Assembly (NCBI GenBank): GCA_017499595.2
Contig: CM039010.1
Span: forward strand, 1,116,001 to 1,180,000
Source: Psilocybe cubensis
Lineage: Eukaryota
Direction: 5' to 3'
DNA length: 64,000 bases
Part shown: piece by piece, positions 1 through 64,000 of the stretch
How positions within the stretch are numbered: position 1 is the stretch's first letter
Layout: each line of letters opens with the position of its first letter
Made by a program: the position numbers and the translations under genes
The notes under the pieces: model-generated
What the model was told of the DNA's origin: nothing
Seen by the model: only the letters and a program-made list of their open reading frames with translations
Database searches by the model: none

Positions 1-659
1 CAAGTAGAGAAGAATGCCAGGAAAAAGCGGTCCATCGAACAGCCCCAGAAAAAATTGGGCAGAAAATAGGCCTCGGAAAGAAGTCAAAAATGCTTCAGCA
101 ACAACAATGACACCCCTTATCATGACAAGCATCGGAATGAGTATGTGTGATCCCACTCTTTGCAGAAGAAGATTTGCAGGCAATTGACTGAGAATATATG
201 GTCTACAGCGCCAGTGGGTTGGACTATACAATGACATAATCAACAGTCACCTGGACGCACACTAATGCAACCATAACAGCAATTTGGTATTGATGATCTG
301 TTATTTCAAGGTCTTTCTGTAAGCCCGCTACTCGTGCATTTCCTAGAAATGACATAACATGTTTGCTTTGGGCGTCATACGTGTCCATTTACCAAGATCT
401 ACTCACCAAGATTGAAGCGGTCCTTAGAATAGAACGGAAATGGGTGAAATGTCAGAAAAAGAAGCAGATAAGAGTAGATATAACAAACCAATAACGCAAA
501 TAGCTGGATTATAGTCATGACTGGGAGAATTGTTAGGTCCATCTTAAAGACTGCCCGTTTCACTTCTTTGTCGTCGAAATGTTCTAAGTCCACCTTTCCA
601 GGTTTGGAGCTTCCAGATAGCGAATTTCGCTGCTCCGGTTCACGGTTGACGTTTTCCAT
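1..659 (-). CDS. MFS transporter, DAL/anion:cation symporter (allantoate/nicotinate permease-like) family; 5' part only, runs off the window
   Basis: Spliced reading MENVNREPEQ...EVKRAVFKMDLTILPVMTIIQLFALL|DRFNL|GNARVAGLQKDLEITDHQYQIAV; the 'D-R-x-N-(I/L)-G-N-A' motif is typical of fungal DAL-family MFS; GT-AG introns. Confidence 0.85.
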
Positions 660-1950
660 CGTTGAAAATAGTAGACAGCTTTGAAGAGGGACAATATCGA
701 TAGTTCTGTGTGGGTTTTTAAACAAACTGAGGGCATTGGCAGTGACCATACCTTAACATCAAGAAACGAAGATCTGGCCCCCGCCTGACAGAGTGATGCA
801 AAACACAAAAATGTTTCAAGGCAAAAGCGGGTGTTTCCTTTCATGAAAATCACGCTATATCCTTGCTAAGGTTCTGCATTGAGGCTCGCACCCGGTTCAC
901 TAATTAAGCTTTGGATAGTGAGACTAATTGAAGCGTTAGAACAGTGAGAGAGGTCGGCCATTTCTCGGGGCATTCAAGTTGTGGTGCATTTGGAGCACCT
1001 TCACCTCCAGTGGTTCATTCAAGGTTTCAAGCTGCCAGGACTCCCTGATCGAGGCGTCGCTAGAGTGAGTACTAATGACCTTGCAATAAAAGTCGGAGAC
1101 TGACGAGTATATCTTCGTGGCACCATTGTTTCATTGAGCGACGCATCTTTACTTTTGGCCGTCAAGACTTCACATGAAGTCCAATCGTAGTGGTGGTGGC
1201 AACAGAAGACAAGCGGAAACTTCCGGACTAACAAAGCCAAAGCAAAAGTGAGGCATGGTGGCGCGTGAGCGCTTTGAGCCTCAGTGCATCATCCAATTGC
1301 TCAGTGCTCTCGTTTCGCATGATTCTGTGCAGACTTCTGCTGGCGCCCTACTCGGAATGACTTCTAATCTAGATATCTTTAGTTTTCGACGCCGAATTTC
1401 GATCAGCCCAAACGCCCGAACCTAGGGCTCCTTCGTGGCCAAGCAAGAAAAATGACCACTATGAGATTGGCAGTCCGAAACCAGCTTCACTGGCTACCTG
1501 AGAAGTTTATCATCATGCCAATTCCAACTTCTACCGTGATGCCTACCCGAACAAACAACCCATGGAAATCAGTTATCATAGATCATGTCCACTTTCTAGC
1601 AGTGTATTGTGCCATCACCTTAAATTTATGGTATCATACGATGCAAAATATGGTAAGACAACCTTGTCTTCCGAGAAAACCACATATTACATCCAAGCTG
1701 AAGATGGCCGATTGACAGGTCTATTACGACAGTAGTCGAGCAGACGCGCACTCACTCCATGAAAATTCTGTTGACATTATCATAAAAATATGCAATGAGT
1801 AACAACTCCTTCTCATTTCCAGCGAGAGCTAATTGAATGAGAATTTCTAAACTATCCACACCGTTCCAAATTTCCCATAAACTCAGCAAAAAGCTACAGT
1901 AAATTGTTTAGCTATCGTGCATGTCGAGGCTAATCATGCACACTCACATA

Positions 1951-2487
1951 TTAGGCTTGCTCAGCTGTTTGGGTGATTCGGCCGTCGTGGCATTTTTCCG
2001 GATCCTGAGGGAAACGAGCGAATTCATAGCAGACCTTATCAACGTCTGTGACAAGTTCTCCGGTCTGGAAGCGTTGCCAGTGAGTTTGATATATTACCTC
2101 GACACCACACCTCTATTGAACACTCACCAAGGAATCGTAAGAACAGAAGGTTTGCCTGTTCGAATCCGAGGCAAGAACGTAGCTAATTATTTACGAGATG
2201 AAAGTAGGCAATGGTCAACGAACAATCCACTGGATTGGATTGGTGGCTTTGGTTACTCACTAGCAGCCTATTGTGCCCTCTCCGTCAATGGTGCTTCCCT
2301 CAGTGGGAGTGTAATCAGACTCGGCCAATGCGAATGTACCGAACTCGGCGTTGTCCATGGTCTTCCAGCACTTGAAGCATGAGCCCACTTGACGAGCCTC
2401 CATCGGGATCCTGGAGGCCGACACCAATGGCGCAAAAGCGACGCTAAGGAGAGCGAAAACGGTTCCCAATTTGTAAGAAAACTTGAT
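1951..2487 (-). CDS. Small secreted cysteine-rich protein (~131 aa, 6 Cys, 3 exons); signal peptide begins at ATC, so non-AUG start or young pseudogene
   Basis: Exons 2487-2261, 2182-2128, 2064-1951 with GTGAGT donors and AG acceptors splice in frame: IKFSYKLGTVFALLSVAFAPLVSA-SRIPMEARQVGSCFKC...IGCYYVLASDSNRQTFCSYDSLTGELVTDVDKVCYEFARFPQDPEKCHDGRITQTAEQA*; TATAAAAG on the minus strand near 2557-2565. Confidence 0.65.
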
Positions 2488-3068
2488 AGCTGGTCGACGC
2501 TGAGCTCAGGTACTGTAGTTGGCAGAGGGCTGAGTTGCAGCAGTTGAAAATTTTTGTCTTTTATACGTATCTCATGCCTCGGTAACGGAAAGCGGGTCTA
2601 GCGTTCCACTAATCGTGTACCGCTCTTCTAGCGCGAACCGTAAGCCTGTCCCTATTTCAGATCCGAATAGCGAAGTTTGTGTTGGTGGGCTAAGTAACCA
2701 ATGACATCATTATACGAAGCGAAGAATAGTTCAATGCTGTAAAAAGAAGACTATGAAGGAAACCAGAAAACCAGTTTTAACCATTGAACAAAGGTAAGCC
2801 CGACTTGAGCCCGATCCGAGAGTTTATTACGAAAGTAGTCGGGGCGCTCTCCCTAGAAGCAGATTTCTGTCAGTAATTTCGGCCAACTATCGAGGGAAAC
2901 AACCAATCAAAGGATGACAGAGAAAAAAATGTAATCTTCTCATAGACAAATCAGCGGAAGCCAACCAGCATACAGATCTTGCTCTTGCTCGCAGGGTTCA
3001 TTGATTAACCATTTACAACGGTATAGTATTACCGTGACTATACAGATTTCAGTTTGAGTTCATATTTT

Positions 3069-5253
3069 TTACAATGGACCGCGTTCCTTTTCATCTTCCT
3101 TAAAAGTAGCCTGAACCTGATGACGAGAACAGAATGTGAGTGGCCAGCAATTTCAAGACCAACCCAGTGCAAAGGATCACACATACCTTGGAAAAGAAGT
3201 CGTCATCGATCAAGACGCGGACGCCAGTCGCCGCCAGAGCCTTGGAAACATCAAGACATGCATTATGAGCTTCGATGGTGGCGGCAGATTTGGTAAAGCC
3301 AGGTGTGTGATTTCCACCGTCTACGATGGTGGGGATTGCTAAGAGAGCCATGAGGACATGCATCTGTTAGTTAAGTAACGGAACGACTGACCAAAACCTG
3401 GATGGAGAGCGGGGAGTGCTGCAAATTGTGGTCAAGCTAATGAGATACTGAGAAAACTGAGCATCATTGAATACAAACCATAGGTTACATTTCCCTAACA
3501 TTAGATCAGGATGTTGAGAATTTTATTTGAAAAAAAAAGATGAACTATAACTCACAAAGTCTGTCGAAGCACTTTTGATACCCCATTCGTAGTCAATGGC
3601 ACCATACTTGTTCAGAACAATATTCGCAACCTCTCCACCTGGATACAAGTTATCAAGTTAAAGGCCTAAAGGCTTGAAAGGATAGCCTACCCAAGGCAGC
3701 ATTTTGTCGGAGGTCGAACGTTGACCCTTCCTGGAGCGTAACAGTAACTTCGCACCCAGTGGCGAGTGCAGCAGCACTATGCACAGGTAAGCTCCTTTCT
3801 GCGTAAATGCACGATTTTTTCAACGTACTGGAAACAAGGTGTGACTCGTTTGACTGTCGCTTGCATTTCGGCGCGAGTGGGAGCGCGTACGTAGCAGCTG
3901 TAGTTCAGTCAAAAATGGACCTACAAAAGGCTAAAGATAGGTAAATACATGAATTTGGCATAGTCGGGGATGACTGGATATATAGAGTAAGGAAATGAGT
4001 GCCAGAATAGATGATTGATCAACGAGACTCACTGTTAGGCGCCCAATCTTTGCCCTCGAATATACCATGAACACGGTGTGTTGGTCTGAGTTGCTGGCGG
4101 AGGGCAGAGATGTTGTTGTAGCCTAATACCGCAGCGTCCAGAGCATTCTTTCCTTCCCAAGGGGATAACGCTGCGTGTGCTCTATATAAAAATGTCAAAC
4201 TCCAAGCACTCAGAAACCGGAATATCGCATACGTGTGTCCCTTGTATTCTACGGTGATCCTTTGCAGAGCCAAACAACTTGTGAGACTGACGGATCCTAC
4301 AGGCCCCGGAGCAGGGTGACACCTGAAAATGGTCGTATATCAGACTATCCTGTTGAGACGTAAGGTTGACGGCATACATTAAACACGCATCCATGCCTTC
4401 ATATGCGCCCTTTTCCAAAAGAACAACCTTCCCTGATCCACCCTCTTCCGCTACAGCACAGATTCAGTATAAAGACAGCCAAGTTGATTTACGATGTACG
4501 TACCTGGTGTGCCTAATAGAACCACTTTACCAGATAGATCGTGTTTCTCCAGAGCAGCTTTGATTGCACATGCCACAGCGACTCCTAGTGGGCCAGATAA
4601 GCATTTTTCAAAAACCAGTCCCAACGCATTCTCACAACTCGCCTGACATGCCGATCAAATTGTGTCCACAAGCATGTCCAATGCCTTTGAGAGCGTCCAT
4701 CTAACGTAGCACCGCGTCAAAAAAGGGGGACGAGAAATTATATGGTGGATTTAAACACATGCACACCTCAGAGTTCACCCCGATGACTCTGCCCCCTGTT
4801 CCATGGGAAAATGTCGCCTTCCAGGCTGTTGGGAGGTGGAACTGTTTCGTCACTTCGAACCCATGTTTCTCCATGAACGCCGTGTACACATCGTGTGCAT
4901 GGCTGGTTGAAAGTGTTGCGTCAGTAGAAGAGCACAAGGTGAAGGTGATACCCATAGCGTACTATTCCTCGTATCCAAGCTCGGGGTGGGCTTCAATGAA
5001 TCAAGTTTTTATCAGTATTACAGTGTGAGGTGAAGAGTGAAGAGGCTGACATACCGTGAATATCCAGGCTCAGCTCTCGAAGCTCTTTGTCCATCTCTGC
5101 GATCTTCGCTTCGATCGTTTCTAATATGTCGGGGCGATAGATGGGACTCGAATTCGGCCTGACAGGAGCACCTTTCGTATTATCGTCGGGATGCCATACT
5201 CTCCCACTGGATTTCGGGGGCGCAGAGTCCGAGTCAGAATGGTGTTGGCACAT
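3069..5253 (-). CDS. M20-family amidohydrolase/peptidase (PM20D2/ACY1L2-like), multi-exon
   Basis: Motifs 'LSLDIH.HPELG', 'EMDAL.GIGHACGHNLI', 'GTPAEEGG.GK', 'AHAALSPWEGKNALDAAV', 'ASTDFGNV', 'GGNHT.GF'. Confidence 0.9.
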
Positions 5254-5559
5254 CGCAGACGCAGTGTATGTACAGTCGACGAGAATTTCAAATAACGAGC
5301 GAGAAGAAGAGTTTATAGGTTCACTTGTAAGCGAATCTCAGTGTGAATTCACAATGGGAATCGGGATATGACAACATACTTTTATAGATAACAACGATAT
5401 CTGACCTCCTGCGGGTCTTCTGACCAATAACTGCACTAGAATAAGTCATTCAAGAGTCAAGTGAGCTTGGTAGCCAGACGTGTGAAAGACGCGTAGATGA
5501 TGATCGCCGTGCAATGCCAGTGCGTCACTTGACTTGCAACGACATCACCAGCACTGATA

Positions 5560-8500
5560 ATGGCCAGCGAAAGCGATCTCAAAGCCTTTATCTCCCAACA
5601 ACGCGTCCTGCTCTCCAAAGAACGCGATGCAGAGATCGAACGAAGCTCACTGCTATTATCGAATTGCGGACCCAAGCTCCTCGAGCAAAAGGGACTGGCG
5701 CTAGGAGGACTCGGGATAGTCGGGATGAACATCGGGCTGGGAGGCAAAACGTGCGTTTACAATTTTCTCGTTTCTCTTGTTCTCTCTCGTTCGACGTTCT
5801 TGCTGGTCGTTTTTGTGTTGGTGTGTTTCGGATGTGTTGACGTTCTTCGAAGGAAGGCTAGTGGAACTTGAACGACCGACCGCGTACCACACCAGTCCTC
5901 TGTTCCCTCCACATACGTTCAGGTAAGCCAATACGTTCTTTTACTAGTACGGAGGATGGTTTCTGATATGCTCTTCGACGAGAAGGCCCGGGGATCTCGC
6001 ACGTATTGAAGCCAACGTAACTGCAAACGCGTCGGCCAAGAAACCAAAGGCCTCTACCACAGACGTCAAAGGATCTCAAGCCGAAGGAGTGGTCTACAAG
6101 GTACGGCGGTGCAGCGCTCTCGCGTTATCCTTTTCAGACACTGATGGATACCGCGTAAGGTGTCTGATACCCGTATCGTGATTGCAGTAGACTCTACAGA
6201 GGGCAGCTCTGAAGACCTCGACCTACCTGAACGATGCCGAGTTTTGAAATTAGCCAACAGTGTTACCTACGACAGGTGATTCACCACGCACCAACCATTA
6301 CGAACGCTAGGAAAACTGACCAATGGCGTCGTATAGGATGGACAAGGCAATCAATCAGCTGGAAAAGATACTCTTTCCCTCAGTCAGTTGCGTTTCGACA
6401 GACGGGTATATGATCGACCCACTTAATCTATCTAGGGAGAGGGCAAACCTGCCGGGGAATTGACCAGCATGATACAAGTCCTTCTCGGAATGAAAGCTCC
6501 ATCCAAGGAGCCTCTGGGTCCCATCCAGTTTTACGATGAAAGCTTGAACGACAGCCAGAAAACGGCAGTCAGGTTCTGCTTGGAATCACCAGAAGTCGCT
6601 TGTATCCACGGGCCTCCAGGTACACTATCTCATCGTTTATGCTAACTAGCGTTGGCTTAACATATTTACGATATACAGGCACAGGGAAGACACATACACT
6701 CATCGAAGTAATCCGACAACTAACGGCTCAAACACCCGTCAACCCAAAACCAAAACGTGTCCTCGTATGCGGCGCCTCCAATCTCTCGGTAGACAACATC
6801 CTAGAACGACTGTTGGCACTACCAATCACAGACAAATCTCAAAAACTCAAAGTAACAAGGATCGGCCACCCAGCACGCGTAATGGCCCACGAAGGCGTTC
6901 TAGAATCCACTCTGGAAGTGAAAGCTACTCGGACCGATCAAGTACGTCTGTTTCCTGGTTTGAAAGCTCAACATATCCCATTAGATTGACCTTGACTCCA
7001 GGCTGCACTTGCAAGGGATGTCAAAGATGAATTAGAAACTACGTTAGGGATATTATCCGGGAAAGGTAAAGGGGTAAAAGGCAAGGGTCCCCGAGGCGCA
7101 GAGCGCAAAAAGCTATGGGAAGAAGTCAAAGCTCTTCGAAAAGAGTAAGATCTCTCCGTGGATTTGATCTATTCTCCCTTTTTTTCATCTCCTTTAACAG
7201 GTATCGACAACGCGAAGGAGGGGTTGTAAAGACCGTTCTCAAAGAGTCACAGGTAAATTGCAAATCAAATATCCGCTTCTTCAACGAGACTGTTTACATA
7301 CGCGTTGCAATTTCTAGGTGGTACTAGCAACGTGCCACTCAGCTGGAGGCAGGCAGCTCAACAACGAGGAGTTTGACGTTGTCATCATCGACGAGGCGAC
7401 ACAGGCAATCGAAGCCGTACGTCATGAGCCGTATAGTAATTTACTACATGGTACCTAACTGCAAGTTTTTTTTAGGTTTGCTGGATTCCAATTTTCAAAG
7501 CTAAGAAATTGATTCTGGCGGGTGATCCGATGCAGCTACCGCCTACTGTTCTGTCTCTCGACAATGAGAAAAAGAAGAAGAAAACGGTTGCGAAAGTTCT
7601 TCCTTCGAAAGCTGCAAAAAAGGATGTCAAGGCGAAAGGCACCGGCACCAAAGTAGCCAAAGGACCTCCTGCCGCAGACGATAACGTCTCCGACGCCGGC
7701 TCCTCAACAAGCAGTGAATCAGATGAACAAATTGCAAAAGCCGTGGCTTCTGTCTCATTGAAGAATAAAGGGTCCTTCAAGCTAGTCCCTCCACAAAGCC
7801 TCGAGACAACCTTGTTTGATCGACTAGAAGCAATGTACGGTGCTGGAATCAAGCGCATGCTGGAGGTGCAGTATCGGCAAGTGTTCTTATTAACGTTCAA
7901 TATCTCTCCGCTAATTGCGGTACTCTTCCTTCTAGCATGCACGAACAAATCTGCGACTTCCCATCTAAAACCCTATACGGAGCGAAACTCAAGTCGCATT
8001 CATCAGTCGCATCCCACCTGCTGCGCGATTTGCCCAACACGGAGGCTAAATCCGACGAAGACGCTAAAGAGTTTCTTGAGAGCCCTGTAGTGTTCTTTGA
8101 CACGGCTGGGTGTGAGTACTTTGAGCGGTTGGACGGCGATGGAGATGAGGGAAGCCGGTGCAACGAGAATGAGGGCACGATCGTTGCCAATTGGGTACAG
8201 AACCTTGTGCGTGTCCGTATACTATTCGTTTGGGGCTTTTTCTAAATGCTTTTGTTTCAAGGTGGACGTTGGACTGCTGCCGAGTCAAATTGCTGTTATC
8301 ACTCCGTACGTGGATTAGTCACAAATGGGTCAATAGAAGCACAGCGCTGACCGCAGAAATTATAATAAAAAAAACCAGATATCAGGCGCAAGTTACACTC
8401 CTAACATCCCTTCTGCGACCCAAATACGGACCTACACTGGAGATAGGCAGCGTTGACGGCATGCAGGGACGAGAGAAGGAGGCTGTTATCATTTCGCTAG

Positions 8501-8900
8501 TGAGAAGCAACGATACGGTGGGCATTCTTTTTCTTTCATTTCATAGCCAACTCTATTGCTCATGGATATATGCTAACGGTGACGACTCGCGCAGAGGGAG
8601 GTTGGATTCTTGAAGGAAAAACGGAGGTTGAATGGTAAGATATTGCTTGCATATCCTCATATCACCAAAATTATTTTATTTAAATTGGTTTACTTAGTTG
8701 CGATGACACGGGCAAAGCGTCACCTTGTAAGACATCCTTCCTACACTTCTACTCTAGATCTGGGATATCAGTCTTACGCATAGATAACACAGTGCATAGT
8801 TGGCGATTCGTCGACGGTTATACATGGTGGCAGCTACCTGAAAAAGTGGTTGGCGTGGTTAGAAGCTAATGCGGATGTGAAATACGCAGGACTGGAATAG
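5560..8900 (+). CDS. HCS1: UPF1-like SF1 DNA/RNA helicase, HCS1/SMUBP-2 (IGHMBP2) type
   Basis: 'LNDSQKTAV', Walker A 'IHGPPG|TGKT', 'GASNLSVDNILERL', 'DVVIIDEATQA', 'LAGDPMQLPP', 'QYRM', 'GSVDGMQGREKEAVIISLVRSN', 'VAMTRAKRHL'. Confidence 0.92.
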
Positions 8901-9508
8901 TTATAATCAAGATACAAAGGATCAAATTCAAATACAGATGTGTATATGTTGATGTACGGTGAGTGTTTTGAGACTGTGCGTCACACGGTCTTTCTCACTT
9001 TCTCACGCTAACTTCAACAAATTTTAGTTAGGGTAGGTGAGGTTGTTCATCTTAGGGTAGTCACACAATGGGTATGGTTTTCTCTCTTTATTTCCAGAGT
9101 AGGTAGAGTTGTATAAGGATATGTTCAGGTCAAACTGTATGCAAATGTCAACAATATTTACTCTGTTCTGTATGGACTTCAATAGTGCAAATCCCTCAAC
9201 AAAACAACAAAATATGCAATGTCAACAATCAATCAAACTTTCAATGACACTCAATCTATCGGGACCTCAATTGGTGATTTCACTTATTATTCAAATGACT
9301 TATGCGCTCGGAAACTATGTTTGACTGGTTTATTACTTTGACAAATGGGCTATGCCCGAAACTTCCTCCTGTTCACAAAATGGGGGTTGCTTGCTTCTAC
9401 GGTTACTTTCTTCTGGTTTATTTTGTCTATTATTCTCCCTGCTCGGGGGCGGGATCCAAAGGGGTGGGTTCTGGCTGTTTAGTTTAGCCCAGGATGTTTT
9501 AATTAACT

Positions 9509-10196
9509 AGGACCCGGGAAGCTCCCGTACAGGCATGTCTGGATTTTTGCGGATTTGAGGCCAAAAAATGGCAATTTCTTTGTCCAGTTCTCACGGATTT
9601 GAGGGCGCCGCAGGCAAAATTTTGGCCAGACAAAGTCCGGTTTGGCGGATTTGAGGCCCATATTTTAAAAAAACTTCTGTAGTAATTGTTCAAAGGCAGC
9701 ATGCCACAGTCATTTTTTCCCAGATGCAGCTAATTGTTGGCCAAATTTGGGGCCGGAATCCCGCTTAGATTGCAATGATTGGCCAGTGTCTATTATCTAA
9801 GAGCGATAGATGATGGAAATCAACGGAAACGCACAGTAGTAAATTAAAGCAAGGTTACATTTCCTATATACAGCATATTGGTGAAACTTGAAGACATCTT
9901 TTCTCTGCTACCCTGACATATTTCTTCACTATCCTGATAACTAGTAATGGAGGTTCCACCTCCTCAAAATCCTTCCCCTCGAGGCCTGTAACACCTAAAT
10001 ATCTACTCCATATGTTTCTTTTGCAATCAATTAATGACTTGTTGAACCGTCGAGTGGTTTTGCAAGCTCGTCCCGCAGGGCTGAAAAAAATTCCTAATCG
10101 GGAAAGCCCCTATCGGGCATTGTCTGGTTTCGCGGATTTGAGGGCAAAAATTGGGATCCCAGGCGGACATGCTTATAGGGGAGCTTCCCGGGTCCT
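9509..10196. mobile_element. Non-autonomous TIR DNA transposon (MITE, ~690 bp, hAT-like)
   Basis: Imperfect ~30-bp TIRs AGGACCCGGGAAGCTCCC-TA-A-GCATGTC at both ends; identical flanking 8-mer AATTAACT (9501-9508 and 10197-10204); internal CGGATTTGAGG x4; no transposase ORF. Confidence 0.8.
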
Positions 10197-10760
10197 AATT
10201 AACTCGATATTGAATTTCACGCGGTTATGCTTACGGCCAGTGGTCTTATTCTCGTGTCACTGATACAGTGACACCTACGAGGTGTGTACGCCCCATTTTG
10301 GAGGTACGTAGCACCCCGCGTTGTTCGCTGCGTCTCGTTTGAGGGGCGGCGCGAGTGTTGTTGCGCCCGTATTTGGCCCTTATTTGGTGGCGTGCCGTGC
10401 GTGCCAGGTCGCTGGCCGTTGTCGGCCGAGGCTTGGCCCGCGTGATCGCATCAACGTTGTTATTTTTAGCGCCCGTTCCGTGGTCTGTGTTGATTCCACA
10501 ATGTGTTAGGTTGTCGAATTTTAAAGTTGTAGTTTGTATTTACACCGCGCAATAATATAAAAGTATAAAGCGAATCAGAAGTATGTTATGAGACAGTCAT
10601 AGTACAGTACAGATTCTCCGTTAAATAAAAATACATCCTAGGTGGGTATGTCATGTACAACTTGCAAACAGACGAAAGCGAAAGCGAAAACATAAACCGA
10701 AAACGAAAACGAAAGTGAAAAGAAAAAAGAAAAAAAAAAGTCCGAACAATTCCATGGCCA

Positions 10761-13700
10761 TCAATACTCCTCAAAATCCCCATCGGAAAGCGAGGCGTAC
10801 TCGGACACGGACTGGTCGTCCTCATACTCCCTCACAACGTCGCGCATCGCATAGCGCATGATCGGGGTCAAAGGCAACAGTTTGGGGCCGACGACCTCCA
10901 TCACCTCTTCAAACACATCGTGCTGCATCATATCCTCCTCCTCCTCCTCCTCCTCCTCTTCATCTTCTTCCACCTGTTCGCCATGGTCCTCACCCTGCAC
11001 GGCGTCCTCTTCCACGTCCACGCCTACGCCTACGCCCGCGTGCTCCTCGCCATGCTCGGCGGGCTCGATATCGTCGATCGGGGGCGGCGGGCCGAGAAGG
11101 TCGAGTGGGACTGGTGTCCCGCTGGAGCTTCCGGCGACAGCTCGGCCACCTGCTGTATGCTGTGAGCCCAGCGCGCTATCTCTAACAGCCTGCGCAGGCG
11201 TCATTCCCACACCCACGCCCACGCCCACACCTACACCCGCGTGTATCCCTACACCCACACCGGCGCCCACCCCCGCGCCTGTCGCAGCGGTCCCCTCCCT
11301 CGTGACCGTCTCCGTCCACCGCAAATCCAACACGCGGGCTCTAACCATCCCATCTACCGCGCGCACGCCGAGCTCCCTGCATAGATGGAAGTACGGCAGG
11401 TACTGCGTGTCCGCGCGCGCGAGGCGGCTCATCACTTTCAACAGCTCCATCGCCGTGAACTCGGGTGCCAGCCCGCCCCCGCCTATCCCTACCCCCGCTC
11501 CCAGACCTCCGAGACCTCCAAGTCCACCGCCATAACCATAACCACCACCGAAACCGAACCCGCCGCCTAGCGCGAACGGGTAAGCAGACGCCGATAACCC
11601 GTACCCAGCCCCGAACGCAGCGAGATCTCCACCGAGAAAGAAGGGCCCGTTCATCATCGACGCCGCGCCTGCGCCCATACCGTGGTGTGTCAGCGGCGAG
11701 TAGATCTTGAATCCCGCCGGGCCGAGCGCGGGATGCAGCGTGTCGATTGTGCTGGCGTTCGCTCCTACCGATGCAGCGCCGCCCGCGCCGCGCGCGGCGC
11801 TGGAGGATGCGTCGCCTGCTTCGGTTGGCGGGCCACCGCCTGATCTGGATGCCTGTGACGAGTGGATGATGTGTAGATTTAGGAGCGCGTGTGCTTGGAG
11901 GAAGTGTGAGCTCTGTTTGACTGTTTTGTTTTTAAAGTTAATATTGTTCTTTTAGATAAAAATGAAACGTGTGATTTTCGACTTACTATCCAACGTCCCA
12001 TTCGAATTAACTACCCAAATCGAAAAAAAATATCCAAAATCAGCTCAGCAACAACAACAACAACAACAATTAGCAACAAAAAAAGGAGGGGAACACACAC
12101 CATAATCCGTAATATAATCATCCCAATGCGCCAACTTTCCCCCAAACGCATCAAACAACACCTCAAACACCAGGCCCGCGCGCATGCGCTCCGGCACACG
12201 CGGGATAACGCGCTCGTGGAAGAACCGGCGCGTTTCCGCTTTGGAGCAGTCGCCTATCGTTATGATCTGCCGGTCCATCAAAAAAAATAAAAGTCAAAGT
12301 TAAAGTCAAAGAAAAAGAAGAAGAGGAAGAAGAAGAAGAAAAAGAAAAAGAAACAAAAAAAAAAAGTCAGCGTCAGCGTCTCAAGATGAGATTATCATGC
12401 ACACGAGAGAAAAAGACACAAAAAAACTGACTTTACAATGCTGCATCACATTAAACTGCCTCAACCACGCCTGATAAAACGGGTCGCTCGTCGCGTGGAT
12501 AACGTGGCACAGCCGGTCCTGCTTCGTCAGCACGAGCATAGAGTCGAGCAGGCATTTCAGTGTTTCGGGGGATTGGATTAGCGCGGGGCTGGATGTGAGT
12601 TGTGGTTTTTTTTTTTTTTTTTTTTTTGGGGGGGGGCGGTGTTTTGGTGATTGGCATTGATTTTGGTGTTTGGTGTTTCAGCGATGGATAAATTAACATT
12701 TAGCGTCTTCGTCATGAAAAAAAAAAAAGGAAAAAAAGAGGCAAAACGTACAGTTTATGCGCTTCGTCAAAGAAGATGACCTATTCATCGAATTCATCAA
12801 TTCAGAAAAAAAAAAACCAACAAAATGAAAAGAAAAACGTACCGGCATCCTTTTAACAAACTTGCCCCTGCCCCTCGCCCTCCCTCTCCCTCTCCCCCTG
12901 CCCTCCTCCTTCGCATTCGCCTTCCCTCTACCCTCCTCTTTCCCCCTCTCATTTACCTTTTCCCTCTCCCTCCCCTTCCCCTTCTCATTCACATTTCCAT
13001 CCCTATACCCATCGTTCTTGGAACTCTTCCGAGCGCCCCAATGCATAAATCCCCACCTCGATTTCGTCTTCGTCTTAGCCTTACCCTTCTCATTATCTTC
13101 GTTCCCGGAATTCACGCTGTTCCGATCCATATCGGCGTTGACGTTGACATGTGTCCTGTTCGAGTCGCCCGAAGCTGACGCTGAGGCTTGTCTTCTGTTC
13201 GTATTCGCATTCGCATGCGGGTTGCTTGCAGTGCCAGTGCCAGTACCAGAGCGGCTGTGGTTATTGTTATTATTACGACCCCGTCCCTGTCCCTGTTTCG
13301 GCGCTTTACCGCCCTGGCCCTGGCCCTCGTCATCGAAGTCGGTGTCGAAGTCGGAGTCGGAGTCGGAGTCGGAGTCGGTGTCAAAGTCGGAGTCAGGTTG
13401 GAACGCCCAGTACCTCACCAGTGCGCTCTACCAGTATCAATATCAATATCAATATAAATATCAGTATAGATGTCAATAAAACACGCAGCGCAGCGCAAAT
13501 CAAAAAAAAAAGAAAAAAAATCAAAGGGATATAACGTCATTTTTTTCAAAACAACCCCCAAAAACACCCCAAAAAATAAAAAGGAATGAGCATGGATATC
13601 ACATCTTCAACTCCAAAAAAAAACAATACACGAATTAATGGATTAGTGGATTAGTACGTACCCGGAAAAGCTCCATAAGCCTCGCGACGTCGCTCGTCGT

Positions 13701-15373
13701 CACGCCCGCTTTAAGGTGCGGGTTACCGTTACCGTTACCGTTACCATTGTTGGCGTTGGCGCCGCTGTGATTGTTGGCGCTGGTGGAGTTGGAGGTGGTG
13801 GAGGTGGTATGCTCGAGGATCCGGCGCTCGACGCTTAACCTGTCATGCTAGAAAGATATAAAACGTAAGATTCTACTTTAATCGCACAACCTCAATCGCA
13901 CAATGCACAAATCACAATCCCAAATTAAAGGAAAGGAACAAAAAACAAAAATAAAAGACAGAAGACATACCTTGAACACCCACGCCTCGCTCTCGAACAC
14001 CTCGTACCCCCCCTTGCCCTTGCCCTTGCCCTTCCCTCTCCCTCTCCCCTTGCCTCTCTCTTTGTCCCCTTCGCAACACCCACCCTCGCCACCAGCACCA
14101 GCACCCGAAACACAAGCACAACACCCACCCCAACCCCAAGCACAAGCACACCCAACCCCTTCAAAAAACCTCTCCATCTGCACACTCAGACTCGTATACA
14201 AACTTCCCAGATCGGAGAAGGCGGCGATGCGGAGGTCGAAGTGCAGGGTGTGGTATTTGGTTTGATGGGGGTTATGATTTTGGTTGGAGTTTGAGTTTGA
14301 GTTGGGGGTGGGGTTGGAGAGGAGCGCGCGGATGATCGACGTCTGATACAGTTATGCCATGTTATTTTCGTGTTATTTTCATTTCGCGGTAGATGGGTAG
14401 ATGGGTAGGTAGGTAGGTAGATGTGTGGTGTGTAGCGTGCGGTGAAATTTAAAAAAAATGATGAGATTAACGAAGACGAAGACGAAGAAAACACAGAAAA
14501 AAAAAGAAACAACACAAACCTTCCCAACCCCCGAAGCTCCAAACACGACCGTCCACGCTGGCTCGCCGTCGAGCACTTTTTGGAGGGCGCGGGTTTCGCG
14601 TTTGCGTGGGAAGAATGTGGCGGAGGTGGGGTTTCTGGACGGGCGTTCGGGGGCGCGCGCGTGCGCGTGCGAGTGGGTGGGTGCGCGCGAATGGGTGGGT
14701 GGGTAAGAGTGCGACCGTTCGTGCGAATGCGCGCACGGGTACGAGGGCGAGGGCGAACCGTGACAAGAACAAGAGTGCGCATGCGAGTGCAAGTTCGGGG
14801 GAGAACAAGGGCAAGAATGAGAATGCGACTCGGCGACCTCGAGCCTGTGCTGCGTCTCAGCGAGGAGCTTTCTCGATTCCGTGAGGGAGCGGAGCGTTTC
14901 TGAGGGCTGGAGGTGAAAAAGGATTTTTTGTTAGATGGGGTTTTTTTTGTTTTAGAGAGGAGGGAGAGGGAGGAGGGAGAGGGGAGAGGAGAGGAGAGAA
15001 AGGAGGGAGAGAGAGAGGGCAGAGAAGAGGGAGAGAGAGTAGAGAGAGAATACAGAGCACAGAGCGTAAATCACAGAACCCAAAAAAAAACCAACAAAAA
15101 ACACACACGCACATGAACAACAACCCCCAGAATATCCCCCATCCCCATCCCGAAAAAATTCCTCCCCTGCGGATCAAGCGATATATACGAAGCGCGTTTG
15201 TGCGGGATGTTGCTTCTGAAGAGCCACTGGATTTGTGCGAGTGGGTTTTTAGATCTGGGTTTAGTTTTGACAGGGTTTTTGGAGTCGGTGGGAGATGAGG
15301 TGGGAGAGGTAGGGGAGGGTGGTGGTTTTCTGAGTTTGCTGTGGGTATTGGTATTGCTGTTGGCGGTGGACAT
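10761..15373 (-). CDS. P-loop ATPase (AAA_16/archaeal-ATPase-like) with numerous low-complexity insertions, multi-exon
   Basis: 'FFPRKRETRALQKVLDGEPAWTVVFGASGVGK' (Walker A), 'YHTLHFDLRIAAFSDLGSLY', Walker B 'MP|VIFFDEAHKL', 'LTKQDRLCHVIHATSDPFY', 'FDAFGGKLAHWDDYI'; start position approximate. Confidence 0.75.
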
Positions 15374-16022
15374 GAATGTGTTGGACGAGCTGCGAGCTGG
15401 CGGTTCAGTTACGTGCAGTGTGCGGCAGTGCAGGGGTGTTATGAACCAGACGCAGTACTTGATTCAGCCAAAACAGATATCCAAGTGCAAGTGCGAGTTC
15501 AAGATACAAGCTGCAAGCAGATGGTAGATGGTACAAGAGAGAGAAAGAGAGAGATACGAGCGCGGTGCAAGATACCAGTTACGAGTTATGAGACACTAGA
15601 CACCAGACACCAGACAAAAGACACTAGAAGCCAGCGAACATGCGGGCGCACCGTGGATATACAGTCGTACAGCTCGTGGTAGGTGGTGTATTTATGTCCT
15701 TGTCCACGTCCACGTCCATGGGCACGGAGCATGGGCACGGAGCATGGAGGATGACGGCAGGCCGGGTGCAGGGGAGGGGCGGAAGTCGCGAGGCAGCATC
15801 GAGGAGCGAGGAGGGTGGGTTGAAGCAGACGCGTGCCCAGAGCTATCTTTAAAGCGATGCCGCTAGCATTTGATTGCAAAGAGAAGAGAAGAGACTAGGA
15901 TTCATCACTTTTTCATCAAAGCATAGCGTAGCGTAAAGTCGAGCAAGTCATCCAATTCTGTTAGAAAAAAGAATACAAAACAAAGTACAGTCGGGAAATA
16001 AAAATAGAGAAAAAAACGCAAA

Positions 16023-19000
16023 TCACCAGGCATCAGAATCATCGTCGCTGTCCGACACAATGAAATGCGTGCGACGCGTGGATCTAGATCTGACGTCATC
16101 ATGAGGGTCAGGGGGCGACAGGCTCGCGAAGAGCTCAGCCAAGGTCGGGTGGCGACGCGCGGGCGTCGAAGCGCGCATATCGACATCGACATCCCCTCCC
16201 TCCTCATCCGAATCATCCGCAAACAGATCAGCCAACCGCTGCATCCGATCCGAATCGTCACTTTCGTGCACAGACTCGGTATCACTGCCATCCGACATCA
16301 CAGCCCGCCTTGTCCTCCGCACAACCACCAACTCCTCCTCCTCATCGTCATCAAGATCAACCGGCCCGTCACCCCCCTCCCCCTCCTCGTCGTCGTCCGA
16401 ATCTTCAACAACGATATACCGCCGTCGCGCATTTCCCCGCCGCCGCTCATCGACGACTTCGACCTCCTCATCACCATCATCAATAAAACTCCCTTCCTCC
16501 TCATCATCCTCATCGTCAACCTCCTCAATCTGAGCAACACCACCACCCCACGCATCATTACCTGCAGGATGGAAATAAAGAGGGTGAACAAGCTCGTTCA
16601 GACGCTCCAAATCGACACGAGCCCGCCGACCTTGGGAATCCTCATCGTCGTCAACACCAATCTCATCTTCATCCTCATCATAGTCAACAGCCCCCAAATT
16701 CCTCAAATGCTCTTCAATAGCCTCAATATTCCTCCCCCAAAACGGATGCATCCCCTCCTCATCCCCATCTTCTTCATCATCTTCACTATCATCATCACTA
16801 ATACCCATCTCCCTCCTCACTCTACGCATATACCTCTCATCCCACAAATCTCCCCCACCCCACCCATCCTCATCCCCCTCCCCATCCTCCTCCTCATCAT
16901 CATCCTCATCATCTTCTTCACCACCCCGCCCCCGCCCCCGCCCCCGCCGATGCCCCGGATACACCCTCCGACACGCCGAACACACCCCATCCCAAATCTC
17001 ATGATAACAATCCACACACCGGTGGATCCCCCCGTCCTCCGCATCAAACCACCCCATCTCCTCTCGATCCCCCTCCGTCTGCACCCGTGGCTCCGCAGGA
17101 CCAGCAGCGCCGGCTCCTGCACCAGCCATACGGAAAAACGCCTCGAACGCGCTTATTGCCCCGCCTGCGTTCGCACCTGATCCTGACCCGGAGCCTGCGC
17201 GGCGGAACACATTACGCCACGGATCCGCATTCCCCGCTCCTTCCCCCGCCGCCGCCGACCCCTCCAACCCCAACCCACCAGCCCCCGCCCCCGCACCCAA
17301 ATCCACAAGCCCACTCCTCACAAGCGCCCCAACCATATCCTTCACACCCCACATCTCCACCGGGCGCTCAACCACCACCGCACGACACACCGGGCACTTT
17401 TTGCGACGCCGGATGTACGTCCCGCTGTGTGCTGTGGGTGTGTTGAGCAGGGCGTCGATGCTTGTGTCTTGTGCTTGTGCGTTTTGTGCTTGTGCTCCTC
17501 CTGGTGCTGCTGGTGCGTCTTGTGCGTCTTGTGCTACTCCTCCTCCTGCTGCTGCTGCTGCTGCTACTGGTGCTGGGACCGCGTTGTTGGCGTTATTATT
17601 CGCGTTCGCGTTCTCCCCACTCTGCGGCACAGGCGCCGTAAACCACCTAACCAAACACCCATAACACGTAACATGCCCACACGGCGCGAGCGCATAGGGC
17701 CTGTACATCAGATCCAGGCATATCTGGCACGTCAGCGATTGGTGCTGGTGCGCGAGGTGCGTTTCGTGCCGCGCGAGGAGCTGGTGGGGGAGGGCGAGGG
17801 GGCGGGAAAATTACGGTTAGAGTGGACGGATGAGGGGTGGATGGGTACTTACAGAAGCCTGTGTAGCAATCTGCGCTTTCAACTGTGCAATTTCCGAAGC
17901 TTGCGCTTCTACCTCTGCTTGTGCCTGTGCATGGGCTTGAGCGTGGACTTGTGAGTCGGGTGAATTTTGTTGGGATTTCGATTGAGATGGGGATGGGGAT
18001 GGAGTCGACGGGGGTCGGGGTTGGGGTTTGGCTTTTTCCTTGCCTTTCCCTTTGCTTTTTTCTTTGCCTTTGCTTTTTTCTTTGCCTTTGCTTTTGTCTT
18101 TGCTTTTGCTTTTGTCTTTGCTTTTGCCTTTGCCTTTATCTTTACTTTTATTTGAAGACTGAAAAATGAAAGGATGAGGAATCAGCATATCGAATCAGAT
18201 CGCATCCAAAATAAAAATAAAAATAAAAACAACATTTTTGAAAAAAACAAAACAAAAAAAAACTTGTGGTTAGAAAATGTAGGAATGGAAAGGAGAGGAA
18301 GGAGAGGAAAGTGAAGAAAAGGGAAGGAGGGGGAAAGTGAATGGAAAGAAAAAAAAACGAAGCAAAGTACAAAAAAAAAGAAAAGAAACAAGAGACGTAC
18401 GCTCACAGCCTCCTCCTCCTCCTCTTCCTCTAAATCCCCCTCCCCCTCCTCCTCCAAATCCACATCCATATCCAAATCCACCTCCGCGCGCCACGACCGC
18501 GACCGCGACCGCCTTTTCAAAGGCGAGACCGATCTGCTTGGTCCCCTGTCCCTCGTCGCGCTCGTGCTCGTGGTGTCCCTTTGCCGGTGCTTTTGCTTTT
18601 GCTTGGTGGTACTGGTGTTAGTGTTGGTGCCTGCAGCAGAGCCGCTTCCGCTTCCACTTCCACTGGCACTGGCACCGCGCACTTCCATCTCCACTTCCAC
18701 CTCGCCCTCCACCTCAGAATCGACACCGTTCTGTCGCTGTACTTCAACTTCAGCTTCACCTTGAGCTGGAGCTGTAGCCTGACCCTGGCCCTCGACCGGT
18801 ACAGAGCCAGGGACAGAGCCAGGGACAGAGGCTTGCACAACCGACACCCTCCTCCTCTTCTTCTTCTTTTTCTTCTTCTTGTCTCTTTCTCGTTCTTTTT
18901 CTCGGTCTCGGTCTCGGTCTCGTTCTTTTTCGCGTTCGTTGGCTTTTTCGCGTTCCTTGTCTTTCTTCGCTTTCTTCGTCGCTCTCTCTTTTTCTTTCTC

Positions 19001-19429
19001 CTTGTTCTTCATTTTATCTTTCTCCCGTTCCTTATCCCTAGCTCTCTCCGCCCCTTGATCCATCCTTCTCGAGCTCGAGCTCGAGCTAGCGCCCGCACCC
19101 ACACCCGCGGTCGACGACCCATCACCCCCAACATCAACATCAACATCGAGATCAAACCGCATCCTCTTCCTCTCCCTCTCCCTCCCACTGCCACTTCCAT
19201 TCACCGTGCCACCATTCACCGTGCCATTTCCACCACTAACACCCCCCTCGTGTCCATCCGACCCCGCGCGTTTCCTTCTATTGGATTTTACAGTGTTGAC
19301 TGCGTTTATGGGCACAGTCGCGGATGAAGAACCTGGTACTGGCATTGGTCCTGCGGCTGGTCCTGTGGCAGAAGTGCCTGCAGCAGAAGTGGAAGCGGGT
19401 CCGGGTGTATGGCGCGTCGCGACGGGCAT
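16023..19429 (-). CDS. RING-finger E3 ubiquitin ligase, PSH1-like (RING + second Cys motif + long acidic tail)
   Basis: RING 'LTCQICLDLMYRPYALAPCGHVTCYGCL...CPVCR' (split by a low-complexity insert); 'DAEDGGIHRCVDCYHEIWDGVCSAC' motif; Asp/Glu-rich C-terminus; about 3 exons. Confidence 0.75.
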
Positions 19430-19513
19430 TGGTTGGTCTGCGTGTCCGCGTCCGTGTCAGTGTCCGTATATACGTATGTGTATGTGGAGGTGTATGTGTA
19501 GATTATTCGGCAA

Positions 19514-19672
19514 TGTGATGTGATGTGATGTGATGTGATGTGATGTGGATGTGGATGTGGATGCGTATGTGGATGCTATGAGATGAGTGTCGAAGTGTTG
19601 AGTGTCGAGTGTGTCGATGTATCGAGTGTCGAGTCAAATCCCAGTCAAACCCAAGTCGCTGAGTCGAGTCGA
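19514..19672. repeat. Compound microsatellite: (GTGAT)n grading into (GTGGAT)n, then degenerate GAGTGTC/GAGTC repeats
   Basis: Directly visible tandem repeats immediately upstream of the RING gene. Confidence 0.85.
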
Positions 19673-20749
19673 AGAACGAGTGGTCCGAATGAGCGTTTAT
19701 ACTACGTCTACGTCGTATCGCGTCGCGCTGCGTCCAAGCACGCACAGTAGTACAAGAGAAAAGCGAACTCTCGCTGGAGAGGACACAGTCAAAAGCGCTG
19801 GACAGGCACAGGCACTACCAACGATAGTGATAGTGACTGAAAGAGAAGCGAAGAGAATCGTCAGAGTCAAAGAGTCAAAGAGGCACAAAGCACAAAGCAC
19901 AAAACGCAGGCAAACGTTAAACGTAATCCGTTATTCCCACGATGTAATATCATTAAATTTGAATATAAATTTAATTAACGCACGTCGCGTAATCTGATAG
20001 TATTAGTAATAGTAATAATTACGCAATTGTATTTAGTTGCAAGATTAACAAATAATAATATAATGTGGGTCTAAGTCCCGATTTGGGATTTATTATGTCA
20101 GGAAATGTGTATATAAATCCGTTCGGCGATGGCCGTCCATCCAGCGATCCGTCTTGGACTTCACTTGGACTTGTGCTTTGAATGCTCAACGCGTACGTTA
20201 ACGTTCAACGTTCAATGGCAGCGATTTGGAAATTTGGCAATTTGGTGGTTTGCGTGCGCGGGGCGGTGTAATAAGCAAGAGTAAGCAGTGGATATTATAA
20301 GGAATTGTTTTCTGCTTTCTGTTTTCCGTTTTCTGTTTTACTATGTTTTCTGTTCCAGCCGTTGTCCTCTGAATGGGGTGTACTAAAGAATGCCGCTAGC
20401 CACTTGAATTTTTTTGTTTTTTCGGTATTTCAAAGTGGTATGTTTCAACTTTGCTTCGCTTTGTTGAGGTTGAGGTTGCCTCGACTTGACTTGCATTTTC
20501 AAATCTACTTCTCGAGAGTCGAGATGACAAGCTGGAAATAATAGTATACGAGACCATCTCGAAGCGACGGCGAACAAGCTTCATTCAAAAGTCAAAGTCA
20601 AAGTCAACGTCTCATCTCCTCCTTCTCCTTCTTCAAATTCTCTCTATCATCGCTTCAAACCGCCTGCTCTCACCGGCATCAGTGCGCGACAAAATCCTCA
20701 ATCACAAAAATCTAAATCTTCTAGACCTACTAGTAAAAAACGAGTGTAT

Positions 20750-20970
20750 CACTGCTGGCACCCATTCATATATGTCAAATAAAAACAGATTAGACACACG
20801 TTATGTGTTTGATTGAGTGCCTTTTATTGACATTTTTTAGAGAAATATACTTCGGAAGTGCATTCCGAACCATATTTCTGGAAAAAAAGTCAACAAAAAC
20901 AACATGTTAATATACAAAACGTGTATCTGATTCGTTTTTATTTGGCATATATCAATGGCCTCCAGCAGTG
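20750..20970. mobile_element. 221-bp foldback MITE with CACTG...CAGTG termini (CMC/CACTA-like)
   Basis: The whole element is an imperfect palindrome (CACTGCTGG..CCATT.ATATATG.CAAATAAAAAC on both arms) centred on TTCGGAA-GTGCA-TTCCGAA; TAT on both flanks is a candidate 3-bp TSD. Confidence 0.8.
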
Positions 20971-21383
20971 TATACTTTCATTGAACTACTTGCTAGAAAA
21001 GACAAGGCAATATGAGGCAAGGTAAGGGCAAGGTAAAGACGTCCATGGGGATGCACATGTATAAAATATAAAGTGTAAAATGTCATACAAAATACGAAAT
21101 ACTAAATACCAAAACTAAAAGAACGAACGTCGTACATACATACGTACATCTATACATGAAATAAAGAAATATGAAATAGACCATCACAAAAAATACCTTC
21201 ACCTGCACCTGCCCACTTACAACGACAAAGAGTTACAAACCTCTCCTTTGGAGAAAAAAAAAGCCTCTCCAAAAGAGAAAAAAAAGGACCTCTCCAAAAG
21301 AGAAAGAGAAAAAATAACTCAAACTCGAAACAGGAAGAAAAAAAAATCGAATAGAAAAGAAAGAACAAGAAAAAAACGAAAAA

Positions 21384-23571
21384 TCACCCAATCCGACTCT
21401 TCAAACTTCCCTCCCTCTTCTCCTTCAACTCCACCGCGGCATACAGCGCGCCTCCAATGAGCGTAAGCAAGATGCCCAGTCCATTCGCGGGTGTGATCGT
21501 CAAATCAAAGAGAACAACCGCCGAGAGGACAGTAAGCACCTGCTTCACATTCGCTAAAATATAACGCACCGCAAGGAATCAGCAAATCAGTAATTAATCA
21601 CAGAGATGGATTTACCACTCACCAGCAACACTCATACCCAGCGCCCCGACCCTTTTATTCGCATTAAAACTCACAACATTGAGCAAAAACGCCAGAACCC
21701 CATTCAAAATCAACCACACCCGTCCATTCACATGCACTTTACCCCCCATCCCCATCCCCATGCCCCCCGGCATCCCCGTCCCACCCATCCCCGACCCGAC
21801 CGTCAAAGCCGGGTCAAACAAATGCCACCTCACCCTCTCCAGCTCCCCCGTAAAATGCGCCAGCAGCGTCGTCTGCACGAACGCGAGCGGGGAGAGGAGG
21901 TATAGTAGGTGGATCGGGCTCAGCGAGAGCTTGGGCAGCGCGCGCGCGTGTGCGATGCCCGTGCCGGATGATGATGTTGTTGTTGTTGTTGTGCTAGAGT
22001 GCATTTTCACTGCGTATGTAAGGGGCGCTGGTGTGGTTGGTGTGGTGTTTGAGTGTATACTATTGTTATTGCCGTCGCCGTTGCTCATAATAGTGGATGT
22101 GGACGTGGTGGATTGTGGAAAGACGCGCTTGACGAGGTTGGATGAGACGGATGAGATTAATGATGGAGCCTGCGCGCGTTTTTCGTCGTGGACCGCATGT
22201 GCGCTGTCGACTGGGGATGTGGAAGCCGAGGTGGAGGTGGCGATGGGCAGACCGGAGGAAGAGGGTTTGACGAGGATAACGTTCGTCAGGATCGTTTTGA
22301 GCGACGCGAGAACCGTTCCGAGGAGGGTAAGGAAGAATCCGAAAGGGGTGAAATAGTAATCCCCGTATGTGCTGCAGAGAAGAGAAGTAATCAGCAACAC
22401 GAGCAACCCAAGAGTCATCAGGGGAGTCGACGCACGCGAATCCAACGCCAATGACCACTGGTACAAGTGAGAGTAGTTTTCGCCTGCTACTGCGTTTTCC
22501 TAATAACGCAGCTGCGAACATGATAGTGAAGAATGGCGTCGAAGCGCGCACGACTTGATGGAACTATAATAATATCCATCGGACGTTTTTATTCCAATTA
22601 GCCGCGTGTTAAAAATAGCCAGCATAAAGACTTACAGGCACAGTCACAAGGCGGAGCGACGCGTTGCTGACGACGATGTTGATGGTGTATAGAGTGCTGA
22701 ATAACAATAGTACGATATATTCTCTGCCATTTAGATTAGGCACTGGTGTTGATTGAGGCTGGGCTGCGCTAGTCATGCGGGCGCCTGTCAAGTGGGAGTG
22801 GGAGTAGGAGCTCTGCGCGGGTGCAGAGTTCACCCTCAGAAGCACCCGCGTCCCAATCGTCCCACAAAACGCGTGCAGCGCAGTAAGCGTGTACGGGAAA
22901 GGAAAGTGTATGAGAACGGTCTTATTATACAGCGTCAGGGAGAGATTGAGGAAGAAGTACAGGAACAGCCAGAGGAGGGGGGAGTCTGATACAGCGCGTA
23001 GGCGCGCGGGGATAGGAATGGGGATGCGCGTGGGTATAACCGCGCGTGTGGCTTTGAGTATCGGCGATGCGTGCCGCGAGAGCTGGACCCTGATCTTCGA
23101 ACTCGAAGGCGCGTTCGGCTGCGCGGCGGAGCCGCCACGGAGCAGACTCTCTTTGTCGTACTCGTACTCGTACATGTTCGATTCTGAATCTGCCGGTGAG
23201 CGGGATGAAAGTAGAAGGTCCTCGGTCGATGGGAACGCGGAGGGCGATAGTTCGTCTGTATGGTATTTTCGTCGGACTTTGGCGGTTGGGCCTGGTCCGC
23301 CTTCGAATGATGCGTATTGGGATAGCGCGTCCTCCTTCCCGAAGCTCCCTGCTGAGCCAAATGGTGAAGGGCCGACATCGCCTGGGTGCGCTCTCGGACG
23401 TATCGAACCATTTAGTGAGGGCTCTTGATTTGCGAACTTTGGCGCATCCGTGGATGCTACAAGATACACATTCTCCAAATCCTCGTGCCTAGAAGAAGAC
23501 GAAGAAGCAGACACAGCGGGGTTGGCGACTGACGTCAAAACAATAGAAGGCGTAACCAACGGCGTCGACAT
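21384..23571 (-). CDS. Triose-phosphate/nucleotide-sugar transporter (TPT, DMT superfamily) with long N-terminal extension
   Basis: 'WLFLYFFLNLSLTLYNKTVLIHFPFPYTLTALH', 'NIVVSNASLRLVTVP|FHQVVRASTPFF', 'LNVVSFNANKRVGALGMSVA|ANVKQVLT'. Confidence 0.88.
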
Positions 23572-24774
23572 TGGAAGCTCAAGTCTGTTGGAAGACTCGG
23601 AGAATTGAACTGAAAGCCAAAAAAAGATAGGGCGAGTTGGGCGCCGCTTTGTGTTTTTTTTTGCGATAAAGAGATTTGTGTGTCGGGGGAATACAGCATT
23701 AACATTCAAGTCAGTATTTATGCATTTATCTCCCCTTCCTGTTTTGTCATTCTTGTCACAGTGATCGTGTGGGTTGGGATGCATTTCGTGCTGAGCTATA
23801 TATAGTGCGTTCGAACTCTACCCGCCTTCCGTAATTTTCATCGACGAAATCAATGAAAAGTGTATTTCTTATAGTAGGATATCAGCCAAATACGTTTCTA
23901 TACTTGATAAAATCTATTCCACTCCAGTAAACGGGTATATCCTTGGTGTCGAACCTGCGGGCACTTCAAGGTGCCATCATTACATTCATCAGGCCCTACG
24001 AGTACTTGTTGATAAATAATTAGGCGTTGAACTTTCAAGCCTCTCAGTTCCAAGACGCAGATAGAAATAACTCTAACTGTGTTCCCAATCCTTCTCCATC
24101 TTCTGTTTTTTAATTTATGTTCTCCGGGCATAAGCCATCAAATCCACGAATCCACAACCTTTATAACCATTTCACAACTCTAGATTTTGAGGTCGATTTT
24201 AACTGACGTCATACCCTCAAAATTTTGATGACTATATCTTTTACACATGCATGGACTGACCTCAAATTCAGTTCATCGTGCAAGCCATAGTCACTTAGAA
24301 AATTCTTGCCAAGGCTCAAGATGTAGACGGGGCGGCGTATAAACTAGTCCATCATCGGCGCACAGTAGCAGCGGATCCGTCTTTCTAGCTGCCTTGAAAT
24401 CTTGTAGCTACTAAGCTAGTCTACCCACGTCACCAATGCCAAAATAAGCGCTCCTTCTGGACCCATTTTTGTACACAGTTCTCCGGCATCATCGGCTGCT
24501 AACCATAATTCTCACGCTGCGCCTTCCTAATTGGGGAGACGGCGGCCCAATGGTCTCCAAATCACAAAAGCTATGCTCGTCTCAACCACCAACTAGATCC
24601 TTTATAAAGCTCTGCGGCTCTCCTTCTACATTTCGAAATCTTCTGCTTGATTGTAAGAGGTTGAATTTAATCTGAAGGTTCTGCCAAAACTGATCCTCCT
24701 TGTTCAGTCAGACATCATCATCATCAATTAATAGCCAACCTTCCTGAAGCGTATTCGAACGAAGACTTTCCAGG

Positions 24775-25018
24775 ATGAACCCCACCAAATACATCCTCTC
24801 CGCACTCGTATTTGTGACTTTTGCGATGGCATGGGAGTACCCGCACTGTGAATTTGATACGGATTGCCGGTTTGGCCAGACTTGCTGTTACCATCGACGA
24901 GTTAGTCGTAATATCTTTGCCCACCCTTTACGATTCGCTCACCGAGACAACTACTTTGCAGACTCAAGGACGCCCGCCTGCGCTCTGTCTATCACATCAT
25001 GACTGCTCGAGGGTGTGA
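24775..25018 (+). CDS. 60-aa secreted cysteine-rich peptide with knottin-like C-C-CC-C-C pattern (2 exons)
   Basis: Exon 24775-24900, intron 24901-24961 (GTTAGT...TTGCAG), exon 24962-25018 give MNPTKYILSALVFVTFAMA-WEYPHCEFDTDCRFGQTCCYHRRTQGRPPALCLSHHDCSRV*; TATAAAG near 24604. Confidence 0.75.
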
Positions 25019-25646
25019 AATCTTTCTTTCGAAACGATTTTCAACATCACCGCCCACTTATACTCGCGATTTACACATATCTGTATTTATCTCGCCCACT
25101 ACCTATACCTGGAGGTTATAAACCCACAACTACTCAATTTCCCTATGTATTAACACTATTTATTCAAGCCCGGTGCACAGCACAGGGATGAGAGTGAGTA
25201 TTTCTCGTTGAAAGATTGGCAGGAACGCGGACACACATGTACTACTCAGCATGCAAGTCTTTGGCATGGATCCCGCTTAAGAGAACGGTGTGGCGATAGT
25301 GCCATGGCTTGGTAAGTTTGACAGATTCTCCACCCTAAATATATGCCTAGCAAATCTCGAAGCAAGTTGAATAGGCTTGAGATGGACCTAAAAACCATGA
25401 CCTTAGATTTACGCTGACGTGAAGTACTTTCATTTCGGAAGTGGCATCGACCACGCTGTTCAAATAAACACACGACGGATAACAATGTGGAACCGTAGCT
25501 GTCGGAAACGAAGATAACCACAAATGTGGACTTCCTCATGCAGCACAGGAGCGCCATCCGGGTAGTAACAAGAATTGAATTACGGGTGTGACGCTCCCCT
25601 TAAATGATAGTTTGAAAAGGCAAGGAATCTATTGAAGATGATGCAT

Positions 25647-26214
25647 CTATTCGTGGTCTCCACCGAGCGCAAGGTGTCCGGCCTTGCTGTTTTGCCACTC
25701 GTCGTAGCGCTTGGCCCAGGTGTAGACGCCGTACCCTGTAAACAACAAAACCCGTCAGCTTGTTCGCGTTAAGAAAATCAGCAGGCGAAATGTCCGGACC
25801 TAGGGCGATGGGGATTCCGAAGAAGAAAAGCTCGCCAGAGATGCGGCGGTATCCGTTGAAAAGATAGGATTTGAGCCAGTGGGGGGCGGCCTTGGTTTGG
25901 TAGGGAGACATGGCTAAAGTTGATTGGTCGCTTTGGTAAGTTGAGGCATGAGGAGCATATTGACGCGACGCACCATATGTTGTGACGCCCTTCTGCCTGA
26001 GACCGCGCTGGTCACCCCACCACAAAAGCTAACATTTCCAAGAACGATATCATGAGCTCTCGCCCTCGGAAGAGCACTAGAGTGAAAGGAAAATGCTCAC
26101 GTAGACCTTGCCTGAGTGAACCAGCAACGCGTCAGTTTCTCGTTTTCTGGAGAGCAATGACTGCAAATACACACCTCCTGGCATACCATCGTGTCTCGGA
26201 AGAGTGGGCCTCAT
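25647..26214 (-). CDS. QCR8: Cytochrome b-c1 complex subunit 8
   Basis: MRPT...GMP|GKVY|..LWWGDQRGLRQKGVTTY|AMSPYQTKAAPHWLKSYLFNGYRRISGELFFFGIPIAL|GYGVYTWAKRYDEWQNSKAGHLA; matches the UcrQ/Qcr8 pattern. Confidence 0.9.
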
Positions 26215-26456
26215 AGTGGGCAAGTATATAGGAGAACAGAGGAAAGTTAAAGAAATGTGTTCGGTGCTGAGGCTCGCAATCCGTTCTGGTCCGTCGAGAA
26301 CAAACAAAGGACAAACAAGCCACGACCGCTCCAGGTCATCGTCACACTTGTTCAACTCACACACACACCTCAAAACTCTTAATATTGTTTGTCCTTCTTC
26401 GTTTATCCTGGCCATATTTTGTATTGACTATACTGCTACTAGGACCCGCCTTGGTC

Positions 26457-26582
26457 ATGATCTCGCATCAGACTCTTCTGACACTCGCCAACTCGCTCGG
26501 CATTCTTGCGATGATTACTGTGGTTGGATACCACATGGTGGCCGTGAACGCTCGATATCTCGAGCAGCACAAATCGCAGTAG
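26457..26582 (+). CDS. OST4: Oligosaccharyltransferase 4-kDa subunit
   Basis: 41-aa MISHQTLLTLANSLGILAMITVVGYHMVAVNA... matches the Ost4 pattern (MIsD..L..lAn.LG...m.lIv.YH). Confidence 0.88.
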   Translation: MISHQTLLTLANSLGILAMITVVGYHMVAVNARYLEQHKSQ

Positions 26583-27594
26583 TCCGACCGCGGTTGTACT
26601 TGTAGACACTAGCTGGTGCGTCCTTGTCGAGTCTAGCCAATTGACACGAGCTTCTAACCCTAAGAACTTGCCTTAGGATTGTAACATTCTTTATACGCAA
26701 TAATACCCTTCAGACTCACCAGTTTGACCCTATCGCTTGATTTTGAAGGACGCTCAACTCTTGCAAATGGTTTCTACTTGGATCATATATTTCATCTCTC
26801 CGAGTACTGCTTAACCTTGGAGCTGTATTTCTGGGTGCCTATTCTCGTTTATAACACCTGACTCAATGATTCATATCTCCCCTTCTGTGCTCGAAAACAC
26901 TTTCAGTTAATCTGAACACTACCATGGGGAATGCTTCGTATCATCTTTGACCAGCAGATTTTGATCTCAATGGTTGCGACGTTCTTCTCAGCATATGATG
27001 GATACGTCGCACTCTGCGATCGTAAATATATCTATGCAGACAGCTACTGTTCCTGAAAAAACCTTATTTTGGCCGTCGTGATTCTGGTTCCGAACGATAT
27101 CGATAAACACCTGCACAATTTCTCAGAAGGGGCTAGTATATACGAGCTTCTATGCGGTTGGTCGATGACCTTAATAACTGAATAGTCTCATCATATCATT
27201 TTATGCATCACCCTCGAGCAAGCTAAGTACCGCTTTGCATATGGAGCTCAATTTTGTCAGTGCTTCTCATATACTAGTGCGAGCACATACTCATTTAATT
27301 ATATACAGTCGATTTTGTCGGTTCATACCTCAAACATCAATATCTGATTCCTTGCGCGGCATTGTCGAGTTGACGATCACGGAGCTATGATGGGCAACTC
27401 ATATGCTCGACAGCATCAGAGTTGTGGAGAATCACCTACATACATAGTTAGGTATACGGCAGGATATCATTTGTCCGTCTCATAAGAGGATGTGCTGAAT
27501 GGCTTTCTTCTGTTCCGGCGTTTTCCAACCTATGGTTTAGAAGCCTTTGATTCACCACCATCCTTACTTTCACGAAGCTATCTCCATTGACCCT

Positions 27595-29090
27595 ATGCAG
27601 TCTTTTCGTGCGCTGTCTCCATCAGGTAAGATTTTGTTATGTGGAACGTTAACAGCGACGTAGTCTCAAATGTCAATTCTTGAGGCCACATGCATACCCG
27701 GGATACTCTTCCGTCTTCCGTCTTGCCAAATGTCTCCCTCATCGTTGCCTACGACGTATTAAATATCACTGGATTTCTTACGTTGACTATCGTCATCTTG
27801 ACAACTTATTTCTCCTCAGCAATTCGCAGGACATCGTTATGGTACATGAGCATGTTCGGCTGGGTTTTCATTGCTTTCGTAAACATCCTTTTGGTGGGAC
27901 AACAAACCGGACCACCGCCAAATGTCTATTATTGCTTGGCTCAAGCCAGCCTCGTATATTCATCTACAGCCTAGTGGGTGGATATTCCTCATCATGGATA
28001 AACGTTTAATGCTTAACAGCGCTGTGCAGCAGCGCCATGACCTTCGCTGCATACATGACTCAGGTAAGTTTGACAAATCTGGCGCCTTGCTTGTATTTAT
28101 TGAAGTGGTAAACAAACAGACATACTGCTCAATAGCTTCACCTGAGCTCAAACATCTTAGTAACCGTCCACTCTTCGTCGCCTTAGTATGCAGTATTTTT
28201 TTTGCTCTTGGAACCTCAACACTAACGTAATCCAGTTGCATATCATCCCCAGTTTAGTTTTTGTCGCCATTGTTCTAGAAATCCTTATTGTATGCTCCTT
28301 TCAATGCATTGTCAATAGGAATGTCCCTTATAGTGATCATGGTCATAGGTTGGTCTGAAGCAGAAAAATCTCATTGAACGGGAGCCCTATGGAATGTATT
28401 GTCACCTTCAGACATCAACACCGTAATTGTTTACAATTTGCATATTATCCTTCTATCTAGTTCAATGAAGACTATTCACAGAGCTCATGTCACCGCTGGA
28501 GTCATCTTAATTGGAATGTCAATTGTATTGGTCTTCGAGTGTAAGTACACCCACTGAACTGTATTGTTACCGTGCTAAAATTTGCTGCCTCGAACTCGCT
28601 CAAAAGTGCTTATTTTTCGGCTTATACGTCAAACTAGCCAAGGCGTTCGATCAGTTTCACGGAACTCCATGAGTGTGGCTCAAGAGAGTTTCTCGCGTGA
28701 AATATTCATTCGAATGGCAGTCTTTAGTACATGGGCGTTCATTTGTGTCGGGTATGTGGTAAACGTTGCATTTAAATACTTGAATAGCTGACCATCCACA
28801 CACGTTAAAGACTGTCTAGTATCCAATATCTACCTGACACCATGTCGGTCGACTATGCTAAAGTGCAGATCGTCCAAGCCACGCGTTCGTCTCTTTCTTC
28901 GCCTCGTCCATTTGAGAGTAGTCTAACCTTCGTCTTATTAGTGCCTTGCATTGCGACATTGACAGTGGGGACACAAAGGGTAGCAATTATATCTATTTCT
29001 TCACTGGACGCTGACCATCGTCGATTGCAGGACGTTATGAACACATGTCTAAAACGGAGGAAATTCTTTGAGTCCCGAACTGAGCTGTAA
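27595..29090 (+). CDS. Multi-pass (probably 7TM, GPCR-like) membrane protein of an agaric-expanded family
   Basis: Hydrophobic segments plus 'T.YFSSAIRRTSLWY', 'LLVGQQTGPPP...CLAQASLVY', 'REPYGMYCH'; many short exons. Confidence 0.65.
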
Positions 29091-30658
29091 ACTCAAAGTT
29101 GATGCAGTATGAAAAATAGATGTACTAAATATCAAAGTCTCACGCGTTTCAAAGTTCAAACAGAATCGATATCCTGGCATCTGCATCAACTTGAAAAGCG
29201 ACTATTTATTCCCCGCGCAATACCCACCCGTTATTTGAGCATGCATTTCAGACCATTTCAGGGTTACGTTCACCACGGCACACTACGCTGATAGGAACAG
29301 CACGAAATGCAACCGAGTAGTAATCCAGGGTGTCAAAAATAATCGATTGTCGGGCCTTGATGAAAGAAATGGTACAATCATGTGCCTTCATACGAGCATA
29401 CTGTATCGATAGACTGGAGCCTGGCGTGGATAGCGTGTAGTATGTTACGGATTAGGAGGAAGGCGAAAATAAATGACGAATATATAGACTGGTAGCAGTA
29501 AACCAACAAATAGCAGTGAAAATCATTTCCCCAACTTGTCCTTAAGTCCACACTTACAATCATATGGAATCCAGGTGTAAGTCAGTATGCACCATTCGTG
29601 CTCACCCTCGGGTGCTCGTGCCAGTAGAATCATCATCAATCATAACTTCATTCCACATCTTCTGGTTGTTATCTTCCGTCTTCAGACTTGCTGTGTCTGC
29701 GGACGAGTGTCTAAGAGCACCTGATCGTCTAAATTTGGGCAAGGCCATTTTCATATTACCGACAAAGATACGGTCAAATAACCTATTGGATATCGCAACA
29801 CAGGTGCGCCAAGTTGACGCGACGCGCGCGTAATTAGTCACATGTGTTATTTGGCCGACGTGATCGTGATCGTTGATGCACAAAGATGTTCAAATGTTGA
29901 AGAATTTTGCAACACTTCGCCAGACTTTGGTCATTACAGCCCTTTACAGCCTGCTTCAAGTCTTGTTTTTAACCAATCATATTTGCACCTCAAATATACG
30001 GATCCGACGACGTAACAAAGTCAGGCTAATTACTTCTTCTCACGGGGTCTCGGGGTTGTGGCCGAGCAGTGGTACACATCTATATCTTCTACTCGCTAGC
30101 CAATGGAACTTCAGGTTGATCTGTAAAAGCAAAAGGCGCGTTGACAGCGCACTGTGGCATTCAATATGCAGTACTGCAGCGACTCCTTCAATGAAATTAC
30201 ATGCCTGGTAAGGCCTCACTGCCCAGGGCAGGGTCACCGATTTAAGATACAAGGGTCTCCTGATGGAGAGACCCTTCCGCGGTTTTAGGAACTACTCAAG
30301 GTCACTGAAGCAATAATTAAACATTTGCAAAACTATCCAACTATCCACAGGACTTAAAGTCACGTAAGTTCACTGTTTCACAGTATCAATCCATCACAGT
30401 ATGCCCTCACTCTTGTTTCGACAACATGTCGATTATGGCAGAAACCTTTCGTGATAGCCTAATGTTGATATTAATTTCTGGCTATCGGTCTCTCTGTGGC
30501 GGGCATATCAAGGGATTGATGAAGCTACGACAACTGTATTCTTTATGTCACATTTTGGGACCTCATTCTTGAGGTCTATCGGTCCTGGACATACCAATCT
30601 TTATTAAAAGGGATCGCAACAGTTTTTAACTCAACGTACACCCCATCGTCTCATCATA

Positions 30659-32820
30659 ATGGACGGCCAGGCTCTTACAAGAAAGGTTACCATTCTCAAT
30701 GATCCTGTTGATCTAACCATGGCCACCTTGGATTCCTCGTCCAGCGGCAAATCTGAAAAAGGAGATGTAGACTTCGTCAATGACAGTGTCGACTCAGCAG
30801 CTGTGAAACGAGCTATCCTCAAGATGGATCTTACTCTCCTACCTATTCTAACTATGTTCTACCTGCTATCTTTTCTGGTTCGTTGACCTTCTCTAAGTTC
30901 ACATTGAAGCTTATTCAATTCAGTACGCCAGGATCGTGCCAATATTGGTAAATTATTCATGTTTTCGAGGACATTTCCACGCTTACACTCGGAAACTAAA
31001 GGCAATGCTAGAGTCGCCGGTCTCCAAAAGGACCTCCTCATGACAGACAGACAATACCAAATTGCGATAACCATCACATATGTGTACGTGATTCATATCT
31101 CATCTTGGAGTTGTAGTTGCATGAGTAACCCAAAATATTCAACAGTCCCTATGTGCTCAGCGAGATCCCTGCAAACTTGATAATTCGCAGAGTTGGTCCA
31201 AATATTCTCATGCCAACTTTACTCACTATTTGGGGCATCATCGTCTTGTCGCAAGGGTTCGTAACCTCATTCAAGGGTCTAGCTGCCGCTCGCGCGTTCC
31301 TGGGTATGTGCGAGGGGCCGATGCTACCAGGGATTATATTATACCTTTCTGGATTCTATACCCGCAAAGAGCTTTCTCTGAGGTAGCACTCTTGTCATCT
31401 GCTGCAACTCCGAAGTACTGATTACGTTTGAACAATAGGATTGCATTATTTTTCTCGGCGGCATCAGTGAGCTCGCTTTTTACCCATATGCCACTCAATT
31501 ACAGGTCTAAAAAAACTGGCTGCTACAGCTTTCGGGTGCCTTTTCTGGTCTTCTTGCAGCGGCAATTGTCAACATGCATGGAGTCGGAAACAAGCCTGCC
31601 TGGTCATGGATCTTCATTCTGGTACGTTACCTTGGGCAACAATCTCGAGATCATGATGTCTAAACTTGATTTAGGAAGGCCTTTTCAGTACCTTAATCGG
31701 TATTCTATCGTTTTTCCTTGTTCCTGTGTCTCCAAGGGACTCTAGGTTTTTGTCAGACGAGCAGAAGCGGTAAGCATACCTATTTTTACTCTTCATACAA
31801 CCAAAATCATCCAAATTCTAGCCTAATTATACAGCGGCTCGACCGCAACCGACCATTCGCAGTTCCAGTTGATACCTTTAACATTAAACGAATCCTTTCA
31901 GTCCTGGTAACGCCACACGTCTTACTACCATCCGTGATCAATTTTATGGGTGGCACAAACCTCTTTGGGCTTGCCCTGTTTTTGCCATCCATCGTCAGTC
32001 AACTTGGATACAGCTCAAACCGCACACAACTCCTCAGCGTTGGCCCATTCGCAGTTGGATTTGTTGGTTAGTTCAAGGGCATTCCTTCCACTAGAAAAGC
32101 CTTAATAACAGTGGTTTAGTTACAGTCCTTCTTTCTTATTTCTCTGACCGTTATATGATAAGAGCCGTGCCTATTGTTGGTGTACTTCTTTTCTCAGTTG
32201 CTGGATATTCTCTTTCTTTAGGTGCGTGTCATTGCCTGAGGTATCTTGGTAGCTGACCTGATTTTTTATAAAAGCATCTACCAGCAAGCACATGTCATAT
32301 GCTGCTTTGTATCTCATGGTCCCAGGTGTATATGCCACTATCCCCGTGATATCGGCATGGTTCTCGAACAACACTGAACCGTACTATCGTCGAGCAACTA
32401 GTATTGCATTGGGTCTCATGTTTGCAAATTGTGTATGTGTATTTCTTGGTTTGTGGACAACGCCCCCTCGCTCAAAAGAGGAATTAAACTAGGGCGGAAT
32501 TATGAGTACCTGGCGATACCCATCACACGAAGGGCCGAGATATCAAAAGACTACCATAATGAACTTGACCTTGTGCGTAGAAAAAAGTCAACCATTGCGA
32601 AACTAAAATTGTTTAATCAATATTTTTCCCTCATAGCTCTTTAATGATGATAACCTTGACCATTGTCAATGCACTGCATCTGATTTGGTTGAACAGGCAA
32701 AAGAGATTGCGAAGAACCGACATGCTTGCACCCTATGCTACTAAGGAAGAACCCGATGGTGGCATACGTGCATGGGTAGAGCTGGGTGATCGCCATCCGG
32801 ATTTTTTGTACGTTATCTGA
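30659..32820 (+). CDS. MFS transporter, DAL/ACS family (nicotinate/allantoate/pantothenate permease-like)
   Basis: 'KMDLTLLPILTMFYLLSFL|DRANI|GNARVAGL', 'LGMCEGPMLPGIILYLSGFYTRKEL', 'AWSWIFIL|EG', C-terminal 'ELGDRHPDFLYVI'; start could be 30719. Confidence 0.9.
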
Positions 32821-33259
32821 ACGTCAATTATTTGCCGATTTAACTTTGAAAGAGTGTATGTACTAGTACTGTAATATAATAATACTGGTGTTTGTGTAGT
32901 AACAGCATTACAGTACCTAAAAGCCTCGGCCTATTATTACTAAATTTTTCCTTCTTCAGATTTGTTTTGTAAGAATATGCGACTCGTGTTTCTTTGCTTT
33001 GGGTAAAATTCAACTTGCCAGACACGGGGGTATTGCTCGTAGCCCCTATCTCGTCTAAATGAAGATCACATGCTCATCGCGTCGCGGGTCGTTGGCGAGA
33101 GGTCAGCGTCAACCAGCGAACAGGCTTTGATAAATACTTATACTTGTCAGTCACTTTCCACTGATGGTTTGCACACTCTCCTGCTCATATAATAATAACA
33201 GGTGGATATCCCCGATACACGCAGTGCCTTATCAATTGTTGACCAGGTGCCAGCCAGCC

Positions 33260-34785
33260 ATGAAAGATGTTCTTCTAGTAGGATTTGGAGCGGTGGGAGC
33301 GATATGCGAGTACATGCAATTGCCAAAACGAAAAAACAATACTAATGTTCATTATAATTGGTAGACTCCCTTATCCTGAAGCGGAGCGGTCTGGCAAGAG
33401 TTACAGCTGTTGCCCGGAGCAATTTCGAAATCGTCGACAGTGAGTCTAAATGCCATTATTTGCCCAATCAACAGGCTATTCAAACGAGACATTATCGCGA
33501 AAGAGGAAGGGATTCACTTTGAGAGTCGCAAGTACGGCAATATCAAGGGATGGAGACCTGATCGCTGTACGTCACATTTCCTCAACTTACGTGTGTTAAA
33601 CAAAGTACAACATTTATCGATCATCTTCAGTATGCAAATCTGTTGCAGAGGCGGCGGATAGACCTTACTCTTACGTGCTGGTCACTACTAAAGCTATCCC
33701 TGAGCTGGTCAGAACATCAGAAATGTTGGCTCCTTTGTACTCAAATGACTACAGAGCAAAATTTCCTCAACCGGCATATGTCCTGCTTCAGAACGGCCTC
33801 AACGTTGAAGTGGAGTTGTATAAAACCCTCAAAGCAACCTTACATGACGATCCAAAGATCATAAGCACCGCTCTATGGATAGGGACCAATTTGTTGAAGC
33901 CAAATGTAGTAGAGCACAATGACTTTGTAAGTCGATCTTTGACAATGAGCATTTTTGTTGCTGACATATGGAACCCAGGACAGACTGTCTCTTGGAGTGT
34001 ATAGACATGAAGATCGTACAACAACAACAAACACCGCTGAGGAGGCTGCACTACTAGACGGTATCGGGCACATCCTCGAAGCTGGGGGGTCAACGATTTC
34101 AGTTGTGCCCGAAATCCAACGCGTGAAATTCAAAAAGAATTTCTGGAATGTCGCGTTCTCTTCATTTGCAACGCTCACACGGCAAGCTTCCTTGGTATTG
34201 CAGCGGTTGGAAACTAACATTGACTTAGATATACCCTCCCAGCCATGTTCCGAGCGCCTCCTGAAAGTCCTTCGAAACCATATGAACCATACGTTTCGCC
34301 TGCCACAGCGGATCTCATTTCTTCCTACACAATCCCTGCAGTTAAAGCTACCCTCAATGAGCTTATTGTACTGGGTATGTAGAATTGTTTTTGTACCAAG
34401 TTCCAAACTGACTCGGAATCCATTTATGATAGGCCGTGCTCTCGGGTTCCCGGATACAGAGGACGGCCTTCCATCCTCTATAGCTGAATCAACCTTCGAA
34501 GGGACGTGGAAATTGCATACACGGGCTGATAGTACCCATGTTCCCAGCATGCTCCTTGATGCTGAGAAAGGTTTCCCAATCGAGGTGGAAGTGATCGTTG
34601 GTGAGGTTGTCCGAATGGCAAAGGAAAGAAATGTCGATCTTCCTGTAGGCATTTTCATTTCCTCAATTTCCAGCTAACTGATGCAATGAGTTTAGCGAAT
34701 CGAAACATTATATGCTCTTTTACTTGTAGTACAGAACCAAATATTGCGCAAGAGGGAAGAAGCAAAACCAACGCGCAATGTTTGA
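33260..34785 (+). CDS. 2-dehydropantoate 2-reductase-like (ApbA/PanE family) oxidoreductase, copy 1
   Basis: 'VLLVGFGAVGAI', 'VARSNF', 'LVTTKA', 'LLQNGLNVE', 'KFKKNFWN', 'PSMLLDAEKGFPIEVEVIVGEVVR'. Confidence 0.88.
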
Positions 34786-34900
34786 CGGAGAAGGTATCTA
34801 AACTCGCCGTTGGACCAAAACCCTGAATCGACGATAATGCCTACATGACGCAACCACTTCTATACCTAGAACAAAAATGTAGAAATTACACGCTTCCGCT

Positions 34901-37900
34901 TTAATCGGAGGGTTTTGCAGATACGAGGATTTGTACCAAGTTCAAGAGGGTATCCATCTTAGCTCCAATATTCTCAACCTTCAACTCCAGCTTGTCCATG
35001 CGCTTCTGAAGTTCGACTTGTCCTGTCTCAACATTTTCTGCGGGTAAGCGGCCCGCACTGGCATCTACTTGACTGCCCTCCGCTTCAGAATCGCTGGAAC
35101 TGACAAGATCATTGTTGCCAATGTCGCTGAGATCCGTGTTAATGTCATCGAGATGTTCGCCTCCAAGTAGATCTTCTTGTGAAAGTGTCGAAACCCCGTC
35201 ATAATTAGATATCACGCCAACCTTCCTCGCCATGTTCTCAACGACCCCTTTCACCTTCTCGCCTTCTTCCAATTGTTTGTTCATTTTTTCCTCGAGTAAT
35301 GTGATATTCGAACTGATATCTTCAAGTTGACGACCTACATCATTGTCTTTCCCTAACCGGATTGGCTTGACTTCAATACTATCGTATATGCGAAGGATTT
35401 GATGTTCCAGACGTGAATGGCCCAAGCTTCCTTGGCTCAATGGGGCATTAATGCGTTCACATTGATAGCAGAAAAAGGTCAAGGGAGCTGTTGGTCCAGA
35501 ATATGAACTTTTGAAAACAGGGAAGGAAGCAAATCACCTACAGCAAACAATGCATACCCAGCAAGGCAATGATATAGCCGTTCCACAACAGGAGCAACAG
35601 ATGGGCGGTGGTCCATCTGTTGTTGGCGATTGAGTATCCACGCTTTCCAATTGCCTTCTCTTCAGGCCTTTTTTGCTCTTCACAACTTTGCCTCTGCGAA
35701 CGGCGAGTTTCGTTTTGGATTTGTGTTGAGCTTGTTCCTGCAGACGGAACATCATCTTCGTTCTTTCGGATATCAACCTGGCCTGGGGTAAAATGGTGTT
35801 AAATTCATATTTATGAATTCGGCGGGGTGACCGCATGAGTGAATGTGACAACTTGTGTACAGCGCCAAACATCGAACTCTCATTGAAAGGACCTGGTTTA
35901 TCAATGCAATTGTAGCAAAGATCAATATGGTCGTAACGGGTCAGAACATCGTCCTTGCAAGTAATGCATTGATGCCGGACAAAAGCAATGCCATGGCGAC
36001 ACACGTCACAGGTAGCTCGTCCCCTGATAAAATATCAGTAGTGTTCTACTTATTTTACACATAATAAAATGGCGTACACTGGAGCAGCAAAGACTTCTCT
36101 CCTAGCGAAGTAATGAGCCAGATCGTCGTACATGCGCGCATATAGCGGAGGCACACTAGACAGCAATGTGTCGTACGCTTCCCATTCTTTGTCCGAAATA
36201 GTTTCATAATCATGCCAGCTGGGTACCACGTCGTCATCTCCCATATCAAAACGCATTGAAAGTTGGAGCCATTCTCGTCGCTCAGTCAAAGCCAAATTGA
36301 ATGCCTTGCGAGATCCCATGCGAATTCGAGTATCAGAAAGTACAGCTTCAATTGCAAAGAACCAGCGTTTACGCGCAAGAGGCCAAATGCGCCAGCACGG
36401 TGGTGTGCCAGGACCATCAAGAAGATAACGGAATCGGAACAGATGAACAGGTGTCCGTTTGAGGTAGAATCGACCATGACTAATGCTCATTGGCGTCTCT
36501 GCAGACGGTCCCATTTCTGGGTTAACGATTTCCTCAGGCACTATTTCTCTATGGCCAACACTGACAACGGTGTCTTCTGTGATCATAGCGACAGTGTCCG
36601 ATGCACTGACAGGCTCTGTAGTAGGCAAGGTGTCGTCCATAGCAGGCGCATGGTCACGCACTTCCTCGATTGATTCAATCTCTGCAGAAAGATCGATTAT
36701 AGGCATTGATGTCGGATTTGCGTCAATACTGTCTGAGTTCGATTCTTCCAAGGGGTCTGTCTGAGGGTCTTCAGTGAGCCCGGATGGCTCGTCGGCATTA
36801 TTCCAAACAAATGTGCCTTCGATGGCATCTTTGTCTGTATTGTAGAGTCCTACGCATGATTGCTTGCGGAAATTCTTCGAATCTTTGGGATTGAAGTCGA
36901 AGCGAATATTGAAGTCGGACGCGGATGCATGTGTGGGTTGGGCTTCAATTGTCCAGACCATGTCAACATCTCCGAAAAATGTCTCAGCCTTAGCGGAAAA
37001 CATATTTTCGACAATGGGAGGGATTACACAATGAAAAGGTCGTATGTAACTGGGGTCGCCGTCACCGGAGAAAAACCAACCAACCCACATGCCTTCTATT
37101 GGATGCGAAATGTGCCCAGGAGGTGGTGTGGACAGAACAACGGCGTCCTCGATCTCGAACGTTTTTCCGACTTGTTTAGATAAAATCGTGGTGTCGGGGG
37201 TTGCTGTAGTTGGTAAATCAATTCGATTCAGGTGTATATATTCATCCATTTGTATGGACATCAAGATATTGTCGGACATGTTGTACTCTCTGTTTTTGAA
37301 TGCTGCATAGAACTGAAAAATGCAGTCGTCTGAGCTATTGTCATTCCCTCCGACATACATAAAACATACCATCCCATAAGAGTAGCTTTGAAATTGTGCA
37401 TCAACGTCCCTGTGTAGTTGATGGAATCTAGCTTTAACTTGATTGAGGGCGATTCGTTACCAACGGTTCAAAAGGCCGGCATACCTTCCAGATTATTCAT
37501 GCGTTCGTCAAAGACTAGAAAAACTTGATCAAGTGATGTCGTATGCACATCCAACTCCGCTGGATCGAGCACAACAGTCTTTGCTAAATGCATGATCTTG
37601 AGATGATGTTGCAAAAGTATATTAACCATGGGGAGAATCCACTGGGATTAAAGTCAAGATGCAACCATCCATATCAAGAAAGAGGGGAAATGACTGACAG
37701 TTTCCACCCTGAATCCTCCTGCGATGGTTGTTGCATCCATTCGAGTTTCAATGACGTGTCCCATGTCGCTTAAATTGGCCCTCAAGCGTGTCATTTGACG
37801 AGACGACACAGTATTTGCAATTTCTTGCAACTTGGGTTCTTTGATTTCAGGTAAGGGCTTGATAGAACGTAAAAGGGCTTCGATTCGTGTAATGACAGGA

Positions 37901-51975: not shown

Positions 51976-52399
51976 CGCGAAGGATCAAGGGACTCTGATG
52001 TTCTCGGCCCGGTAGCCGATGTTAGTCTAGGACGCCCATGTGATCGACTCCTTGTTTTAACTACACCACCATGTCGCTTTTAGAGCTCGAAAATTCAAGT
52101 AGCTTCCAATCTGTTACGAAGAAGCCACCACGAAAAACGGTATATGAGATCATAGTATCGGCAACACTTGACCATACAATACTATCCGTTACGACAATTT
52201 CTCATACTGAGCAGGCATACTCTAGAAGTTGACGGGTATACTTAATATCCGTGCAGCACTCACAGGCCTCGCAACTTTCAACCTCATTCACATAATTGAT
52301 AAGACAATTTACTCACAGGTTACTATAGGAAGAATTCTGGCTTCTTGAATAAAAGACCACGCATGTAATGCTCCTCACTTCCTTCACCACCATCATCTC

Positions 52400-54868
52400 A
52401 TGATTGCAATTCTAAACACACCGATTCCGGCCTTTCTGGCTGCGTATGCACTTTACTGGATCATGAAATGGTATCAACTTCGCAAAATTATGCCTCCAGG
52501 CCCATTGGGTCTTCCCTTCATAGGAAACAAATATCAGCTTCCCGCCATAAAACCATGGAAGAAGTTTGCTGAGTGGAATACAGAGTACGGTGCGTACTGG
52601 GAAACTGCGTGCACCGTTCTACTTAAATCAAGCTTTTTAGGCCCTGTGACTTCCATATTTTTGGGATCGACACCTGTCATCGGTACGCTCCAGTCGCTGC
52701 GTATGTGTAGATGATACTGACGGTGCCGTTTTGAACTAATATCAGTTCTCGGTACTGCTCAACCGGCCTGGGATCTCCTTGAGAAACGGTCAGATATCTA
52801 CTCAAGTCGTCCAAGATTTGTTGTTGCGTAAGGATGAAATGGATCACAACTTAATTTATGGCATCAATGAATTCTTTTCTTCAGCGGGGAAATTTTGTCC
52901 GATAACAGACGAGGGCTGATGCTTCCAAATAACGACGCCTGGAGGAAATGGAGAAAGGTCAGGATCGCGCACATCCCGGGACGACTTTTTCATACGTTTT
53001 CTATTAGATTCTCCACTCAGGGTTTCACTCTAGGCAGGCCGAATCGTATAACGACATTCAATCATTGGAGTCCAAAGTGCTTCTGAAGCAGATTCTTGAT
53101 GCTCCAGAAGAATACGAAAGGCATATACAAAGGTACTTGCTAACCTTTAAATTAAACAATTTTCTTGGTTCGACCCACTTTAAAGATTTGCAGCTAGCCT
53201 TGCCGTCTCTGTCACTTATGGAAAACGAATAAACAGTGTGGATGAATGGGTTGTAAAAGCGAACATGGACGCGATGGACTGTAGGACTACGATCCGCCTA
53301 ACCTCAATGAACTTGCTAACCTGCCATGTAGATCTCATCAGGTAAAGTATATCATTTGAGACATAGCTCATATGCTTGATATATTCCTTAGTGTCAAGTA
53401 CGTTAGCTATCTTTCTGCTGCCATGAGTAGGGACTTATAGCTGGTATAGCATTCCTGGCAAATACCTCGTTGAATCATGGCCTTGGCTTTTAAAACTTCC
53501 GGTAAGTCATTTGCTGAAGCATTCATCAGGTTCACGCCTAAGCAACTTACGACAGAGATCTCTTCAATGGTTTCGTCGAGAACCTGAAATGCGGAAGAAA
53601 GAAGATATACGTTTCCTGACTCACCTTCTAAATGATGTTAAAACGAGAATGGCAAATGGGACTTCCCAGGACTGTCTCGCCTCTCAATCTTTAGCAAACA
53701 TCAAACAGATTGGAATGGAAGAGATAGACCTTGCGTATGCAGTTTCGAGTCCTTTTGGAGCTGGAATCGAGACGGTAAGTATACATCATCTTTTCTCATC
53801 ACTGCTCTTCTCAACTCTCGTGGTCAAAGACATCCGGCAGCACTACATCATTTATTTGTGAGTCTAATCCTTATTTAAGCGACTTTGGCTGCTGCAGATA
53901 GCTAAATTTAAAGACAATTAGTGGCAATGCTGCATTGGCCTGAAATTCAGAAATTGGCGCAGGCAGAGCTGGATGCTGTAGTCGGTCAGGATCGTATGCC
54001 AGATTATGACGATAGGGGAAGTTTACAATATGTCCAAGCCCTTGTGAAAGAAACTCTAAGGTAATTAGCGACTGTCAATCGTGTTAATTTAGGGTGCTTA
54101 TATCCTTGGCCTGTGGATCAGGTGGCGCCCCGTAGCAATCCTTGGTGGAAGCCCACATGCAGTGACTGCTGACGATGTTTATAACGGAATGTAAGTTTAC
54201 AACACATCATTAATATTTATAATTCTTTGACAACGTTTATCGTCACTGTGGAAGGTTTATTCCAAAGGGTTCAACCGTTTATGCCAACATGTAGTACGTC
54301 TCATTTCCTTACTTTGTTCGTTCATGGCGGTTAATTTTCACTGACGATCAGTGGAATTATGAAAGACCCCGGTAGGTGAGATTTTATGCCCTGCCCATTT
54401 TATTATTCAAATGCTTGCGTTGGATAGAAATGTTCCCGGAACCTGATACCTTCAAACCGGAACGTTTTCTAAAAAGTACAAACCCGCGTTTGATAAACTT
54501 TGACCTTCCATTTGGCTTTGGACGACGCGCATGCCCGGGAATACACCTCGCACTCAACTCTCTGTTTATCAACATCTCGAGGATCCTTTGGGCGTTCGAT
54601 ATCAAACCTGCAGTTGACGAGCACGGGCAACAAATTTTTCCAGGTATGTTCATCGGGCTATCTATGACAAAGCTATGGGTTGTGTGCTGACTGCTCAATC
54701 GACACACTTTTCATCATGCTAAAAGACGTGAACAATTATACCAATGGATTCAACTCGCGACCCGTTAGCTTTAAGTGCCAACTGATACCACGGAACGCGA
54801 AAATTAAGGCTTTGATTGAAGCGGAATGGGAAGGGGCAAAAGTACATTTGGACCAGTGGCAGGCTTGA
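52400..54868 (+). CDS. Cytochrome P450 (group E type), very intron-rich
   Basis: N-terminal anchor + 'PPGP.GLPFIGN', I-helix 'FGAGIET|T', 'KETLR|WRP', 'FKPERFL', heme motif '[10 protein letters not shown]'. Confidence 0.95.
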
Positions 54869-55464
54869 ATTTGGCTTTTCGGATTTGAACTAAAGAAGAA
54901 AGAGAAAAGTTGTCAAATGAATGTATTGTCTCCGAGCGGTGTATAGTAGATAATAGTGTATATGTATACTTTTATTTTCATACTGACGAGCTGAAATCAA
55001 GAGGAAAGAGTCATAGTGAAGTTACTTGTCAGAGACTGATTCCGCGTCTAACGGCAGATGCTAGACGCCAACATCACCTAATACATGGACAGTACCAGTA
55101 AACAAATGTAATTAAAGTTTCGATTGGTAAAGGGGGCATTTCCTCTCCCAGACTTGTAGTTATTAGACCATCAATATCATCAGGCTCCTATTGCGGCATA
55201 TTATACGGTGTACCCGCACGGGAGAGAGTTAAGTCATACATTGCGGTAGAATATTAGACAGCGAGAAGGTATTTGGCACAATGAGAAAGCTGAAACCTGG
55301 CATGCAATGCGTAAGATGTGGGCGTGTGCGATTTTGTTGTAGTGTGGTGTGAAAGACAACAATGCGGATTCGAATTGATGAGGCTTATGAGGAGAAAGAA
55401 AGTCGTGAAGTCGTGAACAAGGTATTGACGCAGAATCGTCATGATTGATTCCACAATCACTTTA

Positions 55465-56186
55465 TCAGTCTCCTCTTTCAAGGAAGCCCACACCACCTGC
55501 GCGTACTTTGCTGATGAACATTTCGTACCACCGTTGTATCACGCTCATTGGAATGGCGACATCGGGACTCATGGGTCCGCCAGATACAAATCCAGAGATA
55601 TAGTTGAAAAGGTGTTTGACAATACGTTCCGCCAGCATGGTAGGGTCTTTTGCGGGACTGGCATTAGTCGAGGCGAGGGCCGATGGTAGTTGTTCCAGCT
55701 GTTGTTGGATGGTAGAGATAGGCTCGATCGACAGCCCCAGAATCGCAGTCACGTCCTGCTGCATGTCCGGTCCTACAGAGGAGTAGGAAGAGAATTTATT
55801 TTGCGCGGTCGAGGAACTCGGTCCAGAATAGGTGCCTTTCAAACGAAATATAGCAGATGGCTTTTCGTTTGATAGCCTGAGTGATGGTCAATGTTAAGTA
55901 TTAGGCCGTCAACATCGACACTCACACTCCCAGCAATTGGAACCCCTTTCCTGGCCAGAAAAAATGTACCGCCGCCCCGAAACCGTCAGGGAAAGGTACT
56001 TTAGAAGTTATAAACTGATCAGTGTGTGTCCCATGGAGGCGAAAGAAGCAACATACCTGTGCCTAAGAGAAAGACACACACATGATTGATAGTGCTTGCG
56101 TTTGGCAGTTCAAAGTAAGCATGGGTCTCGTCCACCTGGATGAGATTTGTCTGAAGCAGACGGCCTGCGACACAACAGCCGAACAT
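55465..56186 (-). CDS. OPI10: Hikeshi/OPI10 (DUF775) family protein
   Basis: '[15 protein letters not shown]', '[10 protein letters not shown]', '[12 protein letters not shown]', 'LGLSIEP', 'LFNYISGF', 'WYEMF'. Confidence 0.85.
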
Positions 56187-56805
56187 AGTCCTGAGATATC
56201 AACACGGTTGCCGCCTATCCAAATATCTTCTTGAAGTTGACTATGCCGGTCTGACCGGTGACTTTGTTGTGGAGGTAGTGAAACCCGTGAAGTTATCCAA
56301 AAAGTAGTTGGCGAGTAGGTATTATACTCTCTATGCGTCGTGCCATTTGTAGAGGTTTCGGGAAAGTATGGGAACGTGCCAGAAATGGATAGAACGGTGC
56401 CATCAATAATATCGGATGCTCTTGCACCTCAACCACTTTGTTCTGCTGGTTATAGAGATTCAAATTCATTTGAATCCATAGACTGCGGTCCTTGCAATTC
56501 TACTCAAAGAATGACACCGTAACACAATCAGAAATGGCTGGCAGCTTCGCAAGCTTCAATAATGGCACGGAAAAGTTGTGTTGAAGTCTTCTTATGGCAG
56601 TGCAGCGTACAACGTCAATGGTACGTTTCCTAGTTATCAAGTCAAATGTTGCTATCTGACCAATGATAGCAACTGGCAAAAATAAAAGTTACCTCTCCCC
56701 AGAGCACAGCTTATGGCGTTTTTTTAATGCTGGCTCATTTCTGGCAACTTATATTGTGATTCCACGCGCAATTTGCGGCCCTCTTTCAAAAAACGAAGAT
56801 TACCC

Positions 56806-59800
56806 ATGGATCCATTGTCAATCACTGTGTCCGCTATATCACTGGCCACGACTCTGAATAGCATATTAGAGTTGGCGCTGGGTGTACGAGAGTCTTTTCA
56901 AAAGGTTTTAAAACTACTTAATCTTACGATGCTGGAATCTCACTATCATTAGATCTGCCGGAACAGAGAGGGTGCCCGCATACTTGCCTCGGAAATAATT
57001 TCCACCCTGCAACAATTGAAGTGCTTTTATGATGAGCATCTCGACCTGTTGGAGAATTCACCCTCTATCCGGACAGCAGTGTTATCATTAAAGAGGCATG
57101 TTTGTTGGTCAATTGGTCAATGGTGTATTCGTTTTATCTCATAACTGTTATAGTGAGGTTGAATCGATATATTCGAAATGTCGCGCAATCACACCTGTTA
57201 CTGCCTCACGGACAGTCGTGGAAAATGCTAAACTAGCATTTAAGCATTGGACACGGCGGAACAGCATTGAAAACGAGATCAAGGAGCTTAAATGCCGGGT
57301 TAGCCTGTGCTATATACAGTTCACGGTAAGTAGTCATATCTTTCAGTAACACCAATGCTAACTCTTGATTCCAGATGTTTGCTGCTGCTAGAGTAGAGGC
57401 ATCCACTCAAAATATACGAGCTGTCGCAAAAAGAATTGATGCTACAACTATGAGGATCGAGACTCGAATACTAAAATTTCAACAACACCACCAAAACTTT
57501 GGGATGGAGGCAAACCGACAATCCCCATATTTTGATCCACGAAAAAGGGATACACAAGTTGCCGATGGTTATCTACGCAACGAAGTGGATGAAATCGATC
57601 AGATACTCAAATTCATTCTAACACCTCACACCATATTCACAATCACTGAAGACTCCCACCTACGCCCATTTAGCCCCGTTCTTCATTTTAAGCCGGATTC
57701 AAATAAGAAACCAACCTATCGTCGCGAAATCATCAGCATGACCATCGATTTATTCCGTCTCCTAAAGAACCTTCCTGCATGCGAAACGTCATTTCAGTTA
57801 GGGGCGGAAAATTTACTCAACTTATCAATTGGACTTTACCATCTAGAATTGTACCAGGAAGCCGAAGTTATTGGCATCTGGGCAATCAAATTATTTCGTG
57901 TTCTAACGGACAGTAACCGAGACTCGTATCGCCCTTATCTTGCTCTTTGTCTTCACAATGTAACGCATTATCATATGGCCCAAAATAATGCAAAAGAAGC
58001 ACACGCTGCTATGGTGGAATGTCTCGACATATCCCGAATGCTGGTCAAGGAATCTCCTACTCCCGAACTCGTTGCCTCCCTTTCTCGGTCATTGGTCAGG
58101 TCGTCGAAGATGGCCACTGTGGATCAAAAATATGCCCTTTCCCTACTAGAGAGTCAAAATGCGGTCAGAGTCATCGAAGATTTCTTTCAATCGACCAACG
58201 AAAAGCATCGTGATCTTAGTTTTTCCTTATTCTTTGGTACTGGATCCTGTTATTTGCAGCGAACTTTGGATCGACCAAATGGAATGGAAATTGTTTCCAA
58301 CGAAAGTTCGATGACTCAGATTTTATATGAATATTCACAAGCCCTTCACCAATTGTCACATAACCTTCACCATCACGGAAGATTCTTGGAGGCCATTGAA
58401 GCAGACACGAAGGCCTTGCAGTCGATTCACTTCAGTGGCCAACCGAACACGATTTCTATCCACGCCGACATTGCCGAGATATTGATTCATCTATGTCACC
58501 CAGATCTTCGTATATTCATTCAGGTTGACGATATTGTTCGGTATATTGGGGATGCTGTCGCCATATACCAACGATTTGCCGATGAGGGCCTTATCGTGTA
58601 TTCCAGGCCGTTGTACCATTCGCTGTATATTCAGGCTGTGATACATAGGTCCGTTGATAATCATACCGAAGAATTAAAAACGTGGAGCCAGGCCGTCAAC
58701 GTGGCAAGGTCAATCGATGATAACGTACTTTGTGCCAATGCCCTACATCAGAATTGCTGGAGTCTTCGTAAATTAGGCCGACTTGATGAAGCAATAAAAA
58801 CTCGCAACGAAGCTATTCGAATTTATCTCTCTGTTATCGACGTCCCAAGTGAAGTCCTGGCAAATACTTACTATGAACTCGCTGTCGACTTTCAGCTTGC
58901 GGATCGTCATAAAGAAGCAAAGGATGCGGTTCTTGAGGCTCTGAGGCAATATCGGATTCTAGTTTTACAGGATCGCGAGATGTACAAGGAGGCTCTAGCG
59001 GACACCACCACATTGTTGGCAAGCATTTTTCTTAGTACACACGATGCGGATGAAGCTTTGGATACAGGGGAAGACGCTCTTGCGCTATATCTGTCCCTGC
59101 CGTCTCTAATCCATGGTGAAACTGATGCTATATCCAAATATCTATATTGCTTGGATATCAACATGGCCGCCGCGTTCTCGTCATATGACAAATGGAAGGC
59201 AACAAAGCGTGGCCTTTCACTTGTGAAGCTTTTTGAAAAGCTGACACATATATACCCAGACGGTGATCCATTGGGCTTGGTCGTTTGCTGGAGGGACTAC
59301 GCGCTTCTGCTGCATGAGCATGGTCGGACTGAGGAGGCAAGGAAGTGGACGGAAAAGGCGATAAACTCAATCGAATCATACAACATTACAGCTCCTAGTA
59401 CAATCGAACGACTCATCATCTGCTTGCGCACACACGCACTCTTCCTCGATTTTCAAGGTCTCAGACGTGATGCATTGGAAACCATCTTGAAAGCCGTACA
59501 GTTGGCAAATGATGCCCTTCATGTCAACCTCTCTTTGGCCCCCGTTTACATTTCGTTAAAAGTCTTCCACGTTGACTTACTTTGGGAAAGTGGTCGTTAT
59601 GACGAAGCCCTTAGTGTAAGCGAAGAGTCCGTAGCATTTGCTCGACGCACAACATCACTAGATGTGGATAGCCTTATCGGCTGCCTTAACATGCATGCAA
59701 CAGTTCTAAATTTCAATAACCATATTGGACAAAGCATCGATGTAGCCAACGAAGCGATTGAACTGTGCCACTCATATACCGATTTTCTAGAGCCAGATAT

Positions 59801-60365
59801 TATTGCCATTCATCTCTCATATGCTCACCACAGGTTGTCAGAAAGCTTTGCGGATCTGGGCCAGCATGACGAGTCACTCTCTCATGCTGAAGTGTCGATG
59901 AACAAACTTGTCTCCTTCCACAATGTAATCCCATTCGTACGGCTTTCACACTTCCGATACCAATTAACGATGTCTTCAATCAACCTAGCTGAACGGCTCG
60001 CCACGGCTGGAGACTACACGAAATCTATTCAACTTATGATGGATGCTAGATCGTTTTTCGAAGAATCGACCCGTTCTAGGAAGGGTTACTATATCGAACT
60101 TACCCGAGTTCTGCGTTTAACGTGTCTTCTACATTGCTCATTTGGACGACACGATGAAGGTGCTGCTGTAACAATCCACCTAGGTAGTCTCAGAAAACGT
60201 CTCTCCGTCTTTGCTCCCAACATCGCAGCTCTAATTGATAGCGAGTTTGAGCGCCCTATGCGTCGGCCTACTTGGTTGAAAACTTCGGACATAACATCGG
60301 ATTGTTCTTGTTTGCCTGTTTGCTTCCTAGCTCATTCCGAACCTTTTCCAATGCCCAAACCATGA
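56806..60365 (+). CDS. MLKL/HeLo-like N-terminal helical domain fused to a long TPR-like array; no NACHT/NB-ARC seen
   Basis: Exons 56806-56904, 56953-57095, 57154-57325, 57375-60365: MDPLSITVSAISLATTL...ICRNREGARILASEIISTLQQL...WTRRNSIENEIKELK...; repeated 'LA..L..L...L...GR..EA.....EA..IY' TPR-type units. Confidence 0.75.
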
Positions 60366-60677
60366 GTGCCTGGAGACTAACCGGGCATTTAGTTGGGCGA
60401 AGAGTAGACAAAACTGGCACGAAGATCCATGTGACGTATGTATCCAGAGTCTAATCCCAGGCTGTCCCTGGGCATCCGAGGCACTACGGAGTCTGATATA
60501 TGCGCCTATAACCTTCATCGGGACCGAGATGCAAACTTAAAACTTTAATGGGAGGCAAAGAAGAAGAAATGTTTGGTGGTAATGTATATTTTTTACATCG
60601 CTATGAAAGGTAGATATACATGGCCTATGCCAATTTTCTTTTGTCGAGATCACTCGCAAACCGTACAATATCAATAT

Positions 60678-62359
60678 TTACAAGCACTGGCTGTACCATG
60701 GGCCGCTGTAGACGCAAGTAGATCCAGGAACACATGTGGTGGGTCCATTCCAGCCTTGGCCGCCGCTAGGTTGAGAAAAAAATCGCGTTAGGATTCGTCT
60801 ATGAGCTCCATAAACAAAGTGGCACTTACCATTGTCCGTACTTGGTCTGTTGGGCTGGGTTGGCGGTGGTGGTGGTGCTGATGGGTACGTTGCCGGTGGT
60901 GGTGGTGCTGACGGGTGGACGGGTGGTGCCAGCAGAGCCCTGGTAGGTCGAGCCAATATCGCCAATCTTGATGTTGGAGTAAATGACCTGGGCGTTAGGG
61001 GAGTTCTTCTCAAGGTCAGCGGGCTTGCCACCAGTGGTTGGGCAGCTTCCACGAGCGGCACCGGGAGCAGTCGAGTCGACGGGGTAGGTGGAGTCGAGCC
61101 AGAGCATGTTGGCGTGGTGGTCAGCCCAGATACTGAGGGCGAGGACCATACCATTGCGGAGACCAGCCTCCATACCGGCCATACCACCCTTGGCCTCGAA
61201 GCTGTCAGAGTCGCCGAAGACGGTCTTCTGCTCTGTGCAGAACTCCTCGGTGATGGAGTCGTAGGAGGATGACAGTCCAGGGATGTTGACCTTGGAGTTT
61301 TGGAAGACCTTGCCGTCCTGGACGTAGAGGCGGCGGATCTCCTTGAGCCTGCCGTTGGCGGTACCGTCCGTGGTGATGAACTGGGTGACGACGGTCATCT
61401 TCTTCTTGGTGTCGATGGTGGCGCCGGGGCCGTAGAAAGTCCTGTCACCCATGCGATAGGGGTTGAAGTCGCAGCCATCGGGGTCGCAGACACCACCATA
61501 GCGGTCGGTGGGAGTGTTGCACTCAGCTCCGGAGCATCGATAAGGGCCTTCGACAGTACAAGGGTGGGGTGTGTAGGCGGTGGAAATGGAGTTTGCCTCC
61601 CAGATGTCCATCTCGTTACAGCAGGTTCCGTACTTGCCGTTTCCGGCGTTCGGGTCGGATTCAGAAGGAGTCCAACCCTCAGAATTAGCCTGAATGGTTG
61701 AATTAGCAAATGAAAATAGAAATAGAAGAAAAAAACGTCACCTCTCCGTTGATGAATTTCATGTCCTTGGGGCACTGTGAATCGCAGTATCCGGTTCCGT
61801 ACTTGGCACCAGCCTTGTTGGTAGGGTGCCTGGCCAAACCACCGTCGGCGTCCATTTCTGAGAAGTAAAGAGCGCCGTTAAGACCGCAGGGAAGTTGGGA
61901 AGTGTCGACGTCGAAAGTGAATTCCTGGTTAAGAACTTTGAAGAGCTCGTATTTGGAGTCGCTGGCCATGAGGTAGACGCGAGAGCCGATGTTCTTGCTG
62001 CTGCCGCTGCTGGTGAGGAACTTCAAGGTAAGCGCATTGCCGCTGACAGTGATACCATAAGTGCCTTGGTAGTCAGCACCGTCGACAGCACAGTTGGCCG
62101 CACAAGTCTTGCCATCAGGGCAGAGCGTGGCGTTCCAGGAGTTGCCGGTGTAGCAGTTGGTGTAGCCGTTTTTGTCGTGGACCCAGCGCCAGTTGGCATC
62201 GAGGACGACCTGACCGTTGGTCTCGGTCACGCAACCGCCGTTCTTGGTGCAACGTTGGAAAGGGAGCTTGGGGTGGACTTCGGCCGTGTAGGTACCGACT
62301 TGCTGGGCAATAGCCACGGAGCCGAGAGCGAGAGCGAGAAGAGTAGCCTTAGGGAACAT
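60678..62359 (-). CDS. cbh1: GH7 cellobiohydrolase I with Thr/Pro linker and C-terminal CBM1
   Basis: Signal peptide then QQVGT; 'VLDANWRW', '[16 protein letters not shown]', '[10 protein letters not shown]', catalytic '[11 protein letters not shown]'; CBM1 '[21 protein letters not shown]....PWYSQCL'; introns at ~61691-61741 and ~60768-60828. Confidence 0.97.
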
Positions 62360-62427
62360 TGCCGATGCAGGTGTCTCAGAAACTGGGTAGCTGAGGGATT
62401 GGATGATAAATTCCCTGTAATTCTGCA

Positions 62428-62726
62428 GCTTTTATAACAGCCCTGGACGCGGAAAATACCCGTGTCGACTCCAGATAATTGCCTGCAAAGCAGCATAATA
62501 TCGAGTGGCTTAAGCCAAGTACACTGGTACGCGTATGAAAGTGGGATCCGAGCCTGCTAGGATACTTCTCGGAAAGTTGTTGCACCACCACAATGACCTT
62601 GCCAAGGTTGGACGCCCATCCTTGGCGTTAAGCGCCTGGCCAAACATAAACATCCGCAAGGGTAGCTACCACAATTGACCACAATGATCGCGGTTGTTTT
62701 GCCCTGCTTTGCGGGGTGAACTGGGG
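62428..62726 (-). promoter_or_regulatory. cbh1 promoter: TATA box and tandem CreA/Cre1-consensus sites
   Basis: TATAAAAG on the minus strand near 62428-62436; GCGGGG (62711-62716) and CTGGGG (62721-62726) match SYGGRG. Confidence 0.45.
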
Positions 62727-63338
62727 TGAACCGAGATCTTCTGAAGTCACGGAGTTAATGGTGATAGCAGCCAAGAACCTTAAGTTATTTCAAAAACGCA
62801 CATGAGTGTTCTCCCGTGGTAGATCCCAGGCATTAACCGAAGAATATGCGCTGAAAGAAATAAAGGTAAAAACTCCATGGTTCATGTAGAATGAGTCGTG
62901 TTGAACATTTAACTCTTCGAATTGCGAGAAGTTCCCGCCATGCATAGTTGCTGGGACTGAGACTGGGAAACGGAAGGGAGCGCATGAAGGTCTATCCAGC
63001 TTCAACATCGTATCTGTCTGACTGAACACAGTAAGGCATAAACGTTTAATATACCCGAGGCGAAGTCACAGTAATTGGGTCCACAATAGTTGCCGATAAT
63101 CAAAATGACGGAAAATTGTTGGAATTACTAGCTGGGCTGGCACTACACCAGTCCAATGTTGAGCCTTGTGATGTTGGCGATTTTTACATGGAATAATTCA
63201 CATTTCGCTTATGGACCATCCAATCGAGTTTAGCGGTCTGAGAAAAACGATGCCACATGGATACCACTGGTCCGCGAAAGTAAGTGTGAGAGAGGAGTAA
63301 AAGAAGAAGTTAAACATTATGAAGTACGAACGACAGCT

Positions 63339-64000
63339 CTAGGAAACTTCTCGACCTTGTTTTGTTACTGACTCCTTCTCTCGCTTGATGCGTTCAACGC
63401 GGGCTTCAGCTTCAAGTTCGTGAACCACCATTTGTGCCCAAAGTGGAAACCCTCCTTTTTCGTAGGCAATGCTTAATCGTCCCTCGGCTTCCGACCACTT
63501 CCAATCTTCCATACCTTCCAAAGGTGGGTCTCCGCGTGCAGCATCTTCTTCTGATGCTCGGTGTATCCTTGAGGTTAAGCTCGGGGCAATCAAACGTATG
63601 AGGGTTCTCGCTCTGTGACCGAATTCACGCGCCTAAAAATCATTTAGCATCATGGATTAGTGCACGGAGTAGAAGATACGTACATCCGACACACCGAGTG
63701 TCGTTTTCACCATCCAAACCATCCCAAAACCTCCTACCGCGACCAGTCCCGTGGCAATGGCAAAAGCTTTGGCCGCTAGTAGGCCAGATGATGCGTTCAT
63801 CTGGGCAAGCGCTGATGAAAGGGATGGACCGTCGGCGTTCAAAGCTTCCTTGATGCTTTCGTGAACAACCGTTGTATTTTGCGGACTGGGAGCTGTTGTC
63901 ACAGGTAAAGCAGCAGCAGTTCCTGTCGCCCTTCTTGGCGGAGGTGCCGTCGAACCTTTCAGAGGTAACCGATTGAGTTTTCCTGTGCGCTGCCTACGTA
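63339..64000 (-). CDS. Small membrane protein, possibly DUF1358/TMEM242-like; 5' end outside the window
   Basis: 'LLAAKAFAIATGLVAVGGFGMVWMVKTTLGVSD|AREFGHRAR'; one GT-AG intron; family assignment tentative. Confidence 0.5.

Follow-up and report, generated by a model that had tools for sequence, protein, structure and literature searches.

Strand-coordinated mutation clusters at resected double-strand breaks, known from the 'single-switch' clusters of single-stranded DNA (ssDNA) hypermutation in yeast, are among the described systems closest to the locus reported here. Yeast work describes bidirectional resection as leaving C of the top strand mutated to the left of the break and G to its right (PMC6786661). 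The 12-kb composition island examined here in Psilocybe cubensis is like these clusters in having one strand per patch and a point switch between strands, and on average its AT troughs lean weakly to the left-top/right-bottom polarity. Whereas the yeast clusters are single somatic events with few mutations, usually of C only (by APOBEC or alkylation), the island has a fixed, near-saturated germline composition in which A and C are both affected, the pattern returning in some dozen neighboring units and going together with tandem repeats.

Transcription-associated asymmetry in vertebrates is described as a G+T excess on the coding strand (PMC2927911, PMC10030826). It shares with the island the keto/amino axis and, at most conserved sites, the direction, but the sign in the island is not tied to the transcribed strand and flips within exons. 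A skew whose sign tracks the transcribed strand throughout a gene fails as an account, because the flips occur within exons, in genes on the same strand and at conserved codons. To our knowledge, the amplitudes reported for such asymmetry are far below that of the island, where KM3 is as high as +1.0 over 12 to 16 codons.

Cryptic simplicity and coding micro- and minisatellite clusters likewise have dense short arrays, repeated dipeptides and variable loops enlarged by lineage-specific insertions; unlike them, the island carries its block bias at conserved, nonrepetitive silent sites as well and has two mirror-image states. Immunoglobulin class-switch regions and other R-loop-prone G-rich repeat tracts also combine kilobase-scale short repeats with G clusters on the nontemplate strand, but they are intronic, of one sign, programmed and served by a dedicated deaminase, whereas the tracts of the island have both signs and lie in housekeeping-type genes, in exons and introns alike, and in the spacers. 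RIP resembles it as a fungal, regionally confined, strand-patchy transition process, but it acts on duplicated DNA, changes C to T only and leaves AT-rich sequence. We rejected RIP because A is depleted as much as C, exon GC is 0.58, CpG-containing hexamers are enriched in the island and the genes are single copy in the window; repeat scans found no long duplicated copies. GC-biased gene conversion, which would raise G and C at silent sites of both strands alike, was rejected as the cause because T occupies 90% of the twofold pyrimidine-ending sites of GT-rich blocks and GC has risen with a strong strand skew; it could be a cofactor at most.

Three conserved genes lie in a 12-kb composition island

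The window analyzed is a 64,000-nt stretch of P. cubensis DNA (GCA_017499595.2, contig CM039010.1, forward strand, 1,116,001 to 1,180,000), and positions below are those of the window. Short tandem repeats are dense in the island, which also contains blocks of CA/GT and of CT/GA skew, G4 motifs and long homopolymers, those of at least 8 nt occurring at 1.64/kb inside and 0.14/kb outside. An earlier note on this DNA had placed the blocks at 11700 to 22340, and they are found there, but the true limits of the island are wider, at about 10750 and 22950. As that note had stated, the three ordinary conserved genes inside share a strand, which is the minus strand.

10750..22950, no strand: composition island, with exons of GC 0.58 and AT-rich introns and spacers of GC 0.39
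10761..15373, minus strand: gene A, encoding a P-loop (GxxxxGK) protein that is conserved in fungi and fits no Pfam family clearly, matched by tblastn to orthologous loci
15373-15113, 14906-14520, 14342-13971, 13847-13662, 13427-12843, 12780-12752, 12588-12432, 12266-12101 and 11920-10761, minus strand: the nine exons of gene A, stop included
16023..19429, minus strand: RING-finger (C3HC4) gene, from Pfam zf-C3HC4_2 (E 1.7e-8), homologues and alignment
19429-18401, 18158-17853 and 17780-16023, minus strand: RING gene exons, junctions read by hand
21384..23570, minus strand: triose-phosphate-transporter-family (TPT/DMT) gene, exon limits approximate, from alignment and tblastn

The hand-read junctions of gene A are all GT..AG with consistent frames, the intron ends were confirmed, and several of its exons are swollen by dipeptide repeats. 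Its Pfam search returned just a weak nSTAND1 match (E 4e-4), below the cut-off. The RING protein is 1030 amino acids long, compared with 608 to 745 in the seven named relatives aligned; the open reading frame (ORF) at 18182-19456 was rejected as a separate sequence, being RING exon 1. PF03151 matches the ORF at 21612-22499 weakly (E 3.1e-6) and is carried by the TPT homologues. By tblastn, the order TPT-RING-gene A is common to other Agaricomycete contigs.

The pattern was missing from all 22 loci compared, which were orthologous or related and 3 kb or longer (sd of KM, 0.105 to 0.207), and six orthologous spans had 0 to 1.6 TRF arrays/kb and 0 to 0.32 G4 motifs/kb. Genes flanking the island elsewhere in the window are without its skew. 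The skew, whose block structure in ordinary genes had been raised as an objection to a mutational reading, is absent both from the ordinary genes in the window and from the loci orthologous to the island. Judged by this comparison of sequences, the island state is derived and lineage specific.

CA-rich and GT-rich blocks alternate within exons

Blocks were called with 61-bp smoothing at |KM| ≥ 0.33 and a length of at least 60 bp, which gave 34 in 10750-22950 and 7 in the other 51.8 kb of the window. The 34 (20 CA and 14 GT) measure 64 to 411 bp, with a median of 116 bp, and cover 38% of the island. The island had an sd of (G+T-C-A) per 100 bp of 0.301, compared with 0.124 for the remainder of the window; shuffling the island 200 times gave 0.099 ± 0.006, so that its local keto/amino skew is three times that of the shuffles. 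This CA/GT axis lies just above the purine/pyrimidine axis (0.301 versus 0.286).

12566..12687, minus-strand gene: strongest plus-strand GT block (KM +0.70), lying towards the 3' end of intron 6 of gene A and containing T22 followed by G9
14587..14705, minus-strand gene: plus-strand G-rich block, formed by ~70 inserted codons of Ser/Ala-His repeat in exon 2 of gene A (~18 residues in orthologues; judged against orthologous locus L010)
16200..17399, minus-strand gene: longest coding-strand GT-rich domain (plus strand CA-rich), ~1.2 kb, in the last RING exon
17481..17600, minus-strand gene: 40-codon lineage-specific insertion between RING halves, N/A/G/Q-rich, with GCA, CAA, GGA and CCA codons
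21607..21848, minus-strand gene: plus-strand CA block in a TPT exon, with G/T-ending conserved codons (KM3 +0.71 to +1.00) and a (Gly-Met)n insertion
21879..22370, minus-strand gene: plus-strand GT-leaning part of the TPT exon, with mostly C/A-ending conserved codons and an S/T/N-rich loop insertion

Every block named in the earlier note was recovered by a 200-bp profile and by segmentation. In the profile of the plus strand, 12000-12199 is CA-rich (GC skew −0.455, AT skew +0.518) and 12500-12699 GT-rich (+0.447 and −0.415), and the pair passes from −0.714/+0.111 at 14000-14199 to +0.535/−0.267 at 14200-14399. Segmentation divided RING exon 3 (17780-16023) into CA at 16666-17076 and 17232-17380 and GT at 17421-17533, and found both signs (CA 21607-21848, GT 21955-22128) in the TPT exon within the ORF at 21612-22499. 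At conserved codons, the sign flips within single exons of TPT (at ~21876) and of gene A (exons 1, 3 and 8). On the GT-leaning side of the TPT flip, KM3 is −0.67 to −0.11 in 9 of 10 runs, the remaining run, of six codons at 21921-21938, being +0.33. CA-to-GT switches lie inside exons of 157 to 390 bp and GT-to-CA switches in AT-rich introns; on the coding strand, CA richness marks first-exon 5' ends and GT richness the last RING exon.

Silent sites of conserved codons follow the blocks

The proposal that synonymous choice tracks the block was borne out, including at conserved, nonrepetitive codons. At 271 conserved-codon sites in coding-strand GT-rich blocks, the third base was A.08, C.08, G.45 and T.38, compared with A.20, C.26, G.25 and T.29 in orthologues; at 65 sites in CA-rich blocks, it was C.62 and T.05, compared with C.42 and T.27. 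Because the orthologues are at most ~50% identical overall and saturated at silent sites, these are comparisons of equilibrium compositions, not mutation spectra. Fourfold sites mirror each other between the block types (119 GT-rich sites: G.61, T.20, C.12, A.07; 34 CA-rich sites: C.50, A.26, G.18, T.06), which fits one process acting on either strand, while base use in orthologues at matching conserved sites is near uniform. Twofold pyrimidine-ending sites were T at.90 (n = 84) in GT-rich blocks and C at.95 (n = 19) in CA-rich blocks, and Leu was encoded by TTG in 17/37 and 1/19 cases, respectively. In the conserved codons of GT-rich blocks, A was depleted as strongly as C. Fourfold GC was 0.68 to 0.76 in the island and 0.49 to 0.54 in orthologues. 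Heterogeneity of K/M over 100-bp bins gave a χ2 of 231 (df 49), whereas orthologue draws averaged 75 and never exceeded 106.

The effect was most extended in the last RING exon. Third positions at 16026-17399 are 79% G or T (G 202, T 162, C 60 and A 34 of 458), with all codon families shifted to G/T endings, and the K fraction is 0.67 to 0.95 in 11 of 12 100-bp bins, compared with 0.36 to 0.62 in orthologues (the bin at 17100 has 0.50, compared with 0.43). Long conserved, nonrepetitive stretches are 80 to 95% G/T-ending: all 16 codons at 16965-17012 end in G or T, as do 0.93 of 28 conserved sites at 17300-17399.

Tandem repeats and insertions account for a large share of the blocks

TRF arrays were ~20 times denser in the island than outside (153, or 12.5/kb, versus 30, or 0.58/kb) and took up 25.5% and 1.3% of bases, respectively, with a period of 6 in exons and of 5 to 7 elsewhere. 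Identity at lag 6 was 0.401, compared with 0.311 in composition-preserving shuffles (z, 22 to 28), lag 12 had a z of 17 to 19, and noncoding parts of the island were periodic at lags 5 to 7. Direct 9-mer pairs at most 1.5 kb apart numbered 834, against 188 ± 33 in shuffles.

Several blocks are lineage-specific repeat insertions. All seven relatives aligned lack RING amino acids 71 to 110 as well as the (GM)n tract and the loop of TPT. The insertion at 17481-17600 (alignment columns ~288 to 333, absent in 7/7 relatives) has a KM3 of −0.85, and TRF finds periods of 3, 9 and 45 at 17474-17576. The flip at 17421-17610, a plus-strand G/T-rich block of the earlier note, is a CTG/GCA-type repeat insertion in a uniformly G/T-ending exon and does not mark a new mutational direction in sequence that was already there. 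No TRF array lies between 16956 and 17459, and third positions of the RING domain have no excess specific to the 6-nt lag (0.394, 0.401, 0.420 and 0.377 at lags of 1 to 4 codons), which argues that the silent-site bias is not simply copied repeat units.

G4 motifs occur at 3.93/kb, compared with 0.06/kb elsewhere (~65-fold), with 44 of 48 on the coding strand and 4 on the other; G runs of at least 3 number 204 on the coding (nontemplate) strand and 132 on the other.

Noncoding parts are skewed and AT troughs show a weak average polarity

Introns and spacers of the island are as skewed as its exons (sd, 0.32 to 0.34 per 60 bp, compared with 0.15 in the rest of the window). In the sense direction, the 5' third of gene A introns has a KM of +0.18 to +0.65 in 7/7 tested, and the 3' third is negative in 4/7. 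At 14 objectively picked AT troughs of the island, the plus strand is GT-richer to the left than to the right (mean, +0.265; positive in 9/14; Wilcoxon P = 0.033 in a weak, post hoc test with assumed break sites), a polarity inseparable from that of splice sites because all island genes lie on one strand. At 50 troughs elsewhere, the mean contrast is 0.021 (positive in 26/50). The other 5 of the 14 are flat or opposite, and of the five from 20012 onwards, all but one fail.

A proposed local mutational hot region and its alternatives

The persistence of skew at fourfold and twofold sites, in introns and in spacers argues against amino acid composition as its sole source, the other objection foreseen. 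Together with the absence of blocks from ordinary genes and the mirror-image composition, this makes patchy strand-asymmetric substitution bias the best reading. The earlier note's inference of patchy strand-asymmetric mutagenesis is thus supported in part, by silent, intronic and spacer skew and the mirror-image states, but it is incomplete: many of the blocks consist of short tandem repeats and of insertions specific to the lineage that slippage-like duplication has made, a component that the note under-weighted.

We weighed several other accounts. Slippage alone, with each block a decayed short-motif array and nearby silent sites changed by misalignment-templated spreading of motifs, would explain the array density and coverage, the periodicity beyond local composition at lags 6 and 12 (5 to 7 in noncoding DNA), the surplus of 9-mer pairs and the insertions, such as 17481-17600, (Gly-Met)n and the S/T/N loop, that every aligned relative lacks. 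We nevertheless consider it unlikely, given conserved nonrepetitive stretches that are 80 to 95% G/T-ending, the array-free 16956-17459 interval, third positions without a 6-nt-lag excess and mirror-image base frequencies, unexpected from independent motifs. Less likely still is transcription-linked R-loop/G4 instability, whereby a displaced G-rich coding strand is damaged, G+T is reinforced and repeats are destabilized, opposite patches being insertions or products of antisense transcription. The bias of G4 motifs, which are predicted, to the coding strand (44 versus 4; 3.93/kb versus 0.06/kb) and the preponderance of coding-strand GT-rich conserved sites (271 versus 65) suit it, as does a direction matching the coding-strand G+T excess described for vertebrates (PMC2927911, PMC10030826). 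It is at odds with the sign flips in single exons of same-strand genes, with exon 5' parts that are systematically CA-rich on the coding strand and with spacers that are skewed too.

Selection on RNA could favor GU-rich sequence around 5' splice sites and AC-rich sequence around 3' splice sites as splicing signals or as intron-bridging pairs. In the AC/GT introns of teleost fish, repeats at the intron ends pair and thereby bridge them. Such AC/GT-repeat introns are described in a teleost study (PMC4691745). The 5' and 3' thirds of gene A introns have the corresponding signs (7/7 and 4/7), and the minimum-energy fold of those four introns joins both ends with 23 to 26 pairs; yet the folds are no stabler than mono or local shuffles (z, −1.8 to +1.0), blocks continue within exons for hundreds of bases, in the RING exon for 1.2 kb, at a great distance from any junction, first-exon 5' ends and spacers are patterned without an adjacent splice site, and orthologues splice the same genes without the pattern. 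We regard this account as improbable. Asymmetric repair across nucleosomes is an existing concept, and positioned exon nucleosomes between poly(dA:dT) introns might impose different damage or repair on each strand half, with sign changes at dyads or linkers. The median block of 116 bp is comparable in size to between half a nucleosome and a whole one, the switches fall in 157- to 390-bp exons and AT-rich introns, and homopolymers of at least 8 nt are frequent (1.64/kb versus 0.14/kb), but the single-sign 1.2-kb RING domain spans several nucleosomes, and we know of no such effect near the amplitude of the island, which leaves this account very improbable. That the island is an assembly or polishing artifact or foreign DNA is scarcely credible: we found no point in its favor, reading frames continue unbroken for 1030 and for more than 1000 codons and keep their invariant residues, every hand-read intron is GT..AG, the gene order is common to other Agaricomycete contigs, and runs from three further studies contain 26 to 65% of sampled words.

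The explanation that we favor, at a little short of even chances, is a lineage-specific local mutational hot region that combines strand-asymmetric substitution with tandem duplication, presumably through exposure of ssDNA. In an Agaricales lineage, a 12-kb stretch with three anciently linked same-strand genes would have become such a region. Substitutions would have depleted one strand of A and C and enriched it in G and T in patches of ~60 to 400 bp (~1.2 kb in the last RING exon), the favored strand changing between patches. Constrained codons would record this at silent positions only, and loops, introns and spacers at all positions, unconstrained loops becoming low-complexity peptides of Gly/Val/Trp type or Pro/Thr/Gln/His type. 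Repeated tandem duplication of ~5- to 7-bp units, of which exons would keep only multiples of three (6, 9 and 12), may have added roughly 300 to 400 residues to the RING protein. As the cause, one strand may have been repeatedly exposed as ssDNA, its amino bases deaminated (C to U, A to hypoxanthine) and the strand refilled by error-prone, slippage-prone synthesis. The ssDNA would most plausibly arise by 5'-to-3' resection that starts where introns and promoters, AT-rich and carrying poly(dA:dT), are broken or nicked, or alternatively at R-loops or G4 structures.

Because resection bares opposite strands on either side of a break, sign switches would then be independent of the direction of transcription. 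We count for resection the CA-rich first-exon 5' ends and the GT-rich last RING exon, which the splicing account does not predict. We propose tentatively, and with clearly less assurance than the hot region itself, that the island is the fixed footprint of recurrent ssDNA hypermutation, with strand switching at AT-rich intron or promoter breaks or nicks ~0.6 to 1 kb apart. If so, strand-coordinated clusters, which until now are known only from somatic or experimental events, would have in it a natural counterpart that belongs to the germline and is near equilibrium, and the same hypermutation would seed short tandem repeats and reshape protein in unconstrained loops.

At fourfold sites, G exceeds T by ~3:1, which pure deamination does not predict and which requires an extra GC-favoring force or C insertion opposite abasic sites to be assumed. 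CT-rich blocks (12/122 windows) and GA-rich blocks (3/122 windows), 15/122 in all, are not explained by the substitution process and call for protein and intron composition. Variants inside repeat arrays showed a weak lean in the predicted direction, with M-to-K changes at 16/227 and K-to-M changes at 28/692.

An old syntenic block holds the three genes of the island

Three genes occupy the island (window positions 10750-22950), all of them on the minus strand; the earlier note had placed them on one shared strand.

15373-10761, minus strand: gene A, nine exons, read by hand with tblastn to orthologous loci as support
19429-16023, minus strand: RING gene, three exons
~23570-21384, minus strand: TPT-family gene

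The product of gene A is conserved and has a GxxxxGK loop; no Pfam family scored above the cut-off for it. Among named proteins, the closest homologues to the island genes come from Agaricales (Gymnopilus, Flammula, Hebeloma, Pholiota and Hypholoma) at ~45-57% identity. The order TPT, RING, gene A is also found on metagenome contigs of other Agaricomycetes (e.g., loci L010 and L022), so the island is an old syntenic block rather than foreign DNA. The matches to the three genes are co-oriented in L010, L022, L005 and L007; in L018 and L019 those to gene A and TPT lie on the opposite strand from the RING match, an arrangement that suggests local inversion in certain lineages. An AAA_11-type helicase gene of normal composition (7472-8090) flanks gene A, in L010 the orthologue of gene A has a helicase-like ORF beside it (15361-16176), recognized from its translation, and synteny appears, via these helicase genes, to reach past the left edge of the island. 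The ORFs flanking the island encode glycoside hydrolase family 7, Argonaute, biotin-protein-ligase and TPR domains.

We assigned the K/E/R/D-rich ORF at 18182-19456 to the RING gene as exon 1. It opens with the N-terminus common to the relatives, and the RING protein therefore has 1030 residues, whereas the seven named relatives in the alignment have 608-745. The 343 codons of exon 1 compare with ~130 residues that the relatives have ahead of the shared Lys-Gly stretch. A search for longer RING homologues found a single fused protein of 2349 amino acids and no close relative sharing the expansion.

Composition of the island flips in short blocks

We measured the keto/amino skew, (G+T-C-A)/n (here KM), along the window. 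In 400-bp windows it ran from -0.38 to +0.25 over 10.8-22.4 kb and stayed within +/-0.17 elsewhere. In 100-bp windows its standard deviation was 0.301 in the island (n=122) and 0.124 in the rest (n=518), compared with 0.099 +/- 0.006 when the island was shuffled 200 times. A simple segmentation gave 34 blocks in 10750-22950 (20 CA-rich and 14 GT-rich on the plus strand) and 7 in the other 51.8 kb; the island blocks have a median length of 116 bp (range, 64-411) and cover 38% of it. Each CA- or GT-rich block named in the earlier note was recovered with the composition profile and the segmentation. Alternation of CA with GT is the leading axis of the pattern but not the only one: the dominant letter pairs among the 122 island windows were CA (20), GT (14), CT (12), AT (6), GC (5) and GA (3), and the purine/pyrimidine axis was nearly as variable as the keto/amino axis (standard deviation of 0.286 in 100-bp windows). 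Beyond the island, 12 of 517 windows were dominated by two letters. Noncoding island sequence was as skewed as coding sequence, with a standard deviation of 0.32-0.34 per 60 bp, compared with 0.15 in the rest.

Silent sites follow the blocks

It had been proposed that synonymous codon choice tracks the local block. We examined conserved codons taken from tblastn alignments to 29 related loci, dropping two duplicate loci, keeping a codon if its residue and codon box matched at least three orthologues and classing each site by local skew. Blocks are described here on the coding strand, GT-rich on that strand being CA-rich on the plus strand.

Third-base composition at conserved codons of the island genes and their orthologues (fractions)
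Sites	n	A	C	G	T
GT-rich blocks, island	271	.08	.08	.45	.38
Same sites, orthologues	271	.20	.26	.25	.29
CA-rich blocks, island	65	.20	.62	.14	.05
Same sites, orthologues	65	.19	.42	.12	.27
Intermediate sites, island	338	.12	.38	.33	.17
Fourfold sites, GT-rich blocks	119	.07	.12	.61	.20
Fourfold sites, CA-rich blocks	34	.26	.50	.18	.06

At fourfold sites the two block types are mirror images. Pyrimidine-ending twofold codons ended in T in.90 of cases in GT-rich blocks (n=84) and in C in.95 in CA-rich blocks (n=19); purine-ending ones ended in G in.79 (n=63) and in A in.57 (n=7), respectively. For leucine, TTG made up 17 of 37 codons in GT-rich blocks and 1 of 19 in CA-rich blocks. Heterogeneity of G/T versus A/C endings among 100-bp bins gave a chi-square of 231 (49 df), whereas random draws from the orthologues averaged 75 and reached at most 106; at fourfold sites this axis was the most heterogeneous of the three (99, versus 65 and 67). 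The skew thus persists at fourfold and noncoding sites and is not reducible to amino acid content.

The effect can be followed codon by codon. In two conserved runs, 16965-17012 and 17631-17669, 16 of 16 and 13 of 13 codons end in G or T. Within one TPT exon, the third-position skew (KM3) changes from -0.64 at 21879-21911 to +1.00 at 21840-21875. The island had been drawn as ending at 22340, but silent-site flips run on through 22600-22950, in the N-terminal TPT exon, where the G/T fraction at conserved codons was 0.24 in bin 22700 (orthologues, 0.52) and 0.82 in bin 22800 (orthologues, 0.40). In RING positions 16026-17399, all codon families have moved to G/T endings relative to the pooled flank ORFs; at third positions of this segment we looked for an excess specific to a 6-nt lag and found none, and the silent-site bias is therefore not simply made of copied repeat units.

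Short tandem duplication pervades the island

With permissive settings, TRF placed 153 of its 183 arrays in the island, at 12.5/kb and 25.5% of bases, compared with 0.58/kb and 1.3% outside. A period of 6 was the commonest (49 of 153), followed by 12, 9, 7 and 3. Identity at a lag of 6 was 0.401 versus 0.311 in shuffles keeping composition per 30-bp bin (z, 22-24; 28 with 100-bp bins); z was 17-19 at lag 12 and 3-6 at lag 3. The excess fell at lags of 5, 6, 7 and 12 in noncoding sequence, defined by hand, and at 6, 9 and 12 in coding sequence, a difference as expected if units of ~5-7 bp duplicate everywhere and selection spares frame-preserving ones in exons. Alignment also placed several insertions specific to this lineage.

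17481-17600: 40 codons (GCA, CAA, GGA) between the halves of the RING itself, within a G/T-rich block of the earlier note
RING protein: (Gly-Ala), (Gly-Ser) and (Arg-Gly) runs
TPT protein: an S/T/N-rich loop and a (Gly-Met)n run
Gene A, exon 2: ~70 codons of Ser/Ala-His repeats

Telomere-like repeats were rejected as a component (TTAGGG count of 0 in the island), as was inverted duplication as the source of opposite blocks, the long inverted pairs merely matching CT-rich with GA-rich sequence or poly-T with poly-A. Inverted 9-mer pairs were in excess (387 versus 140 +/- 20).

The pattern is derived and confined to one stretch

The expectation that ordinary genes lack the block structure was borne out by nine flank ORFs, in which KM3 ranged only from -0.26 to +0.14. 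In twelve-codon windows, an absolute KM3 of at least 0.83 was reached in 5 of 279 from flank ORFs and in 20 of 49 from the RING ORF. Among the 22 of 29 related loci of at least 3 kb (the seven shorter ones were excluded), the standard deviation of KM was 0.105-0.207 and lag-6 identity was 0.262-0.308. Six orthologous spans carried 0-1.6 TRF arrays and 0-0.32 G4 motifs per kb, versus 12.5 and 3.93 in the island. Since flank ORFs and related loci lack the pattern, the island state is derived in this lineage and confined to one stretch of the window.

Where the blocks switch

On the plus strand, blocks tend to change from GT to CA within AT-rich introns or spacers and from CA to GT inside exons. 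In transcript sense, exons run from CA-rich to GU-rich (gene A exons 1, 3, 7 and 8 and the TPT exon), and introns start GU-rich and often end CA-rich. Across local GC minima of the island, the left-minus-right contrast was +0.265 and positive at 9 of 14 (p 0.033), a comparison chosen post hoc and so of limited weight that fails at 4 of the 5 troughs from 20012 onwards; elsewhere it was +0.021 and positive at 26 of 50. Homopolymers of at least 8 occur at 1.64/kb in the island versus 0.14/kb, almost all of them A or T runs in introns. The longest homopolymer pair of the window, T22 directly followed by G9, lies in gene A intron 6 (12606-12636).

Mechanism and alternatives

The blocks reported earlier are confirmed and strengthened by these results, and the interpretation offered for them, strand-asymmetric mutagenesis, is partly supported: there is a lineage-specific local pressure off the amino bases A and C on either strand, plus rampant short tandem duplication, and several of the blocks are instead lineage-specific repeat insertions. 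Variants within arrays, a proxy for recent mutations, go in the predicted direction, weakly.

Deamination of exposed single strands turns C to U and A to hypoxanthine and would be expected to act along the keto/amino axis. One yeast study describes a strand switch on bidirectional break resection, with lesions in the top strand to the left and in the bottom strand to the right (PMC6786661). By analogy, whichever strand is exposed in the island would have its amino bases deaminated, and exposure might start at breaks or nicks in poly(dA:dT)-rich introns and promoters. Such starting points would yield the sign changes within same-strand genes, the CA-rich 5' ends of first exons and the long stretch of GT-rich coding strand in the final RING exon, which adjoins the gene A promoter; out-of-register refilling could possibly produce the tandem repeats. 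The deamination account needs an extra GC-favouring force for the G:T ratio of ~3:1 at fourfold sites, and must leave the CT and GA blocks to other causes; bearing on these, Lys/Glu/Arg-rich segments also occur in relatives and introns are pyrimidine-rich.

Slippage alone is a rival that would draw on the dense arrays, and against it stands the silent-site bias, which is not simply copied units. Instability of the non-template strand through R-loops or G4 is another; the island has 48 G4 motifs (44 on the coding strand) and the other ~51 kb has 3, and the sign of the skew is not tied to the transcribed strand, in line with the earlier view that transcription-coupled bias alone is insufficient. 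The polarity of exons and introns could also reflect selection for composition flanking splice sites or for intron bridging. Against bridging, the stability of the intron folds does not exceed that of shuffles (z, -1.8 to +1.0); break polarity and splicing polarity are inseparable here because all three genes lie on one strand. Repair polarity imposed by nucleosomes is a further rival.

Among known systems, the island works most like strand-coordinated hypermutation of single-stranded DNA combined with cryptic simplicity. The island differs from transcription-associated asymmetry in the same independence of the transcribed strand. It differs from RIP: the exons are GC-rich, the depletion extends to A, and no long duplicated copies were found. 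It also differs from plain GC-biased conversion, since T takes up 90% of the twofold pyrimidine-ending sites in one of the block types. Class-switch-type G-rich repeat tracts are alike in anatomy only. A literature search found no match for a fixed patchwork of this sort in a fungal gene cluster, which does not prove absence.

Local mutation bias is usually weak and follows the direction in which DNA is replicated or transcribed. In this island, conserved genes have 80-95% G/T at silent sites, or the mirror state, in sub-kilobase patches that arise regardless of gene orientation, a pattern missing from relatives. If strand-specific damage to DNA exposed at fixed sites is the cause, the locus would record where germ-line DNA opens in a mushroom-forming fungus. 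It would also be a natural case of mutation pressure leading to low-complexity protein segments and G4-rich DNA, and a place for testing ties among recombination initiation, repeat birth and codon usage. For annotators the island is a warning: genes in regions of this sort will be misjudged by filters based on codon usage or low complexity.

Other features of the window

An isolated GT block at 60843-60925 (KM, +0.66), with a 30-bp repeat, sits in a minus-strand ORF (60678-61394) overlapping the region of the GH7 gene. The block has the look of an ordinary Gly/Thr/Ser-rich linker and not of the island phenomenon. Between the RING and TPT genes, spacer positions 20750-20970 form a near-perfect hairpin with 108-nt arms, 76% complementary and separated by 5 nt. 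A search of 10000-24000 against Rfam returned no family at threshold, the hairpin included. Its predicted fold of -55.1 kcal/mol, versus -20.2 +/- 3.4 in shuffles (z, -10.4), could be that of a small inverted-repeat element or a hairpin RNA locus.

Follow-up and report, generated by a model that had tools for sequence, protein, structure and literature searches.

A spliced, NOD-less gene of Psilocybe cubensis combines a helical N-terminal domain of possible MLKL/HeLo kinship with a degenerate TPR array

Results

Gene structure and transcript evidence

The stretch of Psilocybe cubensis DNA analysed here, referred to as the window, comprises 64 kb. On its + strand, positions 56806-60365 harbor a gene with four coding exons, whose spliced CDS of 3405 nt encodes a protein of 1134 aa. 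The gene consists of the following features:

56493..56805, + strand: 5'UTR with one 49-nt intron inside
56620/56621 to 56668/56669 (1-nt ambiguity), + strand: 5'UTR intron, 49 nt, GT..AG, seen as joint 56619>56669
56806, + strand: start codon ATG
56806..56904, + strand: coding exon 1, 33 codons, MDPLSITVS start, mostly uncharged N-terminal helix
56905..56952, + strand: intron 1, 48 nt, GT..AG, joint 56902>56951 (cut +2)
56953..57095, + strand: coding exon 2, from translation and the X1 contig
57096..57153, + strand: intron 2, 58 nt, most likely GC..AG
57100-57157, + strand: alternative for intron 2, GT..AG, of identical length and frame
57154..57325, + strand: coding exon 3 with the near-invariant motif W..R..IE.EI..LK..V..C...F
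57326..57374, + strand: intron 3, 49 nt, GTAAGT..CAG, joint 57324>57374 (cut +1)
57375..60365, + strand: coding exon 4, 996 codons plus stop
60363-60365, + strand: stop codon

The joints of the 5'UTR intron, intron 1 and intron 3 are carried by contigs of the sets X1 and X2 and are absent from X3 and X4. X1 and X2, which originate from one study, were taken as RNA by a guess based on the GT..AG joints present there and missing from X3 and X4, which are DNA-type sequences colinear with the window. Upstream, the X1 and X2 contigs extend to 56509 and 56493, respectively. The first X1 record passes from exon 1 to exon 2 and stops precisely at 57095. None of the contigs listed bridges the joint between exons 2 and 3, and 57096-57206 is uncovered. 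GC..AG boundaries are most likely for intron 2, since the resulting Ser-Glu fits the Gly-Glu of the orthologue P0057, the family has an acidic residue at that alignment column, and both the contig end at 57095 and the acceptor used by the public P. cubensis model P0004 agree with them. The GT..AG alternative would yield Arg-His.

The public model, annotated as "TPR-like protein", lacks exons 1 and 2. These exons were left out of every search query, so that alignments at the N-terminus represent independent support: the alignments of the spliced model with 33 database proteins start at its residue 1-2 and at their residue 1-3. The orthologue P0057 (1172 aa) from Psilocybe cyanescens has the identical N-terminus MDPLSITVS. 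Furthermore, P0019 aligns with the spliced model end to end (3-1094 against 2-1106, 30.5% identity, E 4e-145), as do P0015, P0020 and P0027. The locus is an expressed and correctly spliced gene. The original prediction had named the same start and stop positions, which the sequence bears out, and had assigned the small 5' exons to the TPR gene; the joints of introns 1 and 3, the N-terminus of P0057 and the 33 aligned proteins confirm this assignment.

Sequence and structure of the N-terminal domain

The encoded protein can be divided into four features, of which the second lies within the third:

56806..57494 (spliced), + strand: N-terminal helical domain, residues 1-178, weakly assigned to the MLKL_N/HeLo-like/SesA-like class
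57537-57617, + strand: conserved linker helix, residues 193-219, from the AlphaFold2 model of P0004
57495..57698, + strand: linker, residues 179-246 (~68 aa), disordered except for this helix
57699..60329, + strand: degenerate TPR-like superhelix, residues 247-1123, ~40 helices (~20 hairpins)

Residues 1-178 match the family HMM with 173 bits (E 2e-55), and the domain reaches ~40 aa into exon 4. Residues 3-21, encoded by exon 1, are uncharged, so the hydrophobic N-terminal helix that is a feature of MLKL, HeLo and HELL is present; the family consensus begins with MDPIT.TTT.ITLATF. By parallel with the fungal killer domains treated in the accessible portion of PMC12881547, we infer that this helix may act in membrane targeting.

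Similarity to known domain families is recurrent and remains below threshold. Among 26 N-terminal segments of the family, sub-threshold Pfam matches were found to MLKL_N (PF22215) in 18 (best E 1.6e-5), to PigL_N (PF17111) in ten (best 1.3e-4) and to SesA (PF17107) in five (best 5.5e-6). PF17111 is what we take to be the former HeLo-like N model, and PigL_N-type domains are not confined to NLRs. The MLKL_N scores shown, those of P0008, P0025, P0034, P0037 and P0072, range from 16.3 to 19.2 bits (cutoff 27). With the SesA model (cutoff 26.3), P0039 attains 17.8 bits, though its match covers profile positions 6-118 of 122. The gathering score of MLKL_N, PigL_N or SesA is reached by none of the family members examined. 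P0019 and P0057, the closest relatives, which stood in for the spliced window protein in the Pfam searches (P0019 also in structure prediction), yielded no match to these three models at limits as permissive as E<=1 or E<=10, and neither the exons of the window nor P0004 residues 1-200 matched any N-terminal Pfam family.

A search of the PDB with the A2 profile detected human and mouse MLKL chains (E 0.001-0.01, 18.4-21.7 bits). The alignment pairs profile positions 17-96 with MLKL 7-85 (~80 residues) and is in register where the bundle begins. Among natural proteins, only the MLKL family ranks near the top of this search. The first place goes to a designed coiled coil (E 1e-4), and the MLKL score may therefore be raised by helical composition. 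Leads from the ESM Atlas fall into PigL_N and SesA clusters at 0.90-0.92. In addition, P0051 carries the same N-terminus (30% identity, E 3e-22) followed by NPHP3_N/NACHT with the motif GNSGAGKS and by ankyrin repeats. The domain is present on a bona fide NACHT-ankyrin NLR as well.

In the AlphaFold2 model of P0019 residues 1-215 (pLDDT 69, pTM 0.49), a compact four-helix bundle is not formed, and residues 4-62 make up one continuous helix instead of a hairpin. In structural searches this model comes closest to BAR domains, PorM, designed bundles and folds of that sort; MLKL and HeLo are absent among the matches listed by Foldseek against the pdb and by the wide and second-look VIA searches. 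Taken together, the sequence comparisons are consistent, if weakly, with kinship to MLKL, HeLo-like and SesA domains. The MLKL/HeLo-like domain of the original prediction is therefore retained in part: the weak Pfam matches, MLKL at E ~1e-3 in the PDB profile search and the NLR P0051 speak for it, and the lack of a Pfam gathering score, the AlphaFold2 model without a compact bundle and the fold searches without MLKL or HeLo speak against it.

A linker helix, a TPR solenoid and no nucleotide-binding domain

P0004 numbering is converted to that of the spliced protein by adding 79. In the AlphaFold2 model of P0004, low pLDDT at residues 87-114 and 142-156 flanks a helix at 114-140 with pLDDT 81-84. 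This linker helix contains a tyrosine which is invariant in the alignment A3 (Y125 of P0004) and nearly invariant in A4 (Y223 of P0057).

The following region is all-helical in the model with pLDDT mostly >85. Pfam assigns TPR_12 (2.4e-25, 88.9 bits, cutoff 30.1), and TPR_10 (38.5 bits, cutoff 27.5), TPR_2 (34.7, cutoff 27) and TPR_4 (30.2, cutoff 27) also exceed their cutoffs. Foldseek relates the whole-protein model to the TPR solenoids of Ski3, Ctr9, IFT-A, TTC7B and OGT. DNA tandem repeats are not found in the TPR exon. Hypervariable fungal NLR repeats are marked by high internal repeat conservation; the TPRs here lack it, which counts against the sensor-executioner reading discussed below.

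A possible contact between the two parts was modelled by complex prediction with P0057 residues 1-250 and 268-1017. The score was 0.36, in a range (<=0.60) where predictions are wrong oftener than right, and the best control gave 0.00; agreed contacts amounted to at least 27% and partner pLDDT to at least 56. This mark is attained by 51 of 78 solved complexes and by 2 of 108 mismatched pairs. The model lends weak support to an N-terminus that docks onto the TPR array, in a test that may favour proximity because both pieces were derived from one chain cut 18 residues apart.

The Walker A pattern G.{4}GK[ST] does not occur in the spliced window protein, P0019, P0015, P0020 or P0027; among 48 proteins of the family it is present in P0051 and P0031 only. 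Pfam searches with the single exons, with P0004 residues 1-200 and with P0057 gave no match to NACHT or NB-ARC and found TPR families alone. The AlphaFold2 model of residues 82-1134 (P0004) is all-helical (pLDDT 81.7) without any strand. A NOD has a size of ~250-300 aa. A cryptic NOD was rejected, as there is no Walker A, no strand in the model and a linker of only ~68 aa. As judged from motif, profile and model, the protein has no NOD, cryptic or otherwise.

With regard to the original prediction, the missing GxxxxGK[ST] was reproduced by the motif search, and its NOD-less architecture stands after AlphaFold2 and Pfam were used to look for a cryptic NOD. Its dimensions had to be revised: the helical domain is ~178 aa long by the span of the family HMM instead of ~140 aa, and the linker ~68 aa by AlphaFold2 instead of ~130 aa. 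The degenerate TPR array in one exon was recovered in exon 4 with Pfam TPR support, at residues 247-1123 (~880 aa) in place of ~850 aa.

Conservation across Agaricales

A profile of the N-terminal domain retrieved 114 Agaricales proteins of 483-2000 aa (E<=3.4e-29). Only TPR-type Pfam families occur in 77 of them, no family in the other 37, and a NOD family in none. When half of the N-terminal domain was used as query in an exhaustive phmmer search, 48 matches were obtained at E<=1e-3, most of them located at about residues 83-173 of the matched protein. A word-index search with P0004 residues 1-130 retrieved no protein except P0004. By these profile matches, the two-part architecture of N-terminal domain and TPRs defines a family of uncharacterised proteins with at least 114 members in Agaricales. 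It is spread over several Agaricales families and strongly expanded in Mycenaceae. In 72 full-length members, the median of identity x coverage is 56% for residues 1-150 versus 29% for 261-end, and the N-terminus is more conserved than the repeats in 99.9% of 5112 ordered pairs.

Genomic context and polymorphism

The genomic context is of housekeeping type (Hikeshi-like, GH7, Argonaute, biotin ligase). Immune-type neighbours were not detected, with NACHT or NB-ARC in none of the 20 long ORFs examined in the 64-kb window, and tblastn with the spliced model found no paralogue there. Four assemblies from two studies show 14 coding differences, 11 non-synonymous and three synonymous, and the non-synonymous ones are all located at codon 213 or later. 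The resulting pN/pS of ~1.1 is based on too few differences to call selection.

Discussion

The reading that we tentatively favour, and which may well be correct, is that of a self-contained protein with a TPR sensor and a helical executioner, MLKL-like rather than NLR-like. The N-terminal domain would belong, remotely, to the MLKL 4HB/HeLo-like/SesA superfamily and act as a membrane-targeting executioner, and the fast-diverging TPR array would serve both as sensor and as autoinhibitor. The array would restrain the N-terminal domain, and either a ligand or an alteration of a guarded protein would set it free; the conserved linker helix would take the role of the MLKL brace. A regulatory C-terminal domain would thereby gate a helical killer domain, as in MLKL. 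The roles in immune reception and cell death are ones that we infer from this architecture.

MLKL, the executioner of animal necroptosis with a four-helix bundle, brace helices and a pseudokinase, resembles the P. cubensis protein in its layout: an N-terminal helical domain comes first, a short helical connector follows, and a large C-terminal domain, putatively regulatory here, completes the chain without a NOD. The C-terminus of MLKL is a pseudokinase, whereas a TPR solenoid of ~880 aa is found here; ~10-16 extra residues precede the equivalent of MLKL helix 1; the four-helix fold of MLKL contrasts with a predicted model without a compact bundle; and the RIPK3-type activator of MLKL has no known counterpart. 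The HeLo and HELL proteins HET-S and HELLP, which NLRs control through amyloid signalling, have in common with it the MDP... start, the largely uncharged N-terminal helix and weak PigL_N or SesA similarity, but they are short, and their C-terminus is a prion-forming or amyloid motif instead of a long TPR array. All-in-one fungal NLRs, in which a HeLo-like or BaMLKL N-terminus precedes NACHT or NB-ARC and then TPR, ANK or WD repeats, share its parts, namely the N-terminal domain with P0051 and TPR_10/TPR_12 with the NB-ARC protein P0007, but are defined by the NOD, a domain that this protein and all 114 profile matches lack. In plants, the RPW8/HR proteins, which are homologues of MLKL/HeLo, as presented in the available sections of PMC6684095 and 10.1101/682807, also place a NOD-less helical domain of executioner type before repeats; compared by architecture alone, they differ in their short RPW8/HR repeats and in acting via the NLR RPP7.

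A rather unlikely alternative, although one to be taken seriously, is a TPR scaffold or adaptor whose coiled-coil-like N-terminal helices serve oligomerisation or tethering without any role in cell death. In that case, helical composition, or a common fold without common function, would account for the similarity to MLKL, SesA and PigL_N. Sub-threshold scores for every one of these matches, the resemblance of the N-terminal model to BAR domains, PorM and designed bundles and of the whole protein to the scaffold solenoids Ski3, Ctr9, TTC7B and IFT-A, as well as the housekeeping neighbours, would all suit such a protein, and according to the Pfam family description PigL_N-type domains are found outside NLRs too. 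It accounts less well for the same N-terminal domain on the NACHT-ankyrin NLR P0051, at the position of fungal NLR effectors (in the accessible text of PMC9815663), for the recurrence of three related Pfam models over the family with MLKL as the only natural family near the top of the PDB search, and for a lineage-specific expansion with several members on one contig and fast TPR divergence, which fit a conflict gene family.

It is improbable, in our view, that the protein is the partner of a separately encoded NLR, as guardee, decoy, helper or regulator in the manner of RPW8/HR, the C-terminal repeats of which control RPP7, with oligomerisation provided in trans. Fungal MLKL/HeLo-type domains are usually under NLR control (as stated in the part of PMC12881547 at hand), NOD-less RPW8/HR repeat proteins work with an NLR in plants (likewise for PMC6684095), and the TPR_10/TPR_12 type is seen with NB-ARC in P0007. 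However, the long ORFs examined in the window include neither NACHT nor NB-ARC, and an informal look at the protein noticed no amyloid signalling motif. A decaying NLR remnant that lost its NOD, or keeps a degenerate one in the linker, is very improbable: both the N-terminal domain and the TPR type occur in NLRs, but the intact frame over 1134 codons in a transcribed and spliced gene, the full-length architecture kept in several Agaricales families without a NOD in any of 114 proteins, and the all-helical model without strand or Walker A and with a short linker have largely refuted it already.

Two control schemes are described for HeLo/MLKL-like fungal killer domains in the available portion of PMC12881547: amyloid signalling in trans by an NLR, or a position N-terminal to the NOD of the NLR itself. 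A conserved and expressed family without a NOD would represent a third scheme, in which ligand-sensing repeats control the domain without nucleotide-driven oligomerisation. The broader proposal, that Agaricales possess NOD-independent innate-immune or cell-death receptors in which a diversifying TPR sensor directly gates a MLKL/HeLo-type membrane-attacking domain via a brace-like linker helix, is possible but doubtful. Such receptors would amount to a fungal version of the MLKL principle, assembled from NLR parts, and would have escaped notice because the NOD is the anchor of NLR surveys.

Basidiomycete NLRs with BaMLKL N-termini have been described, and stand-alone BaMLKL homologues were restricted to <=400 aa in that survey (PMC9815663, from its accessible text); another published NLR survey is anchored on the NB domain (PMC12258605, from its accessible text). 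Owing to the NB anchoring or the 400-aa limit, neither approach, as given in these portions, would list a NOD-less TPR architecture, and NB-anchored censuses of NLRs under-count immune-type architectures. A description of a NOD-less HeLo/MLKL-TPR fusion was not found in the portions of the literature searched, a scope outside which lie supplementary tables that might list such proteins. The architecture, termed poorly described in the original prediction, is so in print; it is not a one-off, but belongs to the family of at least 114 Agaricales proteins. At this locus, the public P. cubensis model goes without the most informative domain of the protein.

Gene structure and splicing

The spliced coding sequence of the TPR gene comprises 3405 nt and encodes a protein of 1134 aa, to which all residue numbers of this protein below refer.

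Features of the TPR gene
56493-56805, + strand: 5'UTR, at least about 260 nt once spliced, with its own 49-nt GT..AG intron (about 56620-56669)
56806-56904, + strand: coding exon 1, read from the DNA, begins MDPLSITVS
56905-56952, + strand: intron 1, GT..AG, joint in X1 and X2 contigs
start 56953, + strand: coding exon 2, read from the DNA
57096-57153, + strand: intron 2, preferred form, GC..AG, reads Ser-Glu
57100-57157, + strand: intron 2, alternative form, GT..AG, reads Arg-His, equal frame and length
end 57325, + strand: coding exon 3, read from the DNA
57326-57374, + strand: intron 3, GTAAGT..CAG, joint in X1 and X2 contigs
57375-60365, + strand: coding exon 4, read from the DNA

The locus is present in four public sequencing runs, X3 and X4 from one study and X1 and X2, presumed to be RNA, from another. 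Contigs of X3 and X4 are colinear with the window across 56300-60800. Three GT..AG joints, namely those of the 5'UTR intron, intron 1 and intron 3, occur in X1 and X2 and are absent from X3 and X4, so that transcripts join exon 1 with exon 2 and exon 3 with exon 4. No contig among those listed for the runs bridges exons 2 and 3. The 5' exons had originally been predicted to be spliced to the TPR exon; this holds, with introns 1 and 3 seen removed and the exon 2-3 joint inferred. Intron 2 is probably of the rare GC..AG type, since an X1 contig stops exactly at 57095, the public P. cubensis model P0004 has its acceptor at 57153, the Psilocybe cyanescens orthologue P0057 has Gly-Glu at this point, and an acidic residue occupies the column across the family.

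The product of the long exon is 100% identical to P0004 (UniRef, "TPR-like protein", 1055 aa). This model begins "MVEVESIY..." from an ATG within intron 2, and a tiny intron is used; exons 1-2 are therefore missing from it, as are the first 81 residues. These exons are independently supported, because no search query included them and yet homologues align there: in 33 database proteins, residue 1-2 of the spliced model is aligned onto residue 1-3. The Galerina marginata homologue P0019 aligns end to end (2-1106 against 3-1094, 30.5% identity, E 4e-145), as do P0015, P0020 and P0027. P0057, an independently annotated protein of 1172 aa, has a nearly identical N-terminal sequence, with 69% identity over residues 1-150 and 51% in the repeats.

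The protein lacks a nucleotide-binding domain

Pfam detects only TPR families in the exon 4 product (TPR_12 at 2.4e-25, TPR_10, TPR_2 and TPR_4) and nothing in the first 200 residues of P0004. The motif G.{4}GK[ST] is absent from the protein and from four full-length homologues. The AlphaFold2 prediction for P0004 (residues 82-1134), built from a 22-sequence alignment, is all helix without any strand (mean pLDDT 81.7).

Segments of the AlphaFold2 model of P0004
to about residue 178: long helix
after the long helix: disordered stretch
residues 193-219: confident linker helix, holding a Tyr invariant in the family
after the linker helix: second disordered stretch
residues 247-1123: TPR-like hairpins, about 40 helices

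A NOD comprises roughly 250-300 aa and thus cannot be held by the linker of about 68 aa. The predicted absence of a NOD is borne out by the missing Walker A motif, the TPR-only Pfam matches, the strandless model and the short linker; the missing motif, the model and the linker length also speak against a degenerate NB-ARC in the linker.

NOD-less fusions form a family in agarics

An exhaustive phmmer search of 1.84 billion representatives with residues 3-117 of P0004 (exon 3 and the start of exon 4) returned 48 proteins at E<=1e-3, P0004 included, mostly matching at about residues 83-173 of the subject, an offset equal to that of the spliced model. Pfam domains in the 47 others were TPR_12 (26), MLKL_N (13), SesA (3) and NPHP3_N (1). 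The matches to P0012 and P0016 look spurious; the latter is an actinobacterial TPR protein.

The profile A2, derived from 26 N-terminal segments, matches the spliced N-terminus over residues 1-178 (173 bits, E 2e-55). Among proteins of 483-2000 aa it found at least 114 at E<=3.4e-29, in a search that scored the 8000 candidates with most shared words and in which P0057 and P0051 were absent. Precomputed Pfam annotation assigns TPR-type domains only to 77 of these (PF24885 among them being TPR_NPHP3), no domain to 37 and NACHT, NB-ARC or NPHP3_N to none. The NOD-less fusion is therefore a family and not a one-off.

Every named fungal member encountered is an agaric, as is P. cubensis itself. Mycena provides the bulk, besides Favolaschia, Roridomyces, Galerina, Psilocybe cyanescens, Agrocybe, Hypsizygus, Crepidotus, Crassisporium and Crucibulum, genera that belong to the Agaricales. 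Galerina has at least five paralogues and P. cyanescens two. Paralogues are often found together on a contig, a pattern suggestive of tandem or local duplication in both Mycena and Galerina. In databases the members go by "hypothetical", "TPR-like" or "Tetratricopeptide repeat family", and a few by "Fungal N-terminal domain-containing protein". One Mycena vulgaris contig carries P0058, P0023, P0010 and P0121, and one Galerina contig P0139 and P0140. A chance-looking Walker-A-like string occurs at residue 480 of P0031 (Mycena polygramma, 670 aa), the only such NOD-less member.

A full-text literature search yielded no account of a HeLo/MLKL-TPR fusion that lacks a NOD. In the available parts of the sources, HeLo/HELL domains are described with amyloid motifs or within NLRs (PMC12881547), NLR censuses begin at the NB domain (PMC12258605; PMC4986451), and a search for stand-alone BaMLKL considered no protein longer than 400 aa (PMC9815663).

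Identity of the N-terminal domain

P0051 (Mycena epipterygia, 1409 aa) has the N-terminus of this family (30% identity to the P. cubensis protein, E 3e-22); behind it lie NPHP3_N/NACHT, with the P-loop GNSGAGKS, and 13 ankyrin repeats. The domain thus also stands where a canonical NLR has its effector. Pfam searches of the individual A2 members gave MLKL_N in 18 of 26 (best 1.6e-5), PigL_N (PF17111) in 10 (1.3e-4) and SesA in 5 (5.5e-6), with bit scores, where given, of 16-19 below cutoffs of 26-27. P0019 and P0057, the closest relatives, had no match to these three. Against PDB sequences, A2 ranked a designed coiled coil first (1e-4) and found MLKL chains from human and mouse at E 0.001-0.01 (profile 17-96 on MLKL 7-85). 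ESM Atlas neighbours, serving as leads only, were MLKL_N (0.84) and PigL_N (0.78) for half the domain and PigL_N and SesA clusters (0.90-0.92) for P0019 1-160.

AlphaFold2 models P0019 1-215 (pLDDT 69, pTM 0.49) with an unbroken helix 4-62, followed by 71-94 and 103-154; Foldseek found nothing for it at E<=1e-3, and a second fold search listed BAR domains and the like. The predicted MLKL/HeLo identity has consistent but weak support from sub-threshold Pfam matches, the MLKL chains in the PDB and the NLR P0051; no Pfam cutoff was reached, and the modelled fold does not decide the matter. In our view the domain is likely to be a genuine, distant member of the MLKL/HeLo-like/SesA superfamily. This would fit the picture of MLKL-like basidiomycete NLR N-termini (BaMLKL) given by Wojciechowski et al. 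2022 (PMC9815663).

Divergence and proposed mechanism

In a comparison of 72 full-length members, identity x coverage has a median of 56% in residues 1-150 and of 29% from residue 261 to the end; in 99.9% of 5112 ordered pairs the N-terminus is the better conserved part. This contrast between sequences would fit a constant effector joined to a diversifying binding module. Of 14 coding differences between the four assemblies, 3 are synonymous and 11 non-synonymous, the latter without exception at or beyond codon 213; the resulting pN/pS of about 1.1 is suggestive, with far too few differences for a selection test.

Complex prediction of P0057 1-250 with 268-1017 scored 0.36 (best control 0.00), passing a mark that 51 of 78 solved complexes and 2 of 108 mismatches also reach, although passes at or below 0.60 are more often wrong. 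Contacts agree in at least 27%, partner pLDDT is at least 56, and both pieces come from one chain. The prediction gives weak support to docking of the N-terminal domain on the TPR array. Based on this and on the conserved N-terminus, we propose a mode of action like that of MLKL: the TPR solenoid would bind and restrain the N-terminal domain, ligand binding or a perturbed guarded partner would release it, and its uncharged N-terminal helix, once free, would target a membrane. The conserved linker helix may be the counterpart of the MLKL brace. The architecture originally predicted is confirmed, and the sensor-executioner interpretation is partly supported.

The foremost alternative, a TPR scaffold without a role in death, is a real if lesser possibility; Foldseek matches the whole P0004 model to TPR solenoids, among them Ski3, Ctr9, IFT-A, TTC7B and OGT. 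It is rather improbable that the protein is the partner of a separate NLR, like plant RPW8/HR proteins with RPP7; neither NACHT nor NB-ARC was detected in 20 long ORFs tested within the 64-kb window. A decaying NLR or cryptic NOD is largely refuted and very improbable.

Genomic neighbourhood

The Hikeshi-like, GH7 cellobiohydrolase, Argonaute, biotin-protein ligase and RING genes nearby do not help to choose between the sensor-executioner reading and its alternatives.

Neighbouring features
33873-39321, - strand: five long open frames (468, 266, 237, 220 and 210 aa), no Pfam match at E<=1e-3
46176-48246, + strand: Argonaute gene (ArgoN, PAZ, ArgoL2 and ArgoMid in successive frames)
50782-51984, - strand: biotin-protein ligase N-terminal domain
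55465-55887, - strand: Hikeshi-like gene
59895-60766 and 60678-62431, - strand: GH7 cellobiohydrolase with CBM1-like C-terminal end, tail to tail with the TPR gene

Single X1 and X2 contigs leave the TPR gene at its end, enter the GH7 gene and go on beyond an intron at 60766; the two transcripts may therefore overlap at their 3' ends. The five frames at 33873-39321 may represent exons, either of a single gene or of two, that are unannotated or specific to the lineage.
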